Source of the DNA: a bacterium
GTDB taxonomy: Bacteria; Omnitrophota; Gorgyraeia; Zapsychrales; Zapsychraceae
Length of the DNA: 64,000 nucleotides
Assembly (NCBI GenBank): GCA_030429765.1
Contig: JAUIER010000016.1
Coordinates: forward strand, 38,017 to 102,016
Direction: 5' to 3'
Shown here: positions 1 through 64,000 of the stretch, in pieces
Layout of the letters: each line of letters begins with the position of its first letter
Numbering within the stretch: position 1 is the first letter of the stretch
The notes under the pieces: generated by a model
The model's database searches: none
What the model was told of the DNA's origin: nothing
What the model saw: the letters and a program-made list of their open reading frames with translations, nothing else
Translations under genes and position numbers: made by a program

Positions 1-1
1 G

Positions 2-3000
2 GACTTTGACGGTTCACGACGCGTCTATCTGGAATCCAACCGGAATGTGACCGGCAGTTGGCGGCGGGAATTGCAGCCGGCCACGTTTGTGGAAAATCGC
101 GGCGGTCGCGCGGTTTACGAATTCAAAGTCCGGGCCCAGCGAAGCTTCGACTACAACTTTGTGTTTGTCAATGCCGACGGAACCGAGGAGTGGACGGATA
201 TTCCTTTTGGAAATCACACGGTTGAAGTCAAGAAACAGTATACGGCCGATGTTGTCTTTGTGGGGATGGAGCACAAACTCTTCGCGAAGGTTGGTGGATT
301 GGCGGATGTCATGCATAGTCTTCCCCGGGCGTTTGCCAAGTCCGGCAATGACACCACCGTTATCCTGCCACATTTTAAAAATTTAGACTATCAACTGGAA
401 GAATATGGATTCGAGGATGTGCCGGGTTTTGAGATTGAGATTCCTTTTAGACAAAGAGACAATGTTCGCCTGAAGGCCAAGCAGGCAATCGTCGAGGGAG
501 TCAAAGTCTATATTCTTGACGCCGAGACCGATGACTTATTCGGACAAATTTATAAAGATAACCGTAATATCTTTTTAGAATCTATCTTATTGTCACGTGG
601 CTCATTAGAGCTGCTCAGACATCTGGGCCGTCCGGTCAGTGTCATTAACTCCGCGGATCATCACGCCGCATTGGTTCCCCTATATATGGAAACCTTGTAT
701 AAGGATGACTTTAGTGAGACGGGTAGTGTTTTCACGATTCATAACTTTAGAAGTCAGGGAGATTATCCGCTCGAATGGTACGAAGAACTGGGTATGCCGT
801 TCGATGATGAATTGTATTATTCGTTCGCCAAGTATGGGCGAATCAATATGTTGAGCGTGCCCGGTGAGCTTTTACATCGGGTTGGAAAGGGGCATTACGT
901 TAATACTGTAAGCCAAGGTTATGCGCAGGAAATCCGTGAGGTGTTCTCGGATGTGGCTAATCTATACAGTGAGGCCGGTATACGTTTCGGCGGAATACTC
1001 AACGGGTTGGATTTTGAGGCCTGGGATCCTAACACCGATCCCAACATTGCCCGTAATTATTCATTGAGTGACGGGGCCGAATCCATTAAGGCCGCGCGCG
1101 AGCGGAACAAGAAGGAACTTCAATGGATTCTCTCACCAGAGGGAGACAAATCCTTAATCAAGCTTAAGGATCCGGCCAATGTTCACGGGGAGCTCACGAC
1201 CGAATCGGATCGTTTATTGGTGGGGGTGGTATCACGTCTGGATTCGCAAAAGCAGATTGATATCATCGCTGATATGCTCGAAGACATGTACGCCGGACGA
1301 CGGCCCGCATTGAATATTGACGTGCTAATAAATGGAACCGGTGATCCGGCTTTAACGCAGCGGCTTGCCGAAATCGCGTCGGACGCGCGTAAGCACAATA
1401 TCGGTATCTCGGTTGTATTTGTCAATGAGTACCTGCAGGTCTTGACCCAAAAGCTAATGGCGGGGGCGGATGTGCTTTTGATTCCATCCTATTTTGAGCC
1501 ATCCGGATTGACACAGATGCAGGCGATGCGCTACGGGGCTGTACCGGTTGTTCGACGGACAGGAGGGTTGGCTGATACGGTTTTCGAAGATCCCGAGCAT
1601 TGGAACGGATTTGTCTTCGAGGGCGCGGACCGGCTGCTTCATGATGAAGTCGAGGATATGAACCGACGCAAGATCAACACCTCGGGATTGTATGACGCGG
1701 TTTCCCGGGCGCAGGATGTTTATTACAATGATCCCGAAACATGGACAACAATTGTCGAGCAGGGAATGTCCGAAGAAAACGACTGGAACCGCAGCCTGAA
1801 CGATTACATGAATGTCTATGGATGGCTTTATGATGAGCGTCATCAGGATGTGCGGGGCGGGACGATATTGTCGGGTGACCAGGTTGTTAAAGACAAAGAC
1901 ACAGTGGTGCTTCGCGTCGCGGCGCACAGCCGCAGCAAGTCCCGTCGGGTGTATCTGCATTCCAACCGTAACGTGCTGGGCGAATGGGTTACAGACAAAA
2001 CTCCCGCGCGCTACGTCGAAACCATCGACGGGCAGGATATTTTTGAAGTCGAAGTCCAGGCGCGCCGAAATTTCGAATATACATTTGCCTTTGATTACGG
2101 CAACGATGATATTGTCTTTCTGGAACATAGTGAAGGCTATCCCAAGGTCACCATTGAGTCTGAGTTTACGGGAGCGGTGGCGTTTGTCGGCATGGAGTTT
2201 GGACCGCTCGTGAAAGTCGGCGGACAGGGTGATGTGATGTTTGAATTACCCAAGGCTTTGGTCAAATCCAACAAAGAGGTAGCCGTGGTGCTGCCAAAGT
2301 TTGACATACTTGAAGAAAAGTTGGCGGGTAAGGAGTTGGTCGAGATTGAAGATTGGAAGATGACGATTCCGTTTGAATATCGGGACGATGTCACGTTGCG
2401 GGCGTATGAAACGGATCTCGATGGTGTCAGGGTCATACTTATTGACGCTGATGCGCCGGATTTATTTATCCGGCCATATAATGTGGCTGAGGATGGTTCT
2501 CGCGATAGCGAATTTTATGAATCTATTTTATTGTCGCGGGGAAGTCTTGACGTACTACGGCATTTGAAGCGCGCAGGCAGTCTCGATGTTGATGTTATCA
2601 ATTCGGCGGACCATCATACGGCGCTGATCCCGCTTTACATGCGGCATACCTATGCCGAAGATTTCGCACGCACCGGCAATGTGTTTACGATCCATAATAT
2701 CGGCTATCAAGGTCGTTATGAACCGGAAATGTATTCGGAACTTGGGTTGGACGAATCGTTGCGGGATATGGTGCAAATCGGCGACGAGCTAGTTTTTATG
2801 GGGGTTCCACCCACCGTGATCAACCGATTAGGCAAGGAAGGCAACTATATCAATACCGTCAGTTCCAGTTATGCCAAGGAAACGCGACCGACACAGTTTG
2901 GACTGAACACGTCAGTGTTGCAATCTGTGGGCAATCGCTACGGCGGAATTCTGAACGGACTAGATTTTGACGTGTGGGATCCGGCCACGGATAAAATGAT

Positions 3001-6000
3001 CCACACCAACTACAGCATTACCGATGGCATGGACGCGGTATTGGAAGCCCGGGCGCAGAATAAACGCGAACTACAGGAGATACTTTCCGGCGAGGGTGAC
3101 CTCAGCGAGATCGGGATCAAGGATCTCAAGAATTTTAGCGGTCGGTTACGGGTGGGGTCGGATCGCATGCTTGTCGGGCTGGTTTCCAGATTGGTAGGGC
3201 AGAAGCAGATTGATATTATCGCCGACATGATTGATGACATGCTCAATGGCCGCAAAGAACAAATATCGGTCGATTTTGTTCTCAACGGTACCGGCGACTC
3301 GGATATCGAACAGCGATTGGCGGAGCTGGCAAAGAAAGTTGAAGAGGCGGGGTTAGACATGTCCTTTGCGTTTGTGAATGAATATCTTCAACCGGTCACA
3401 CAGAAGATTATGGCGGGCGCCGATGTGGTCCTGGTTCCGTCGGACTATGAGCCGAGTGGATTGACTCAAATGCAGGCCATGCGTTACGGGGCGGTGCCGG
3501 TTGTGCGTAATACCGGTGGATTAGCGGATACAGTCCATGAGCTGGGAGATAACTGGAGCGGTTTTGTCTTCGATGGTGTGCCGCGATTACTGGAGAATCC
3601 TGACGTCGATCAACGCCGTCGTCAGCAGAATGCCGATGATCTGTTCCTGGCCATCCGACGGGCGAATGAGGTTTATGTCAATGATCGTGAGCAGTGGCAT
3701 AAAATCATCAATACGGCGATGCGCGCGGAAAACGACTGGTCGCGCAGTTTGGGTGACTATCTCAATGTGTACACGTGGCTCACTGATGAGTTAAAACGTA
3801 AGGCCGATCCGGGCTTTGCGAAGATGTCCCGTACATTGTCGGCCAGTTATCAGGAATATCTGCGATCTGATCCTGAGCCCGGACGACCATTTGTCGTCGC
3901 GGTCAAAGGTAATTATGCCAGCGGCAAGTCAATGATGCGGCGGGCGCTGATGGATGAATTGGAAAAATTCGGACTGGTCGTCGATTTTGTCCACGATGAA
4001 TTTTATTTTGATGATCCAGCCGGTTACCACAGCATCGCTGATGCCGTTCGGTTGAAGAATGGTGTCAACATTCTGATTTATGAAATTGAACGGTATTTGC
4101 CGACGGGCGCCGATGAGATTGATATGTACATAGAGACCCGTAGCGAATTATCAACGGTCAAGCGTCGTATTGCGGCTGACAGCAAGAAATGGGAGGACCT
4201 GGAAGAACGGGTCCTGGCCAGCATGTCGGCTGAAGGGTTTAGCGCGTTGACGCCGGATGTCAGTATTCAGTTGGACACTCAATTAACGGATGACGAGTTT
4301 CGCGAATTCATCGGTGAGGGACTGGTGGAGATGAGCTTTACCAAAGCCCCGCCGGCCCGAGATTCCACGGCCAATGCGCGGTTGATGTCAGATACTCCCG
4401 CTGAGCTCACCAAAGAACGCCTTCGGGGGATTATCGAGCAACGGATGCCGTCGCGAACCAGTGGTGTATTGACGCATGTCAGTTCCTTGGACAGCGAATA
4501 CGGCATTGGTGACTTTGGTCCTTCAGCCCGCCGGTTTGTAGATTTTCTCATCGCGTCCAATCAGGATGTCTGGCAGGTTCTGCCACTGAATCCGACCGAC
4601 GCGGAGTTTAATCACTCCCCGTACAGCAGTGATTCCTCATTTGCGCTTAATCCATTGTTTGTGAGTCCAGACGATCTGGTTGAAATGGGTGTGTTGTCAT
4701 CCGAACAGATCACGAAATTCAGACGGCCGAATAATCGATTTGTCGACTACGACGCGGTCTCGGCTAACAAGCGGGAAATGCTTCGGCTGGCGTTTGACCA
4801 GCGTGAAGACGGACCCGGTGTGGTGCAGAAGTTTAAACGATTCAAAGCGCTTCACCGTGACTGGCTGGATCGATACGTGATGTACAGGGCGATCAGTGCG
4901 GCGCATGAAGGCCGGTCCTGGAATGAGTGGCCTGAAGGTCTGCGGGATCGACGGGCCAAAGCGTTGGTCGATTTCCGTGTTGATCATAAAGATGAAATTG
5001 AGTACTACGCGTTCGAACAGTTTTTGTTGTTTGAGCAATGGGGTAAGCTTCAAAAATATGCGCAGAAGGCGGGGGTCAAGATTCTGGGGGATCTTCCGTT
5101 GTATGTCAGTTATGACAGTGCTGATGTGTGGTCGAATAAAGAATTGTTTAATCTCGACGATGATTACAATCCAATCACTATATCCGGTGTGCCTCCGGAC
5201 GCCTTCAGCGCGGACGGACAGAAGTGGGGACATCCGACCTTTCATTGGCGTCGTATGCAGGCAAATGGATACCGTTGGTGGATGGAGCGAATCGCGCATA
5301 ATTTGCAGCTGTATGATCAGGTCCGCTTGGATCATTTCCGCGGACTGGTTCAGTACTGGTCTATTCCGGCCGATGCTGAGTCAGCCAATGCCGGGCATTG
5401 GGAACAGGCTGGAGATCAACACTTCTTCAGCTTGATAATTCAGCGTTTTGGCGTGGGACGTTTGATTGCTGAAGATTTGGGTGAGATCACACCGGACGTC
5501 ATAGAGGTACTCGAGCAGCTGGGTATCCGGCGCATGAAGATTCTTCAGTTTGGATTTGACGGTGAAAATCTCAGGGACAATACGTTTTTCCCGGAAAATT
5601 ATGACGAGAATTCCGTCGCCTACACCGGAACGCATGACAATAACACGATTCGCGGATGGTTCCGTCACGAACTTGGCGATCAAGCCCGTGAGAATCTACA
5701 ACGATTTCTGGGTAAAGATTTGATGGAGGAGCAGATCCACTGGGACATTATCCAGGCGGCGATGCGCTCGGGCGCTGAGACCGTGATCTTTCCACTGCAA
5801 GATGTATTCGGACTGGATGAATCCTCACGCATGAATTTGCCAGGGGTTGCCGCAGGTAACTGGACCTGGAGGATCAGCAGTGCGGATATGGATGCCGACA
5901 CCGTGCGGGAATTGGGAACGCTCAAGGCCACCACCCGTCCACCGCAGATAAAGTTGATGCGATCGGTCGGTATGAATCTGGTGAGCCGGGCGAGTAAATT

Positions 6001-6538
6001 CTTACGCGACAATAACTATGACGCACTGGCCCAAGAGCTAGAGCAGTTCAGCCGGCAGAATCGGATCAGAGAATGGGACTTCCGGCGTTTTGCCGCGGCG
6101 ACCTACAAAGATGATAACAATACAGAGTACATTTTGACTTCATCTGTTGATAGTGACGGTAAGAGGCTATCTGAAACTCAAAGGATTGCCAATTTGATCT
6201 TTGCTATCGGGGCCACGCAGAATTTTAATTTGGATGTGGATGTCAATGAGCGTCGTATGCAGGCCTATCTGGATCGTGCGATGAGCGCGGATACGGATGT
6301 CGGGGGGATCGATTTGAATCCGGATCTCATTCAACTGAACGTTGAGGGTGAGATGCCGTCCAATAATGCATTGAAGTACCCGTATGAGCTGCCGGTTCCC
6401 GTCGACATCAAGGGATTTGTGCCGGTAATTATTCAGATATCACCCGTACCGAACATACTCAATTATATGGGTGTAAACCTTCAACCCGGTGAGGTGCCGG
6501 GATACAATGATCAGCAACGGCTTTCGGCCGTTCGTTAA
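2..6538 (+). CDS. Giant multidomain alpha-glucan biosynthetic enzyme, 5'-partial. Domains in order: a starch-binding-like beta-sandwich, a glycogen/starch synthase GT5 module, a second beta-sandwich, a second GT5 module, a P-loop domain, a 4-alpha-glucanotransferase GH77 (amylomaltase) and a C-terminal module.
   Basis: There is no in-frame stop between nt 2 and the GTG at 47. The upstream frame reads SRRVYLESNRNVTGSW, which matches the internal repeat SRRVYLHSNRNVLGEWV at ~nt 1940, so the gene continues off the window. Glycogen-synthase motifs occur twice: KVGGLADV and KVGGQGDV, FTIHNFRSQG and FTIHNIGYQG, and EPSGLTQMQAMRYGAVPVVR(R/N)TGGLADTV. GH77 motifs are present: YGIGDFGP, WQVLPLNPT, SPYSSDSSFALNPLF, LDHFRGL, IAEDLGEITPDV, YTGTHDNNT and GNWTWR. 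Confidence 0.85.
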   Translation, partial: DFDGSRRVYLESNRNVTGSWRRELQPATFVENRGGRAVYEFKVRAQRSFDYNFVFVNADGTEEWTDIPFGNHTVEVKKQYTADVVFVGMEHKLFAKVGGLADVMHSLPRAFAKSGNDTTVILPHFKNLDYQLEEYGFEDVPGFEIEIPFRQRDNVRLKAKQAIVEGVKVYILDAETDDLFGQIYKDNRNIFLESILLSRGSLELLRHLGRPVSVINSADHHAALVPLYMETLYKDDFSETGSVFTIHNFRSQGDYPLEWYEELGMPFDDELYYSFAKYGRINMLSVPGELLHRVGKGHYVNTVSQGYAQEIREVFSDVANLYSEAGIRFGGILNGLDFEAWDPNTDPNIARNYSLSDGAESIKAARERNKKELQWILSPEGDKSLIKLKDPANVHGELTTESDRLLVGVVSRLDSQKQIDIIADMLEDMYAGRRPALNIDVLINGTGDPALTQRLAEIASDARKHNIGISVVFVNEYLQVLTQKLMAGADVLLIPSYFEPSGLTQMQAMRYGAVPVVRRTGGLADTVFEDPEHWNGFVFEGADRLLHDEVEDMNRRKINTSGLYDAVSRAQDVYYNDPETWTTIVEQGMSEENDWNRSLNDYMNVYGWLYDERHQDVRGGTILSGDQVVKDKDTVVLRVAAHSRSKSRRVYLHSNRNVLGEWVTDKTPARYVETIDGQDIFEVEVQARRNFEYTFAFDYGNDDIVFLEHSEGYPKVTIESEFTGAVAFVGMEFGPLVKVGGQGDVMFELPKALVKSNKEVAVVLPKFDILEEKLAGKELVEIEDWKMTIPFEYRDDVTLRAYETDLDGVRVILIDADAPDLFIRPYNVAEDGSRDSEFYESILLSRGSLDVLRHLKRAGSLDVDVINSADHHTALIPLYMRHTYAEDFARTGNVFTIHNIGYQGRYEPEMYSELGLDESLRDMVQIGDELVFMGVPPTVINRLGKEGNYINTVSSSYAKETRPTQFGLNTSVLQSVGNRYGGILNGLDFDVWDPATDKMIHTNYSITDGMDAVLEARAQNKRELQEILSGEGDLSEIGIKDLKNFSGRLRVGSDRMLVGLVSRLVGQKQIDIIADMIDDMLNGRKEQISVDFVLNGTGDSDIEQRLAELAKKVEEAGLDMSFAFVNEYLQPVTQKIMAGADVVLVPSDYEPSGLTQMQAMRYGAVPVVRNTGGLADTVHELGDNWSGFVFDGVPRLLENPDVDQRRRQQNADDLFLAIRRANEVYVNDREQWHKIINTAMRAENDWSRSLGDYLNVYTWLTDELKRKADPGFAKMSRTLSASYQEYLRSDPEPGRPFVVAVKGNYASGKSMMRRALMDELEKFGLVVDFVHDEFYFDDPAGYHSIADAVRLKNGVNILIYEIERYLPTGADEIDMYIETRSELSTVKRRIAADSKKWEDLEERVLASMSAEGFSALTPDVSIQLDTQLTDDEFREFIGEGLVEMSFTKAPPARDSTANARLMSDTPAELTKERLRGIIEQRMPSRTSGVLTHVSSLDSEYGIGDFGPSARRFVDFLIASNQDVWQVLPLNPTDAEFNHSPYSSDSSFALNPLFVSPDDLVEMGVLSSEQITKFRRPNNRFVDYDAVSANKREMLRLAFDQREDGPGVVQKFKRFKALHRDWLDRYVMYRAISAAHEGRSWNEWPEGLRDRRAKALVDFRVDHKDEIEYYAFEQFLLFEQWGKLQKYAQKAGVKILGDLPLYVSYDSADVWSNKELFNLDDDYNPITISGVPPDAFSADGQKWGHPTFHWRRMQANGYRWWMERIAHNLQLYDQVRLDHFRGLVQYWSIPADAESANAGHWEQAGDQHFFSLIIQRFGVGRLIAEDLGEITPDVIEVLEQLGIRRMKILQFGFDGENLRDNTFFPENYDENSVAYTGTHDNNTIRGWFRHELGDQARENLQRFLGKDLMEEQIHWDIIQAAMRSGAETVIFPLQDVFGLDESSRMNLPGVAAGNWTWRISSADMDADTVRELGTLKATTRPPQIKLMRSVGMNLVSRASKFLRDNNYDALAQELEQFSRQNRIREWDFRRFAAATYKDDNNTEYILTSSVDSDGKRLSETQRIANLIFAIGATQNFNLDVDVNERRMQAYLDRAMSADTDVGGIDLNPDLIQLNVEGEMPSNNALKYPYELPVPVDIKGFVPVIIQISPVPNILNYMGVNLQPGEVPGYNDQQRLSAVR

Positions 6539-6576
6539 CATATAGCTGTATAGACCAATTATCAGGAGACCAGACC

Positions 6577-9500
6577 ATGTCAAACGTATCTAAAAATCAA
6601 AAATTTAAAATTTGGGCCGCAGCCGCCCGGCTGATCATTGCGATGACGTTTATGCTATCGTCCGTAATGCCGGCAGGAATGGCGTTGGCGGACATTGATC
6701 GTTCAACGCTGGACAATATGAATATGGTACAGCCCGGCTCAATCGTCCGGCTGAGCGAGGCCTTTGAACCGGTCGTTCTTAAAGGGATCAATATTCGACC
6801 GGACCAGCCGTACACATTTGACTTTTTGGTCGATACCAACGGACACGACATGTCCGACGCCGAGTTTGAAGCGGAGTCGCAGAAGTTGATTAAGTATTTT
6901 TTGGCGTCGCTGACCATCCCCGAACAGGATATGTGGGTCAACTTGTCGCCATACGAAGCCAATCGCATGATCCCTGAAAGTTTTGGTCAAACCGAGATGG
7001 GACGTGATTTGCTGGCGCAGGATTATATGCTCAAGCAATTGACGGCTTCCTTGATGTATCCGGAAGATGAGTTAGGTCAAAAATTCTGGTCGCGGGTGCA
7101 AGACCTGGCGAACGAACAGTTCGGTACGCATGAACTGCCGATGAAGACATTTAACAAGGTCTGGATCGTTCCCGAGCAGGCGCGGGTTTATGAACATGAA
7201 CGCGGCGCGGTTGTGGTTGAGAGTTACTTGAATGTCATGTTGGAAGAGGATTACCTGGCGCTGGAAGCCAACGCAGGACGCACCAATCATGGTCTTGGTG
7301 ATGTCAGTGCGGATGAGCTGGTATCCAAGCAGGATGTATCCACGCGGGTAATCCGCGAGATTATTATACCTGAGATCGAACGTGAAGTGAACTCGGGTGA
7401 AACCTTTGCGAATCTCCGACAAATCTACAACTCGATGATCCTGGCAGTCTGGTACAAACGGGTCCTCAAAGAAAGTCTGTTAGGACAGATCTACATGGAC
7501 AAAGGTCGTGTCGAGGGAATTGCCCAGCCGAGTATTGAAGACAACCAAAAAATTTATGACATGTACGTCGAGGCGTTTAAGCGCGGTGTTTACAATTACA
7601 TCAAGGAAGATGTGGATCCGGCGACGAATCAGGTTGTCCCGCGGCAATATTTTTCCGGCGGTGCAGTCCCAATTACAGATCAGGCCGTGCTCGTCGAGCG
7701 CACAACCGCCGAAGAAACGCGGGCTGAACTGGAGCGAAGTCAAGTCCGGATGCTGACTGTCCGTATGGGACGTGTTCCGGACGTTAAACAAGACTACGCG
7801 GTGCTGGCGCAGGATCCTGAGCTTCAGCAGTTCTTAAGTGAGATTCGCGAGCCATCGAATAACGCCTTTACGGATATTTCGTTAGAAGCGGCGATCGCGG
7901 AACTCGAAGGTGAGGCCGAAGGAGCGCTCGGTAAAGGCGGTTTGGGATTCCTGACCGGTGATACGTGGGGAGCCTACAAGCATCTGAGTACGTATAGAGG
8001 TCTGGGCGTCATGCCATTGTATGATCGTCATTATAATCCCGGATCTGAATCGATTGATTGGGACAATCAGCCAGGCATTAAGCCGTTTATAGATCAATCG
8101 ACCGGAGAAGTTTTAACGTTCAATGTGGATTTCAATCTAGGCAGTTTTCCGGTTCAGATCTATTGGGTTAACCGAAACGGGATGCCAGTCTTTCTGATCC
8201 GCTCCGCCGACTTTTTCGGACAATTGTATCCCGGGGGCAACGCGCAGAAGCAGCAGTACGGTTTCTTGGCGCGAGCTTATGTGGAGCTCATGAAGAAACT
8301 GGAGATTGCTCCAAAGATTGTACGCTTAAGTGAGGGGCAGCTGGTTTTTGTTGGAACGGCTATGAAGAATGACGTGAAACATTTTAAAAATAATGGCGGT
8401 GAGAGTGTCTTTGACCAGGCCAAGATCGTATTTACAACGCATACGCCCGAAGCAGCGGCGTTGCCGATCTTTTATGACCTGGATGAGCTTGAGAATTTGG
8501 TCGGGCGGGATTTGTTCGAAGATATCATCGAGAATGGTCGAGTCAATGCAGCCAAGGCCCTGGCCGACATGGCGGATATCGTCAACGGTGTATCTGAAGA
8601 GCATGGTTCTGTAACCAAGGTTGCCGTGTTGCCCGAGTTCCGCAACAAAACCACTGCGATTCAAAACGGTAATGAAGAGGCGACGTGGTATTCCGGCCGA
8701 TTACGCGAGCATGTGGAAACAGTCGGGCTGGCCAATGTTACCGGTAAGGATCTCTTTGATATCGGCACAGAGATCAAACAAAATGATCTACAGCAATTGT
8801 TGCAGGATGAGTTCGGTGTAAAGTTTGCCGATCCGTCGAGGCCTCTGGTCGGTCTTGTTCGTCGACTGGTCGCTTATAAGGAACAGCAGATGTTCATTCC
8901 ATTGGTGAAATGGATTGTAGGTGACCCGAACAAGGATTACTACCATGATGAAACCGGTGACTATCTCGGCAAAGGGCTGGGAGCGAACCTCTTGATCGGA
9001 GGGCATTCGCTGGACGATGTCTCGCCGGTTTGGGTGCGTGAGTTCCGCCGGTTGATGCAGGAAGAAGATGTCAAAGGTAAGTTTCTTTATGTGGCCGGTA
9101 CCGGAATTGAATTGCGAAAACTGGCGGTAGCCGGTTCTGATATCTGGGTCAGTATTCCACGACCGACGCGTGAGGCTTCCGGAACCTCGGATGGAGCCGC
9201 TGCCCTGAATGGAACCGTCAATATTGCCACGGCAACGGGCGGTCCGCTGTCCTATATTAAGCATCGAAAAAATGGATGGCTTATCGATGTGTTTGCCGGA
9301 CAATCGCTGGATAATGTCACCCTGCGGTTTGATCAGGGGGATCACGATATTATCAAGGAATTTCAGTATGAAGGCGGAAGACAGCTGGCGACCGCACTGC
9401 GCGAATCGACCGAACGCCTAAACGATTACACGAGGCGCGGAAACACAGAGTGGTTAAAAACCATGCGCGCGTCGTTTACCGCGTCGCATCGTGAGGTGTC

Positions 9501-9858
9501 AATCGGGGTCATGATCCGCAAGTACGGACTGCTTTTTGACAGTGTCCTGGATGGGTCCGGAGCCGAGGGCTTTCGTGAGAAGATGGCTGCCTTCGACTTT
9601 ATCCCTGAGGGTGTCGAAACCGATTCGGCCTTACTAGCCGGTAAACCGGATGAGGTCGGGGGGATCGATTTGAATCCCGAGACCATGAATCTTTTGGTCG
9701 ACCGCGAAGGCCAGGGCTTGGTGGTTCCAGAATGGAAACCGATACCGGGCAGCGAGCGGATCCTCGGACTTCAGCCGATCATCCTCAATGTGACGCCTGT
9801 CGTCAATCTACCGCTGATTCTGGGGCTGAAAACCGTCGACACAGAGGCCGATGGCTAA
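6577..9858 (+). CDS. Alpha-glucan phosphorylase (GT35) homologue. It has an N-terminal signal or anchor, a ~430 aa unknown N-domain and a C-terminal module shared with the preceding gene. It is possibly non-catalytic, because there is no lysine in the EASGT motif.
   Basis: GGLGFLTGD...GLGVMPLYDR matches the GGLGxLAGD...LLYR motif of short alpha-glucan phosphorylases. TTHTPEAA and VNGVSEEHG are also present. EASGTSDGAAALNG occurs where EASGTSGMKAAMNG is expected. The N-terminus is KNQKFKIWAAAARLIIAMTFMLSSVMPAGMALA. An RBS (AGGAGA) precedes the ATG. Confidence 0.65.
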   Translation: MSNVSKNQKFKIWAAAARLIIAMTFMLSSVMPAGMALADIDRSTLDNMNMVQPGSIVRLSEAFEPVVLKGINIRPDQPYTFDFLVDTNGHDMSDAEFEAESQKLIKYFLASLTIPEQDMWVNLSPYEANRMIPESFGQTEMGRDLLAQDYMLKQLTASLMYPEDELGQKFWSRVQDLANEQFGTHELPMKTFNKVWIVPEQARVYEHERGAVVVESYLNVMLEEDYLALEANAGRTNHGLGDVSADELVSKQDVSTRVIREIIIPEIEREVNSGETFANLRQIYNSMILAVWYKRVLKESLLGQIYMDKGRVEGIAQPSIEDNQKIYDMYVEAFKRGVYNYIKEDVDPATNQVVPRQYFSGGAVPITDQAVLVERTTAEETRAELERSQVRMLTVRMGRVPDVKQDYAVLAQDPELQQFLSEIREPSNNAFTDISLEAAIAELEGEAEGALGKGGLGFLTGDTWGAYKHLSTYRGLGVMPLYDRHYNPGSESIDWDNQPGIKPFIDQSTGEVLTFNVDFNLGSFPVQIYWVNRNGMPVFLIRSADFFGQLYPGGNAQKQQYGFLARAYVELMKKLEIAPKIVRLSEGQLVFVGTAMKNDVKHFKNNGGESVFDQAKIVFTTHTPEAAALPIFYDLDELENLVGRDLFEDIIENGRVNAAKALADMADIVNGVSEEHGSVTKVAVLPEFRNKTTAIQNGNEEATWYSGRLREHVETVGLANVTGKDLFDIGTEIKQNDLQQLLQDEFGVKFADPSRPLVGLVRRLVAYKEQQMFIPLVKWIVGDPNKDYYHDETGDYLGKGLGANLLIGGHSLDDVSPVWVREFRRLMQEEDVKGKFLYVAGTGIELRKLAVAGSDIWVSIPRPTREASGTSDGAAALNGTVNIATATGGPLSYIKHRKNGWLIDVFAGQSLDNVTLRFDQGDHDIIKEFQYEGGRQLATALRESTERLNDYTRRGNTEWLKTMRASFTASHREVSIGVMIRKYGLLFDSVLDGSGAEGFREKMAAFDFIPEGVETDSALLAGKPDEVGGIDLNPETMNLLVDREGQGLVVPEWKPIPGSERILGLQPIILNVTPVVNLPLILGLKTVDTEADG

Positions 9859-10012
9859 AAATCCATCCTTTGCTGGCGGTATGCCGCAGATATGCTATAG
9901 TTATGGGGCTGAGCGGGTTAGCCTTATCAAACCCGCTTGGTCCCGAATCAGGTAAACTGTCTGAAAAGACAGGGCACAAAGCTTTAGAACCTAATCTTCA
10001 AAGGGGTGAAGA

Positions 10013-10393
10013 ATGGTCGTCAGCTGCAAACAAATGAGGCATATCTGTAGTACAGTGATACTATCTTTGGCCGTTCTGGCCAGCACGGGACAGGCCGATG
10101 TTCGTCCGTTGACCGATGAGGAAATGGAGGAGATCGTCGCCGCTAACCTTCCGGTCGTTTCACCTGACAAAATCAACGCTGAGTTTTCCAGTCAAATAGC
10201 AGAGCTTGTCCAGACCATCACGGGTATCATCAATACTGGGATCAGTTCGGCGCTGGACAGCCAGGGCGGTTTAGTTCATATTAATGCCCTGAATTCCACG
10301 GCCAACGTGCAGATCAACTTTACGATCGGTGATCAACAGGCCGGGACATCCATCTACCAGTCCAATACCTATAATCCAACCAACAACCGATGA
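10013..10393 (+). CDS. Small secreted protein of unknown function
   Basis: An AAGGGGTGA RBS precedes the start. There is an internal signal peptide, ICSTVILSLAVLASTGQA. The stop overlaps the next gene's start (ATGA). Confidence 0.5.
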   Translation: MVVSCKQMRHICSTVILSLAVLASTGQADVRPLTDEEMEEIVAANLPVVSPDKINAEFSSQIAELVQTITGIINTGISSALDSQGGLVHINALNSTANVQINFTIGDQQAGTSIYQSNTYNPTNNR

Positions 10394-10884
10394 ACCGACG
10401 CACACGACAGTACGCGCATTTGAGACCATTGATTCGGACAGCGGGAGATTATCTGTCTATCCTGTTTCTCGTGACGGGTATCAGTGGTTGCACGCTCAAT
10501 GAACCGCCGTATGAGTATCTGCCGGATGGTACGTTTAGTTACAAGACCGGTCCGATTCCGGTGATGGAATCGGTCAGTGATCCGAATACGTACAAGGGTT
10601 ATGTTCAAATGAAGGTCAAGTTTAAGGCCGATGAATACACGGCGAGCAATAAATTTGATCAAGGCGGCAGTGTGTTTGTGTCATTTTGGGTCGATTCAAG
10701 CGGGCATGTCGTCAAGGTCAAAGTGGTGCCTGAAAGTTCCAGCGCGCCGAAAGCATTGTACAAGCCGGCCGAACAGATCATCTACGACGCCGGGCCGTTC
10801 AAGCCCTTTCCGGAGGATATCAAATCCTCGACGCTGCAGTTTAATCTGATCATCAACTTCAAAGTTTCCGATCCCGATCAATAA
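10390..10884 (+). CDS. Lipoprotein with a TonB-C-terminal-like domain
   Basis: The lipobox is LVTGISGC. The C-terminal region GGSVFVSFWVDSSGHVVKVKVV...PFKPFP resembles the TonB_C fold. Confidence 0.45.
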   Translation: MNRRTRQYAHLRPLIRTAGDYLSILFLVTGISGCTLNEPPYEYLPDGTFSYKTGPIPVMESVSDPNTYKGYVQMKVKFKADEYTASNKFDQGGSVFVSFWVDSSGHVVKVKVVPESSSAPKALYKPAEQIIYDAGPFKPFPEDIKSSTLQFNLIINFKVSDPDQ

Positions 10885-10926
10885 AGAGCTTTTGGTCACG
10901 CCTGATTTGTGTATAATAGTAGGCCT

Positions 10927-12936
10927 ATGCGAACAATTCTCTGCCGTTATACAAGTCTGTTGATCCTTTCGGTTGTTGTCGTTGCCTGCGGCCAAACACC
11001 GCCGCCCCGATCGGCCGAACCTGTGGTCAGTTCCAAAATTTCATTGATGGATGAATGGCTCAAGGGGTACGAGCTGCCCGAACCAAGTTTTGAAATACAG
11101 AACCCGGGTAAGCCTGACGTATTGGATTATTCGGAATACGGCGAGTTTATCAATTTAGGGAAGAAGGGATACAAATTCAAGATCAAGGATCGTGACCGGC
11201 TAAAACAGGATATCGGACAGGGGATTTATCCCAACCAAAACGGTGTGCGTCAGGATGAGAATTTCAAGGCCATGTCGGAGCAAGGATTGATGAAGGAATC
11301 GCATTGGGATCTGCTCAAACATGAAAACGCGCAGCTGGCCTTCTACAAGTGGGCTACCGTTGGTGATGATCCCGGCGTTAAAGCGTTTTTTACCGGTCAA
11401 ATCCTGGAGCGGTCGGGCCATATCCTGCATGCGATCAAATCTTACTACGCGGCCGTCGTGCATTTTCCGAAATCAGCGGCCTGGGCGGCCGATGGGAGTT
11501 TTGTATGGTACATCGCGCCGGCGGCCATGGGATCCATCAAACGTCTGTGCCGCGATTATCCGGACCTGAATTTAGAATACCTGGACTATATGTTTTCCAT
11601 TGAAAACGGCGGGGATACCAACCTGGGCAATGATATTGTCGCGGTGCACCCCGGACGCTTTATCCAGAAAACATTTGACGAAAAATTGGCGGACAGGCCT
11701 GACTTTGATTCGCTCAAGATTGTTGAGCGGCGCGGGGACGGCAAGGTCCAGTTGGTCAAGTATGAAAACGGCCACTGGCAAATGCTCGTCGACAATAAAC
11801 CGTTTATGGTGCGGGGGGTTACTTATGGGCCGACTCAGATCGGGTTGGGACCGTTGGATGATTTTCATTATGATGTCCGCTGGATGCGTTCCGATGTGAA
11901 CGGAAACGGGATTGTTGATGCGCCCTATGAGGCGTGGGTGGACAAAAATCAGAACGGTGTTCAGGATGCGGATGAGCCGGCTGTCGGAGATTTTCAGCTG
12001 ATGAAGGACATGGGAGTCAACGCGATTCGATATTACATCACCAACGGCACGCGGACGGAGTATGATCCCGACCTGATCAACAAGGAATTGTTGCGCGATA
12101 TGTATGAGACATACGGGATTCGCCTGATCGCCGGCGATTTTTTGGGGGCGTACACCGTCGGATCAGGGGCAGATTGGGAGGCCGGTACGGATTACACGGA
12201 TCCCAAGCAGTTGAAATTCATGAAGGAAATCGTCCGTCAAAAGGTTCTGGATCTCAAGGATGAACCCTTTCTGTTGATGTGGCTGCTGGGTAATGAGAAT
12301 AATATGGGTAGCGGCAATCGCGGTGTTAATGCCACCCGCACGCTGGCCGACAAACAGCCCGAGGCCTATGCCAAGTTCCTCAATGAAGTCGCGGAAATGA
12401 TCCATGAGCTCGATCCGGACCATCCCGTTGCGATCGGTAATTTGGGTACAGGCCTGCTGGAGTATTATGGTAAGTATTCGCCGGCCATTGACATCATGGG
12501 CGTTAATGCGTACATGGGCGGTGGTGGTTTCGGTATCATGTGGGACGAGGTCAAGCGCGTGTTTGACCGTCCGGTGATGGTCACGGAGTATGGCGTGGAT
12601 GCGTTTGATGAGAACTTGAAGGATACAAATGAGACCGCGCAAAGCGAGTACCACTATGGCAACCTCAGGGATATCGTGATCAATCAGGCCGGCGGCATTT
12701 ACGCGGGCAATTCCATCGGCGGGATCATTTTTGAATATCTCGACGAGTGGTGGAAGGATACACATGGTCATCCGGTGACCGAGCAGCAACGCGAACCTCA
12801 ATATCCATCCGCGGCCTTCGACGGGTACAATCACGAAGAGTGGTTCGGGATCGTCGGGCAGGGGACGGGACGGCACAGTCCGTTTGAACGCCATCTGCGC
12901 GAAACATACTTTATGTACCAAAAGTACTGGCAATAA
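10927..12936 (+). CDS. Clan GH-A (GH5/GH2-like TIM-barrel) glycoside hydrolase lipoprotein with an inserted dockerin-like Ca-binding pair
   Basis: The lipoprotein signal is MRTILCRYTSLLILSVVVVACGQ. The ORF could start at the GTG at 10909. The LLGNENN motif fits the acid/base NE, and VTEYGVDAF fits the nucleophile TE. DVNGNGIVDA and DKNQNGVQDAD are Ca-binding loops. Confidence 0.6.
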   Translation: MRTILCRYTSLLILSVVVVACGQTPPPRSAEPVVSSKISLMDEWLKGYELPEPSFEIQNPGKPDVLDYSEYGEFINLGKKGYKFKIKDRDRLKQDIGQGIYPNQNGVRQDENFKAMSEQGLMKESHWDLLKHENAQLAFYKWATVGDDPGVKAFFTGQILERSGHILHAIKSYYAAVVHFPKSAAWAADGSFVWYIAPAAMGSIKRLCRDYPDLNLEYLDYMFSIENGGDTNLGNDIVAVHPGRFIQKTFDEKLADRPDFDSLKIVERRGDGKVQLVKYENGHWQMLVDNKPFMVRGVTYGPTQIGLGPLDDFHYDVRWMRSDVNGNGIVDAPYEAWVDKNQNGVQDADEPAVGDFQLMKDMGVNAIRYYITNGTRTEYDPDLINKELLRDMYETYGIRLIAGDFLGAYTVGSGADWEAGTDYTDPKQLKFMKEIVRQKVLDLKDEPFLLMWLLGNENNMGSGNRGVNATRTLADKQPEAYAKFLNEVAEMIHELDPDHPVAIGNLGTGLLEYYGKYSPAIDIMGVNAYMGGGGFGIMWDEVKRVFDRPVMVTEYGVDAFDENLKDTNETAQSEYHYGNLRDIVINQAGGIYAGNSIGGIIFEYLDEWWKDTHGHPVTEQQREPQYPSAAFDGYNHEEWFGIVGQGTGRHSPFERHLRETYFMYQKYWQ

Positions 12937-12977
12937 TTTTTGACGATATCGATTTCCTGCCTATTCTCCGATCTTCT

Positions 12978-13931
12978 ATGAACATGACCCCCGAGAAAAT
13001 TGAGCATCATGCCACCTTGTTGTGTAATCGTGTCAAGAAGCGATACGCGCATTTGCGCAAACGTTTTGCCCGACGACAAATCGACTGTTTTCGTCTGTAC
13101 GATTGGGATATTCCCGAAGTGCGGGCGGTCGTGGATTGGTACGCGGGGCATCTGGTCGTGGCCGAGTATGTGCGGACACAAACCGGTCCTGACTGGCTTC
13201 CGGCGATGGCTGCGGCGTTGTCCAAGGCTATGGAGATTTCCTCAGATCGGGTTCACATCAAGCGACGTCAAACCAAGTCAGGATCCGGACTGCGGTATTC
13301 ACGGCTCGCCGAGACCAATCAGCGTTTCATTGTTCACGAGCGCGATCTTAAGTTTTGGATCAACTGCGAAGATTTTCTGGACACGGGATTGTTTTCGGAT
13401 CATCGGGACACGCGTCTGATGGTGCAGGATCTCGCGGAAGGTAAACGATTTTTAAACCTATTCGCCTACACCGGCGCCTTCACATGCGCCGCTGCCTCGG
13501 GAGGTGCGGTAAACTGCACCACTGTCGATCGATCGGATACGTACATTTCCTGGGCCAAGGATAATCTGGTCTTGAACGGCTTGTGGAACGATGCCCACGA
13601 TTTGGTGCAGTCCGATGTCTTTGAGTTTCTGCGGCAGCAGCGTAAATTGGCGAAACGCTACGATCTATGCGTGGTTGACCCGCCGTCGTTTTTCAGGGAC
13701 GATAAGCGGAATGTGAATTTTGATGTCAATAAGGACCATATCCGCTTGCTGGAAAACGTGATCAAGGTGATGGATCAGGGGGGAATAGTCTTTTTTTCAA
13801 CCAATCACCAAAAGTTCAAATCCCGTCTTCGCCGGCTGGATGTTGCCCAGATGATGGAACTGACGCCAAAGTCTATCCCCGAGGATTATCGGAATCGGCA
13901 GATTCATCGGTGTTGGAAGATTACTGTTTAG
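12978..13931 (+). CDS. Class I SAM-dependent rRNA methyltransferase (RlmI/RlmK-like)
   Basis: Motifs LYDWDIPEV, NLFAYTGAFTCAAASGGA and VVDPPSF are typical of PF10672-type 23S rRNA methyltransferases. Confidence 0.6.
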   Translation: MNMTPEKIEHHATLLCNRVKKRYAHLRKRFARRQIDCFRLYDWDIPEVRAVVDWYAGHLVVAEYVRTQTGPDWLPAMAAALSKAMEISSDRVHIKRRQTKSGSGLRYSRLAETNQRFIVHERDLKFWINCEDFLDTGLFSDHRDTRLMVQDLAEGKRFLNLFAYTGAFTCAAASGGAVNCTTVDRSDTYISWAKDNLVLNGLWNDAHDLVQSDVFEFLRQQRKLAKRYDLCVVDPPSFFRDDKRNVNFDVNKDHIRLLENVIKVMDQGGIVFFSTNHQKFKSRLRRLDVAQMMELTPKSIPEDYRNRQIHRCWKITV

Positions 13932-14183
13932 CGGGGCAGGATTCTCGTCGGGGATCTTTTATGCCTAATTTTTAGGCATCGCGAAATCATCGCAAAAAAG
14001 TGCTTGTACGACGCATATATATATGTATAATGTAATCTCGTGCAGATGACTTCTTCTGCCGAGTGAGCATTTCGGGGGGAAATGCGTCCATCAAATACTC
14101 GGAGTCAATATATAGGCACTCACTGAAGTGAGGCCAAACGGATCTTCAAACACAATCAAAAACCAACTTCTTAGGAGGAAGAA

Positions 14184-15029
14184 ATGAAGAAATTGCCATT
14201 TTTTATGGTCCTAAGTCTAGTTATGGGGCTAGCAGCAACACAAGCTAGCGCGCAGCCTTATGCTGGACCAGTGGCGGCAGACAGTTGTGAAACCGAGGCG
14301 GGAAGTGCTGCCGGAGTTGCCACACCTTGTCAACCTGAACCAAACCAGAATGTCTACCAAGCTATCGAAAAAATTCTAGCCGAAGCGGGAGCTCCGTCGT
14401 TAGGATTGGATTCGAATGCCGATACAGACAATCTGCAGATTCTAGATAACGGATATTGGGATGTTCTAGGCGGCGGTGATCCATCAAACGTTGCGGTTAT
14501 CGCCATCGGAGCAGCCAACACAAACACATTGGGTGTTTATCCTTTCGGAAACCCGGCGGGTGTTGTTGATATCGTCCCTGCGCAAACTGGATTCCAGTTT
14601 TTAGGCGACGGAACAGCCGGTAACCCATACCCAGGTGGAACGATTAACCTAGCGACAAATTTCGGTTTCTCGCTAAGAAGTAACTTCGGATCAGGTGAAG
14701 ATATCTGGTATTCAGATCCAACACTAAACTCCGATGGTATCGATCACATGATGGCGTTCGCACTACCTTCACTTGACGGGACATCACTATTCATCGACCT
14801 AAACGGAACACCAACTGAAATTACTTTCGGTACCGGTACAGTTCTATTGGGTTGGGAAGATGTTTCAATGGGAGTTAGCTCTTCATCAGACTACGATTAC
14901 AACGATACGCTTTTCCTAATCTCAAACCTTGATAATCCAACGAATGTTGTTCCAGAGCCGCTATCAATGGTTCTTTTCGGAACAGGACTAGCTGGAATGG
15001 CCGGGTTGAGACGTCGAAAAGTTGCCTAA
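14184..15029 (+). CDS. PEP-CTERM sorting-domain secreted protein
   Basis: There is a strong RBS, AGGAGGAAGAAATG, and a signal peptide. The C-terminus VPEPLSMVLFGTGLAGMAGLRRRKVA is the canonical PEP-CTERM pattern: motif, TM helix, basic tail. Confidence 0.85.
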   Translation: MKKLPFFMVLSLVMGLAATQASAQPYAGPVAADSCETEAGSAAGVATPCQPEPNQNVYQAIEKILAEAGAPSLGLDSNADTDNLQILDNGYWDVLGGGDPSNVAVIAIGAANTNTLGVYPFGNPAGVVDIVPAQTGFQFLGDGTAGNPYPGGTINLATNFGFSLRSNFGSGEDIWYSDPTLNSDGIDHMMAFALPSLDGTSLFIDLNGTPTEITFGTGTVLLGWEDVSMGVSSSSDYDYNDTLFLISNLDNPTNVVPEPLSMVLFGTGLAGMAGLRRRKVA

Positions 15030-15061
15030 TAAGCATCACATTACGTTTGAAGAATTCAAGG

Positions 15062-15098
15062 TCGGGAAAGGGAGCGAATCCCTTTCCCGATTTTTTTT
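15062..15098 (+). terminator. Rho-independent terminator after the PEP-CTERM gene
   Basis: A perfect hairpin TCGGGAAAGGGAgcgaaTCCCTTTCCCGA is followed by a T8 run. Confidence 0.8.
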
Positions 15099-15202
15099 GA
15101 ATTGAAATTAGGGTGGGATCAGTGTGTGTTTTGTGGTAAACTTGTGTAGGTCAATCGTTGATTAACCACAAAGGCTTCAAGCCCCTACCAGAAAGAGGTA
15201 TC

Positions 15203-15595
15203 ATGCAAAATCCATTAGAAATTACTTTTCACGATATAGGTCACGATCCTGTTCTGGAAAATCTAGTTCAGGAAAAATACGAAAAGTTAAGGGGAGTGGC
15301 TCCCAATGTGACCAAATGTCACGTTATTCTTGAAAAATTGAGTAAGCATCACCATACCGCCAACGCCTGTTGCGTTCGGATGGATCTTAAAATTCCTCAT
15401 TTTGACGACATCGTCATTGCTGAAAAATGTGAAGAAGGCGAGGCTTCATTGTCTTCAACTATTATCAAGGTTTTTAAGCGCGGTTCGCGTCTGATGAAAA
15501 AAGATATGCAGCGCCGCACGGACCGTCACCGCGTCCCACGTCCTGATAAGTTTGAAGTTGGATCGCGGTCAGACGCGGCGGGTGAAGACGAGTAG
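15203..15595 (+). CDS. hpf: Ribosome hibernation promoting factor / RaiA-family protein (short form)
   Basis: The N-terminus PLEITFHDIGHDPVLENLVQEKYEKLRG fits the HPF pattern. AAGAGG lies 6 nt upstream of ATG 15203. The listed ORF start at 15158 is probably too long. Confidence 0.5.
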   Translation: MQNPLEITFHDIGHDPVLENLVQEKYEKLRGVAPNVTKCHVILEKLSKHHHTANACCVRMDLKIPHFDDIVIAEKCEEGEASLSSTIIKVFKRGSRLMKKDMQRRTDRHRVPRPDKFEVGSRSDAAGEDE

Positions 15596-15639
15596 TCTTC
15601 AGCCTTATCTCAGCATTCAAAATCAACTTAAAATATCCA

Positions 15640-15697
15640 GATGTGAATGTCGGGTGTCACTCAATGTGATGGCCCGATATTCACATTTGTATTTTTT
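15640..15697 (+). terminator. Rho-independent terminator after hpf
   Basis: A hairpin GTGAATGTCGGGTGTCACTCAATGTGATGGCCCGATATTCAC is followed by TTTGTATTTTTTT. Confidence 0.6.
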
Positions 15698-15807
15698 TGC
15701 GCTGTCCCGGACAGCGTCGGACAGGCCGGTTCTGACATCTTGATTAATGCTGAATCCTCCTTAAATTAGAAGGTAACAACTAACTTCTAACAAGGTGAGA
15801 TTCAGCT

Positions 15808-16353
15808 ATGAAAATTCAACTCAGTTTCCTCATTGCATTTGCAGTCATCTGCGCAGGCTCGACATCCGTCGATGCCTCAACATCCTTTTACGGATACGAT
15901 TACCACTACAATCTCAAAAAGAATCGCGACTATCACAAGATTATGCATGGCTATGCGCCGTATTATTTTTCGGACTCCGCACGATCCAGATATTCGTACA
16001 CGGCTGAAGAAAAAGGGCACTACATCGATGGTCGTACGGACAAGGAGTGGCCATTCTCTGAAAAAGCCTATGAGTTAAGTGAAACTTGGAGCGATGATTC
16101 AGATGGTGTGCTGATGTCAGTTCCATCCGATGAGTATGTCTCTAAGCTCAGTAAAGAGGTCAATCAGGCATTCGCTCTGGCCAAGCAGAAGAAGGTGACA
16201 CCGCGTGTCAATGAAATGCGAGATATCGATCAAGTGATCCAGCGACACAAGTGGACGTTTGAATCGTTGATTATGCGTAAGGCTGTCAAGGAAGGTCGCA
16301 GCGAGGTCAAGGCCGATACGATCGACTATGACCGACTTTTCCAAGTCAAGTAA
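15808..16353 (+). CDS. Secreted hypothetical protein
   Basis: The signal peptide is MKIQLSFLIAFAVICAGSTSVDAS. An RBS (AAGGTGAGA) precedes the start. Confidence 0.5.
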   Translation: MKIQLSFLIAFAVICAGSTSVDASTSFYGYDYHYNLKKNRDYHKIMHGYAPYYFSDSARSRYSYTAEEKGHYIDGRTDKEWPFSEKAYELSETWSDDSDGVLMSVPSDEYVSKLSKEVNQAFALAKQKKVTPRVNEMRDIDQVIQRHKWTFESLIMRKAVKEGRSEVKADTIDYDRLFQVK

Positions 16354-16465
16354 ACGTTAATCTTACACTTCAGATTTTCTCAGATTTTTGCGGACATTCT
16401 ATTTTTTTGTCGGTATGATAATAGGTAAGTTGAGTTATTATACTTTCAAAACAAAAGGATAGAGT

Positions 16466-16873
16466 ATGCCTGAATTGAATAATTATTCGCCTGAAGAAAA
16501 AGTCCAGATGGAGGCGTGGCTCGTCAGTGTGCTGCAAAAGTGCAAAAACGCCCAGCTTCAGATCAGCGAGAAACGGAATTATACCTTTGAGCGGGTAGAG
16601 TTGGTTGTCTATCGCAATGATATTGACGAATGGAAACGTATTTTTGCCGAAGATTACGGCGGGATTCGTAAGGATGAAGGGGCAACCCCGACGGAAGAGG
16701 ATATGGCGATCACCAAGTCCTATGGCGGGGTCAATGAAATGCAGACCCTTTTCGTCAAGGAATTAGAAAGTTTTACGGCGATCGCGATGTTTTGGCCGTG
16801 GGGTGATGATCTGAGTATGACCGTTCATATGGGATTTGTGTTTCAGCGAAAGTTAGATGATTTGGGAATTTAG
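16466..16873 (+). CDS. Hypothetical protein
   Basis: A 135 aa ORF with an RBS (AAGGATAGAG). I recognise no domain. Confidence 0.4.
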   Translation: MPELNNYSPEEKVQMEAWLVSVLQKCKNAQLQISEKRNYTFERVELVVYRNDIDEWKRIFAEDYGGIRKDEGATPTEEDMAITKSYGGVNEMQTLFVKELESFTAIAMFWPWGDDLSMTVHMGFVFQRKLDDLGI

Positions 16874-17516
16874 GTCGCTGAACTGGGGGCGATTCTTGGC
16901 GGTCATGTTTTTAAGCTTCCTGATGGCCGGTTGTCAGTCCTCAAGCTATGCTTCACCTGTCATTGTCTTTCTTGGGGACAGTCTAATCGCACGCAATGAT
17001 TGGACTAGCTTTCTCAATCGTTCCAATGTACACAATTCTGGAGTTGGCGGCAATACGGTGCGAGATGTCATCAATCGGCTCGATGCGGTCTATGAACTCA
17101 AGCCGGATGTGGTGGTTCTTATGGTGGGCATCAACAACAAGCCCAATCCACAGAATATTCCCCAAATTATCGATGATTACCGACAGCTTTTGATCCGATT
17201 GCGATCCTTTCATCCGGAATTGAATCTCTATGTTCATAGTGTCCTGCCTGTCAACTTTTCGATTTATGGGACGTCGCCGTCACATGTTCGGATCGACAAT
17301 AGAGATGTACAAATGCTCAACCGAAAGCTGCGTGCACTCGTGGCCGAATTTAAGGGGCATTTTATCGATCTTCATTCCTATTTTCTTGAAGATGGAGAGC
17401 TCAGCCCACAATACACGCAGGATGGCATTCATTTAAATCGGGCAGGATATGTCCTGTGGCGGTCACACCTCCCTAAACATTTTTTTGATACCACGCAAAC
17501 TGATTCCATTCGATGA
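16857..17516 (+). CDS. SGNH/GDSL-family hydrolase lipoprotein
   Basis: The lipobox is FLMAGCQ. Motifs GDSLIARNDW, GVGGNTV, GINN and DGIHLNRAGY match SGNH blocks I, II, III and V. Confidence 0.7.
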   Translation: MIWEFRSLNWGRFLAVMFLSFLMAGCQSSSYASPVIVFLGDSLIARNDWTSFLNRSNVHNSGVGGNTVRDVINRLDAVYELKPDVVVLMVGINNKPNPQNIPQIIDDYRQLLIRLRSFHPELNLYVHSVLPVNFSIYGTSPSHVRIDNRDVQMLNRKLRALVAEFKGHFIDLHSYFLEDGELSPQYTQDGIHLNRAGYVLWRSHLPKHFFDTTQTDSIR

Positions 17517-18028
17517 ATCCTGAGGAACTTATACGACAATTGAATCTCAAGGCCCATCCGGTTGAAGGTGGTTTCTTCCGGGAGACATACCGAAGTGAAG
17601 ACTGTATCGCGGCCGGCACCATCGCTGATCTTGACGAAGAGCGGAACTGCAGCACCGCCATATATTATCTGCTGACACCGGATACATTTTCTGAACTTCA
17701 TCGGTTAACCAGCGATGAGGTCTTTCATTTTTACGGTGGTGACGCCGTGGAGATGCTGCACTTGAGTCCAAATGGTACCAGTCAGGTGTTTCGACTTGGC
17801 GCTCATATTCTGGACGGAGAATTGTGTCAGCTTGTCGTGCCCAAAAATACGTGGCAGGGGTGTCGATTGGTCGACGGAGGGCGGTATGCCTTGTTGGGGT
17901 GTACGGTGTCACCGGGCTTTGATTTTAAGGACTATGAATCCGGATCAAGATCGGAGTTGCTCATGAAATATCCGGAACAAAAAGATCGAATTTTGAAGTT
18001 AACACATAAAAGAGGGGCCGATGTTTAA
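17513..18028 (+). CDS. Cupin-fold protein (DUF985-like)
   Basis: [14 protein letters not shown]...YYLL...FHFYGGD is the DUF985 cupin pattern. Confidence 0.5.
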
Positions 18029-18779
18029 AATAATTTCTTGGAATGTCAACGGGATTAAGTCAGCTGTCAGTAAGGGATTTTGTGATTTTGTGGAACAGGC
18101 TCAGCCGGATGTGGTCTGTCTGCAGGAAACCAAATCGCCTAAAGTTAAACCCGATATCAATATCCCGGGGTATGATATTGACTGGAATTATGCCCAGAAG
18201 CTGGGTTATTCCGGAACAGCTATTCTCAGCCGGCGAAAACCCCTTGCGGTCAGCTCTGATATCGGGATCGAGAAACATGATCAGGAAGGACGTGTCATGA
18301 CCGCTGAGTATAACAATTTTTACCTCGTCAATGTGTATGTTCCCAATTCCAAACGTAAGTTGGAACGGCTGGATTATCGGGTTAAGGAATGGGACGTTGA
18401 TTTTCTCAAATATCTCAAGAAACTTGAGAAGAGCAAGCCGGTCATATTTTGCGGTGATTTGAATGTGGCGCATACAGAAATTGACTTGGCCAATCCCAAG
18501 GGCAATGTCAAGAATCACGGCTTTACACCGGAAGAGCGGGCCGGATTTGATGAGATCATTCGGAAAGGATTTGTCGATACGTTCAGGTTATTCACTCCGG
18601 ATCCGGACCATTATACCTGGTGGAGCCCCATGAACAACTGCCGGGGGCGGAATATCGGCTGGCGCATCGATTATTTCTGTGCGTCTAAAGCGCTGGTCCC
18701 GCAGATCAAGAGTTCCCGAATTCTACCGGATGTCATGGGTTCGGATCATTGTCCGATTGAGCTGGTTCTTAAGGGCTGA
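18021..18779 (+). CDS. xth: Exodeoxyribonuclease III
   Basis: Xth/APE1 motifs are present: [48 protein letters not shown] and [11 protein letters not shown]. Confidence 0.9.
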
Positions 18780-18878
18780 ATTTGACGTAAATGGCTGTAT
18801 AGACAATATTTGTAAAAAGTTACGTAACTATGATATACTTAAAGATATTCCGACAATTCATCTTGGTAAGGTCACCTT

Positions 18879-19529
18879 ATGAACGAGCCCAATACGCCTG
18901 CAAATTCACACCTGTCTGCCGATCGCCGCGGTGATTCGGCGCCACCAGACAAATTGTTGTTATTCAACAACCCAATATTGAATCGAATTATTGTATTAGT
19001 TTTGTTAGCTTGTCTCTCAATCACTTGTCCTGTGTCCGGGGTTTATGCGGACGATTCAACGGAGGCGAACGGTGAGAATCCATTCGGACTGGAGATGTGT
19101 CATGATAAAAAATTGCGGGTTGCTTTTTTATGTGATCCGGACTGGGACTATCAGCTGGTTGAAGACGGCTTGCTGGTCATTATGTCCCGTGATCCGATCG
19201 TCACGATTACGTTTGCGCGTATCGATTCAGAGATTACGCATCTGCCGAAATTGAATAAGTCGGTGCTGTCCAAGAAAAATTTATATGAAAAAGGATTCCG
19301 GCGGGATTTGATGCAAATCAATGGCCGGGATGTCATTATTGTCCGGGCGTTTGCCAAAAAGGACGCGTCTCGTCGGGTGCTGGATCATTTTTTTATGCGC
19401 GACGAAAAATTGTTTGGTGTGTTGTTTTCGGTAACCCCCAAAGACAAATGGGACGAGTTTAAATTCAAGATTAAAGCCGTAGCCGACAGTATTTCATTTC
19501 CCGAGGATACGGCGGATAGTGACTTATAG
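18879..19529 (+). CDS. Membrane-anchored or secreted hypothetical protein
   Basis: A hydrophobic segment IIVLVLLACLSITCPVSGVYA follows a disordered N-terminus. Confidence 0.4.
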   Translation: MNEPNTPANSHLSADRRGDSAPPDKLLLFNNPILNRIIVLVLLACLSITCPVSGVYADDSTEANGENPFGLEMCHDKKLRVAFLCDPDWDYQLVEDGLLVIMSRDPIVTITFARIDSEITHLPKLNKSVLSKKNLYEKGFRRDLMQINGRDVIIVRAFAKKDASRRVLDHFFMRDEKLFGVLFSVTPKDKWDEFKFKIKAVADSISFPEDTADSDL

Positions 19530-20156
19530 GTTGGCGCACACGTCAAGGAGATCCTGGGGGGAATGAATCAGGTAGTCCGGATTATGTCGGGCCAGCGCGT
19601 CTTTGGAATTGAATCCCCAGCCGACAGCGATCATCGCGATCCCGGTTTTCTGCGCGGCCAGGATATCCCGAATTTCATCGCCGACATAAAACACATCTGA
19701 TAAATCGCGCTGTTTTTGCCGGATGAGGCGTTTGAGGCTTTGGCTTTTTCCAAAGACTTTGGACGTTGAGCTGATAAAGTCAAAGACATCCAGGTTGTGG
19801 TGCCGCAGAAATTCACTGACATTCTTGGCCGAGTTTGTGGTGATGATGCCCAATTCATAGCCGGCCTCGCGAAGCTCCTGCAGGGTTTCCGGTAAATGTT
19901 TGATGGGCTGGACCTGTTTGATTTCTTTGTGAAGTTCCTGCCTAGCCCGCAGCAGGATGCTGGGGACTTTGAGGACCGGGACCTTGAGATATTTGATTGT
20001 CTCTTCAACCGAGTTGTTTTTGAGGGGTTCGATGTCCTGCGGACGTATGGGGTTGAACTTGAATTCATCCGCTAACCGATTGCCAATATTGACAATATGA
20101 AGGAACGTGTCCGCAATGGTTCCGTCAAAATCAAAGAGAAGTAGCTGTTTTTTCAT
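19524..20156 (-). CDS. HAD-superfamily hydrolase (phosphoglycolate phosphatase-like)
   Basis: LLLFDFDGTIADT is motif I, GIITTNS is motif II and YVGDEIRDILAAQKTGI is motif IV. The ORF extends to 20249, but the HAD core begins at MKKQ, which is ATG 20156. Confidence 0.65.
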   Translation of the reverse strand: MKKQLLLFDFDGTIADTFLHIVNIGNRLADEFKFNPIRPQDIEPLKNNSVEETIKYLKVPVLKVPSILLRARQELHKEIKQVQPIKHLPETLQELREAGYELGIITTNSAKNVSEFLRHHNLDVFDFISSTSKVFGKSQSLKRLIRQKQRDLSDVFYVGDEIRDILAAQKTGIAMIAVGWGFNSKDALARHNPDYLIHSPQDLLDVCANL

Positions 20157-20281
20157 GAGATTACCGTCCGTCAGAATGCCCCAAGTATACAGGAAGCGGC
20201 CGGAATGTTCAAGCCCGGGGTTGCTTATTTCAAAACGTAATATTTTCATCCGGCGGATTATGTGGTATATTAGTTAAAAGC

Positions 20282-21775
20282 ATGAAGATCGATCATATTA
20301 AAGAACTACTAGAGTACGCGATAGAGCAAGAAGCCTCAGATGTCCATTTGGTCGTTGGAAGTCCTCCTGTAATCCGTGTCCATGGTGATATGACCGCAGT
20401 CGATGCGGATGTCCTGACCGATGAATCCATTCAAAAGCTGATCTATGACCTGCTCAACGAGGAGCAGAAGCGTAAATTGCACGAGAATCGTGAGCTGGAC
20501 AGTTCCTATGCCTACCGCGAAGACTACCAGTTTCGGGTCAATGCCCATTTTGAAAAAGGGCATATGGGATCCACCATTCGAATTACCCCATTGAACATCG
20601 ATACGATTCTGAGATTCGGACTTCCACCCGAGCTCAAAGACATTGCGCATCGGCACAAGGGTTTGTTTGTCGTTTCCGGAACTTCAGGAAGCGGGAAGAG
20701 TACCACGTTGACGTATATCGTCAATATGATCAACAACATGCGCAAGGCCAAGATCATCACGGTCGAGGATCCGATCGAGTACACCCATAAATCCAAACAA
20801 AGTCTTATCATTCAACGCGAAGTTTCGGTTGATACACCTTCATTCGCCAGTGCGTTAAAGTATTCATTGCGACAAGACCCGGACGTTATCGTTATCGGGG
20901 AAATCCGTGATTACGAGGCGATTTCTATGGCGTTGACCGCCGCGGAAACAGGTCACTTGGTATTAACGACCGTTCACGCGCCGGATGCGGTCGAAACCCT
21001 CAACCGTATCATCGACGTATACCCATCGGGATACCGAGAACAAATTTGTGCTCAGCTGGGGGGTAACTTAATCGGTGTTTGCTCGCAGACGCTTATTCCG
21101 AAAAAGGATTCGTCGGAACGGATCATGGCCACCGAATTGTTGCTATCAACGATCTCCATACGTAACCTGATCCGCCGCGGGGCGTTTACGGAATTGCGGG
21201 GTCAATTAGACTCTGAAGAAGATTCGCCGACGCACACCTTTGAGCGCTGTTTGTCTCGGCTCGTGTTAGATGGGAAGATTACCCGTGAAACTGCCGAATC
21301 GCACGCGCGATATCCTAATCTGTTGCAATTAGGTAATGAGCAGACATTTAAATTTAACACCTCGGCCAAGAAGGAAGGCAAGCGTTTGACGGCCGATGGG
21401 CGCGAAATCGATATGAATATCGACAAGGTATTTATTGTTGATCGAAGTGAAAAAGACAAGATCGAGATGGGCAAAGTTTTTAAAGATATCGGCTATATTA
21501 ACATTACCTATATTGCCAAGGGGGCTGATGCTTACGATAAAATTCTAGTGGAAAACCCTGTTATTGTCGTATTGGACACATTTTTTCCTGATGTGGACAG
21601 CTTTAATCTTTGCAAGATGATCAAGGACAATCCTGATCTGAATACGAAGGTCATTATGGTGACCGGAAACTTGCAGCCAACGGATCTGGAAGATGCAAAA
21701 TCTGCTGGTGCGGATGATTTTGTGGTTAAAACGTATCAGTATGATCTGTTAAGGAAAACGTTAGAACAACTGTAG
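20282..21775 (+). CDS. pilT: PilT/PilU-family type IV pilus retraction ATPase with a fused C-terminal receiver (REC) domain
   Basis: The Walker A is GTSGSGKSTT. Other PilT blocks are IITVEDPIEY, DPDVIVIGEIRD and AAETGHLVLTTVHA. A C-terminal ~120 aa region, KVFIVD...VVLDTFFPDVD...VIMVTG...VVKTY, has the CheY-like residue pattern. Confidence 0.8.
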   Translation: MKIDHIKELLEYAIEQEASDVHLVVGSPPVIRVHGDMTAVDADVLTDESIQKLIYDLLNEEQKRKLHENRELDSSYAYREDYQFRVNAHFEKGHMGSTIRITPLNIDTILRFGLPPELKDIAHRHKGLFVVSGTSGSGKSTTLTYIVNMINNMRKAKIITVEDPIEYTHKSKQSLIIQREVSVDTPSFASALKYSLRQDPDVIVIGEIRDYEAISMALTAAETGHLVLTTVHAPDAVETLNRIIDVYPSGYREQICAQLGGNLIGVCSQTLIPKKDSSERIMATELLLSTISIRNLIRRGAFTELRGQLDSEEDSPTHTFERCLSRLVLDGKITRETAESHARYPNLLQLGNEQTFKFNTSAKKEGKRLTADGREIDMNIDKVFIVDRSEKDKIEMGKVFKDIGYINITYIAKGADAYDKILVENPVIVVLDTFFPDVDSFNLCKMIKDNPDLNTKVIMVTGNLQPTDLEDAKSAGADDFVVKTYQYDLLRKTLEQL

Positions 21776-21787
21776 AAGGAGCGTAAG

Positions 21788-21994
21788 ATGGTAAAAGGAA
21801 AAGTAAAATGGTTCAGCAATCAAAAAGGTTACGGATTTATTACACCTGAGTCGGGAAAGGATGTATTTGTGCATTTTTCCGCCATTCAGGGTGACGGTTA
21901 TAAAATGCTCGAGGAGGGTCAGGACGTCGAATTCGAAATTATTGAGGGACCAAAAGGCGAGCAGGCGGCGAATGTCGTGAAGGCTGAGGCCTAG
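21788..21994 (+). CDS. cspA: Cold-shock protein
   Basis: [16 protein letters not shown]...VFVHFSAI are the RNP1 and RNP2 motifs of a cold-shock domain. Confidence 0.95.
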
Positions 21995-22842
21995 TCATTA
22001 ATTGACAGTTCTACCCAAACGGGAATATGATCGCTGGCTGATCGGTCAATGATTTTGCCGGCATTTACAGTTTCAAAATTTTTCGTAAAGATATGGTCCA
22101 AAGCGAACTTTCGGTTGGCCGTGTACCAGTATCGGTACGTCCAACCGAGTTCCTTTGTGGCCAGTTCAAATCCGTTTTCCTCCATCGGGGTGAGAACGGC
22201 GTAGTAGCCTACCTGTGTAAACGTATTAAAATCTCCCGCCACAATGCAATGCTCCACATTATCCGGAACGGAATTTAAGATTCGCTTCATTTGAAAACTG
22301 CGCACAAAAGGCTTTAACGAGATGTGCATATGGATGGAAAAGACCAGGACATTGTGTCCGTTCACGTCAAGCAGTGCGCTGGCCGCAATTCGCTGAAGTT
22401 TTTTATCATCTGCCTCGTCATCCGGCAGGATAATTTTATCGTCCCGTAAAATGGGCCATTTGGAGAGAATCGCATTGCCGAAGTTTTGTTGAGGGATGGG
22501 GTGGAAAACAGCGGGATAGTAGACATAATTGTAACCCAGGCGGCGGGCGATCTGCTCAACGCCGCGTTCATCCATCTCCTGCAGCAGTAAAATGTCCGCC
22601 CCAGCCAGTTCTGGATGCGAACTCAGAATGTCAACGGCCTCATCGATTTTCTTGGCAAAACGGATATTGTAGGTCACCGCCCGGATGGTGGTATTTTGGC
22701 TGGCTGTGGCCTCACTGATTTCAAAATTTGCATAGCGTGGTTCTATCGTTTGTGTATAATTAATACCGTACTTGGCGAGGCTACATCCGCTTGCGGTCAG
22801 CGCAGAAATCAGAATTGTTCCCAGCGTCAGAAATCTTTTCAT
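21991..22842 (-). CDS. Endonuclease/exonuclease/phosphatase (EEP) family lipoprotein
   Basis: The lipoprotein signal is [25 protein letters not shown]-fold motifs follow and end in [10 protein letters not shown]. The ORF could extend to 22863. Confidence 0.65.
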
Positions 22843-22936
22843 TTGAAATCTCTTAATCAACATTTAAGTTTGACTATAACCAGAGCGAACAGGGCTGTCA
22901 ACGCATTTACCTTGAAAATCCTGTCGTAACTGGCTA

Positions 22937-23743
22937 ATGCAACACAACAGAAAGGCAGACATGAAATTAACCAAGGACCTTGTTGTTTTGGACCTGGAAA
23001 CGACCGGAACGTGGGTCGACAAAGACCGTATCATCGAGATCGCACTGATCAAGATGAAACCGGACGGCACCCGTGAAGATATGGTCATGAAAATCAATCC
23101 CGGCATGCCGATACCTCCCGTGGTGACAGAATTAACCGGGATCAGCAATGGGGATGTTCAGAACGCGCCGCAATTCAAGACCGTCGCCCAGGAAATCCAG
23201 GCGTTTATCGGGGATGCCGATCTCGGCGGATTCAATATCGACCGTTTTGATCTGCCGCTCTTGAAACGTGAATTTAACGAGGCCGGTGTGGAATTCAGCG
23301 TCGCGAACCGTAATGTCTACGACGCGCAAAAGGTCTATCATATCAATGAGAAAAGGGACCTCTCGGCGGCGTATCAATTTTTTTGTCAGAAGGAGCTGGT
23401 CAACGCACATTCGGCGATGGCCGATACCGAGGCGACCTTGGAGATTCTCGCCCAGCAGATGGTCAAATATGGCGATGAGTCACCGGAATCCCTATTGCAG
23501 TATACCTATCAAACGTCGAACGAATTTTATGACAAAGAACGGAAGTTTCGCTGGTGGAACGGTAAGCTGTACATGATGTTCGGTAAGTACGCACGGCGTC
23601 ACAGTCTTGATGAGGTGGTCAAAAAAGACCGGGGTTATCTAGAGTGGATTCTATCGGCCAATTTCAGTCAGGATATCAAACTGCTCGTGGAAAATGCCTT
23701 AAACGGACAGATGCCGGTCTACGGACAAAAAATTGACTCATAG
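22937..23743 (+). CDS. DEDDh 3'-5' exonuclease (DnaQ/epsilon-like) with a C-terminal ~90 aa extension
   Basis: LVVLDLETTG is the Exo I motif and HSAMADTEAT is the Exo III H-x4-D motif. An alternative start is ATG 22961. Confidence 0.7.
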   Translation: MQHNRKADMKLTKDLVVLDLETTGTWVDKDRIIEIALIKMKPDGTREDMVMKINPGMPIPPVVTELTGISNGDVQNAPQFKTVAQEIQAFIGDADLGGFNIDRFDLPLLKREFNEAGVEFSVANRNVYDAQKVYHINEKRDLSAAYQFFCQKELVNAHSAMADTEATLEILAQQMVKYGDESPESLLQYTYQTSNEFYDKERKFRWWNGKLYMMFGKYARRHSLDEVVKKDRGYLEWILSANFSQDIKLLVENALNGQMPVYGQKIDS

Positions 23744-23754
23744 GAGGCTGTTTT

Positions 23755-24141
23755 ATGGCGACATTGTTCACAAAAATTATCAACGGCGAAATTCCCTGTC
23801 ATAAAATTCTGGAAGATGACAATTACTTGGCATTTCTGGATATTCGGCCGATCAATCCAGGCCATACATTGGTGATCCCGAAGATAGAGATGGATTACAT
23901 ATTTGATCTCAATGATGATGTGCTGTCCGGCGCGTTTGTCTTTGCCAAGAAGGTCGCGGGGATGATCCGTCCAGTGGTGTCCTGCCAGCGCATCGGCATT
24001 ATGGTGGCGGGATTGGAAGTGCCGCACGCGCATATCCACCTGGTTCCTATACATCAGGTGTCGGATTTGAATTTCGCCAAGGCCAAAGACACGCCGGCGG
24101 ATGAGTTGGCGGCAATGGCGGCCAAGATTACCGGAGCCTAG
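23755..24141 (+). CDS. HIT-family hydrolase
   Basis: The histidine triad is HAHIHLVP. Confidence 0.85.
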   Translation: MATLFTKIINGEIPCHKILEDDNYLAFLDIRPINPGHTLVIPKIEMDYIFDLNDDVLSGAFVFAKKVAGMIRPVVSCQRIGIMVAGLEVPHAHIHLVPIHQVSDLNFAKAKDTPADELAAMAAKITGA

Positions 24142-24143
24142 CG

Positions 24144-24620
24144 GTGTTTGAATGGCAGGATGATCTCGATCGGGTCTTTAAACATACCAGTCTGATTGGC
24201 TACGGGACATCCATGAGTGTGATCTTTTACGGCTTGATAGGATTCTTTGTCTTGAAGTATTCATCTCGGCCTGAGCCGTTTATATCGCCTGATAGTTTTG
24301 TTAAATCGATATGTGTCGGCATAGCCCTGGGATTTGCCGGCTTGGCCTGGTTTATCCGTGCTAAAATTCGGCAGGATCTGGAAGTTGGGATGATGTCGGT
24401 TGACGCGGCCTTGCGGCGGCTGCAAACCAGCACATTGGTGACCTATGGCCTTTGCGAAGGCATAGGTCTCGTCGGATTGATCGTGGCGTATTTAACTCAG
24501 TCGATTCAGGATTACTACCCATACGCATTTGCCGCGCTATTGGCCTTTAGTCTTTTCTTTCCACGATACAATGATTGGGAGCGAGTGATTCAGCGGCAAC
24601 AATCACGGGCGATCACCTAA
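24144..24620 (+). CDS. Hypothetical membrane protein
   Basis: Three predicted TM segments. I recognise no family. Confidence 0.4.
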   Translation: MFEWQDDLDRVFKHTSLIGYGTSMSVIFYGLIGFFVLKYSSRPEPFISPDSFVKSICVGIALGFAGLAWFIRAKIRQDLEVGMMSVDAALRRLQTSTLVTYGLCEGIGLVGLIVAYLTQSIQDYYPYAFAALLAFSLFFPRYNDWERVIQRQQSRAIT

Positions 24621-24665
24621 GTTTGAAAACGATCAGACTGATCACAACCATTAAAGGAGTAAAAC

Positions 24666-25094
24666 ATGTCGAAGCTTACGTCTAACAAACCGTCTGACTG
24701 GACCGATGATCAAAATGCGGTATGGAAATCTCTGGAGGACCACTGGGACCATTTGATCAGCAAAAGGGTTGATGAATTTATTGAGTACATTCATCCGGAT
24801 ATGGTGGGGTATGGACATGAAAGTCCGTTGCCCGTTGATCGGCCATGGTTGCACAAGTGGGTCGGGTTCTGGACCAAGACAACCGATATTGCGATTTGTG
24901 AGTTGAAACCGGTTGACATTCGCGTGCACGGTGACATTGCCGTTTTGCAGTATCTAATTTTTACCATTGAAAAAAACGAGACCGGCGGCAAGCATGTGAT
25001 CCGTCGGTACACGATGACATGGCAGCGTGGCCCAAAACACTGGGTGGTTATCGCGAGTCACAATAATTTGATGAACGAGACGCTCCGGGGATAG
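24666..25094 (+). CDS. SnoaL/NTF2-like fold protein
   Basis: The size and pattern fit DUF4440/SnoaL-like proteins. This is a weak call. Confidence 0.35.
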   Translation: MSKLTSNKPSDWTDDQNAVWKSLEDHWDHLISKRVDEFIEYIHPDMVGYGHESPLPVDRPWLHKWVGFWTKTTDIAICELKPVDIRVHGDIAVLQYLIFTIEKNETGGKHVIRRYTMTWQRGPKHWVVIASHNNLMNETLRG

Positions 25095-25188
25095 GGACAA
25101 ATACGGGCGAAATATCTCACTGGGTATGTCCTAGTGAGTCCATGTATGTCATATTGACAGAAATTCAGACGGGTGGCACAATACCGTC

Positions 25189-26841
25189 ATGCTTAACAAC
25201 ATGTTCACACCTACGTACACCAGAGTCGTGCTTACCACATTGCTCGCGGGACTGATAGCTGCACCCGCCATGGCCGAAAATTCCAGAGAACGAAGAATTC
25301 GTGAAATGGGATTCATTCCGATCACTGAGGTCTCGGCTGAAGACATTCCCGCCGAAAAAATCGAGTATGTGCCGGTTCCAAAGGTGATGGACATTCCGCA
25401 AAGCAGTCCGGCCCGAATCCGATCTACGTCAAACGATCGACTGGCTGCCAGATCCGAGGCGGATGTGTCGATCGAGGTCGCGCCGATCTATGTTTCTCCT
25501 AATAAGAACTCAGCCGGTGATCCGGTATCTGTGTCCACCGTTTCGCCGTCAGGTAACCTCGCGCCGATTATCGTTTCACCCAAGGGGTCGGAGATCGGAC
25601 AGGTTCAGTATGACGATCCATCGCTTAACCAACGGTTTAAGGCCGTGGCCACAGCCATTTGGGATACGGATGAACCGCGGACGCGAGCTGTTGATACAAG
25701 TAATCCGATTCACCGTCAGGAAGCACGGAATTATTACGGCTATGATGAACGCTCGGGGCAGCTCAAAGACGGCTTTCAGGGGGCGATGTTTGATGAGGAT
25801 CTTCACCATCAATACGCCGGTGGCGGTGTGGCGATGCCTGTGGGACAGGATGGCTACCACTATGACTATGAAAAGCCGATGCCAAATGAAGTTCTAGACG
25901 AATTTGAGCCCTATCCAACGATCGACTTAGACTATACCACGCGGGATAAGGGTTTGGGGCTTCCTTTATTCGATGCGCGGCTTCAGGTGACCGGAGGATA
26001 TCGTGTCGATGACCTGGACTGGAATATCGCGGCAGACCTAAGCGGTTCGGTTGAACCGAACATTCTCTCAGAGCTAACTTGGTCCGATCTTCAGATGTTT
26101 GAAGTCAAGGGGCGTGGTGAATTGGTGTTTTCGAATATCGCCGTGGTAGATTTCAAAGCCGGATATGCCTGGATCGTCGAAGGAGAAAACCAGGATTCAG
26201 ATTATTTCGGCAATAACCGTACACAAGAATTCTCGAGATCCTTATCGGATACGGATGATGGTGATGCTTGGGATTTGTCTCTTGGTGGAGGCGTGAGAAT
26301 CGCAATTAATCAGCCGCACGAGCTCTTCATGGTTGACCGTCTGTGGTTGACCTTGTTGGCGGGATACTCACAACACTCACTTGATGTTCAGGATAAGAAT
26401 TTGAATCAAATAATTCCGGATCTCGGAAATTTTGTAGATGGGCTTGATAGTCGTTACAATGCTGATTGGGAAGGTCCATGGCTAGGGATTCAGCTGGACG
26501 GGGCCAATCGAAATGATAAACTGTATGGCTATTTCAGAATTGAATACCACTTTCCAGATTATGAAGGTGATGCAACCTGGAATCTACGTGAAGATTTCGC
26601 CCAACCTTTGAGTTTTGAACATTGGTCTGACGATGGTTGGGGTATTGTTTTTGACATGGGTGGAAATTATCAGATTAATGACATCTGGAATTTTGGTTTC
26701 AGTCTCACATTGCAAGATTGGCAAATGGATCCGGGGCTTGATAGAGTTTATTTCAGCAACGGTACATCGGCGGATACCCGCCTGAATCAGGTTAATTGGG
26801 ACTCGCTCTCTATAGGCTTTGGCCTCACCGCAAGATTTTAA
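25189..26841 (+). CDS. Putative outer-membrane beta-barrel protein
   Basis: The signal peptide is TTLLAGLIAAPAMA. The sequence shows alternating aromatic and hydrophobic residues and ends in ...GFGLTARF, with a terminal Phe. Confidence 0.5.
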   Translation: MLNNMFTPTYTRVVLTTLLAGLIAAPAMAENSRERRIREMGFIPITEVSAEDIPAEKIEYVPVPKVMDIPQSSPARIRSTSNDRLAARSEADVSIEVAPIYVSPNKNSAGDPVSVSTVSPSGNLAPIIVSPKGSEIGQVQYDDPSLNQRFKAVATAIWDTDEPRTRAVDTSNPIHRQEARNYYGYDERSGQLKDGFQGAMFDEDLHHQYAGGGVAMPVGQDGYHYDYEKPMPNEVLDEFEPYPTIDLDYTTRDKGLGLPLFDARLQVTGGYRVDDLDWNIAADLSGSVEPNILSELTWSDLQMFEVKGRGELVFSNIAVVDFKAGYAWIVEGENQDSDYFGNNRTQEFSRSLSDTDDGDAWDLSLGGGVRIAINQPHELFMVDRLWLTLLAGYSQHSLDVQDKNLNQIIPDLGNFVDGLDSRYNADWEGPWLGIQLDGANRNDKLYGYFRIEYHFPDYEGDATWNLREDFAQPLSFEHWSDDGWGIVFDMGGNYQINDIWNFGFSLTLQDWQMDPGLDRVYFSNGTSADTRLNQVNWDSLSIGFGLTARF

Positions 26842-27022
26842 CCCGCCGCAACTATCCTTCCTCACAAAAAATACAAAAATTCATTGCACCAGTATCAACC
26901 CCTCCTATAATTAGATAGTATCTAGTATTGTGGCTCGTTCTTTTCAATAATACATTTGAGGTAAAATTCTGTCTGCGAAAGCCGCTGTTACCATAACGAC
27001 AATTTTAGTTTTCTCGGCACCG

Positions 27023-27706
27023 ATGTGGTGTTGGTCTGAAGTCGACCTGCCAACGGAAGTTTTGTCTGAGGATGTCATATCAGCCGAGCAGACAAAAGAC
27101 ACGGCAGTCATGGATTTACTGGCACAAGACGACTCAGTTCTCACCAGCACAAAAGCAGTATTGCTGGTTGAGGGGACCGCGTCGCTTCGTCACGATCCAC
27201 GTGCCGATACAGATCTCGACGTGATGGAACAGGTTTTAGACGACGTCAACCATAGTTTGGGTCGAATCGAGCGGGACATTCAAGCGCAGCCAGAGTTCGC
27301 GATAGCACAAGAGATTGAATTGAACGGGGATTTGACGGACCAAGAGATCGAGTCGACGGGTTTAGGTCCGGCAATCAAGGCACAGGCTCACAAAGAAAAA
27401 GATCTTGCCGAAATTTCCCGATCATCCGTCTTGATCAGTGCAGATACGGAGCCGGAGAAATTCAGCGAGTTCGAAGTGACAGTGTCCGCCGAATCACAGT
27501 CCCAAGAGAGTCTTGTGTCCATTGAACCGTCACCGGGATCGCGACTTATTTCATCGGGATCCAGTTTACGGTCAGATCCCAAGGTGGACCAGGCTGCGGA
27601 TTTTAGTCAGAAAATGGAAATACTGCAGTTGATATCAAATCAAAATCCACAGAATTTGCAGGATAATTTACTCAAAGACGATATGCCGGAAAAAACGGGA
27701 GAATAA
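27023..27706 (+). CDS. Acidic hypothetical protein
   Basis: 227 aa, rich in D and E. It ends 4 nt before the histidine-kinase gene. Confidence 0.35.
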   Translation: MWCWSEVDLPTEVLSEDVISAEQTKDTAVMDLLAQDDSVLTSTKAVLLVEGTASLRHDPRADTDLDVMEQVLDDVNHSLGRIERDIQAQPEFAIAQEIELNGDLTDQEIESTGLGPAIKAQAHKEKDLAEISRSSVLISADTEPEKFSEFEVTVSAESQSQESLVSIEPSPGSRLISSGSSLRSDPKVDQAADFSQKMEILQLISNQNPQNLQDNLLKDDMPEKTGE

Positions 27707-27710
27707 TCGA

Positions 27711-28862
27711 TTGGACGAAAACAATTCAGTAAAATTTGACAAGCCCTTGTATATCCTGATTGTCGAGGATAACCAGGTTGACCTTCGCCTGTTGCAGGGG
27801 ATGCTCGCGGTATCAGAAAATTCCACTGAGCGGTTGAAGTGGACAAACACGGTGAAAGGGGCGTTGGAGTTATTATCAGCGCATGATTTCGATGCCGTAG
27901 TTTTGGATTTGAATCTCCCGGATTTACGGGGGACCGAGACCATTCGGCGGGTCAATGAACTCTTTCCCGACATTGCGGTGGTCGTCAACACAGGCGAATA
28001 CGAAGAAGAGTTGGGGATAGAGGCGTTGGAATATGGGGCGCAGGATTTTCTGGTCAAGGGACGGTACAACGGATACACATTGCTTAAGTCGCTGCACTAT
28101 GCGGTTAAACGTAAGCGACTAGAGACGCAGGTGCTTGAGGCCTATGGGCAGCTCAAGGAGGCTCAAGGTCAGTTGATCCAGGTAGAGAAAATGAAGGTCA
28201 TCGGCGGGATCGCCAGCGGTGTGGCGCATGAAGTCCGCAATCCTTTGGCGGCGATCAAGTATGGCATTCAGTATCTCAATGAAAAATCAACGGATCGTAG
28301 CGAGGATATCGTCAAGGTGTTGGAGAGTATGGAGGATTCAGTAAATCGGGCGAACGATATTATCACAGACCTGCTGGATTTCAGCGGATTATCCAATTTG
28401 GAACAGCAATCTGAAAGTTTAAATGTCTCGGTCCTTAAATCTTTGGCGCTGGTGAATCATGCAATCTCTAAAAAAGAAATCGCCGTAGACAAGCAAATTG
28501 ATATTAACTTGCCGAATGTCAAGATTGACCGCAATAGGATTGAGCAGGTGATTATCAACTTGCTGTTGAACTCCATCAATTTTGTAGAAAATGGAGGCAA
28601 GATAACAGTCAAGACTTACACGGATGACAATCATGTTTATCTGGATGTCATTGACAATGGCAAGGGAATTGACGATTCGATCAAGAAAAGAATTTTTGAT
28701 CCGTTCTTCACCACGCGGCGGGCCAATGGCGGAGTCGGCCTGGGTCTGTCGATTTGTAAAAACATCATGGATGTGCACGGAGGAAAAATTGAAGTGCAGA
28801 ACAACCCGGACGCCGGCGTTACGGCCCGTTTGGTATTTCCTGTCCTCACCGCCGCCTCATAG
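27711..28862 (+). CDS. Hybrid sensor histidine kinase (REC-HisKA-HATPase) with no sensory input domain
   Basis: ILIVEDNQVD...VVLDLNLPD is the receiver domain. AHEVRNPLAAI is the H box. DNGKGIDDS...GGVGLGLSICK are the G boxes. The start codon is TTG. Confidence 0.8.
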   Translation: MDENNSVKFDKPLYILIVEDNQVDLRLLQGMLAVSENSTERLKWTNTVKGALELLSAHDFDAVVLDLNLPDLRGTETIRRVNELFPDIAVVVNTGEYEEELGIEALEYGAQDFLVKGRYNGYTLLKSLHYAVKRKRLETQVLEAYGQLKEAQGQLIQVEKMKVIGGIASGVAHEVRNPLAAIKYGIQYLNEKSTDRSEDIVKVLESMEDSVNRANDIITDLLDFSGLSNLEQQSESLNVSVLKSLALVNHAISKKEIAVDKQIDINLPNVKIDRNRIEQVIINLLLNSINFVENGGKITVKTYTDDNHVYLDVIDNGKGIDDSIKKRIFDPFFTTRRANGGVGLGLSICKNIMDVHGGKIEVQNNPDAGVTARLVFPVLTAAS

Positions 28863-28946
28863 CGGCGCACTAAAAATCCCATTTATGTCTCGCGCACGGC
28901 GTGTGTGCGTCAGTGTTCAACATCAATCATCTTTTGAGGAACCACT

Positions 28947-29516
28947 ATGAAAAAGTCATCCAAGAATGACAAGCCCAAGAAGGTCAAGAGTCCTTACATC
29001 AAGGTTAAAAAGTCAAAGATTCACGGAACTGGAATCTATGCGAAGACAGATATCCCGGCCGGCACGCGTGTGATCGAATATGTAGGGGAGCGTGTTACCA
29101 AGAAAGAATCGGATCGCAGGGCGCAAACGCCTTTGGAAAACAATGCCGAGAACGAAGAGATGGGAGCTGTTTACCTTTTTGAAATCAACAAGCGTTATGA
29201 TCTGGATGGATATGTTCCATATAATACCGCGCGATTTATCAATCATTCGTGTGATCCCAATTGCGAATCGGATATTATCAAAGGACGCGTGTATATCATC
29301 GCAATTCGGGATATCAAAAAGGGTGAGGAAATCTTTTACAATTACAACTACTCTTGGGAAGACTACGAAGATCATCCGTGCTACTGCGGGACAAAACGCT
29401 GTGTGGGATTCATACTCGCTGAAGAATATTGGCCGAAACTCAAGCGAAAACTCAAAAAAAAGCGTGAAGCCAAGCAGAAAAAAAGCAAAAAAGGCGAGAA
29501 AAATAACAAAAAATAA
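28947..29516 (+). CDS. SET-domain protein-lysine methyltransferase with lysine-rich N- and C-terminal tails
   Basis: SET motifs are GTGIYAKTDIPAGTRVIEYVGE, NHSCDPNC and ELFYNY-like EIFYNYNY. The post-SET region is CYCGTKRC. The tails are KNDKPKKVKSPYIKVKKSK and KLKRKLKKKREAKQKKSKKGEKNNKK. Confidence 0.8.
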   Translation: MKKSSKNDKPKKVKSPYIKVKKSKIHGTGIYAKTDIPAGTRVIEYVGERVTKKESDRRAQTPLENNAENEEMGAVYLFEINKRYDLDGYVPYNTARFINHSCDPNCESDIIKGRVYIIAIRDIKKGEEIFYNYNYSWEDYEDHPCYCGTKRCVGFILAEEYWPKLKRKLKKKREAKQKKSKKGEKNNKK

Positions 29517-29656
29517 TTTCCAAGATTTTCGTAAATTGTTGTTATTAATATGTTTAGGTTGTTTTGTGTTTCTTGATGAATCGAATATTAGGTGGTATAC
29601 TTAGTTTCAATTTGATGTAAACTAAAATATTACCAATAAAGGATTTATGGTTAATC

Positions 29657-32128
29657 ATGAAAAATACAGCCAACCTAATTCGACTCGTAGTTATTTTTTC
29701 ACTTATCTTTGCGCCAGCTGTTCCTCACGCGCAAGAATCTCCAGATAAAATTGCCGACTCATTCTATGAGCACGGCCTTAAACTGCTCGAAAGCGGTGAC
29801 TACAACGCTGCAATCAATGATTTCAGCCGAGCGTTTCTGCTCAATCCTCAAGATCCCAAATTATATCAGGCCCTCAAATCCCTGGCTCGCGACCGAAATG
29901 TTCCCGCGGCCCAAAAGATGGAGCTGATCCTGCTTGAAGATTTGTTGGGATATACCAACAAACTCCAGGAAAAACGCGACTATTTCCGCTATAAGCGTAA
30001 TGTATTAGGGGAAGAGTTGATCAACAAGGGGTTCGATCGATCTTTTTTTGAGGAAGAGATGATGGCGATGCAGCAGGGCGTCTTTGAAGATTACAGTGTC
30101 GAAGAGCAGGCAATCCAGGAGCGCTACGCCAAGGGTGAAGATCCGGTCAAGGTGATCCACGCTTCCATCCAGTTGGAGAATGAAAGGCTGCAGAAAGAGA
30201 TTGACCTGTACGAACGGCAATTTGGTCATTTAAGGGAAATCAATGCCCAGAATGGTTACATCGAAGGAGAATTGGTATATTTAAGTCCATCCGAATTCAG
30301 CCGTAAACAGAAATTTTATGATGCCGATGGCAAACGGTTACCGGTAGATGTAGCGCCGGTTCAGATCGCTGCTCAGGACCTCAACAGTATCGATGGTATC
30401 AGTTATCTGCTTGATGAAGCCAAGACGCAGATCGACAACATGAAAATGGTAGTAGACGGCCGTGATGATAAAATTCAGCAATTATCGCAGGAAGTCGTTG
30501 ATCTGTCACTTGAGCTTACCGAAAGCCGTGCCAATGAGAGCTTCAAAGATCAGGAAATCACTGAACTCAAGGATGTCATTGTCGAATTTGAAACCAAGAG
30601 TTTGTTGTCTCAGCGCATGGAGCAGAATTTCAGCAAGCTCAAGAGCGATCTGGCCAAGCGGGATGAAATGATCCAGGAAAAAGATCAGAAAATCTCCGAT
30701 ATGGGCTATGAAATCGAAGACAAAGACCGAAACATCGAAGAGCTCAGCCAGCAAATCCAGGAATTGGTCTCCAAAAGCGACAGTCTTCAGAAAGACCTCG
30801 AAGAACGTGATCTGCAGATATCAAATTACGAAGCGCAAATTCAGGAATTAGAAGCCAGCGCGGCCAAGCTTCAGGAGTATCAGGATGAAGTTTGGAAGTT
30901 GCGACATGAGCTGACCAAGGCGCGTGAAGGTCAAGGCGAGCTGACGGAAGTCCGTTCTCAATTGGCTCAAACGGAGCAGGAATTGGCGATGAAGGATGAA
31001 CTGCTTGCACAGAAAGATCAGACAGTTAATGATCTTAACCAGCAATTAGCTGATCTGGAAATCAAGTTCGCCCAAAGTCAGCAAATTATTGCCGAAAAAG
31101 AGGCATTGCTTGAGAGTCAGTCCGTTGAGTTGGCCGGCAGCCGCGATATGTTTGATTCGCAATTGATGGCCAAAGACGGTGAGATTCAGGAACTCAATAA
31201 AATTCTTGAGGAATATAGAGACAAATTAGCAAACGTTGATAAAATGTTAAATGAAAAAGACGCCAGCATGGCATCGCTTCAGGAAGAACTTACCGGGATT
31301 CGCGGTAAGCTGATCAAGGACGAGGAAAATCGTTTTGTTATCAGTGAAGCGGATGTAGCCAAGAAGGATGAAATGATTGCCGAGAAAGAGGCCGAACTGG
31401 CTGAACTTTCGCAAATGGTATCAGTCTACAAATCCAATCTGGCCAAGGCCAACAAAGACATCAATTACCAGAAACAGCAGATTGATGAACTGACCAAAGA
31501 GTTGGCCAATCTCGACAATAAAATGATGTCGAGAGATCGATTGTCGCGGGAAAAATTGAATCACATCAAACTTCTGAAAGATATGCTTAAACGCGAGAAG
31601 GAAAAGCGGGATGAGCGAAATCAGAAGCTTCGCGAAATCGTTAAAGAGAAGGTCCTTGAAATTGAAGAGCTTGAAGGGATGCTTGATGTATACAAGAGCA
31701 AGCTCAAAGATCGACATTTCGTGGCTGAAGAGCGTGAGCAATTGATGGCCAATATGGAAAATCAATTGCAAAGCACATTGATGATGCTCAACAGCAAATC
31801 AGATGTGATCAACAAGACGCATCACAATTTGAGTGTCCTTCAGGATCAGCTTAACGAAATAAATGACAGTTTGATTGCGATCCAGAACGGCAGTTCAGGG
31901 AGCGATCAGGCGGATGTAGATGAAGAAATCAATCGGTTACAGCTTAAGATAGATGACATCAATACGTTTCTTCAAGGCGAAATTCAAACGATTGAAAGCG
32001 ATAAACACATGTCAGACGCCGATGAATCATCTGAACTGGATGTTGTTGACGACATCCAGTTGGATTCAGAGCTGGACAGTGTGAACATCGACGCTCAAGA
32101 TCTTGAACTAGATTTAGATCATATATAA
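29657..32128 (+). CDS. Exported giant coiled-coil protein with a TPR-like N-terminus and an acidic C-terminus
   Basis: The signal peptide is LIRLVVIFSLIFAPAVPHA. About 650 aa are rich in heptad-compatible E, K, Q and L. The tail is DDIQLDSELDSVNIDAQDLELDLDHI. Confidence 0.6.
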   Translation: MKNTANLIRLVVIFSLIFAPAVPHAQESPDKIADSFYEHGLKLLESGDYNAAINDFSRAFLLNPQDPKLYQALKSLARDRNVPAAQKMELILLEDLLGYTNKLQEKRDYFRYKRNVLGEELINKGFDRSFFEEEMMAMQQGVFEDYSVEEQAIQERYAKGEDPVKVIHASIQLENERLQKEIDLYERQFGHLREINAQNGYIEGELVYLSPSEFSRKQKFYDADGKRLPVDVAPVQIAAQDLNSIDGISYLLDEAKTQIDNMKMVVDGRDDKIQQLSQEVVDLSLELTESRANESFKDQEITELKDVIVEFETKSLLSQRMEQNFSKLKSDLAKRDEMIQEKDQKISDMGYEIEDKDRNIEELSQQIQELVSKSDSLQKDLEERDLQISNYEAQIQELEASAAKLQEYQDEVWKLRHELTKAREGQGELTEVRSQLAQTEQELAMKDELLAQKDQTVNDLNQQLADLEIKFAQSQQIIAEKEALLESQSVELAGSRDMFDSQLMAKDGEIQELNKILEEYRDKLANVDKMLNEKDASMASLQEELTGIRGKLIKDEENRFVISEADVAKKDEMIAEKEAELAELSQMVSVYKSNLAKANKDINYQKQQIDELTKELANLDNKMMSRDRLSREKLNHIKLLKDMLKREKEKRDERNQKLREIVKEKVLEIEELEGMLDVYKSKLKDRHFVAEEREQLMANMENQLQSTLMMLNSKSDVINKTHHNLSVLQDQLNEINDSLIAIQNGSSGSDQADVDEEINRLQLKIDDINTFLQGEIQTIESDKHMSDADESSELDVVDDIQLDSELDSVNIDAQDLELDLDHI

Positions 32129-32139
32129 GAAACAACCCA

Positions 32140-33639
32140 ATGCCCAAACTGAAATGTTTTGGACTTGTTTGTGTCATCTTTGCGGCTCTGTGTCCACTAG
32201 CAGCAGCCGAACAACCTGTAGAGTCCGTCGTTAAAATTTTCGTAACATCCAACAAGATGGATTTCTATCGGCCGTGGCAATCCCACGGCATCTCGTCTTC
32301 CAGCGGCTCGGGCGCGATCATCTACGGTCAACGCATTCTCACCAACGCCCATGTGGTCTCTGATCACACCTTTATCCAAGTTAAAAAACACAACGATCCC
32401 AAAAAGTACACGGCCAAGGTTATTGCGATCGGCTCGGATTGTGATTTGGCGTTGCTATCGGTCGAAGATGAAGACTTCTTCGAAGGGACACGTCCATTAG
32501 AGTACGGCGGTCTGCCCAAGCTGCAGGACACGGTTACTGTTTTGGGATTTCCGCAGGGCGGAGAGAAGTTGTCGATCACAGAGGGGGTTGTCTCCCGAAT
32601 TGAAGTTTCGTCCTACGCCTTGAGTTCCCGCAAGTTGTTGAGTGTGCAGATTGATGCCGCCATCAATCCAGGTAACAGCGGCGGCCCGGTGACGCAGGAC
32701 GGAAAAATGGTGGGGATTGCGATGCAGGTGCTGAACTCCGGCCAGAATATCGGCTATATGATCCCGATTCCGATCATCAGTCATTTTTTTGAGGACCTTG
32801 AGGACGGGGAGTATGATGGATTCCCGATGCTGGGGATCAATTATGGTAACACCGAAAATGACCATTTACGCAGCTTTTATCAGGCCTCCGATATCGAGGG
32901 CGGCGTCATCATTACCAAGATCCTGCCGTTTTCGTCGGCGGACAAAAAGCTTAACGAAGGTGATATTATCCTTGCGATCGACGGAGTGCCGATCGGCGAA
33001 GACGGGACCTTTGTGTTTCGCGGCAATGAACGTTTAACGTTGCCGCATCTGATTTCAAACAAGCAAATCGGTGAAAAGATCGAATTTAGCATCTGGCGGG
33101 ACGGACAGGCCCAGACACTTTTTGTGGATGTCGAGAAATTTACGACACTTGTACCTCCGCCTGATCATTTTGAAAAGCCGACGTACTTTATTTATGGAGG
33201 ATTGGTGTTTACCATCTTAAGTGCCGACTTAATCCACGCTTGGGGTAAGCGCTGGTGGGAGCAGGGCCCCGTGAACCTTACCTATTTCATCGTCGGCAAC
33301 GGTCGTCTTAATGCTGAGATGGACCAGGAAAAAGTTGTGCTGCTGAATGTGTTGTCAGATGATATCAACGTGGGATATCATGGTCAGGGCAATGAGATCA
33401 TCGAATCCATCAATGGGGAAGAGTTTAAGTCTTTCCGTGAGTTCGTGCAACTCATTGACCGGGCGAAGCGGACGAGTCCGTATACCATCATCAAAAATAG
33501 CGCCGGCGGCAAGTACATCATCGCCAACGAAGATATCGACGCCATCGATCAAGCGATCATCAAGCGTAATAATATTCCCGCCCGGTTTTCAGAAGATGTC
33601 GGCGGATGGCTTGGTATCGAACCTGCCAAAGAAGAGTAA
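32140..33639 (+). CDS. HtrA/DegP-family serine protease with a PDZ domain
   Basis: A signal peptide is present. The catalytic triad context is TNAHVV, DCDLALL and GNSGGPV. A PDZ-like region is ITKILPFSSADKKLNEGDIILAIDGVPI. Confidence 0.8.
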   Translation: MPKLKCFGLVCVIFAALCPLAAAEQPVESVVKIFVTSNKMDFYRPWQSHGISSSSGSGAIIYGQRILTNAHVVSDHTFIQVKKHNDPKKYTAKVIAIGSDCDLALLSVEDEDFFEGTRPLEYGGLPKLQDTVTVLGFPQGGEKLSITEGVVSRIEVSSYALSSRKLLSVQIDAAINPGNSGGPVTQDGKMVGIAMQVLNSGQNIGYMIPIPIISHFFEDLEDGEYDGFPMLGINYGNTENDHLRSFYQASDIEGGVIITKILPFSSADKKLNEGDIILAIDGVPIGEDGTFVFRGNERLTLPHLISNKQIGEKIEFSIWRDGQAQTLFVDVEKFTTLVPPPDHFEKPTYFIYGGLVFTILSADLIHAWGKRWWEQGPVNLTYFIVGNGRLNAEMDQEKVVLLNVLSDDINVGYHGQGNEIIESINGEEFKSFREFVQLIDRAKRTSPYTIIKNSAGGKYIIANEDIDAIDQAIIKRNNIPARFSEDVGGWLGIEPAKEE

Positions 33640-33640
33640 T

Positions 33641-34591
33641 ATGGCCCATCGAATAGATGAATCACATAAGTTCAGAGATTTTGTTCACCTTGTGATGAAG
33701 GGGATGTGCATGGGAATCGCCGAGATTATTCCGGGGATCTCCGGCGGAACAATCGCCTTTTTGCTGGGCATCTATGAAAATTTCATCAACGCCATCAAGT
33801 CATTCAATATCCATTTTTTTCAGGCGCTTCTGCGGTTTAAAATCCGAGAAGCCTTCGGCATGGTGGCCTGGCGCTTCCTATTTGCCTTGGTTGTCGGTAT
33901 GGGTATCTCGATTATTCTCTTGTCCCACGCGATCAGCTGGATGATTGAATATCATCCGGTGTACATCTTTTCGTTCTTTTTCGGATTGATCCTCGCCACG
34001 GTTCCGCTGATCGCGCGGATGATCGAGCATTGGAATCCATTCAAGGTAATCGTTTTTATCGGGGTTGCGATTGCGACTTATTTCTTTGTCGGCCTGGTGC
34101 CGATGCAGACACCGGAAACCGCCTGGTTTGTGTTTTTGTGCGGGGCCATTGCGATTAGTGCCATGATTCTGCCGGGTATCTCCGGATCATTTGTGCTCCT
34201 TTTGCTGGGCAAATATCACTATGTTCTCAACGCCGTGAACCAGCGTGATTTCTTGACGATTATCATTTTTATGCTGGGAATTGTCGTGGGCGTCCTGACG
34301 TTTGTCCGTGTGCTTAGTTGGCTGTTTCATCGATACCATGACATGACACTTTGTGTGCTGACAGGCTTCGTTGTTGGGTCGCTCAACAAGATCTGGCCAT
34401 GGAAGAAGACGTTGCGGAGTATGGAAGGGCGGCACGGCGAAATGATCCCAATTGAGCAATTCAATCAGTGGCCGAGTGTCTTTGATCACACCGTGATGAT
34501 CGCCGTATTAGCCATGTTGCTGGGATTCATTTTGGCGATTATCATCAACGGCGGTAATACCAGTTCATTCCGCGGCATAAATAGGGCTTGA
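33641..34591 (+). CDS. DUF368-family integral membrane protein
   Basis: IIPGISGGTIAFLLG and ILPGISGSFVLLLLGKY are the duplicated DUF368 motif. ATG 33641 lies 1 nt after the htrA stop. The longer ORF from 33347 overlaps htrA and is rejected. Confidence 0.7.
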   Translation: MAHRIDESHKFRDFVHLVMKGMCMGIAEIIPGISGGTIAFLLGIYENFINAIKSFNIHFFQALLRFKIREAFGMVAWRFLFALVVGMGISIILLSHAISWMIEYHPVYIFSFFFGLILATVPLIARMIEHWNPFKVIVFIGVAIATYFFVGLVPMQTPETAWFVFLCGAIAISAMILPGISGSFVLLLLGKYHYVLNAVNQRDFLTIIIFMLGIVVGVLTFVRVLSWLFHRYHDMTLCVLTGFVVGSLNKIWPWKKTLRSMEGRHGEMIPIEQFNQWPSVFDHTVMIAVLAMLLGFILAIIINGGNTSSFRGINRA

Positions 34592-34768
34592 CAGTCCATT
34601 CGCACAACGATAGAATTTTTTAGTTTTTGGGAAAAGCATTGACGTTTTTCCTGTTTACATTTTTCTGGGCAACGAAGTCCTTCTTTACATATATTCACGT
34701 CATTCGTGTATATACGTTCGGAAGGATTTTTTTATATACAGAAGATGTCCAATAAAAAGGGGGGATAA

Positions 34769-36103
34769 ATGAATCGAACATTGTTAATGATGTTGACAAT
34801 GGCCACGGGATTGCTGTGTGTCCCGGGTTTGAGTTTTGCCGCTGAAGAAATTGGTCCGGATTCGGGGATTACCGCTTGGATGATTACATCCACGGCCCTT
34901 GTATTATTGATGGTTCCCGGTCTGGCCTTGTTTTATGGTGGTCTGGTTAGAACAAAGAATGTCTTGGGGACGATGATGCACAGTTTCGCCTCGATGGCAA
35001 TTGTCGGGGTGCTCTGGGCTGTCTGCGGCTATGCCTTGAGTTTTGGCCCTAATGTCCTGGGCGGCTGGATCGGATGGGACAGCAGTCTGCTGTTTCTTGA
35101 AGGTCTGGACAATGCCTATAGTGAAGGTGGTATTCCTGATTACGTGTTTGCGATGTTTCAGGGTAAATTTGCCATTATCACACCTGCCTTAATCGCCGGC
35201 GCGTTCGCCGAGCGAGTTAAATTCAAGAGTTATTGTATTTTTATCGTTTTGTGGATCCTGTTTGTCTACTGTCCGCTGTGCCATTGGGTTTGGGCGGAAG
35301 ATGGATTCCTTTACAATATGGGAGCGGATGGCGCCATCGACTTTGCCGGAGGTACCGTTGTGCACATTTCATCCGGAATCAGCGCGCTTGTGATTGCGCT
35401 TTACATCGGGGCTCGACGAGGATATCCAAGAACGGCGATGCACCCGAATAACCTGGTCTTCACATTACTTGGAGCCGGATTGCTCTGGGTGGGATGGTTT
35501 GGATTCAATGCCGGTAGTTCGGTTAATAGTGGTTTGGATACAGCTCGAGCCCTCACCGTCACTCAGGTGGCCGGAGCCAGCGGGGCGTTGATGTGGATGC
35601 TGATTGAGGCCTTAAAGCATGGTAAAGCGACGAGTTTGGGATTGGCCAGTGGGATTCTGGCCGGACTTGTGGTTATCACACCGGCTGCCGGTGTCGTTCA
35701 AGTCCCAGCCGCGATCATTTTAGGTTTCATTGCTTCCGTCGTGAGCTATTCGGCTATTCAGCTGAAAACGAAATTGGGTTATGACGATACGCTGGATGTG
35801 TTCGGTATTCACGGTGTATCCGGAATTGTCGGGGCTCTTGGACTTACATTTTTTATTCGTGAGGAATGGATGGCTGAGGCCGCCGCCAATGTCAGCGGAG
35901 GAACATGGACCGTGATGCAGCAATTCGGCGTTCAGTTGGCTGCGACGGGAATCACAATCGGTTACACGGTTGTTGTCACACTGGCGATCACATTCTTGGT
36001 GGATAAACTCTGCGGGTTCCGTATTTCTGAAAAAGATGAAATGACCGGGCTCGATGAAGCTTGCCACGGGGAACATGGGTACGGACTACTAAACTTAAAT
36101 TAA
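34769..36103 (+). CDS. amtB: Ammonium transporter
   Basis: There is a signal peptide and 11 TM segments, with Amt signatures DFAGGTVVHISSG and GAGLLWVGWFGFNAGS. Confidence 0.9.
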   Translation: MNRTLLMMLTMATGLLCVPGLSFAAEEIGPDSGITAWMITSTALVLLMVPGLALFYGGLVRTKNVLGTMMHSFASMAIVGVLWAVCGYALSFGPNVLGGWIGWDSSLLFLEGLDNAYSEGGIPDYVFAMFQGKFAIITPALIAGAFAERVKFKSYCIFIVLWILFVYCPLCHWVWAEDGFLYNMGADGAIDFAGGTVVHISSGISALVIALYIGARRGYPRTAMHPNNLVFTLLGAGLLWVGWFGFNAGSSVNSGLDTARALTVTQVAGASGALMWMLIEALKHGKATSLGLASGILAGLVVITPAAGVVQVPAAIILGFIASVVSYSAIQLKTKLGYDDTLDVFGIHGVSGIVGALGLTFFIREEWMAEAAANVSGGTWTVMQQFGVQLAATGITIGYTVVVTLAITFLVDKLCGFRISEKDEMTGLDEACHGEHGYGLLNLN

Positions 36104-36137
36104 TCCAATTATCCGTTTGAGGATAGGGGGTACATAT

Positions 36138-36479
36138 ATGAAAATGATAACCGCAATTATTCAGCCGGATAAGCTCGACGAGGTTTCCGAAGCGCTGATA
36201 AAAAAGGATATCACCCGAATCACGGTCGGGCGGGTAACCGGTCATGGTCAGAAAATTGAGGGGGATCTCTATCGGGGACAGGAAGTCGGGATGGACCTAA
36301 GTCCTAAGATCCGAATTGAGATCGCCTGTAATGATGCGTTCGTCAAAGAAATTTGTGACATCATCATTGAGACAGCCAAACACGACGGAGGGAAGCTTGG
36401 TGACGGCAAGATATTCATCTCGCCGCTTGAGGAGTGTATTCGTATTCGCACCGGACAACGGGGATCCGAGGCGATCTAA
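36138..36479 (+). CDS. glnK: Nitrogen regulatory protein P-II
   Basis: MKMITAIIQPDKLDEV...RVTGHGQ... is the P-II fold signature. It lies immediately downstream of amtB. Confidence 0.9.
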   Translation: MKMITAIIQPDKLDEVSEALIKKDITRITVGRVTGHGQKIEGDLYRGQEVGMDLSPKIRIEIACNDAFVKEICDIIIETAKHDGGKLGDGKIFISPLEECIRIRTGQRGSEAI

Positions 36480-36490
36480 TCATTATGTTA

Positions 36491-36527
36491 AACCCGGAAA
36501 GCTGACTTGGCTTTCCGGGTTTTTTTG
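36491..36527 (+). terminator. Rho-independent terminator after glnK
   Basis: A hairpin AACCCGGAAAGCtgacttgGCTTTCCGGGTT is followed by TTTTTT. Confidence 0.85.
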
Positions 36528-36534
36528 TAGGTCT

Positions 36535-36563
36535 TTGACGTTGTAACGGTGTATGGGTATAAT
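36535..36563 (+). promoter_or_regulatory. Sigma70-type promoter for crcB-arsC
   Basis: TTGACG, a 17-nt spacer and TATAAT. The RBS AGGTGA is 5 nt before ATG 36581. Confidence 0.6.
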
Positions 36564-36580
36564 ATCTCAGTAGGTGAACT

Positions 36581-36952
36581 ATGCTTAATGCTTTTTTTGT
36601 AGGGCTCGGCGGATTTGTCGGATCCATCGGCCGCTACTTATTGATCAATTTTTCCAAACGCCTGTCAGCCGGTCACTGGTTCCCGATCGGTACGTTAACT
36701 GTTAATATCGCGGGATGCTTCCTGATTGGCATATTGGGCGGTTATTTACAGGATCGATCCGATATAGCGGAACATTGGCGATTATTTGTCATTGTCGGTG
36801 TGTTAGGCGGGTTTACTACTTTTTCAACATTTGGTCATGAAACTGTCCATCTCGTTAAATCAACGCAGTCTTTGGGAGCGTTACTCAATATAATTCTGCA
36901 TGTTTCCTTGTGCTTATTTGCGGCATGGTGGGGGCATCATTTAGGGAGGTAA
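36581..36952 (+). CDS. crcB: Fluoride ion channel CrcB/Fluc
   Basis: A 4-TM protein starting MLNAFFVGLGGFVGSIGRY, with GFTTFSTF. Confidence 0.85.
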   Translation: MLNAFFVGLGGFVGSIGRYLLINFSKRLSAGHWFPIGTLTVNIAGCFLIGILGGYLQDRSDIAEHWRLFVIVGVLGGFTTFSTFGHETVHLVKSTQSLGALLNIILHVSLCLFAAWWGHHLGR

Positions 36953-36958
36953 TTTACC

Positions 36959-37381
36959 GTGAAGAAAGTCTTGTTTGTTTGTATCCACAATAGCGCCAGG
37001 AGTCAGATGGCCGAGGCCTATCTCAATCAATTGGGGCAGGGGCAATTTGCTGCGGAGAGTGCCGGGATTGAGCCGGGACAACTCAATCCGGTGGTGGTTG
37101 AGGTTATGGCCGAGGAAGGGATCGACATTGCCGCAAATACCACTAACAGTGTGCAGGAATTTATTGAGGCAGGACGTCAGTATGATTATCTGATAACGGT
37201 TTGTGATGAGGCCAGTGCCGAGCGCTGTCCTGTTTATCCGGGAGCAGGAATCCGCCGTCATATCGGATTTGAAGATCCTTCATCTCTGGCGGGATCCGCA
37301 GAAGAAAGGCTTCAGCAAACCCGTAAGATTCGGGATCAAATAAAACGCGAAATAGAGGCGTTTATACAGTCGGAGACATAG
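36959..37381 (+). CDS. arsC: Low-molecular-weight phosphotyrosine phosphatase-family arsenate reductase
   Basis: VLFVCIHNSARSQMAE is the CX5R P-loop. The length and pattern fit thioredoxin-coupled ArsC. Confidence 0.7.
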   Translation: MKKVLFVCIHNSARSQMAEAYLNQLGQGQFAAESAGIEPGQLNPVVVEVMAEEGIDIAANTTNSVQEFIEAGRQYDYLITVCDEASAERCPVYPGAGIRRHIGFEDPSSLAGSAEERLQQTRKIRDQIKREIEAFIQSET

Positions 37382-37539
37382 TTGGGTTGAAGCTGAGAGA
37401 GCGATGGCGGCTTAATTGGTTCGGAGTATCGAAATTTACATAAGTATATAAATTACAGTAGTTTATGTAATTATTTGGTTCGGAGGGGTGGAAATGGAGG
37501 TTAAATTTGTGCTATACTGTACAGAAAAAGGGAAACCAG

Positions 37540-37980
37540 ATGTCCAAATCATTTAAAGTTACAGCCAGCTTATTGATGTTTTTTTTAATATTTGCAATGG
37601 CAATGTGTCCTCCAGCTGTTGCGGATGAGGTCCCCTTGTACATAAAGTATCGGTTTCAGAAGGAAACCGGTCGTCGGTGGATAGATGCATCGCATGAGCG
37701 GCAACAGAAGTTTTTGGCCGAGGTTCGGGATCGAAACCGAAAGGCCAGAATGCGAAAGCAAGTCAAAGCCATGAAGCAGGCTCAGAAAGCCAGTGTCGAA
37801 CAGTCTCGCCGGGCGGTCAAGGAAGCCAAAGAAAATGCTCGAAAACAGCGACGGCTAGTGAGACAGCAAATCAAGCAGCAAAAACTGCTTTTGCGAAGAC
37901 AAAAAGCTCAGCAAATGCGGGCCAAAATGATTGAGAAAATCCGACAGGCCAGAGAGAAAAGCAAGAGTTTACGTCGTTAG
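37540..37980 (+). CDS. Exported lysine/arginine-rich basic protein
   Basis: The RBS is AAAGGGAAA and the signal peptide is LLMFFLIFAMAMCPPAVA. An ~100 aa K/R/Q-rich helical segment follows. Confidence 0.5.
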   Translation: MSKSFKVTASLLMFFLIFAMAMCPPAVADEVPLYIKYRFQKETGRRWIDASHERQQKFLAEVRDRNRKARMRKQVKAMKQAQKASVEQSRRAVKEAKENARKQRRLVRQQIKQQKLLLRRQKAQQMRAKMIEKIRQAREKSKSLRR

Positions 37981-38737
37981 TATTTTGGATAAAATCGCAG
38001 AACTTACAAATTTTATTTTAACCTCCAAAAACCTATGCTTCTTCACGGGAGCAGGTATATCCACTGACAGCGGTATCAGCGATTACCGCAGCAAGGGCGG
38101 TCTGTGGGACCGCTTCACACCCATCACCATCCAAGAATTTATAGATGATCCAGCCAAACGTCAGGAGTATTGGCGCAGAAAGATCGAGTTGTATCAGAAT
38201 TTTTCCAAGGCCAAGCCTAATCCTGGGCACGTAGCAATTGCCGAATTTGAGCAATTCGCCCCGGTGCGTGGGGTGATTACCCAGAACATTGATGGTTTGC
38301 ATCAGCTCGCCGGAAGTACAGCCGCTCATGTCATTGAGATCCACGGCAGCAACCGGGAAACTATTTGTCTGAATTGTGGAGACTTGACGTCTTGGGAGGA
38401 TTCTTATCAACGTTTGACTAGCGGCGAATCGGCACCGCTTTGTCTCTCCTGCGGCGGTTTGCTCAAACCGAATACCATCTCATTTGGGCAGCGACTCAAC
38501 CCAGAAATTTTGGATAGGGCTGTACAACTGGCCGGTGAATGTGATTTAATGATTGTAGTCGGGTCAACACTCCTCGTGGAGCCGGCGGCAAGTTTACCTC
38601 GCATTGCGAAGAAGAACGGAGCCGCTTTGGTGATCATCACGCTGTCGGATACGCCCTTAGATCAGCTGGCCGATATCAAATTTTCTGAATCAGCATCCGA
38701 CGTTTTATCCGCGGCGGTTGAATCGTGTCGATCTTAA
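37931..38737 (+). CDS. cobB: NAD-dependent protein deacylase, Sir2 family
   Basis: Sir2 motifs are CFFTGAGISTDSGISDYRSKGGLW, ITQNIDGLH and a CxxC...CxxC Zn site. The 5' end overlaps the previous gene. The true start is probably TTG near 37985. Confidence 0.8.
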   Translation: MRKSDRPERKARVYVVSILDKIAELTNFILTSKNLCFFTGAGISTDSGISDYRSKGGLWDRFTPITIQEFIDDPAKRQEYWRRKIELYQNFSKAKPNPGHVAIAEFEQFAPVRGVITQNIDGLHQLAGSTAAHVIEIHGSNRETICLNCGDLTSWEDSYQRLTSGESAPLCLSCGGLLKPNTISFGQRLNPEILDRAVQLAGECDLMIVVGSTLLVEPAASLPRIAKKNGAALVIITLSDTPLDQLADIKFSESASDVLSAAVESCRS

Positions 38738-38756
38738 CCAACCATCTTTAATCCAA

Positions 38757-40121
38757 ATGAATGAGTGGCTTTTAAAAGGCGTAGATTTTGTATGGGGAAT
38801 TCCCCTCATGCTATTTCTTGTAGGGACGGGTCTTTTTCTGACGATTCGGTTGCGTTGTGTTCAATTCCGCGGCTTATCACATGCCGTCCGCGTCGTGAGC
38901 GGAATTTTTGATCGCCAGAATGATCCAGGTGAAATATCACACTTCCGGGCCTTGTCCACGGCCCTGTCAGCAACCATCGGGACCGGGAATATCGTCGGTG
39001 TGGCGGCGGCCATTCTGGCCGGCGGACCGGGCGCTGTGTTCTGGATGTGGGTGACGGCCTGTGTCGGAATGGCCACCAAGTTTTCCAGTTGTACCCTGGC
39101 CGTCCATTTCAGGAAGATTGACGAGCATGGAGAGGCGCATGGCGGTCCGATGCATTTTATCGAACGGGGCATGGGGCGGCAGTTTAAATGGCTGGCCGTG
39201 GCCTTTGCGGGCTTCACGGCGCTGGCCAGTTTTGGTATCGGAAATATGTTCCAGATCAACAGTATGGTCTCGGCGGTGAGTGAGCTCATGTATGGGCAAG
39301 GCATTGAGCCTCACCTGGGATTAAAGTGGGGTATCGGGATTGTCTCGGCGATGGCTGTGGCCAGTGTGATCCTGGGCGGGATCAAGCGAATCGCGGTTAT
39401 TGCGGGATTTCTGGTTCCCTTTATGTGTGCCGCCTACGTGTGTATTGGCCTGTTCATTTTAGTATTGAACGCTGAATCAATCCTCCCGGGAATTAAGCTG
39501 ATTTTGTATCATGCATTTAATGCGCCGGAGTCAGTCACGGGAGGACTCTTGGGTGGAGTGATCCGTTCAGGCGTGGCGCGTGGTTTATTTTCCAATGAGG
39601 CCGGTCTGGGATCGGCGGCGATGGCCCATGGCGCCGCGCGAACGAGCGAGCCGGTGCGGGAAGGTCTTGTGGCCATGTTAGGGCCGTTGATTGACACGCT
39701 CGTGGTCTGCACAATCACGGCGCTGGTGATCGTGAATACCGGTGTTTATGAAACAGTGAAGATCAAAGGACAGCTTACCGCCGCGGCATTTGATGCGGGG
39801 CTTCCGGGAGCCGGTTGGGTTGTCTCGGTCGGGATTATCCTCTTTTCATTTTCAACACTCGTCGCCTGGTCTTACTACGGAGATCGGGCGGTTGACTATC
39901 TGTTCGGACCCCATGCAGTCACACCGTACCGGTTTGTTTACACCGGGTTTATTATATTGGGGGCCGTCCGTCCGCTGGATGAAGTGATCAATTTTTGTGA
40001 CATCATGAACGCGTTGATGGCCATCCCGAATCTGATTGCTATAATCGTCTTGTCCCCGGTGGTGGCGGATCTCACCCGGAATTATATGCGGAATTTGTCC
40101 CACGCCACGACGGGCGAGTAA
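38757..40121 (+). CDS. Alanine/glycine:cation symporter (AGCS family)
   Basis: The N-terminus MNEWLLKGVDFVWGIPLMLFLVGTGLFLTIRL is followed by multi-TM AGCS-like sequence. Confidence 0.7.
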   Translation: MNEWLLKGVDFVWGIPLMLFLVGTGLFLTIRLRCVQFRGLSHAVRVVSGIFDRQNDPGEISHFRALSTALSATIGTGNIVGVAAAILAGGPGAVFWMWVTACVGMATKFSSCTLAVHFRKIDEHGEAHGGPMHFIERGMGRQFKWLAVAFAGFTALASFGIGNMFQINSMVSAVSELMYGQGIEPHLGLKWGIGIVSAMAVASVILGGIKRIAVIAGFLVPFMCAAYVCIGLFILVLNAESILPGIKLILYHAFNAPESVTGGLLGGVIRSGVARGLFSNEAGLGSAAMAHGAARTSEPVREGLVAMLGPLIDTLVVCTITALVIVNTGVYETVKIKGQLTAAAFDAGLPGAGWVVSVGIILFSFSTLVAWSYYGDRAVDYLFGPHAVTPYRFVYTGFIILGAVRPLDEVINFCDIMNALMAIPNLIAIIVLSPVVADLTRNYMRNLSHATTGE

Positions 40122-40162
40122 AAATTCCTTGTCATCCGGCGGTCGAATCATATAATTGTAGG

Positions 40163-40831
40163 ATGTCAAAAACGACCCATCACATCAAGGCCGTCATCTT
40201 CGATATGGACGGCGTGATCACGAATACAATGCCGGACCATCACCGCGCCTGGAAAGTCACCCTGGATAAATACGGTATTCCGCTGACGCATGAGGATGTT
40301 TATACCCGAGAAGGTCAGCCGGGAGACGAGGCATTGGTGGAGATATTCGCCAAGTACAAGGTTTCCGGGCGGGATTCCGAAATTCCCGTGATTTTGCGGG
40401 AAAAAGAGGAGTATTTTAAAGAAATTGTTCGGTTGAGATTTATTCCAAAATCAAGGACCCTGCTTCGAACATTACACAAACGCGGTATTCACCTGGCGCT
40501 GGTCACCGGGACGGCCCGGCATGAGCTTAAAAAGATTTTACCGGATTCCCTGGCCAGTCTGTTTTCGGTGGTTGTCACGGGAACGGATGTCACGAATGGC
40601 AAGCCTCATCCGGAGCCGTTTTTAAAAGCCCTAAAGCATTTGGCTATTCCGGCCCATGAGGCGGTGGTGATTGAAAACGCACCGTACGGTATCCGGTCGG
40701 CCAAATCAGCGGGCCTCAAGTGCATCGCCCTGGAAACATCTTTATCTCGGCAACATTTATTCGAAGCGGATCATATATTTGAATCCATGACCGATCTCAA
40801 TGAAAAAGTACATTTTGAACTGATCGCATGA
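40163..40831 (+). CDS. HAD-superfamily hydrolase (beta-phosphoglucomutase-like)
   Basis: IKAVIFDMDGVITNT is motif I and LVTGT is motif II. The C-terminus is GxENAPxG. Confidence 0.7.
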   Translation: MSKTTHHIKAVIFDMDGVITNTMPDHHRAWKVTLDKYGIPLTHEDVYTREGQPGDEALVEIFAKYKVSGRDSEIPVILREKEEYFKEIVRLRFIPKSRTLLRTLHKRGIHLALVTGTARHELKKILPDSLASLFSVVVTGTDVTNGKPHPEPFLKALKHLAIPAHEAVVIENAPYGIRSAKSAGLKCIALETSLSRQHLFEADHIFESMTDLNEKVHFELIA

Positions 40832-41691
40832 AATCCAGCAAAATTTTAGTCCTCTACAAAAAGACCGCCTATTCCATTTACAAAGGCGAAAAAATCATCG
40901 GTGATTCGGCGGCAACGTCATTGCTGAGGGCCGAACATCGGCGCCTGCGAAAGGCCCACGACGAGCATCATCAGACTTATGAGCATGTCATCCAATCGCT
41001 GAAAGAGATGGGTGTGGCGTTTAAGGCATTTTACCGCGGGCGGGAAATTCCGTTTCGGGATTACGATATTGTGCTCACCATCGGAGGTGACGGAACATTT
41101 CTGAAGGCTTCATCTTTTCTGGATAAACAATTGATTATCGGGATCAACTCTGCGCCATCTTACAGCGTCGGGCGGTTGTGTACTATGAAATTGGATTCAT
41201 TTCAATCGACGATGTCAAAGGTGATGGCCGGCCGTCACAAAGTCCGGGAATTGCAGCGTATTGAATTACGGGTGGGTAAAAGGCCCCCACTGAATGTTCT
41301 TAACGATGTGCTGATCGCGCATTCCAACCCCGCCGTGTTGAGCCGCTATTCGTTGAAGATCGCCGGCAAGCAAGAAGAGCAGCGAAGTTCGGGTATTTGG
41401 GTTTCCACTCCGGTGGGCAGTTCGGGAGCTATCGGCTCGGCCGGGGGTAAACAGTTGCCGGCATATGCCAAAAAGTTTCAGTATCTGCCCCGGGAGCTGT
41501 ATGAAGGTTTGTATGATCCCTACAAATTAGTCGGGGGTGTTCTGGGGCCGCGGGCTTCACTTAATCTCGTATCCTTGATGCCCAAAGGCCGGGTGTATGT
41601 CGATGGGGGACAGAATCAGATTGAGTTTCCCTACGGAGAGCACATCCGGTTGACGCTATCCAAAAACCCAATAAGGACATTACCCCTATGA
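40828..41691 (+). CDS. nadK: NAD kinase
   Basis: GGDGTFL is the signature. The protein is 287 aa, matching NadK length. Confidence 0.75.
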   Translation: MKSSKILVLYKKTAYSIYKGEKIIGDSAATSLLRAEHRRLRKAHDEHHQTYEHVIQSLKEMGVAFKAFYRGREIPFRDYDIVLTIGGDGTFLKASSFLDKQLIIGINSAPSYSVGRLCTMKLDSFQSTMSKVMAGRHKVRELQRIELRVGKRPPLNVLNDVLIAHSNPAVLSRYSLKIAGKQEEQRSSGIWVSTPVGSSGAIGSAGGKQLPAYAKKFQYLPRELYEGLYDPYKLVGGVLGPRASLNLVSLMPKGRVYVDGGQNQIEFPYGEHIRLTLSKNPIRTLPL

Positions 41692-42047
41692 AAAGTGTAT
41701 TGATCATTTCACACGGCAGCCGTTCGGCGAAGACCAAAGAAGAGGTCGAACAGTTGGTTGAAAAACTCAAGGTCAGGAATTCTGAGCTGATCTTTCGATA
41801 TGGATTTCTGGAACTTGAATCACCAAGCATTCCGGAGGGGATTGATCAATGTGTGGCGGCCGGAGCCAATGAAGTCCTGGTCCTGCTGAACTTTCTCAAT
41901 GCCGGACGTCATGTGGACAAAGATATTCCAGAGATCGTCGAGGAGTCCCGCCAAAAACATCCGAAGGTCTGTATACATATCAGTCCGCCGGTGGGGCAAC
42001 ACCCCGGCATCGTGCAATTATTTACCGATATCATCCATGACAACTAA
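41688..42047 (+). CDS. CbiX/SirB-type small sirohydrochlorin chelatase
   Basis: MKSVLIISHGSRSAKTKEE... is the CbiX(S) pattern with a catalytic His. Confidence 0.6.
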   Translation: MKSVLIISHGSRSAKTKEEVEQLVEKLKVRNSELIFRYGFLELESPSIPEGIDQCVAAGANEVLVLLNFLNAGRHVDKDIPEIVEESRQKHPKVCIHISPPVGQHPGIVQLFTDIIHDN

Positions 42048-42053
42048 TTTTCC

Positions 42054-43103
42054 ATGACTTCCCGGCCTTCCATCGCCAGATTACTGAATAATTGGTACCG
42101 AAAGAATTCCCGGGCCCTACCGTGGCGTGAAACCACGGATCCCTACAAGATCTGGATATCCGAGGTCATGCTCCAGCAAACCACCGTGGCGACGGTTATT
42201 CCATACTATCAGAAATGGACCAGCAAATATCCTACGGTCCATGCCGTCGCACAGGCGTCCGAACAGGAATTGCTCAAGATGTGGCAGGGGCTCGGATACT
42301 ATCAGCGTGCCAAGAATCTTCACAAAGCGTCTCGCATCATTTCCCAAGAACTCAACGGCAAACTGCCATCAACCCGGGAGGAGTTGAGTAAGCTTCCAGG
42401 CTTCGGGCCATATACCACGGGCGCGGTCCTGAGCATAGCCTTTGACAAAAGAGAGCCGATCGTCGATGCCAACGTTCGTCGTGTGGTGATGCGTTTACTC
42501 GCGATTGAAGGAGAGGCGACACCCAAGGTGGACAATCAGATTACCGAGTATCTCTGGGAAGTGATGCCGCAACGTAATTTGCGTACGTTTAATCAGGCCT
42601 TGATGGAGCTCGGCGCTTTGGTGTGCCGCAGCAAATCACCATTGTGTTTGCTGTGTCCGCTCAAAGACCATTGCGCGGCGTATCGCCAGGGCGTGCAGGA
42701 GATCATTCCGCCTCCCAAGCGGAAAGTCATAAAGGATCTCGATGTCGCGATCGCGGTCATAGAAGCTGATGGAAAGTATCTGATCCAAAAACGCGGTTCC
42801 AAGGGGCTGATGGCGGATCTGTGGGAATTTCCTGGCGGTAAGATTGAGTCCGGCGAAAGTCCGCGACAGGCCTTGAAGCGGGAGGTTCGCGAGGAGGTGG
42901 ATATTGAGATTGCAGAGATCCGCCACTTTATCGATCTCAAGCATTACTATACCCAGTTTAGAGTCCACCTGAAGGTATTCCTGTGCCGGCCTGAGAATCC
43001 GCCGGTGGAGACGGCGGATCGTCAATGGGTGTCCAGGGCTGATTTGTCCCGCTTTCCGATGCCTTCCGGAAGTGCCAAAATAGTTGACAAACTACAGCAA
43101 TGA
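42054..43103 (+). CDS. mutY: A/G-specific adenine DNA glycosylase
   Basis: LLNNWYRKNSRALPWR...YKIWISEVMLQQT is the HhH-GPD N-terminus. A 4Fe-4S cluster motif and a Nudix-like C-domain follow. Confidence 0.85.
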   Translation: MTSRPSIARLLNNWYRKNSRALPWRETTDPYKIWISEVMLQQTTVATVIPYYQKWTSKYPTVHAVAQASEQELLKMWQGLGYYQRAKNLHKASRIISQELNGKLPSTREELSKLPGFGPYTTGAVLSIAFDKREPIVDANVRRVVMRLLAIEGEATPKVDNQITEYLWEVMPQRNLRTFNQALMELGALVCRSKSPLCLLCPLKDHCAAYRQGVQEIIPPPKRKVIKDLDVAIAVIEADGKYLIQKRGSKGLMADLWEFPGGKIESGESPRQALKREVREEVDIEIAEIRHFIDLKHYYTQFRVHLKVFLCRPENPPVETADRQWVSRADLSRFPMPSGSAKIVDKLQQ

Positions 43104-43146
43104 TGATATCCTTACTAGCCTAATCAAGTTAGTAAGGATTAAAACA

Positions 43147-43569
43147 ATGCGTATTTCAGCCAAAATTGATTATGCCTGCCGGGCGCTTCTGGAGCTGTCC
43201 CTGCATTGGCCCAACAAGACACCGTTGCAGATCAGTGAGATCTCCCGGCGTCAAGACATTTCGATACAGTTCCTGACGCAGATCCTGATATCGCTCAAGC
43301 AGCTCGGTTATACGGAAAGTGTCCGCGGAAAACGCGGTGGATATCTGCTGTCGAGGTCGCCGCAAGATATCAAGCTTGATCAGGTGGTGGTGGATCTGGG
43401 CAGCGTCGGATACAGCGTGGCGGAGCGGACGTCGGACGAAAACAGTGTAATGGATCAGATCTGGGCCGAGGTGGACGAGGCCGTGCTCAAGGCGATGGCG
43501 AATATTACGTTTGAAGATATCGCCAACCGGCAGAAGTCCCAGGAAAATATAGTGATGTTCGACATCTAA
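43147..43569 (+). CDS. Rrf2-family transcriptional regulator (CymR/IscR-like)
   Basis: MRISAKIDYACRALLELSLHWPNKTPLQISEISRRQDISIQFLTQILISLKQLGYTESVRGKRGGYLL has an HTH. It sits in front of the cysteine/sulfate genes. Confidence 0.8.
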   Translation: MRISAKIDYACRALLELSLHWPNKTPLQISEISRRQDISIQFLTQILISLKQLGYTESVRGKRGGYLLSRSPQDIKLDQVVVDLGSVGYSVAERTSDENSVMDQIWAEVDEAVLKAMANITFEDIANRQKSQENIVMFDI

Positions 43570-43603
43570 TCGATGCACACGATACAAGCGGATTAACGGA
43601 TTT

Positions 43604-44590
43604 ATGGTCTTTGTCATTTTCTTACTGGCCGTGTTCTTTGCCACCAATATGGGAGGCGCCAGTTTTGCCGCCTCTTTTTCAGCGCCCTATGGCGGAAAAG
43701 TGATCGGACACGGACGGGCTGCGATTTTGTTTATTGTCTTTGTCCTGATAGGCGCTGTGCTATTCGGACAAAACGTGGCGGTCACGTTAGGCAATAACAT
43801 CGTGCCGGCGTCGGCGATGACAGGCAAGGCCATCGTTATTGTCTTTTTATCCGCGGGGCTCAGCATGTTTGTGGCCAATCGTGCCAACATCCCGCAGTCA
43901 ACCAGTCTGGTAACGGTCGCGGCGATTGCCGGAGTCGGATGCTACATCGGTGATGTCAATACACGTGAGATTTTACGTTTTGTCCCGTTCTGGATCTTAC
44001 TGCCACTGCTGAGTTATTTGATGACGTATATCTGCGTCGGACGGATCTATCCGCCCCGGGCGGGTAACTTTTGGATTTATCAGAAGTTAGTGAACCAGAA
44101 AAGCAAGCTCAAGGCGTTTGTTCTGATCGCCAGTTGTTACAACGCTTTCTCCGTCGGGACCAACAATGTCGCCAATGTGGTCGGGCCGATGATGGGATAT
44201 GGCCACACACCATCTGGACAATATGGTTTTGGAGGAGATGCCTCGGCTATACTGATGCCGGTTATGGCCGTTATTTACGGGCTTGGGGCGGTGCTGTTTA
44301 CCGGCCCAATCAAAACGGCCGGCAACAAAATCGTGCCGTTGGGATTGATGACGGCATCGGTTATTTCATTTATCAGCGGAACGCTCATGATCATTGCGTC
44401 GTGGTGGGGCGTTCCGCAATCATTTGTCATGCTCCAGATGGGCGCGCTATTTGCCGTGTCGAGTTTGAAGCACGGCACGGAGTACACGCTTAAAAATCCA
44501 TTGATTCAGCGCACGTTTTATACCTGGACTATTAATCCCGTGATCACATTGTTTATCAGTTACGGATTGTGTTTTTTAATTATGAGGTAA
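43604..44590 (+). CDS. cysP: PiT-family anion permease, probably the sulfate permease CysP
   Basis: NMGGASFAASF is typical of the PHO4/PiT family. Its position mirrors Bacillus subtilis cysP, a PiT-family sulfate permease, ahead of cysK-cysH-cysD-cysN. Confidence 0.6.
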   Translation: MVFVIFLLAVFFATNMGGASFAASFSAPYGGKVIGHGRAAILFIVFVLIGAVLFGQNVAVTLGNNIVPASAMTGKAIVIVFLSAGLSMFVANRANIPQSTSLVTVAAIAGVGCYIGDVNTREILRFVPFWILLPLLSYLMTYICVGRIYPPRAGNFWIYQKLVNQKSKLKAFVLIASCYNAFSVGTNNVANVVGPMMGYGHTPSGQYGFGGDASAILMPVMAVIYGLGAVLFTGPIKTAGNKIVPLGLMTASVISFISGTLMIIASWWGVPQSFVMLQMGALFAVSSLKHGTEYTLKNPLIQRTFYTWTINPVITLFISYGLCFLIMR

Positions 44591-44591
44591 T

Positions 44592-45524
44592 ATGTCAGCC
44601 AAGATCGTTGATACAGTGATAGATTTGATTGGAAATACCCCTTTGATTCGGTTAAACCGGATCCGGTTGGACGACCAGTCGGCGGAGATTCTCGGAAAAC
44701 TGGAATCCTTTAACCCGGGCGGCAGCGTGAAGGACCGGCCATGTCTGGAGATGATTGAAGCGGCGGAACGCGAAGGATTGATCAGTGAGGGAACCACGAT
44801 CATTGAGCCCACTACGGGCAACACCGGTATTGGCCTGGCCATGATTTGCGCGGTCAAAAAGTACAAATGTATTTTGACCATGCCCGAGGACTTGAGTCTG
44901 GAGAGGATCTATCTGTTGCGCTCCTACGGGGCCGAAGTGGTCTTGACCCCGGCCCGGGCGGGTGTACGCGGCTCCATCGAGCGGGCTGAGCAGTTGCACA
45001 AGAAGATCAAGAACAGCTTTATTCCGCTTCAGTTCAAAAGCCGTTCCAATCCCGAGGCCCACCGCAAAAGCACAGCCGTCGAAATTCTGGATGCCTGTGA
45101 TGGTCGGATAGACGCCTTTGTCGCCGGCGTGGGAACAGGCGGGACGATTACCGGAGTCGGAGAGATTCTTAAGGAACGGATCAGTCACGTGAAGGTGGTG
45201 GCTGTCGAGCCTGAGACCTCGGCGGTTTTATCCGGACAAAAGCCGGGGCAACATCGTATCCAAGGGATCGGCGCCGGTTTTGTTCCGGAGATCCTGAATC
45301 GATCTATTATAGATGAAATCATTCCCGTGTCGGATCAGGACGCGTTTGATATGACGCGTTTGCTGGGATCCCGGGAAGGGCTTTGCGTGGGCATATCGGC
45401 GGGGGCGAATGTGGTGGCTGCCCGTCAAGTGGCGCAGCAATTAGGGCCTGATAAACGGGTGGTCACGATTTTATGTGATACCGGCGAACGATATTTTTCA
45501 ACCGAACAGTTTTTTACCGCTTAG
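44592..45524 (+). CDS. cysK: Cysteine synthase A (O-acetylserine sulfhydrylase)
   Basis: PLIRLNRI, the PLP-lysine context SVKDRP, TGNTGIGLAM and GVGTGGTITG. Confidence 0.9.
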   Translation: MSAKIVDTVIDLIGNTPLIRLNRIRLDDQSAEILGKLESFNPGGSVKDRPCLEMIEAAEREGLISEGTTIIEPTTGNTGIGLAMICAVKKYKCILTMPEDLSLERIYLLRSYGAEVVLTPARAGVRGSIERAEQLHKKIKNSFIPLQFKSRSNPEAHRKSTAVEILDACDGRIDAFVAGVGTGGTITGVGEILKERISHVKVVAVEPETSAVLSGQKPGQHRIQGIGAGFVPEILNRSIIDEIIPVSDQDAFDMTRLLGSREGLCVGISAGANVVAARQVAQQLGPDKRVVTILCDTGERYFSTEQFFTA

Positions 45525-45536
45525 GAGAATTTTCTG

Positions 45537-46262
45537 ATGAAAGAAAAAATCAATGACTATATCCAGCAGACCGGCGGGTTTGAGGCCGAAGAGATCCTGA
45601 AATTTGCCTATTCAGAATTTGGCGATCGATTGTCCTTCGCGACAAGTCTCGGCGAGGAAGATCAGGTCTTGACCGATTTGATCGCCAAGGCTGAACCACG
45701 GATTCGGATATTCACCCTGGACACGGGGCGATTATTTCAGGAAAGTTATGATCTGCTCGCCAAGAATCAAAAACGCTATCCAATGGCGGTGGATGTTTAC
45801 TTTCCTAACGCGGCGAAGATAGAATCGATGGTCAAAGAACATGGTGTTAATTTGTTTTACGATAGCGTCGAGAATCGAAAGATGTGTTGCGGAGTTCGCA
45901 AGGTTGAGCCGTTGCAACGTGCGCTTTCGACGGTGGATGCGTGGATTACCGGCCTGCGGCGGTCTCAGTCAGTAACCAGGGCGAACATGAAGACGTTTGA
46001 GTGGGATGATGCCAATCAAAAGGTCAAGATCAATCCATTGGCCGATTGGTCATTGGACCGATTGCGGGAATACATTCAAACAAACAAGGTGGATGTGAGT
46101 CCGTTGCATGAAAAGGGATTTGTAAGTATTGGTTGCGCGCCGTGTACGCGTGCCATCAAGCCGGGGGAAGATATCCGTGCCGGACGGTGGTGGTGGGAAG
46201 CGCCGGAACAGAAAGAATGTGGTTTACACAACAATCCCAATCGTCCCCCGGCCAAGTCGTAA
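45537..46262 (+). CDS. cysH: Assimilatory adenylylsulfate (APS) reductase, thioredoxin-dependent
   Basis: The PAPS_reduct fold has a CysCys...CxxC iron-sulfur motif (MCCGVRK, GCAPCTR) and a terminal ECGLH. Confidence 0.8.
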   Translation: MKEKINDYIQQTGGFEAEEILKFAYSEFGDRLSFATSLGEEDQVLTDLIAKAEPRIRIFTLDTGRLFQESYDLLAKNQKRYPMAVDVYFPNAAKIESMVKEHGVNLFYDSVENRKMCCGVRKVEPLQRALSTVDAWITGLRRSQSVTRANMKTFEWDDANQKVKINPLADWSLDRLREYIQTNKVDVSPLHEKGFVSIGCAPCTRAIKPGEDIRAGRWWWEAPEQKECGLHNNPNRPPAKS

Positions 46263-46315
46263 TTTTCGAGCGTATAGGGAATCTATTCAAAGTTTAATTC
46301 ATACAGGAGCAAGAC

Positions 46316-47212
46316 ATGAGCAAGCAAACGATGACGAAACTAGATGAAATTGAGGCGCAAAGTATATTTATCTTTCGTGAAGCCTACCGCGAGTTCAAGA
46401 ATCTCGCGATGCTGTGGTCGATTGGAAAGGACAGTACCGTACTCTTGTGGTTGGCCCGTAAGGCCTTCTTCGGTCACGTGCCGTTTCCATTGGTTCATAT
46501 TGATACCAGTTACAAGATCCCGGCGATGATCGAGTATCGGGACAAGCTGGCCAAGGAGTGGAAGCTTAATATGGTCTATGGCCAGAACAAACAAGCCCTA
46601 AAGGACAAACAAACGTATCCCGATGGAGCGATTGATCGAATCTCCTGCTGCAAGGCCTTAAAATCAGAAGCGCTCAAGCATACCCTGGCCGGCTCATGGC
46701 CGCGATTTCGGTTGAATCATGAGATCGGTGAGTATGAGGTCGATACCAACACAGAGCCGTACACAGGTGTTATTGTCGGTGTTCGAGCGGATGAAGAAGG
46801 CAGTCGCTCCAAGGAACGGTATTTCTCGCCGCGGGATAGAAACAATGATTGGGACGTCGGTGATCAGCCGCCGGAGCTTTGGAATCAGTTCAAGACCGAT
46901 TTTGCGCCGGGAACTCACCTGCGGATTCATCCACTGCTGGACTGGACGGAGTTGAATATCTGGGAGTACATCGAACGTGAAAATATTCCGATTATTGATC
47001 TGTATTTTGATCAAGGCGAGGGGACGCGTTACCGGTCTCTTGGATGTATGCCGTGCACATTACCGGTTGAATCGACGGCCAAGAATGTACCGGAGATTGT
47101 CGAGGAGCTTCGATCCGGAAAATTTAAAAACATAGCCGAACGATCCGGTCGAGCTCAGGACAAAGAGGACGGCGGCGGTCTGGAAACACTGCGGGTTGAC
47201 GGATATATGTAG
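46316..47212 (+). CDS. cysD: Sulfate adenylyltransferase subunit 2
   Basis: The ATP-PPase-type protein has [16 protein letters not shown] and CysD-typical length and context. Confidence 0.85.
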
Positions 47213-47242
47213 GTACATCATAGGCGCTAATCAATCGTAGAT

Positions 47243-49069
47243 ATGAGAAACGAAAAGGATATAGAGATGAACGAAAAAGAACAAATGAATGTTGTGATCG
47301 TCGGTCATGTGGATCACGGAAAGAGCACGCTGATCGGACGTCTGCTCGCGGATACAGGTTCCCTGCCGGAAGGCAAACTGGATCAGGTCAAGGATATGTG
47401 CAAGCGCAATGCCAAACCATTTGAGTATGCGTTTTTGCTGGATGCCCTGAAGGACGAACAGGCGCAGGGGATCACCATTGATACGGCGCGAAGTTTTTTC
47501 AAATCCGAGAAACGGGATTACATCATTATCGATGCCCCGGGGCATATCGAGTTTCTAAAGAACATGGTCACCGGCGCGGCCCGGGCCGAGGCGGCGATGC
47601 TTGTCATCGATGCCAACGAAGGGATTCAGGAAAATTCTAAACGTCACGGTTACATTATGTCGTTTCTGGGTATCAAGAACGTGACGGTTTGTGTCAACAA
47701 GATGGACCTGGTGGACTATGATGAAAAGACCTTTAACGATATTCATCTTGAGTACACCAAATTCCTCAAGGAAATCAATCTGGTCCCGCAGCACTTTATT
47801 CCGATCAGTGCCCGTGAAGGAGACAATATCGTGCATCTATCGGAGAAGATGCCATGGTACAAGGGGTTATCCATTCTCGAGGCCTTTGATGACTTTAAGA
47901 AAAAAGCACCGAAGAGTGAATTGGATCTGCGCTTTCCGATCCAGGATATTTACAAGTTTACTGAACAGGGAGACGACCGACGAATCTTTGCCGGACGGAT
48001 CGAATCAGGTTCGGTTAAAGTCGGCGATGAAGTGGTGTTCTTGCCGTCGAATAAGCGGTCGCGGGTGAAAAGCATTGAAGGATTTAATCTACCGGAGCAG
48101 ACCGAGGCCTTTGTCGGTCAAAGCACCGGGATCACCCTTGAAACACAGATATATGTGAAGCCAGGAGATATTGTCAGTATCGCCAGTCAACGTCAACCGC
48201 ATGTGAGTTCCAAGCTCAAGGTCAATTTGTTCTGGATGGGCAAACAGCCGTTCATCAAGGGACGTAACTACAAGATTAAATTGGCCTCCCAAAAAGTTCC
48301 GGTAGTTTTGTCGCAGATCAATAGTGTGTTGGATGCGTCGGAGCTTTCATCCATGTCAAACAAGCCGCAGGTTGATCGGCATGACGTGGCCGAGTGTGTG
48401 CTGGAGACACTGAAGCCTTTGGCCTTCGATGAAATCTCCGCGATCTCCGAGACGGGTCGATTTGTGATCGTCGATAACTACGAGATTGCCGGTGGCGGTA
48501 TCATCCTTGCACCTGTCTTTGAAGAGGCCAGTGCCTTAAAAGAACATATTCATGCGCGGGAGCATAACTGGTTGCGTAGTGAGATAAGCAGCTCTCAGCG
48601 TGCGGAAAAGCAAGGTCATAAATCCGCCTTCGTGGTTCTGACCGGCTCAGTGGATTCGGGTAAAATTGATCTGGCCCGTGCGCTTGAGTCCCAATTGTTT
48701 AGTTCGGGGCAGCAGGTGTACTATATGGGATTGTCCAGTGATCTGATGGCGACACAGATCGGTACGGGTGACAGGACACTTAATCGTGTGCGGCATATTT
48801 ATCAGCTGGGAGAGATGGCGCATATGATGACCAATTCCGGGATGATTTTGTTGGCGACGGTATCAGATCTCGATGCCTACGAACTGGATATTCTCAAACA
48901 GCTTAATCGTCCCAACATGACCATTGTTGTAAATGTCGGTGAAAAAATGTTCTCGGATGAACGTATCGATCTTCAGGTTCAGGACCCGAAATCAGGCCCA
49001 GAGAGCGTTCAGGAGATAGTCAAATATCTTACAGACAGCCTGACGCCGGACCCGGAATTCTCGATTTGA
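47243..49069 (+). CDS. cysN: Sulfate adenylyltransferase subunit 1 fused to an APS-kinase-like domain with a degenerate P-loop
   Basis: The GTPase motifs are [16 protein letters not shown] and NKMD. The C-terminal CysC-like domain has [10 protein letters not shown] where GLSGSGKST is expected. Confidence 0.8.
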
Positions 49070-49134
49070 TCATCTGATTTCTTCGAATGTCGCTTGCCTA
49101 ATAAGTTGCAATAAAACGTATTTTCAAATACCAT

Positions 49135-49163
49135 TTGACATGAAATAGGACGGATGTTAATAT
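49135..49163 (+). promoter_or_regulatory. Near-consensus sigma70 promoter upstream of the Com-like mini-gene and the TonB-receptor operon
   Basis: TTGACA, a 17-nt spacer and TAATAT. A perfect 6-1-6 palindrome ATAACTAAGTTAT at 49175-49187 lies just downstream. Confidence 0.5.
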
Positions 49164-49211
49164 CCGGGTAGTCAATAACTAAGTTATATTGCGACGTATT
49201 TAGGTTGATCC

Positions 49212-49385
49212 ATGTCCAAGCAAGAAGAACGCTGCGATTGCGGCAAATTGCTGTTCAAGCTCACCCCGCGAGGGTTAGAATTTAAGTGTAACCGCTGCAA
49301 AGAGATCCATTTGGTTCCCTTGTATCGGATAGACACTGAATTTCGCAATATCTGTCCGGTTATTGACCAGACGCACAAAAAATAA
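49212..49385 (+). CDS. Com-family (phage Mu Com-like) zinc-finger small protein, 57 aa
   Basis: MSKQEERCDCGKLLFKLTPRGLEFKCNRCKEIHLV matches the Mu Com signature C-x-C-x-KLLFK...C-x-RCK. It is not in the supplied ORF track because it is shorter than 60 aa. Confidence 0.55.
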   Translation: MSKQEERCDCGKLLFKLTPRGLEFKCNRCKEIHLVPLYRIDTEFRNICPVIDQTHKK

Positions 49386-49449
49386 CCGCAGAGACTCGAG
49401 ATCACGAATCCTAAGTCCAAAACAAAGATGTCGAAAGAAAGGAAAGACT

Positions 49450-51747
49450 ATGTCATTTGGACCCAGGGAATTCGTCCCGCCACTCAAATCAACCAGCCAA
49501 ACACTTGTTAAATGCTTGTTTTGTGTCGCCGTTTTATTAGGTGTCACCTGTACCGCCCAATATGCCCAGGCCGAAATCTGGGATGTGGTCACCGTACTCG
49601 GTCAGCGCGAGAGCGAAGGGAATCTTCCCGGATCAGGCGGAAGTGTCAGCGCCGAGGAGATCCGTCAGCATAACTATGATGACGTCAACCGGGCGTTGCG
49701 AAAAATCCCCGGCGTTTATTTACGTGAAGAGGATGGTTTCGGACTTTTCCCTAATATATCGTTGAGAGGTGTGGATACCAATCGCAGCTCCAAGGTGACC
49801 ATTATGGAGGATGGAATTCCGTCCGCCCCAGCTCCATACTCGGCCCCGGAGGCGTACTACTCACCCACCACCGGACGGATGAGCAAAATTGAAATACTCA
49901 AAGGGTCCAGTCAGGTCAAATACGGACCGCATACCACCGGCGGCGTTGTTAATTATGTTTCCACGCCGATTCCTGATCAGCGTGAGTTTTATCTCAAAAC
50001 CATCGGGGGGAATCACGGCGAGTTACGGACGCATGGGTATTACGGTGACGTGATCGATACGGAGTTTGGTCGGTTTGGAATTCTGCTAGAAGAATACTTT
50101 CGCTCGAACAACGGATTTAAAGATTTGGATTCAACCGCTGAAAATGACGGAGATAGCACGGGATTTCAGAAATCCGAACCTATGCTCAAATTGTCGTGGG
50201 AATCTCCCGAGGAGGCCGAGACGTATCAGCGTCTCGAGGCCAAGTTTGGCTATAGCGATATCGACGCCGATGAGAGCTACTTGGGATTGACCGAGGCCGA
50301 TTTTGATGCCAATCCGTTCCGTCGATACGCGGCAACACGCTTTGACAACCTTCAAACGGAAAACGTCCGTACATCTTTGAACTACTTCCGTGAGATCGGA
50401 GAACAAATCAGCTTGAGCCTGACGGGGTATTACACCGAGTTTCACCGTGATTGGGCCAAGCTGCACAATATCGGGGGAGGATCCGAGTCTAATTTGTCCG
50501 AAGCCATTGCGGCCGGTGGGACATCACTTTCAATCCTAAAAGGTGAAGCGGCCGGCACCCTAAATGTCCGTCATAACAAGCGGGACTACGAGACCTATGG
50601 ATTTAAAACGGCGACCAACATTGATTTTCAGCTAGGTGAGACAGATCACGAACTGGAAATCGGATGGGGGATTCACTACGACTATATCCGACGAAAACAA
50701 AATACGGATATTTATACGCAGGACGCCAATGGAAATATCACGGGTGTCACGTCAACCGCACCCGGGACAGCGGGTAATCGCCGTCAGGACAGCGACAGTT
50801 TTTTTGCCTATGTCAAAGACAGCTTTGACGTCGGACCGTTTACGTTTACGCCGGGGTTCCGCTACGAAAAGGTTAATTACGAATTCATTGATTTTGATAC
50901 GTCCGGGGCGAATCCGGATATGATCACTCAACGGGCATCGTCGGATATTTCGGCCCATGCCGGCGGTTTGGGGGTAAACTATGAATTTGACGAACAAACA
51001 TCATTCTTCGGCGGAATTCACCAGGGCTATTCGGTTCCGGGACCGCGTGACAACGCGCGCAGCGGACTGACAGAGGAGACCAGTCTTACCAAAGAAGTCG
51101 GTGTACGCTACCGTTCGGGCAATCAGGCGTTTCAGACCGAGCTGTCGTATTTTCACACGAGCTTTGATGATCTGCTCGTCGTCGATAACATCGGCGGGGC
51201 GGGTACGGGCGACAGTGAGAATGTCGGAGAGGCCATCAGTCAGGGGATTGAGTTTAAGGCGCAATACGATGTCGGGATCGCCAAGCAAAAGGATTATAAG
51301 AATCCGTTCTATGTGGCCTTTACTTTCACCAACGCGGAATTGGACGGCGATTCAAATTCAACGGATGCCGAATCGATCTTTGCCGGCGGCAAGGATGGCA
51401 ACAAGATACCATATGTTCCCGAGTTTCAATTCAGTGTGGGGACCGGCATCGAAACGGATCGATGGGGCGTTTTTGTCGACGGAATATATGTGGATGAAAC
51501 ATTTTCAACCGCCAGTAATACTTCATCACAAATCCGGCCGGATGGAACGCCGGACGCGCGGTTTGGAAAGACCGATGATTATTTCATTATTGATCTGTCG
51601 GGATACTATAAGATTAACGAAAATACCAAGCTATTGGCCAGCATTCATAATCTGACGGACCGGGAATATGTTGTATCACGGCATCCGCATGGGCCACGGC
51701 CGGGAAAGCCGTTTACGGTGACAGGCGGTATTGAAGTTAAGTTCTAA
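49450..51747 (+). CDS. TonB-dependent outer-membrane receptor
   Basis: The signal peptide is LFCVAVLLGVTCTAQYAQA. The TonB box/plug is DVVTVLG. The barrel ends in a terminal Phe (GGIEVKF). The longer ORF from 49363 lacks an RBS. Confidence 0.85.
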   Translation: MSFGPREFVPPLKSTSQTLVKCLFCVAVLLGVTCTAQYAQAEIWDVVTVLGQRESEGNLPGSGGSVSAEEIRQHNYDDVNRALRKIPGVYLREEDGFGLFPNISLRGVDTNRSSKVTIMEDGIPSAPAPYSAPEAYYSPTTGRMSKIEILKGSSQVKYGPHTTGGVVNYVSTPIPDQREFYLKTIGGNHGELRTHGYYGDVIDTEFGRFGILLEEYFRSNNGFKDLDSTAENDGDSTGFQKSEPMLKLSWESPEEAETYQRLEAKFGYSDIDADESYLGLTEADFDANPFRRYAATRFDNLQTENVRTSLNYFREIGEQISLSLTGYYTEFHRDWAKLHNIGGGSESNLSEAIAAGGTSLSILKGEAAGTLNVRHNKRDYETYGFKTATNIDFQLGETDHELEIGWGIHYDYIRRKQNTDIYTQDANGNITGVTSTAPGTAGNRRQDSDSFFAYVKDSFDVGPFTFTPGFRYEKVNYEFIDFDTSGANPDMITQRASSDISAHAGGLGVNYEFDEQTSFFGGIHQGYSVPGPRDNARSGLTEETSLTKEVGVRYRSGNQAFQTELSYFHTSFDDLLVVDNIGGAGTGDSENVGEAISQGIEFKAQYDVGIAKQKDYKNPFYVAFTFTNAELDGDSNSTDAESIFAGGKDGNKIPYVPEFQFSVGTGIETDRWGVFVDGIYVDETFSTASNTSSQIRPDGTPDARFGKTDDYFIIDLSGYYKINENTKLLASIHNLTDREYVVSRHPHGPRPGKPFTVTGGIEVKF

Positions 51748-51760
51748 GGGGAAATTGTAG

Positions 51761-52441
51761 ATGTTGTGGGATCATAGTGTAATTGAATTATTCCAAAAGG
51801 CCGGGCTGACAAGGTGGCCGTTGTTTATCTGCTCGATTGTCGGTCTGGCCATCATTCTGGAACGGGGGTTTTACTTTTTCCGATTGCGTTTTAATTATGC
51901 CAAGTTCAGTCGGGATTTGTTTATTCTGCTGCGGGCGGATCAGCTGATGAAGGGTATCCACTTTTGTCAGGAAAATTCCTCCAATCCTGTGCCGTATATT
52001 GCGGGGACATATCTGCGCAATGTCAAAAACAAGAAACGTGACAGCATTTTGACACGGGAAGGTTCCAATATCATGGAGAAAGTCGAAGCGCGTCTGCGTG
52101 GGCTGGCGACGATTACGCATGTGGCCCCGTTACTGGGTTTGTTGGGGACGGTCGCCGGTCTGGTCGGGGCCTTTCACGAGATCGAATTAACCGCCGGACA
52201 GGTCCAGGCGCAGAATTTGGCCGGGGGGATTTGGGAAGCGCTATTGAGCACGGTCTTCGGATTGATCGTCGCCATTCCTTGTATGGTGGCGTATCATGGC
52301 TTCGAAAGTCAGGCGGACCGGATTGCCCGGCGGCTACAATCAGTGGTGACAGAGCTGGATGAATTCTACGGGAACAAATCTCATCATGAATTCCGTGATG
52401 AGTCCGTCGATGATAACGATCTCAAAAACACAACGGAATAG
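51761..52441 (+). CDS. exbB: MotA/TolQ/ExbB proton-channel protein
   Basis: A 3-TM protein with the TolQ/ExbB conserved C-terminal region, immediately ahead of exbD-tonB. Confidence 0.8.
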   Translation: MLWDHSVIELFQKAGLTRWPLFICSIVGLAIILERGFYFFRLRFNYAKFSRDLFILLRADQLMKGIHFCQENSSNPVPYIAGTYLRNVKNKKRDSILTREGSNIMEKVEARLRGLATITHVAPLLGLLGTVAGLVGAFHEIELTAGQVQAQNLAGGIWEALLSTVFGLIVAIPCMVAYHGFESQADRIARRLQSVVTELDEFYGNKSHHEFRDESVDDNDLKNTTE

Positions 52442-52443
52442 GT

Positions 52444-52842
52444 ATGCAATTAGTCCGGGCTAAAAAGCAAAAGTTGAGTATGGATCTGGCGCCATTGATT
52501 GATGTCGTATTTCAGCTGTTGGTATTTTTTATGCTGACGTCGACATTCGCGAATCCGGCGATCAAGATGGTGCTGCCCAAGGCCGTCTCGGCCGACCAAA
52601 ATGACCGGCAGCTGATTGTGGTCAGCGTCGATGAGGATCTCAAGGTTTATATTGATGATCAGCCGGTGGAACTGGATGCGTTTCAGTCCCGTTTGTCACA
52701 GGTCTTGAAAGACAAAGAGAAGAAGTCGATCCATATTCGCGGGCATAAGGACATGCCGTACGAACGCTTTGTCCGGCTGATGGATCTGTCGCGCCAGGCA
52801 GGCGCTACGCAGGTGAATATTTTGCATCAAAAGGGAGAATAG
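52444..52842 (+). CDS. exbD: ExbD/TolR biopolymer transport protein
   Basis: A single N-terminal TM, LAPLIDVVFQLLVFFM, and an ExbD fold. Confidence 0.8.
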   Translation: MQLVRAKKQKLSMDLAPLIDVVFQLLVFFMLTSTFANPAIKMVLPKAVSADQNDRQLIVVSVDEDLKVYIDDQPVELDAFQSRLSQVLKDKEKKSIHIRGHKDMPYERFVRLMDLSRQAGATQVNILHQKGE

Positions 52843-52845
52843 CTC

Positions 52846-53646
52846 GTGGCTGCCCGACAATCTTATGCGTCAACCAGATTGACCCCATACTTACTCGCGT
52901 CTTTGAGTATTCACTTGGCCGGGTTTGGGATCAGCGCGCTGAGGCCCACCTCACCGCAGTACAATGTGACACCGGCGCCCCCGCCGAGCATCGCGGTATC
53001 GCTGGTCGAAGAAGTGCCCGCGCCTGTCATTGAGCCGGTGGTGGAACCGATAGTCGAACCCGAGCCGGTGACGAAGGCAATTGAGGCCGTCGATGTCACC
53101 GAGGATGTGGTGGAGCCGATGGAATTATCACCCATGGCGATTGATCATCCACAGATTGATGCCCCTCAGGTCAAGGTCTTCAAGAAATTTATTCCCAAAC
53201 TCAAACCTAAACCCGAGGTCGTAAAGAAGAAGCGTCCGACACCGACCATCAAAAAGCCGCTTAAGACTCCCGTACCGGAGAAAAAGATTCAACCCAAAAA
53301 AAATATAACCCGGGTTCAGTCATCGGCACAGATGGCGGCAGCGGATTCCGAGAGCGGGGCCAAATCTGAACCCAAGCCGATTAAGCGGGTGAATCCGCGG
53401 CCCAAGTATCCAAAGCGGGCGATTCGACGGGGATGGGAAGGTACAGTGACCCTGCGGGTCCGTGTCAGCCGAGCCGGTGATCCGCTGGACATTCAGATTG
53501 AGGAGAGTTCCGGTCGGAAGATCCTCGACGACGCGGCGGTGTCGACCGTCAAACAATGGAAGTTTGAGCCGGCGAGGGCCGGACGCATGACATTTGAGAG
53601 TTGGGCGACGATTCCTGTTGAATTCAGGCTGACGGACGCCCGATAA
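52846..53646 (+). CDS. tonB: Energy transducer TonB
   Basis: An N-terminal TM and a Pro-rich spacer with (EPV)n and K/P repeats. The C-terminal TonB domain is RGWEGTVTLRVRVSRAGD...KFEPA. Confidence 0.85.
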   Translation: MAARQSYASTRLTPYLLASLSIHLAGFGISALRPTSPQYNVTPAPPPSIAVSLVEEVPAPVIEPVVEPIVEPEPVTKAIEAVDVTEDVVEPMELSPMAIDHPQIDAPQVKVFKKFIPKLKPKPEVVKKKRPTPTIKKPLKTPVPEKKIQPKKNITRVQSSAQMAAADSESGAKSEPKPIKRVNPRPKYPKRAIRRGWEGTVTLRVRVSRAGDPLDIQIEESSGRKILDDAAVSTVKQWKFEPARAGRMTFESWATIPVEFRLTDAR

Positions 53647-53669
53647 ACGATTAGTCAAAGGAGACCCAA

Positions 53670-54701
53670 GTGAAACATCTTATTATCACATGCTTGATTT
53701 TAGCGACATATACGTCGACAGCGGTAGCTGATTTGACCGTTTTTTCCGGTCGCAAGGAGCCATTAATAAAACCGGTGATCGAGGCCTTTACCGCAGAGAC
53801 GGGAATCGAGGTTCGGCTCAAAACAGGTAAGTCGACCGCTCTCGGGCAGCAGATTTTGCAGGAACAGCCGCGGCCAACGGCAGACATCTATATAGCCAAA
53901 GAGTCAGGGTCACTGGAATATCTGCGCGGAAAGGGCGCATTTGAAACATATGAATCCCGTGAGACCAAACGTATTCCCGAACGATTCAAAGCGCGAGATG
54001 GATCATGGATCGGCGTTTCGGGTCGATCGCGGGCGCTGATTTACAACAAGGATCTCATCGACGCGTCCGATCTGCCGCAATCAATTGAGGAGCTGTCGGA
54101 CCGGAAATATCGGGGTCAGATTGCAGCGGTCAATGCAGGCAATGAGTCGTTTATCGCATGGATCAGCGGATTGCGACTGCACATGGGCGACGAAGCTGTG
54201 GCTGCGTGGTTGAAGGCCATGAAGAAAAACAAAATCCAGCTGTTGTCATCCAGTCATACCGATATCCGAAAGGCGGTGGGACGGGCCGAATATCCGATGG
54301 GACTGATCAATCACTACTATTATCACCTGCAGAAGCGTGAGGCCGATGAGGAACTGACGAATGTGGGTGTGGTGTATCTTGATCAAAAGGATGACCAGCG
54401 CGGTGAGTTGGTGAATGTATCCGGTGCGGCGATTGTAAAGGGCACGGCCAATATGACGCAGGCACGGCAGTTCATAGATTTCCTGGCATCGCCCAAGGCG
54501 CAGGACTTGTTTGCCAATGCGAATTTTGAGTTTCCGCTGATCGCGGATGTCGAGGTCAATCCGGAAGTGGTGGCGGCGATGGGCTGTGAACCCGGTACGC
54601 CAGCGCTGGACTGTCTGCATGTGATGGATGTTCATCTGGATGAGTTTGGATCCCAGATGAAGACAACCCTGGAAATTCTCGACGAGGTGGACTGGTACTA
54701 A
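53670..54701 (+). CDS. Periplasmic Fe(3+)-binding protein of an ABC transporter (FbpA/AfuA-like)
   Basis: A signal peptide and a type-2 solute-binding protein pattern. It is followed by a two-domain permease and an ATPase. Confidence 0.7.
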   Translation: MKHLIITCLILATYTSTAVADLTVFSGRKEPLIKPVIEAFTAETGIEVRLKTGKSTALGQQILQEQPRPTADIYIAKESGSLEYLRGKGAFETYESRETKRIPERFKARDGSWIGVSGRSRALIYNKDLIDASDLPQSIEELSDRKYRGQIAAVNAGNESFIAWISGLRLHMGDEAVAAWLKAMKKNKIQLLSSSHTDIRKAVGRAEYPMGLINHYYYHLQKREADEELTNVGVVYLDQKDDQRGELVNVSGAAIVKGTANMTQARQFIDFLASPKAQDLFANANFEFPLIADVEVNPEVVAAMGCEPGTPALDCLHVMDVHLDEFGSQMKTTLEILDEVDWY

Positions 54702-54702
54702 T

Positions 54703-56295
54703 ATGCGGATGAGTTTGAGACGATTGCCGGCGGTATTAACAGCCCTACTGATGGTTGTACCTGTTGTCGCGACGCTGATTTATGCGGCGTCGGTTGATGC
54801 GTCTATCTGGATACGGCTGTGGGAAAACCGGATCCCGCGGCTGTTCTTTACCTCAATGCTGCTCGTCGCGGCCGTGACCGTTGGTTCGATTGTGCTGGGA
54901 ACGCTTTTGGCCTTTCTCGTCGAGCGGACAAATCTGCCGGGACGAAAGATATTTCGTCCGCTGCTGATCGCGCCCTTGGTGACACCGTGCTTTATCATCG
55001 CCATCACATACGTTAATTTTTTTGGCATCCGGGGTGTCGGTCAAAAGATGTTCGGAGCTATGGGGATCAATTGTAATTTACCGAATATCTACGGATTTTG
55101 GGGTGCGGTCGGGATCTTTGTTCTTGGGACGTTTCCCTACGTCTACACAATTGTACTGGCTTCTTTGAGCCGGCTGGATCCAAGCCTGTCCGAGGCGGCG
55201 CGCTGTTTGGGGGCGTCTCGACGGGAACGAATGTGGCGGGTGTCACTGCCGCTATTACTGCCGGCGATCAGCGCGGGATCGATTCTTGTGGCGTTGTATG
55301 TATTTTCAGATTTTGGCGTGGTGAGTATCCTTCGATACTCGACATTCGTGAATATGATCTATGAACAGATCAGCGGGCGGTATGATTTTGCCGTGGCCTC
55401 ATCGCTGAGTACCGTCCTCATGGGGATCACTTTTATATTGGTGTTCTTTCAGGACTTGCTGACCAAGAAACGGCAGTTCAGCAATACCAAAAATAAACGA
55501 TACAATCTACCACGCTTGGATCTCAAGTGGGCCCGTCTACCGGCGTTTGTATTTGTGTTCGCGGTTTTGGGGTTCGCCTTGATCCTTCCCGTTGGCGTAC
55601 TGCTGTACTGGTTTGTTCAGTCGTTGGGAGTGGATAGTGTCTGGGGTTCCAACGCGCGGGAATTGTTCCGTTCAGGATTCAATAGTCTTTTGATTTCATC
55701 GCTGGCCGCCACCGCCGCCGTGTTACTGGCCTTACCGCTGGCCTACTGGAATGTCAGGGATCGTAACAGCCGTTGGGGAAAGATCTGCGCGGGAGCATCC
55801 CAACTCGGAGTCGCGTTGCCCGGTGTCCTGATTGCCCTGGCGTTATCGCTGGTTTTGGGTCAATTTTTTCCGCGGCTCAATTTCAGTGTGACGGCCCTGT
55901 TTCTGGCCTTTGTGATTCACTTTTTTGCCAAGGCTTATCAGATGACACGCGCCGGATTGATTCAGCTGTCGCCGCGCGTTGAAGAAGGTGCCCGGATGCT
56001 GGGATGCAGTCCGGTGCAGACGTTTTGGCTGATCACCCGTCCATTGTTGACCCCGGCCTTAATGGTCGCCTGGATATTTGTCTTTTTAAGTTCGATGCGT
56101 GAGCTGGCGGCATCATTGTTATTGCGTCCCGCCGGATTTGATCCGCTCACGGTTAAGGTCTGGATCGCGGCCAGTGAGGGATTTTATGAACAAGCGGCTG
56201 CCCCGGCCCTGCTAATTGTGATATTATCATTACCGATGGTGATGATCATGGCACGGCATCAGGGTCAGTATCAATCGTCACTGGAGTCTACATAG
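54703..56295 (+). CDS. Iron(III) ABC transporter permease (fused two-domain, FbpB-like)
   Basis: Two ~6-TM halves each carry an EAA-like loop (SEAARCLGASR and EGARMLGCSP). Confidence 0.75.
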   Translation: MRMSLRRLPAVLTALLMVVPVVATLIYAASVDASIWIRLWENRIPRLFFTSMLLVAAVTVGSIVLGTLLAFLVERTNLPGRKIFRPLLIAPLVTPCFIIAITYVNFFGIRGVGQKMFGAMGINCNLPNIYGFWGAVGIFVLGTFPYVYTIVLASLSRLDPSLSEAARCLGASRRERMWRVSLPLLLPAISAGSILVALYVFSDFGVVSILRYSTFVNMIYEQISGRYDFAVASSLSTVLMGITFILVFFQDLLTKKRQFSNTKNKRYNLPRLDLKWARLPAFVFVFAVLGFALILPVGVLLYWFVQSLGVDSVWGSNARELFRSGFNSLLISSLAATAAVLLALPLAYWNVRDRNSRWGKICAGASQLGVALPGVLIALALSLVLGQFFPRLNFSVTALFLAFVIHFFAKAYQMTRAGLIQLSPRVEEGARMLGCSPVQTFWLITRPLLTPALMVAWIFVFLSSMRELAASLLLRPAGFDPLTVKVWIAASEGFYEQAAAPALLIVILSLPMVMIMARHQGQYQSSLEST

Positions 56296-56297
56296 CG

Positions 56298-57389
56298 ATG
56301 GTAACCACAATTCAATCAAAAAAGTCACAGACGGATGATCAATCACCGCGCGAGATTGTCCGTTTTGAGAAGATCCAGTACGCGTACCGGTCCGGTAAGA
56401 AACAATTTCAGCTCGGACCGATGACGCTGGGGCTGCAGTCGCATGAGTTGATGGCGATTTTGGGACCAAGTGGATCAGGGAAGACGACCTTTTTACGGTT
56501 GATTGCCGGATTGGCCATGCCGTCGACGGGGACAATTGAACTCGATGAACGTGTCGTGTTTGATCCCAGTACTCGGGTTAGAGCCGAGCACCGGAATGTC
56601 GGGATGATGTTTCAGGACCACGCGCTGTTCCCGCATATGACCGTTCGCAAGAATATAGTCTTCGGGATTCGACAGTGGCAAAAGGACGACCGCGAACGAA
56701 GGTTATATGAGCTTGAGGACATGTTGGGTCTGCGCGATTATCTCGACCGTTATCCGCATGAGTTGTCCGGTGGTCAGCAGCAACGTGTCGCTCTGGCGCG
56801 CACGCTCGCGCCGAAACCGAGTGTGGTGTTGCTCGATGAACCACTGAGCAGCATTGACGCTGATCTTCGGTCGAGTCTGGCCCAGGAGCTGCGTGATGTT
56901 CTCAAACAGGCCGGTACCACAGCCATTTGGGTTACACATGATCAAACCGAAGCGCTGGACCTGGCGGATCGCATCATCGTGTTGAATGAGGGCAAAGTGG
57001 AACAGGTGGATTCACCGTGGGAGCTGTACAATAATCCCAAGACACGTTTTGTGGCCTCGTTTATCGGGCATGCTGTCTTTTTGCCAGGCCGGCTTAAAGG
57101 TCAAACTATCCTGACCGAAGTCGGCACACTGAATTATCTGCCGTGTCTGCAGGACTTCGAGGACCTGGAGGTGATGATCCGGCCGGACGATGTCAAGGCT
57201 ACACCACATGACGCCGGAATCGGGACCATTTGCAAGCGTCAATTTTGGGGATCAATGCAGTTGTATACCATCAATCTGCCTTCCGGACAGCGGCTCTTGT
57301 CCACGCAACCGGCGCATATCAACTGGCCTTTAGGAACGCAAGTTCGTATCACACTTGATCTTAAGAGTATCGTTGCCTTTCCGACATAA
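56298..57389 (+). CDS. ABC transporter ATP-binding protein (FbpC-like) with a C-terminal TOBE domain
   Basis: The Walker A is GPSGSGKTT, the signature is LSGGQQQRVALAR and the Walker B is VLLDEP. Confidence 0.85.
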   Translation: MVTTIQSKKSQTDDQSPREIVRFEKIQYAYRSGKKQFQLGPMTLGLQSHELMAILGPSGSGKTTFLRLIAGLAMPSTGTIELDERVVFDPSTRVRAEHRNVGMMFQDHALFPHMTVRKNIVFGIRQWQKDDRERRLYELEDMLGLRDYLDRYPHELSGGQQQRVALARTLAPKPSVVLLDEPLSSIDADLRSSLAQELRDVLKQAGTTAIWVTHDQTEALDLADRIIVLNEGKVEQVDSPWELYNNPKTRFVASFIGHAVFLPGRLKGQTILTEVGTLNYLPCLQDFEDLEVMIRPDDVKATPHDAGIGTICKRQFWGSMQLYTINLPSGQRLLSTQPAHINWPLGTQVRITLDLKSIVAFPT

Positions 57390-57510
57390 TCTTTGTTTTT
57401 CCCGCCTGTCGATGTGGACAACTATTTGCCGTCCCTACGAAAATATGATAGTGTAATACCATTATTAGTACATATTTACTCTAAGTCTTACCCGAAATAC
57501 TACCGAATAC

Positions 57511-58266
57511 ATGAAAATTTTACTGACAAATGACGATGGCATTTATGCCCCGGGCATTCATGCCGTCTATCTTGAGCTCAAGAAATTGGGTGAGGTGATT
57601 GTTGTGGCCCCGGACTCTGAGCGGAGTTCTGTCGGACACGGGATCACACTGGCGCATCCCATCCGGCAAAAACCGGTCAATCGCAAGGGCGAGTACTTCG
57701 GCATCGGCGTTAGCGGGATGCCGGCGGACTGCGTGAAGTTTGCCGTTGATGTAATCTTTAAAGGTGAGAAGCCGGATATGCTCGTGTCGGGTATTAATCT
57801 CGGGCCGAATGAGGGGTGCAGTGTCTTTTATTCGGGCACGGTGGCCGGCGCGCGTGAGGGGGCACTCATGGGAATCCCGTCGATTGCCATTTCACTCGAT
57901 ACATTCACGGATCCTGATTTTAGCTTTGCCGCCCGGTGCGGTCGGCGGGTCGCCGAGTTTTTAACCAAACACCCCGTCCCGACGAGCACGTTTCTAAATG
58001 TCAATGTTCCGCATTGCCCTGAATCAGAAATCCAGGGCATTCGATTCACCAAGCAATGCCTTGAACCGATCCATGGAACATTTGTGCAATGCAAGGACCC
58101 CAATGCCAAGGACTATTACTGGCTGACCGGTAAATTGCCGGTGGCCAATGACGACAACACTATCGATACCTACGCCATGCATAACCGTTATGTGACCATC
58201 ACACCGACGCATTGTGACTCGACCGACTACGACGTTTACAAGACCTTTGAAACATTCGAATTTTAA
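57511..58266 (+). CDS. surE: 5'/3'-nucleotidase SurE
   Basis: MKILLTNDDGIYAPGI is the SurE N-terminal signature. Confidence 0.9.
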   Translation: MKILLTNDDGIYAPGIHAVYLELKKLGEVIVVAPDSERSSVGHGITLAHPIRQKPVNRKGEYFGIGVSGMPADCVKFAVDVIFKGEKPDMLVSGINLGPNEGCSVFYSGTVAGAREGALMGIPSIAISLDTFTDPDFSFAARCGRRVAEFLTKHPVPTSTFLNVNVPHCPESEIQGIRFTKQCLEPIHGTFVQCKDPNAKDYYWLTGKLPVANDDNTIDTYAMHNRYVTITPTHCDSTDYDVYKTFETFEF

Positions 58267-58299
58267 CGCTCTATCAGGTTCTGCACCTAAAGACGACAG

Positions 58300-60429
58300 A
58301 TGAAGACTAGGGTACGCAAATCACGTTACGGCGGTCCGTTCTACCGGAAAACCTGTACAGAAATCCTTACATTCACATTGGGACTATCTGTGCTGTCCAC
58401 TCCGGCGTTTGGACAGGACCGCGGGACATCGGCGGATCAGAAAGACCTGATCATCCGTAATCTCCGACGACAAATTTACGACCTTCAATCACAGCTCCCG
58501 ACGGATTCACGGATTCAGCAGTTGCGCGAGACCATTCGCAGGCTCCGCAGTCAGCTAAGTCTGCAGCGTTCCGAACTCATTGATCAGCACGCGGCCGAAA
58601 CGGCAGAGCTCACAGCCCAAATTCAGACGCTTCAATCCACGATCGAGGAGCTTGAAACCAACCGGCAGTCCGGTATTGACGATGCCACCCGGGAACTTAA
58701 GACGAAACTCAAAGAGGTTCAAGCCAAGAATACGGAATTGACGGAGAACCTGATCAAGTCCAACGAACTGGTGGCGAAGGTCGTGGCTGAACGGACAGAT
58801 GTCCAGGAAAAGTGGCAGAAGCTCGAAGAAGAGCATCGTCTGGTTCAGGATCGTTTGACGGATGTTACCGTCAAGTATGAACAACTTGAAGCGGCCCAGG
58901 TGGATAAGATGAAATCGGCCACGGAGAATCTGGAAAAAGATGTCAAGCAGCTGCAGGCGGCGCTGACTGAACTCAAGTCAAAGAATCAAACCGCCGAAGA
59001 GCAATGGCAGCAGGAACGTGACGGGTTGATCAATGCGGCCAAATCGGCCGCCGACGCTCATCAGCAGACCGTCAAGACAATCACCGACGAGCGGGACAAG
59101 TTCAAGTCGGAATTAAAAGATCAGGCCGACAAGCTTGATGTTTATAAGCGGTTGATCGATAAGCAAGATGAAGAACTGGCTGAGCTCAAGCGCAACAGAC
59201 AGGATGAGCAGGCCATCGCGGCGCGGCTTGAGTCCGAGTCGGAGCGGAAGCTCAACGAACGGCTGGCCCAGCTCGAAAGCGAATGGGCTGACAAATCGCG
59301 TCAATTTGAGGCCGAGCATCAACAAAAATTGGCAGCTCTGAAGGCGCAGCAAACGGAACAAGCCTCTGCCGTGCAGACGGTAGAATCCGAATGGCAGGCC
59401 AAGCTCGAGGAGCTCAATCGCCGGCATGCGGACGATAAAAAAGAATGGGAGCAACAGGTCGCCGCATTGAAGCAGTCGAATGATCAAAATCGTTTGGATT
59501 GGGAAAAACAGTTTGCCAAACTCACATCCGAACATCAAACCGCGCTTGGCCAATGGGAGCAAAAAGTCAAACAGCTCGAGAGCGAAAAAGCTGCCCGGTC
59601 CGATGAAACCCGGTCGCAGGCGGGTCAGCTGGCACAGATAACGGAAAAGTATGAGGAACTTCAGAGCCGGCGGGATATCCTGCTCAAGGAGAATGCGGCC
59701 CAGGAACAGAAGATTGCCGAGCTGTCGGTGCAGCTGGAGCAGGTGGGTGATGTTAAGGCCTTAAAAAAAGAGAATGCGTCCCAGAAGCAAACCATCGCCG
59801 ATCTGTCGGACCAGTTGGACCGGATCGGTGATGTGCAGGCGTTAAAAGATGAACTGAAAACCGCGAATCAGGTGATCGACCGATTTGATCTCGATGTCGC
59901 GGACAAGACTGAACGCATCGTTACGCTGACCACGGAAAACCGGGACCTTAGGGAAAAGCTCAAGGAAGTGCGGGCGCAATCCGATCGGCTCAAGTCAACG
60001 GCGGAAAAACTGGAAGCGCAGGCGTCTGAGCGGGTGGACAAGGAGCAGCTGGACGTGCTCAAAACGGCTCTGTCCAAGGCCAAGCAGGAAACCGCCCAGC
60101 GCGATGTGCGGATCAAGGAACTCGAAGAGCAGCAGACATCGCTTCAGCGTGAAGTTTCGGCCTTGAGTCAACAGCTGGATGAGAAAATCCAAAAGATTGG
60201 CGAGATGGATCTGGCGTTGCTGAATAACAACAAGGTCTACTCCGAGGAAGAATTAAGTCAGATGCGCGAGCCGCTGGTCGGCGAGATCGCGGCTTTAAAA
60301 AAACGAATTTCTGAACTCGAAATGCAGCTGCTTGAGACGTGGGACACGGCGGAGAATATGCTGATGGAATTGAAAAACCATCCGAGCATTCAGCAAAACC
60401 TGGATCCCTCGGTCAAGACGGAAAACTAA
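58300..60429 (+). CDS. Exported giant coiled-coil protein
   Basis: A basic N-terminus is followed by a hydrophobic segment, ILTFTLGLSVLSTPAFGQ. Over 600 aa are heptad-rich E, K, Q, L and R. Confidence 0.55.
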   Translation: MKTRVRKSRYGGPFYRKTCTEILTFTLGLSVLSTPAFGQDRGTSADQKDLIIRNLRRQIYDLQSQLPTDSRIQQLRETIRRLRSQLSLQRSELIDQHAAETAELTAQIQTLQSTIEELETNRQSGIDDATRELKTKLKEVQAKNTELTENLIKSNELVAKVVAERTDVQEKWQKLEEEHRLVQDRLTDVTVKYEQLEAAQVDKMKSATENLEKDVKQLQAALTELKSKNQTAEEQWQQERDGLINAAKSAADAHQQTVKTITDERDKFKSELKDQADKLDVYKRLIDKQDEELAELKRNRQDEQAIAARLESESERKLNERLAQLESEWADKSRQFEAEHQQKLAALKAQQTEQASAVQTVESEWQAKLEELNRRHADDKKEWEQQVAALKQSNDQNRLDWEKQFAKLTSEHQTALGQWEQKVKQLESEKAARSDETRSQAGQLAQITEKYEELQSRRDILLKENAAQEQKIAELSVQLEQVGDVKALKKENASQKQTIADLSDQLDRIGDVQALKDELKTANQVIDRFDLDVADKTERIVTLTTENRDLREKLKEVRAQSDRLKSTAEKLEAQASERVDKEQLDVLKTALSKAKQETAQRDVRIKELEEQQTSLQREVSALSQQLDEKIQKIGEMDLALLNNNKVYSEEELSQMREPLVGEIAALKKRISELEMQLLETWDTAENMLMELKNHPSIQQNLDPSVKTEN

Positions 60430-60532
60430 CAAAAAAATCGAACGCCGTTAAATTGTAAAGCTTGAAATACGGTATGTTCCATAATATAATAGCCGTTCGT
60501 TGAGAAACGAACCACCCAATGATGACCAATAG

Positions 60533-61834
60533 ATGGAGGAATGCATGGAGGAAAAGGCAAAAATTGTTCTGGACGGAAAAACGTATGAATTTCCTGTAGA
60601 GACCGGAACAGAAAACGAAAAAGCCATCGATATCTCCAAGTTCAGGGCGCAGACATCGTATGTGATGCTGGACAATGGATTTGGAAACACGGGAGCCTGC
60701 AAAAGCGCGATCACGTTTCTCGACGGGGAAAAAGGAATTTTGCGTTATCGAGGCATTCCGATCGAGCAGATCGCCGAGAAATCGACATTTGTTGAGACCG
60801 CCTACCTTTTAATCAATGGTCAGTTGCCGACGGATGCGCAGCTCGCTTCTTTTGCCTCTTCGTTTACGGAGCACGCGGCGTTGTTGCCGGATATGCTCAA
60901 TTTTTTCAAGGCCTATCCCAAAGATGGTCATCCGATGGGATTGTTGTCATCAATGGTGTGTTCGCTGTCGGGGTATCATCCCGAACTACTAAAACCGGAC
61001 TTAAGCGAAGAAGAGATTCAGTTGATGGCGGCTAAGCTGTTATCCAAAGTCCGCACCATTACCGCTTACACCTACAAAAAATCTATCGGCGAAGATTTTG
61101 TCCCGCCCCGCGATGATCTCAAATACATTTCGAATTTTCTACATATGATGTTCTCGACCAAGGACAAGGAATATGACCGTCACGACGCCGTGGTCAACGC
61201 GCTGGAGGCTTTGCTGATCCTGCATGCGGATCACGAACAGAATTGCAGTACATCGACCGTGCGCTTAATCGGTAGTTCCTGGGCGAACCTGTTCGCGTCG
61301 GTGTCCGGCGGTGTCAGTGCTTTGTGGGGGCCGCTGCATGGCGGGGCCAATCAAAAGGTCGTCGAGATGCTCGAAGAGATCCAGGCGGCCGGCGGAGATA
61401 TCCATAAATTTATCGAGAAGGCCAAAGATCCGGATGATAATTACCGCCTGATGGGATTTGGCCATCGCGTATACAAGAATTTCGACCCGCGGGCGACCAT
61501 CATCAAGAAACGTTGCCATGACCTGTTTGAAACCCTGGGCATCCAGGATCCGTTACTCGACATCGCTGTAAAGCTTGAAGCAGCGGTGCTAAAGGACGAT
61601 TATTTCAGCGAACGCAGACTCTATCCGAATGTTGACTTCTACAGCGGCCTTATCTACAAGGCGATTGGTATTCCTACAAAAATGTTTCCAGTTTTATTTG
61701 CGATCGGGCGTATGCCCGGCTGGATCGCGCACTGGAAAGAAATGAAAGCGGATCCTCGATCCAGAATCGGCCGGCCGCGGCAAATCTATGTTGGTTTAAA
61801 CGAACGCGATTACGTTCCCCGGGATCAACGATAA
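60533..61834 (+). CDS. gltA: Citrate synthase
   Basis: GFGHRVYK and ...HADHEQNCSTSTVRL... are citrate synthase signatures. Confidence 0.9.
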   Translation: MEECMEEKAKIVLDGKTYEFPVETGTENEKAIDISKFRAQTSYVMLDNGFGNTGACKSAITFLDGEKGILRYRGIPIEQIAEKSTFVETAYLLINGQLPTDAQLASFASSFTEHAALLPDMLNFFKAYPKDGHPMGLLSSMVCSLSGYHPELLKPDLSEEEIQLMAAKLLSKVRTITAYTYKKSIGEDFVPPRDDLKYISNFLHMMFSTKDKEYDRHDAVVNALEALLILHADHEQNCSTSTVRLIGSSWANLFASVSGGVSALWGPLHGGANQKVVEMLEEIQAAGGDIHKFIEKAKDPDDNYRLMGFGHRVYKNFDPRATIIKKRCHDLFETLGIQDPLLDIAVKLEAAVLKDDYFSERRLYPNVDFYSGLIYKAIGIPTKMFPVLFAIGRMPGWIAHWKEMKADPRSRIGRPRQIYVGLNERDYVPRDQR

Positions 61835-61890
61835 ATTTTTTTTCATCCAACAATTCATAAGAAGGTTCCACTTTCAGAAAGGGGTACTTT

Positions 61891-63348
61891 GTGATCAAGT
61901 TTAGCTCCAAGCCGAATTTTGACAAAGACGGTACTGTACTATTACTCGAAAAATCTCAAGTCAGTCAAAATCGTTTTCCCGGAGGTCTGCCGGATGAGGT
62001 GCGCGATGCCATCAAGCACGTCGCCGACGCAGGTCAATTTACCGGTGAGAAATGTCAGATGTTTCCGTTGCTGCATGACGGGCGTACCCTGGTCCTGTTG
62101 GGTCTTGGAGAGTTTCGGGACCTGTCGATGACGAAGCTGCGTATCTGTGTCAAAACGGTCATGCAATCCGGTTTTCTGCGGAAGATCAACGCCATCGAGG
62201 TCGTTCCCAGTCGTGACAGCGAAGAGGTGACCCGGGCCATCGTTGAAGGGATCTGCCTGGGGACATATCGTTGGGACAAGTACATCGCGAGCGCCCAATC
62301 AGAAACCAAGGCGCTCGACAAAGATATTACGATCTGCGCCAACAAACGTAAAGCCAACGATAATATCGTCAAGGTTTGCGGCGCCGTCAATTTTGCCCGC
62401 GATCTGGTCAATGAGAACGCGGATGTGACCACCTCTGACTATTTAGAGAAGGCGATCAAGAAATTGATCAAAGGCCATAAGCATGTCAGCATGCAGGTGC
62501 TCAACAAAAAAGAACTCAAGGCCAAAGGGCTGCATCTGCATTTGGCGGTCAACCAGGGAAGCCGGCGAGAACCCAAGCTGGTGATCGTGAAATACAACGG
62601 CGGATCCAAGAAGGCCAAGTATACGGCCTTGGTCGGCAAGGGATTGACGTATGACACCGGCGGTCTCAATCTCAAGCCCACGGGCCATATCGAAAGCATG
62701 AAGCTGGACATGGGCGGGGCAGCCTGTGTGATCGGGACGCTTAAAAGCGCGATCGATTTAAATCTCAAACGTAATGTCCTGTTTGTCTGTGGTATTGCCG
62801 AGAATGTTACCGGGGCGGCATCATACAAACCAGGTGAAGTGTTGAACAGTTATTCCGGAAAGACGGTTGAAGTGGCCAATACCGATGCCGAAGGCCGTTT
62901 GGTGCTGGCCGATGCCATTTCCTATGTCGTCAGGAACTATAAGCCGGGTAAGATCATCGATGTCGCGACGCTGACCGGAGCCTGCATTGTGGCCTTGGGA
63001 TTCGATTACTGCGGTCTGGTGTCGACCGATGACAGTTTGGCCGGAAAATTGATCCAATCGTCCAAGGCGACGGATGACCGTGCGTGGCGGTTGCCGATGT
63101 ATCCGGAGTTGAGCGAGTCGGTGAAGTCACAGATTGCTGATATCCGCAACCTGGGATCTCCTAAAGGGGCCGGCGGCGCAATCACGGCCGCGGAGTTTTT
63201 ACGACAGTTTACCGAAGACACCACCTGGGCGCATCTGGATATCGCCGGAACATCTTATGTGGAAAACGGTAAACGACAGTACTTCGGTCATGGCGCGACC
63301 GGGGCCGGTGTAAGGCTCTTAACGCACTATCTACAACACAATTCATAA
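61891..63348 (+). CDS. pepA: Leucyl aminopeptidase (M17)
   Basis: NTDAEGRLVLADA is the M17 signature. VGKGLTYDTGG is also present. The start codon is GTG. Confidence 0.85.
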   Translation: MIKFSSKPNFDKDGTVLLLEKSQVSQNRFPGGLPDEVRDAIKHVADAGQFTGEKCQMFPLLHDGRTLVLLGLGEFRDLSMTKLRICVKTVMQSGFLRKINAIEVVPSRDSEEVTRAIVEGICLGTYRWDKYIASAQSETKALDKDITICANKRKANDNIVKVCGAVNFARDLVNENADVTTSDYLEKAIKKLIKGHKHVSMQVLNKKELKAKGLHLHLAVNQGSRREPKLVIVKYNGGSKKAKYTALVGKGLTYDTGGLNLKPTGHIESMKLDMGGAACVIGTLKSAIDLNLKRNVLFVCGIAENVTGAASYKPGEVLNSYSGKTVEVANTDAEGRLVLADAISYVVRNYKPGKIIDVATLTGACIVALGFDYCGLVSTDDSLAGKLIQSSKATDDRAWRLPMYPELSESVKSQIADIRNLGSPKGAGGAITAAEFLRQFTEDTTWAHLDIAGTSYVENGKRQYFGHGATGAGVRLLTHYLQHNS

Positions 63349-64000
63349 TGAAAAAAGCAATGATAAAAAAGTGGAGACTTGTGATCAGCCTGTTGATGGT
63401 GTTGGCCGGCGGTTTGCTGCTAAACATGCCGGCTTTGGAGTCTTCCAGTTCTAATCAGGTGTACGTGATCCAGCTGGAGGATGATAGTATCAATCCGGTC
63501 ACGTCGGAATACATCACCGAAGCCATTGATCAGGCCGAAGACGCCAATGCGCGGCTGCTCGTGATTCAGCTGGATACGCCGGGAGGACTATTGAGTTCGA
63601 CCCGGAGCATCGTCAAACGAATGTTGACCTCAAGGGTACCGATTGCCGTTTACATCGCCCCGGGCGGATCTCGGGCCGGATCGGCCGGTGTCTTTATCAC
63701 CTACGCCAGCCATATCGCCGCCATGGCTCCCTCGACAAACATTGGCGCGGCGCATCCGATCAAGATCGGCGAGGGGTCCAAACCCAAACAAACCGGCGAT
63801 TGGCAAGAACTTAAAGAGCTTCTTCAGGATATCCGTGATGCACAGACTCAAGAGAAGGATGCCGTTGAGGAAAACAACGAACAGCCGTCCATCGATAATG
63901 ATTCCGCTGATAAGCCAGAGGTGACAGACGATACAGTAAATGACGAAGTCGCCGATGAAGCGGATGTGGTGCCGTCGGACGACGAATCGTCGACAACGGC
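63348..64000 (+). CDS. NfeD-family membrane-bound ClpP-class serine protease, 3'-partial (runs off the window)
   Basis: ATG 63348 overlaps the pepA stop (TAATG). The sequence is an N-terminal TM followed by VYVIQLEDDSINPVTSEYI...LVIQLDTPGGLL...YIAPGGSRAGSAGVFI. There is no stop before the window end. Confidence 0.7.
   Translation, partial: MKKAMIKKWRLVISLLMVLAGGLLLNMPALESSSSNQVYVIQLEDDSINPVTSEYITEAIDQAEDANARLLVIQLDTPGGLLSSTRSIVKRMLTSRVPIAVYIAPGGSRAGSAGVFITYASHIAAMAPSTNIGAAHPIKIGEGSKPKQTGDWQELKELLQDIRDAQTQEKDAVEENNEQPSIDNDSADKPEVTDDTVNDEVADEADVVPSDDESSTT

Follow-up and report, generated by a model that had tools for sequence, protein, structure and literature searches.

Does a 57-codon reading frame that lies directly ahead of a TonB-dependent receptor gene in an Omnitrophota genome encode a regulator of the uptake genes behind it, and would such a regulator act on RNA, on DNA or on metal? 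Omnitrophota is, to our knowledge, a phylum in which hardly any experimental genetics has been done, and Com, the phage Mu protein that the product of this mini-gene resembles, has as far as we know been regarded as an oddity of phages for which only one target is known. A first-pass annotation of the window (the whole 64,000-nucleotide stretch of DNA analysed here) had suggested that the mini-gene specifies a Com-type post-transcriptional switch controlling an uptake operon. From comparative sequence analysis we conclude that its product probably controls iron uptake post-transcriptionally and would be a regulator not described before. A Com-type RNA switch at the junction of mini-gene and receptor is the best-supported reading, albeit unproven, and we assign it a probability of about 0.45. 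Features of the locus are summarized in Table 1.

Table 1. Features of the mini-gene locus and its neighbours, in window coordinates
Feature	Position	Strand	Remarks
Sulfate-assimilation operon (Rrf2, CysP-type permease, CysK, CysH, CysD, CysNC)	43084-49069	+	Neighbour, outside the system
Operator A, TAAGTTGCAATAAAACGTA (TAMGT-N9-ACKTA)	49102-49120		Just 5' of the -35 hexamer
Sigma-70-type promoter, TTGACA-17-TAATAT	49135-49163	+	10/12 matches; TG extended -10 (TG 49155-49156)
Palindrome ATAACT-A-AGTTAT (ATAACTAAGTTAT)	49175-49187		Unique in window
Operator B, TAAGTTATATTGCGACGTA	49180-49198		Between -10 hexamer and start codon
Mini-gene	49212-49385	+	57-aa basic protein, predicted zinc ribbon; putative ligands C8, C10, C26, C29; conserved C48-P49
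A-run with deletion, and ancestral tail	49377-49414	+	Tail TAETRDHES* in -1 frame; TAA 49412-49414
RNA core, CTCGAGATCACGAATCC (consensus YGAGATCNNGAATCC)	49395-49411	+	3 nt before hairpin
Hairpin	49415-49462	+	Arms GTCCAAA (49415-49421) and TTTGGAC (49456-49462), extended by ACA/TGT
TonB-dependent receptor (Plug and beta-barrel)	49450-51747	+	Pfam
exbB (51761-52441), exbD (52444-52842), tonB (52846-53646)	51761-53646	+	Pfam
ABC transporter: binding protein, fused two-domain permease, ATPase with TOBE	53670-57389	+	Fe3+/2-AEP-type; Pfam

A conserved mini-gene encoding a Com-like ribbon

The mini-gene is a real, conserved gene under selection. Its frame lies where it had been reported, opens with ATG and encodes a protein of 57 aa (MSKQEERCDCGKLLFKLTPRGLEFKCNRCKEIHLVPLYRIDTEFRNICPVIDQTHKK). 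Synonymous sites are saturated among 13 Omnitrophota orthologues, for which the median pN/pS is approximately 0.18, orthologue comparisons giving pS values of 0.64-0.94 vs. pN values of 0.05-0.23, and the residues that are invariant across phyla in the family alignment include all four cysteines. The frame is thus kept under purifying selection in relatives, and the non-synonymous drift that the first-pass annotation had envisaged as a contrary outcome was not seen. An AF2 model of the mini-protein, of only moderate quality, consists of four strands and one helix (pLDDT approximately 80 in the core, 71 overall). Neither a Foldseek search with this model nor a PDB sequence profile search returned a significant match; the best matches from these searches were ribosomal or polymerase zinc ribbons (E>=0.2).

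The zinc-ribbon signature of Mu Com that had been read into this protein withstood analysis as distant homology with shared motifs, but not as a domain that Pfam recognises. No Pfam or NCBIfam model, including the Zn_ribbon_Com model (PF10122) that had been proposed as a check, matched the window protein even at E<=10. Nevertheless, alignment of the family (A2) against Com (A3) by hhalign gave a probability of 97.8% (E 8.8e-13, 35 columns), the top two PHROG matches were the Com families 13819 (E 0.0066) and 6417 (E 0.017), and BLASTP against Mu Com, whose sequence was verified, found 13/30 identities (43% over 30 aa). Sub-threshold matches to Zn_ribbon_Com were obtained for 8 of 42 family members (best E 0.003), and a relative fused to a PAS domain (L052) fell just short of the cut-off (22.8 vs. 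22.9 bits). Both proteins contain the motifs R-C...C-x-KLLFK and E-[FI]-[KR]-C-x-R-C-K. The first knuckle of the window protein and of all 42 relatives inspected is C-D-C (CxC rather than CxxC), one residue shorter than that of Com, although all four invariant cysteines align with the Com ligands; metal binding by the mini-protein itself is consequently an assumption. At the level of distant homology, sequence comparison thus places the mini-protein among Com-like zinc ribbons. Of the four residues proposed to form the RNA-binding surface of Com (PMC6483171), three align with R7, K12 and R28 of the mini-protein, for which RNA binding is only predicted. The subfamily to which it belongs departs from Com further in its additional helix and in a Cys-Pro that is conserved.

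The family, an unnamed one of the CxC...CxxC type, comprises at least 719 cluster representatives (E<=1e-3), among them tandem and PAS-fused forms. PAS fusions carry the ribbon at the N-terminus, which suggests that it serves as a regulatory output domain. A literature search found no description of this family, which appears to be undescribed; its recognition would give a name to hundreds of mini-genes now filed as 'hypothetical' and frequently overlooked in gene calling.

A conserved RNA core and hairpin at the receptor start

Between the stop codon of the mini-gene and the receptor ATG (49450) lie 64 nt, in keeping with the spacing of approximately 65 nt reported earlier. An RNA core in this interval is followed by a hairpin, the loop of which encloses both the Shine-Dalgarno (SD) sequence AGGAAAG (49440-49446) and the receptor ATG. 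Among 8 instances of the core, 15 of 40 columns are invariant, and a sequence-only model (R1) matched only beside mini-genes in the 638 kb scanned. Where the core is coding it shows no synonymous codon change, even though synonymous sites of the reading frame are saturated. No Rfam family matched the RNA element, and resemblances of the core, judged by eye, to the Com SELEX motif GAG(N)2CC, the tRNA T-loop and the 16S 3' end were rejected as too weak. A metagenome scan for the core pattern gave 74 matches, of which only three were recognised as genuine, namely L084 and L118, both upon inspection, and L123, which is the L017 contig, so that the element is known from a small sample; the remainder were mostly histidine-kinase H-box coding sequence or chance matches.

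Structure prediction of 49386-49449 had been suggested as a way to look for a Com-target-like hairpin. We find, at 49415-49462, a covarying hairpin around the SD and start codon, although its folding in the window is not significant alone at 91 nt (z -0.35; z -2.36 at 141 nt). Shuffled sequences reached a 7-bp stem in 0.6% of cases. When the arms of 10 instances are aligned, 90% of cells are paired and 4 of 7 pairs are compensatory (0/500 shuffles), values that are biased in that the arms were chosen by complementarity. Stems are weak in L006 and L025, and in L025, L078 and L084 the loop has an SD-like AGAAAGGAG with the start of the downstream gene not clearly inside. Nitrospirota relatives possess an analogous conserved helix around the ribosome-binding site (10 consensus pairs, one compensatory; single-fold z -4.8 and -5.6), and in L076/77, L038 and L118 the mini-gene adjoins a putative sRNA-like unit made up of core and terminator. 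The conserved core and hairpin sit where a Com target would be expected: Com binds a hairpin adjoining a translation-inhibition structure in com-mom (PMC6483171), and in both systems the RNA site lies at or after the 3' end of the regulator's own gene, beside a hairpin that surrounds the translation start of the next.

Association with fur and iron uptake

The receptor, exbB, exbD, tonB and ABC transporter genes that had been assigned to the downstream cluster were all confirmed by Pfam; that the substrate is 'ferric' has not been established, every NCBIfam match falling far below its cut-off. Homologues of the transporter genes follow fur in two Nitrospirota loci (L034, L051), and the window receptor is 64% identical to the receptor that comes after fur, Fur boxes and the mini-gene in L025. 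Neither a credible promoter nor a credible terminator was found on the + strand between 49385 and 57389; therefore, co-transcription of the mini-gene, receptor, exbB-exbD-tonB and ABC genes from the mini-gene promoter is likely.

Conservation of the mini-gene upstream of TonB-receptor genes, which the first-pass annotation had put forward for checking, did not hold in that form, given that the receptor is not the conserved neighbour and the downstream gene varies. A TonB receptor follows in L025, ExbB in L006, L008, L024 and L040, cupredoxin-FTR1 in L017 and L076, an ECF sigma factor with FecR-N in L036, IucA/IucC-FhuF in L026, and porin-like genes in Nitrospirota, while six Omnitrophota loci have the mini-gene and its promoter with neither an uptake gene downstream nor the core. 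Upstream, fur lies directly 5' of the mini-gene in seven loci (L017, L025, L048, L050, L055, L056 and L078) and within 4 kb in two more, in the order fur, SBP, permease, ATPase, mini-gene (L034, L051). In the Elusimicrobia loci (L048, L050) the mini-gene start overlaps the fur stop codon. In three phyla (Omnitrophota, Nitrospirota and Elusimicrobia) gene order thus ties relatives of the mini-gene both to fur and to genes of iron uptake. The window locus shares the linkage to an uptake cluster and lacks the Fur box.

This tight linkage also bears on an alternative role, in which the four cysteines (with Cys48) would bind iron or zinc and the protein would serve as a sensor, chaperone or modulator of Fur or the uptake machinery instead of binding nucleic acid. 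The invariant cysteines, the C48-P49 conserved in the subfamily, and the retention of a stand-alone mini-gene where no uptake genes follow would suit such a role, as would the displaced-cysteine variants among relatives (L084, L118, P0090); the overlap with the fur stop codon suits a partner of Fur and an RNA switch equally well. Yet the homology is to an RNA-binding ribbon and the basic residues are conserved, the PAS fusions point to the ribbon as an output domain, a conserved RNA element travels with the mini-gene, and no Fer2_BFD, rubredoxin or HemP signature was found in the mini-protein with Pfam. We therefore regard a metal-handling or Fur-partner function as unlikely.

Promoter and operators

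The promoter proposed for the mini-gene is present (Table 1). Sites of this quality are expected 1.8 times by chance in a 900-nt region, and a single site is accordingly not above chance; we consider the promoter real because the same arrangement, TTGACA-17-TGnTAnnAT, is conserved 5' of the orthologue in 11 Omnitrophota loci. Only two promoters with 10/12 matches and the TG extension occur on the + strand between 42 and 58.5 kb, the second of which heads the cys operon. The palindrome noted between promoter and gene is likewise present and perfect, but its count does not exceed chance expectation (1.27 at <=2 mismatches) and it is lineage-specific, L006, the closest relative, being the only other locus to have it. 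The palindrome shares sequence with the left half-site of operator B, and was rejected as an operator in its own right.

A different motif, TAMGT-N9-ACKTA, occurs twice in the 64-kb window, both times at the mini-gene promoter, where 0.16 occurrences are expected. Related loci have one or two copies at the mini-gene promoter, 69-78 bp apart, and the motif also precedes the adjacent sRNA-like units in L076/77 and L118. Its G/T variant flips orientation between sites, which fits a candidate DNA site for a dimeric regulator. A canonical Fur box was rejected at the window promoter, the best match to GATAATGATAATCATTATC being 11/19, and the window holds neither a fur gene nor any other evident candidate regulator. 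Fur-box-like sites with 15/19 matches are found at the mini-gene promoters of L017, L025, L032, L034 and L039, and a Fur-box-like palindrome at that of L078. TAMGT-N9-ACKTA may be an iron-type operator, newly exposed in Omnitrophota.

Could the mini-protein read these operators itself, as a DNA-binding autoregulator that represses or activates its own promoter? The restriction of the motif to mini-gene promoters and the neighbouring sRNA-like units, the lack of any other evident candidate regulator in the window, and the NCBI name of Com relatives ('DNA-binding transcriptional regulator') are all consistent with this. However, Fur-type boxes occupy the promoters in L017, L025, L078 and Nitrospirota while the protein is conserved, from which it follows that the operator tracks the iron regulator of the lineage and not the mini-protein. 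Com is, moreover, documented as an RNA binder, and one would hardly expect a monomeric ribbon of 57 aa to recognise a 19-bp palindrome; we judge autoregulation at the DNA level improbable.

The end of the reading frame

Pairwise alignment and three-frame translation reveal a 1-nt deletion, relative to L006, in the A6 run at 49377-49382. Assembly error, recent mutation and ribosomal slippage could each account for it. The end of the ancestral frame coincides with the 3-nt spacer that precedes the hairpin, and the window frame stops 30 nt before the hairpin; among relatives, too, the ends of the reading frame vary in position relative to the RNA element.

Such an arrangement raises the possibility that the mini-ORF is a cis-acting leader, the translation of which, through the core and hairpin or up to them, would open the structure and couple receptor translation, the peptide itself being functionless. 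The stop of the ancestral frame at the spacer and the shifting frame ends could be accommodated by a leader, as could starts that overlap upstream stop codons (L008/L022 and Elusimicrobia). Against it, the amino acids, including the putative zinc ligands, are under strong purifying selection across phyla, the mini-gene persists where it has no downstream partner, and in the window the frame ends short of the hairpin. A functionless leader peptide is, in our estimate, as improbable as a DNA-binding autoregulator.

Upstream operon and phage origin

The sulfate-assimilation operon ends 142 nt upstream, and membership of the mini-gene in it as an accessory gene was our first reading, dropped on account of non-syntenic contexts. 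In window-related Omnitrophota loci with upstream sequence the mini-gene directly follows CysNC or CysK, yet this adjacency is found only within one Omnitrophota lineage and is missing in L017, L025, L076, L078, Nitrospirota and Elusimicrobia. The mini-gene has its own conserved promoter and operators, while the cys operon has its own promoter and palindrome, with an operator that differs from TAMGT-N9-ACKTA. On these comparisons the adjacency is lineage synteny only, and the accessory role, largely refuted, is very improbable. Despite the resemblance to Com, descent of the mini-gene as a remnant of a Mu-like prophage com is refuted for practical purposes: its neighbours are housekeeping and uptake genes with no mom or phage genes nearby, tblastn against 50,697 phage records gave no match, only five weak relatives occur among 2.9 million viral contigs, and its chromosomal position is orthologous across many genomes.

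Proposed RNA switch and comparison with known systems

In the Com-type switch that we favour, the small, basic mini-protein, a distant chromosomal relative of Com, would act as a zinc ribbon. The strong promoter of the mini-gene would be gated by the two flanking operators, with iron limitation as the likely signal, because Fur boxes take the operators' place in related lineages. The transcript would run on into the receptor, exbB-exbD-tonB and ABC transporter genes, and the mini-protein would bind the RNA core just 3' of its own coding region, modulating, in either direction, the hairpin around the receptor SD and start codon and thereby setting translation of the uptake genes. In relatives in which the core abuts an intrinsic terminator, binding might set read-through instead. 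It is more tentative, and rather doubtful, that chromosomal Com-like RNA-binding ribbons are, together with a cis-RNA module (the core beside an RBS-enclosing hairpin or a terminator), a widespread iron-starvation switch on outer-membrane uptake genes in Omnitrophota, Nitrospirota and Elusimicrobia. If true, a large chromosomal sister family of Com tied to Fur and iron would constitute a new class of bacterial post-transcriptional regulator, with the logic of Com and mom serving cellular metal homeostasis in the role that RyhB-type sRNAs have elsewhere. The proposed small protein-RNA pair (57 aa and approximately 70 nt) would be directly testable in vitro.

Com and the mini-protein are both approximately 60 aa long, have a four-cysteine ribbon at the N-terminus and vary in the C-terminal tail, and each is encoded by the first gene of its operon. 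The mini-gene is chromosomal, precedes iron-uptake components and has a promoter under predicted operator or Fur-box control, whereas com resides in a Mu-like prophage, where it precedes and overlaps mom, a gene for a DNA-modification enzyme.

Other small proteins of iron metabolism offer partial parallels. HemP/HmuP, small proteins whose genes lie 5' of those for TonB-dependent haem receptors, share with the mini-gene a position at the head of a Fur-controlled TonB-receptor operon and a proposed role as regulator of the downstream receptor. The two are unrelated in sequence, the mini-protein having no Pfam hemP match, and HemP lacks a cysteine ribbon. The Bacillus subtilis proteins FbpA/B/C are Fur-regulated and basic and act with the sRNA FsrA; they are not zinc ribbons, and are not known to be homologous to the mini-protein. 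They resemble the mini-protein in being small basic proteins with a proposed action at the RNA level, and in their induction by Fur derepression, which is predicted for the mini-protein, and the placement of the mini-gene beside a putative sRNA-like unit in L076/77, L038 and L118 adds to this likeness. Bfd, the bacterioferritin-associated ferredoxin with CxC...CxxC [2Fe-2S] ligands, is similar in size, iron context and cysteine pattern; the mini-protein has no Fer2_BFD match, its predicted fold is a beta-ribbon where Bfd is helical, and its cysteine pairs are 15 residues apart, those of Bfd being much farther apart.

Conservation and predicted fold of the mini-gene

The open reading frame (ORF) reported by the first-pass annotation is present on the + strand and encodes the 57-aa sequence as quoted. 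A search of 5.8 billion proteins returned nine homologues (60-89% identity), one from a Candidatus Omnitrophica MAG; the one homologue bearing a source name was labelled 'hypothetical protein'. Residues R7, C8, D9, C10, G11, L13, L14, F15, G21, E23, F24, K25, C26, N27, R28, C29, K30, H33, C48 and P49 are invariant in the homologue alignment. Across 47 codons of 13 orthologous loci, synonymous differences were saturated (pS 0.64-0.94) and non-synonymous differences were 0.05-0.23 (median pN/pS 0.18); the mini-ORF is kept in relatives under purifying selection, and we regard it as a real gene. In an AlphaFold2 model based on a 42-sequence alignment, the protein forms four short strands plus a single helix, a predicted zinc-ribbon-like fold (pLDDT 71 overall and about 80 for the ribbon); Foldseek of this model against the PDB gave no significant match.

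The window ORF ends at 49385 because one base is missing from its terminal A-run relative to the related locus L006, to which the tail region is 28/29 identical. The ancestral tail, TAETRDHES*, lies in the -1 frame, and its stop forms the 3-nt spacer between the RNA core and the hairpin described below. The loss may be an assembly error, a recent mutation or slippage.

Coordinates of features in the window and in related loci (L-numbers, loci from other genomes)
Feature	Locus	Position	Remark
cys operon promoter	window	43084-43112	TTGACA-17-TATCCT with TG, 10/12 matches
cys inverted repeat	window	43109-43140	ATCCTTACTA-N11-TAGTAAGGAT, 10-bp arms
Likely true Rrf2 start	window	43148	ATG
CysN-CysC fusion	window	47243-49069	
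Site A	window	49102-49120	TAMGT-N9-ACKTA; directly upstream of -35 hexamer, outside transcript
Mini-gene promoter	window	49135-49163	TTGACA-17-TAATAT
Palindrome	window	49175-49187	ATAACTAAGTTAT
Site B	window	49180-49198	TAMGT-N9-ACKTA; between -10 hexamer and mini-gene start codon
Mini-gene ORF	window	49212-49385	+ strand
A-run	window	49377-49382	
Variable cassette	window	49386-57510	mini-gene to surE
RNA core	window	49395-49411	CTCGAGATCACGAATCC; just 3' of mini-gene ORF
Ancestral stop	window	49412-49414	
27-codon ORF	window	49428-49511	MSKERKDYVIWTQGIRPATQINQPNTC
ATG TAG pair	L017	1025-1045	
Cysteine-displaced variants	L084; L118	about 1560-1830; about 950-1210	L084 on minus strand
PAS-fused ribbons	L049; L052; L058	5932-6816; 300-1115; 5974-6459	
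Secreted protein	L056	about 6200-7400	
sRNA-like units	L076; L077; L038; L118	1-160; 130-330; 5690-5780; 1215-1290	stand-alone, next to mini-genes

Relationship to phage Mu Com

The protein had been described as a Mu Com-like zinc finger. Pfam and NCBIfam, including the Com HMM, gave no match even at E ≤ 10. BLASTP against Mu Com (reference sequence 100% identical to AF083977 35768-35953, annotated 'translational activator') gave 13/30 identities, and an HMM from ten close sequences, searched against 1.84 billion representatives, recovered a family of 719 proteins at E ≤ 1e-3, of which those inspected were all 45-127 aa with the form RCxCGxLLxK...GxExKCxRCKRxHxIP. Zn_ribbon_Com, the commonest family among sub-threshold matches, occurred in 8/42 family proteins; hhalign of family against Com (18 proteins) gave 97.8% probability (E 8.8e-13, 35 columns), and the two matches among 38,880 PHROGs were the two Com families. 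On these links we consider the protein homologous to the Com ribbon, although by curated thresholds it is not a Com-family member; its first knuckle, CxC, is one residue shorter than the CxxC of Com. The mini-gene is not phage-borne, since tblastn found no match in 50,697 phage records and 2.9 million viral contigs held five weak relatives only, and its origin as a prophage remnant is effectively refuted.

Genomic context

A TonB-dependent receptor gene (Plug and barrel) begins 64 nt downstream, close to the expected 65, followed by ExbB, ExbD, TonB, a periplasmic binding protein, a fused two-domain permease and a TOBE-domain ATPase. The genes proposed for this cluster are thus present, but 'ferric' is inferred: the transporter is nearest the Fe3+/2-aminoethylphosphonate type, with NCBIfam matches far below every cut-off. 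In Omnitrophota relatives whose contigs reach upstream, the mini-gene directly follows a sulfate-assimilation operon (Rrf2, CysP-type permease, CysK, CysH, CysD, CysNC), and its downstream neighbour varies, being SurE (L001, L005, L015, L020, L021, L023), ExbB-ExbD(-TonB) (L006, L008/L022, L024), a binding protein and permease (L011), or the receptor (window). The segment from mini-gene to surE (window, L001, L005, L008, L011, L025) is a variable cassette, empty in some and elsewhere holding ExbBD-TonB, SBP-permease or the full receptor-ExbBD-TonB-ABC set; a response-regulator/HD gene follows surE in L001 and L005 and is absent from the window.

Other arrangements include fur-fur-mini-cupredoxin-FTR1 (L017), fur-mini-receptor-ExbBD-TonB (L025), fur-mini in four Elusimicrobia (L048, L050, L055, L056), fur-SBP-permease-ATPase-mini (Nitrospirota L034 and L051, also L039 and L041), mini-ExbB-ExbD-SBP-permease-ATPase-receptor (L040), mini-ECF sigma-FecR-N (L036), mini upstream of IucA/IucC-FhuF (L026), mini followed by a porin-like gene of roughly 470 aa (seven Nitrospirota loci), and, in the profile search, mini-cupredoxin (P0011) and fur-mini (P0018). 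Since loci outside the cys synteny recurrently have fur or iron-acquisition neighbours, we interpret the cys adjacency as lineage synteny only and the recurrent functional association as one with fur and iron acquisition; a cys accessory gene, our first reading, was dropped on these contexts and is effectively refuted. Patescibacterial relatives (KLLFKG type, some PAS-fused) showed no iron context at their loci. A literature search found no account of the mini-gene family and no report linking a Com-like protein to iron regulation. We see the novelty in where these predicted Com-type ribbon regulators occur, both genomically and physiologically, and in their altered zinc knuckle.

After fur-mini, the four Elusimicrobia encode a conserved secreted protein (about 400 aa, with the motif DKRGE..GPI.QGLY.KPVWR; no Pfam domain in the L056 copy) that might be a component of outer-membrane uptake not recognised so far. 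The APS-kinase part of the window CysN-CysC fusion matches its Pfam profile over 2-82 of 152 only (28.7 bits); this C-terminal kinase domain may have degenerated or may have a regulatory role.

Promoter and putative operators

The promoter proposed for the mini-gene is present, with an additional TG extended -10, and TTGACA-17-TGnTAnnAT is a conserved feature ahead of the mini-gene in 11 Omnitrophota loci, the exceptions being L008 and L022, where the mini-gene overlaps the CysNC stop. The palindrome noted earlier does lie between promoter and gene, but is shared only with L006; part of it coincides with the left half of site B. Promoter alignment revealed a 19-bp palindrome-like motif, TAMGT-N9-ACKTA, often extended to AAATAAGT-N9-ACGTATTT, whose sole matches in 64 kb are sites A and B (0.16 expected). 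In L001-L070 it occurred at mini-gene promoters only, bar one site in L061, with one or two copies per promoter, 69-78 bp apart; further copies were recognised by eye in L076/77 and L118. Because its G/T variant switches side from site to site and site A lies outside the transcript, we argue for a putative DNA operator of a dimeric regulator.

The window mini-gene promoter has no Fur box (best match 11/19), and the 64-kb window has no fur gene. Fur-box-like sequences occur at equivalent promoters of L017, L025 (two sites), L032, L034 and L039 (15/19 matches) and of L078 (ATGAAAATGAATTTCAT). The cys promoter is followed, just ahead of the likely true Rrf2 start, by an inverted repeat that is probably an Rrf2/CymR-like operator and differs from the mini-gene operators.

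RNA core and adjoining helices

The core recurs in L006, L017, L025, L076 and L078, at the 3' end of the mini-gene or past it, and where translated it encodes [TA]RDxES(NAQ). Because its codons show zero synonymous change (central triplet free) where synonymous sites of the ORF are saturated, constraint at the nucleotide level is indicated. In 638 kb, a sequence-only covariance model of the core matched only beside mini-genes, with one new instance upstream of a Nitrospiraceae mini-gene (L038). The core is followed, at a distance of exactly 3 nt, by a stem that begins with G(C/U)CCA and has its partner 5-47 nt downstream. In 3' copies of the element a purine-rich AGAAAGGAG is conserved in the loop; in the window and L017 this motif is the Shine-Dalgarno (SD) of the next gene, whose start codon falls at the base of the 3' arm. 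Within the L017 loop, a start-stop pair, ATG TAG, lies between the SD and the cupredoxin ATG, which it immediately precedes. A 27-codon ORF in the window, which begins within the loop and runs across the receptor start out of frame, is probably not meaningful.

The window hairpin around the receptor SD and start does not stand out when considered by itself: z is -0.35 over 91 nt and -2.36 over 141 nt. Stem length was matched by ≤4.4% of shuffles in 7/10 instances. In a loop-trimmed alignment 90% of arm cells pair, with compensatory changes in 4/7 pairs, and the covariation score was reached by 0/500 shuffles (slid controls pair 20-49%), figures biased upward by the choice of arms for complementarity. 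No Rfam family matched the element. A strict core-pattern metagenome scan gave 74 matches, mostly histidine-kinase coding sequence; three were recognised as genuine, namely L123, which is the L017 contig and carries its mini-ORF, and L084 and L118, which on inspection adjoin mini-like ORFs with displaced cysteines. In these two variants and P0090 the ribbon cysteines are gone (RSDGGKLLF...KCPRTKQ) and a new C-x11-CxxC set lies further along, with the same flanking operator and RNA core retained; the metal dependence of these forms may be changed or absent.

In L076/77, L038 and L118 the stem after the core is a short-loop terminator with a U-run, forming a candidate sRNA-like or attenuator-like unit beside the mini-gene in the order hairpin, conserved core CGAGATCNNRAATCC, intrinsic terminator. 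The L077 and L118 units each have their own promoter-like site and TAAGT-N9-ACGTA operator ahead, and Rfam matched no family in the L076 and L077 units. In Nitrospirota, a conserved 10-pair helix (5' arm GAGGACCCCGAG, then invariant GUCCC; one compensatory pair, several G-U changes) surrounds both SD and AUG of the porin-like gene downstream of the mini-gene. Single-sequence z was -4.8, -5.6, -2.7 and -2.7 for four loci, L032 and L037 giving weaker values (-0.6 and -1.4). This helix differs from, yet is analogous to, the core-plus-hairpin arrangement of the window.

Proposed regulatory model and alternatives

The 62-aa Com protein, a CCCC zinc finger, binds a hairpin beside the mom translation-inhibition structure, exposing the mom start signals, and the finger by itself is enough for sequence- and structure-specific RNA binding (PMC6483171). 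The system described here has the same parts in the same order as com-mom: the operon opens with a gene for a Com-homologous ribbon, a conserved RNA motif lies at the 3' end of that gene, and a helix beside the motif surrounds the ribosome-binding site of the next gene. R7, K12 and R28 match three of the four residues proposed as the Com RNA surface, and N-terminal Com-like CxC ribbons fused to one or two PAS domains (L049, L052 and L058; Patescibacteria/Saccharibacteria) suggest that the ribbon is a regulatory output domain. On these grounds we favour, at slightly less than even odds (about 0.45), a Com-type RNA switch: the promoter would be derepressed, probably under iron limitation, and the protein would then bind the core and modulate, in either direction, the adjoining helix, and hence receptor translation in the window or terminator read-through in L076/77 and L038. 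Tandem double-ribbon proteins (P0014, P0015, P0019, P0021, P0031) also occur in the family.

The weightiest alternative to the RNA switch is a metal-binding or Fur-partner protein, as favoured by the overlap of the mini start with the fur stop in Elusimicrobia (L048 and L050) and by retention of the mini-gene as a stand-alone gene. Next in weight, the protein could be a DNA-binding autoregulator acting at the TAMGT-N9-ACKTA operators. A purely cis-acting leader ORF, third in weight, is contradicted by selection on the peptide.
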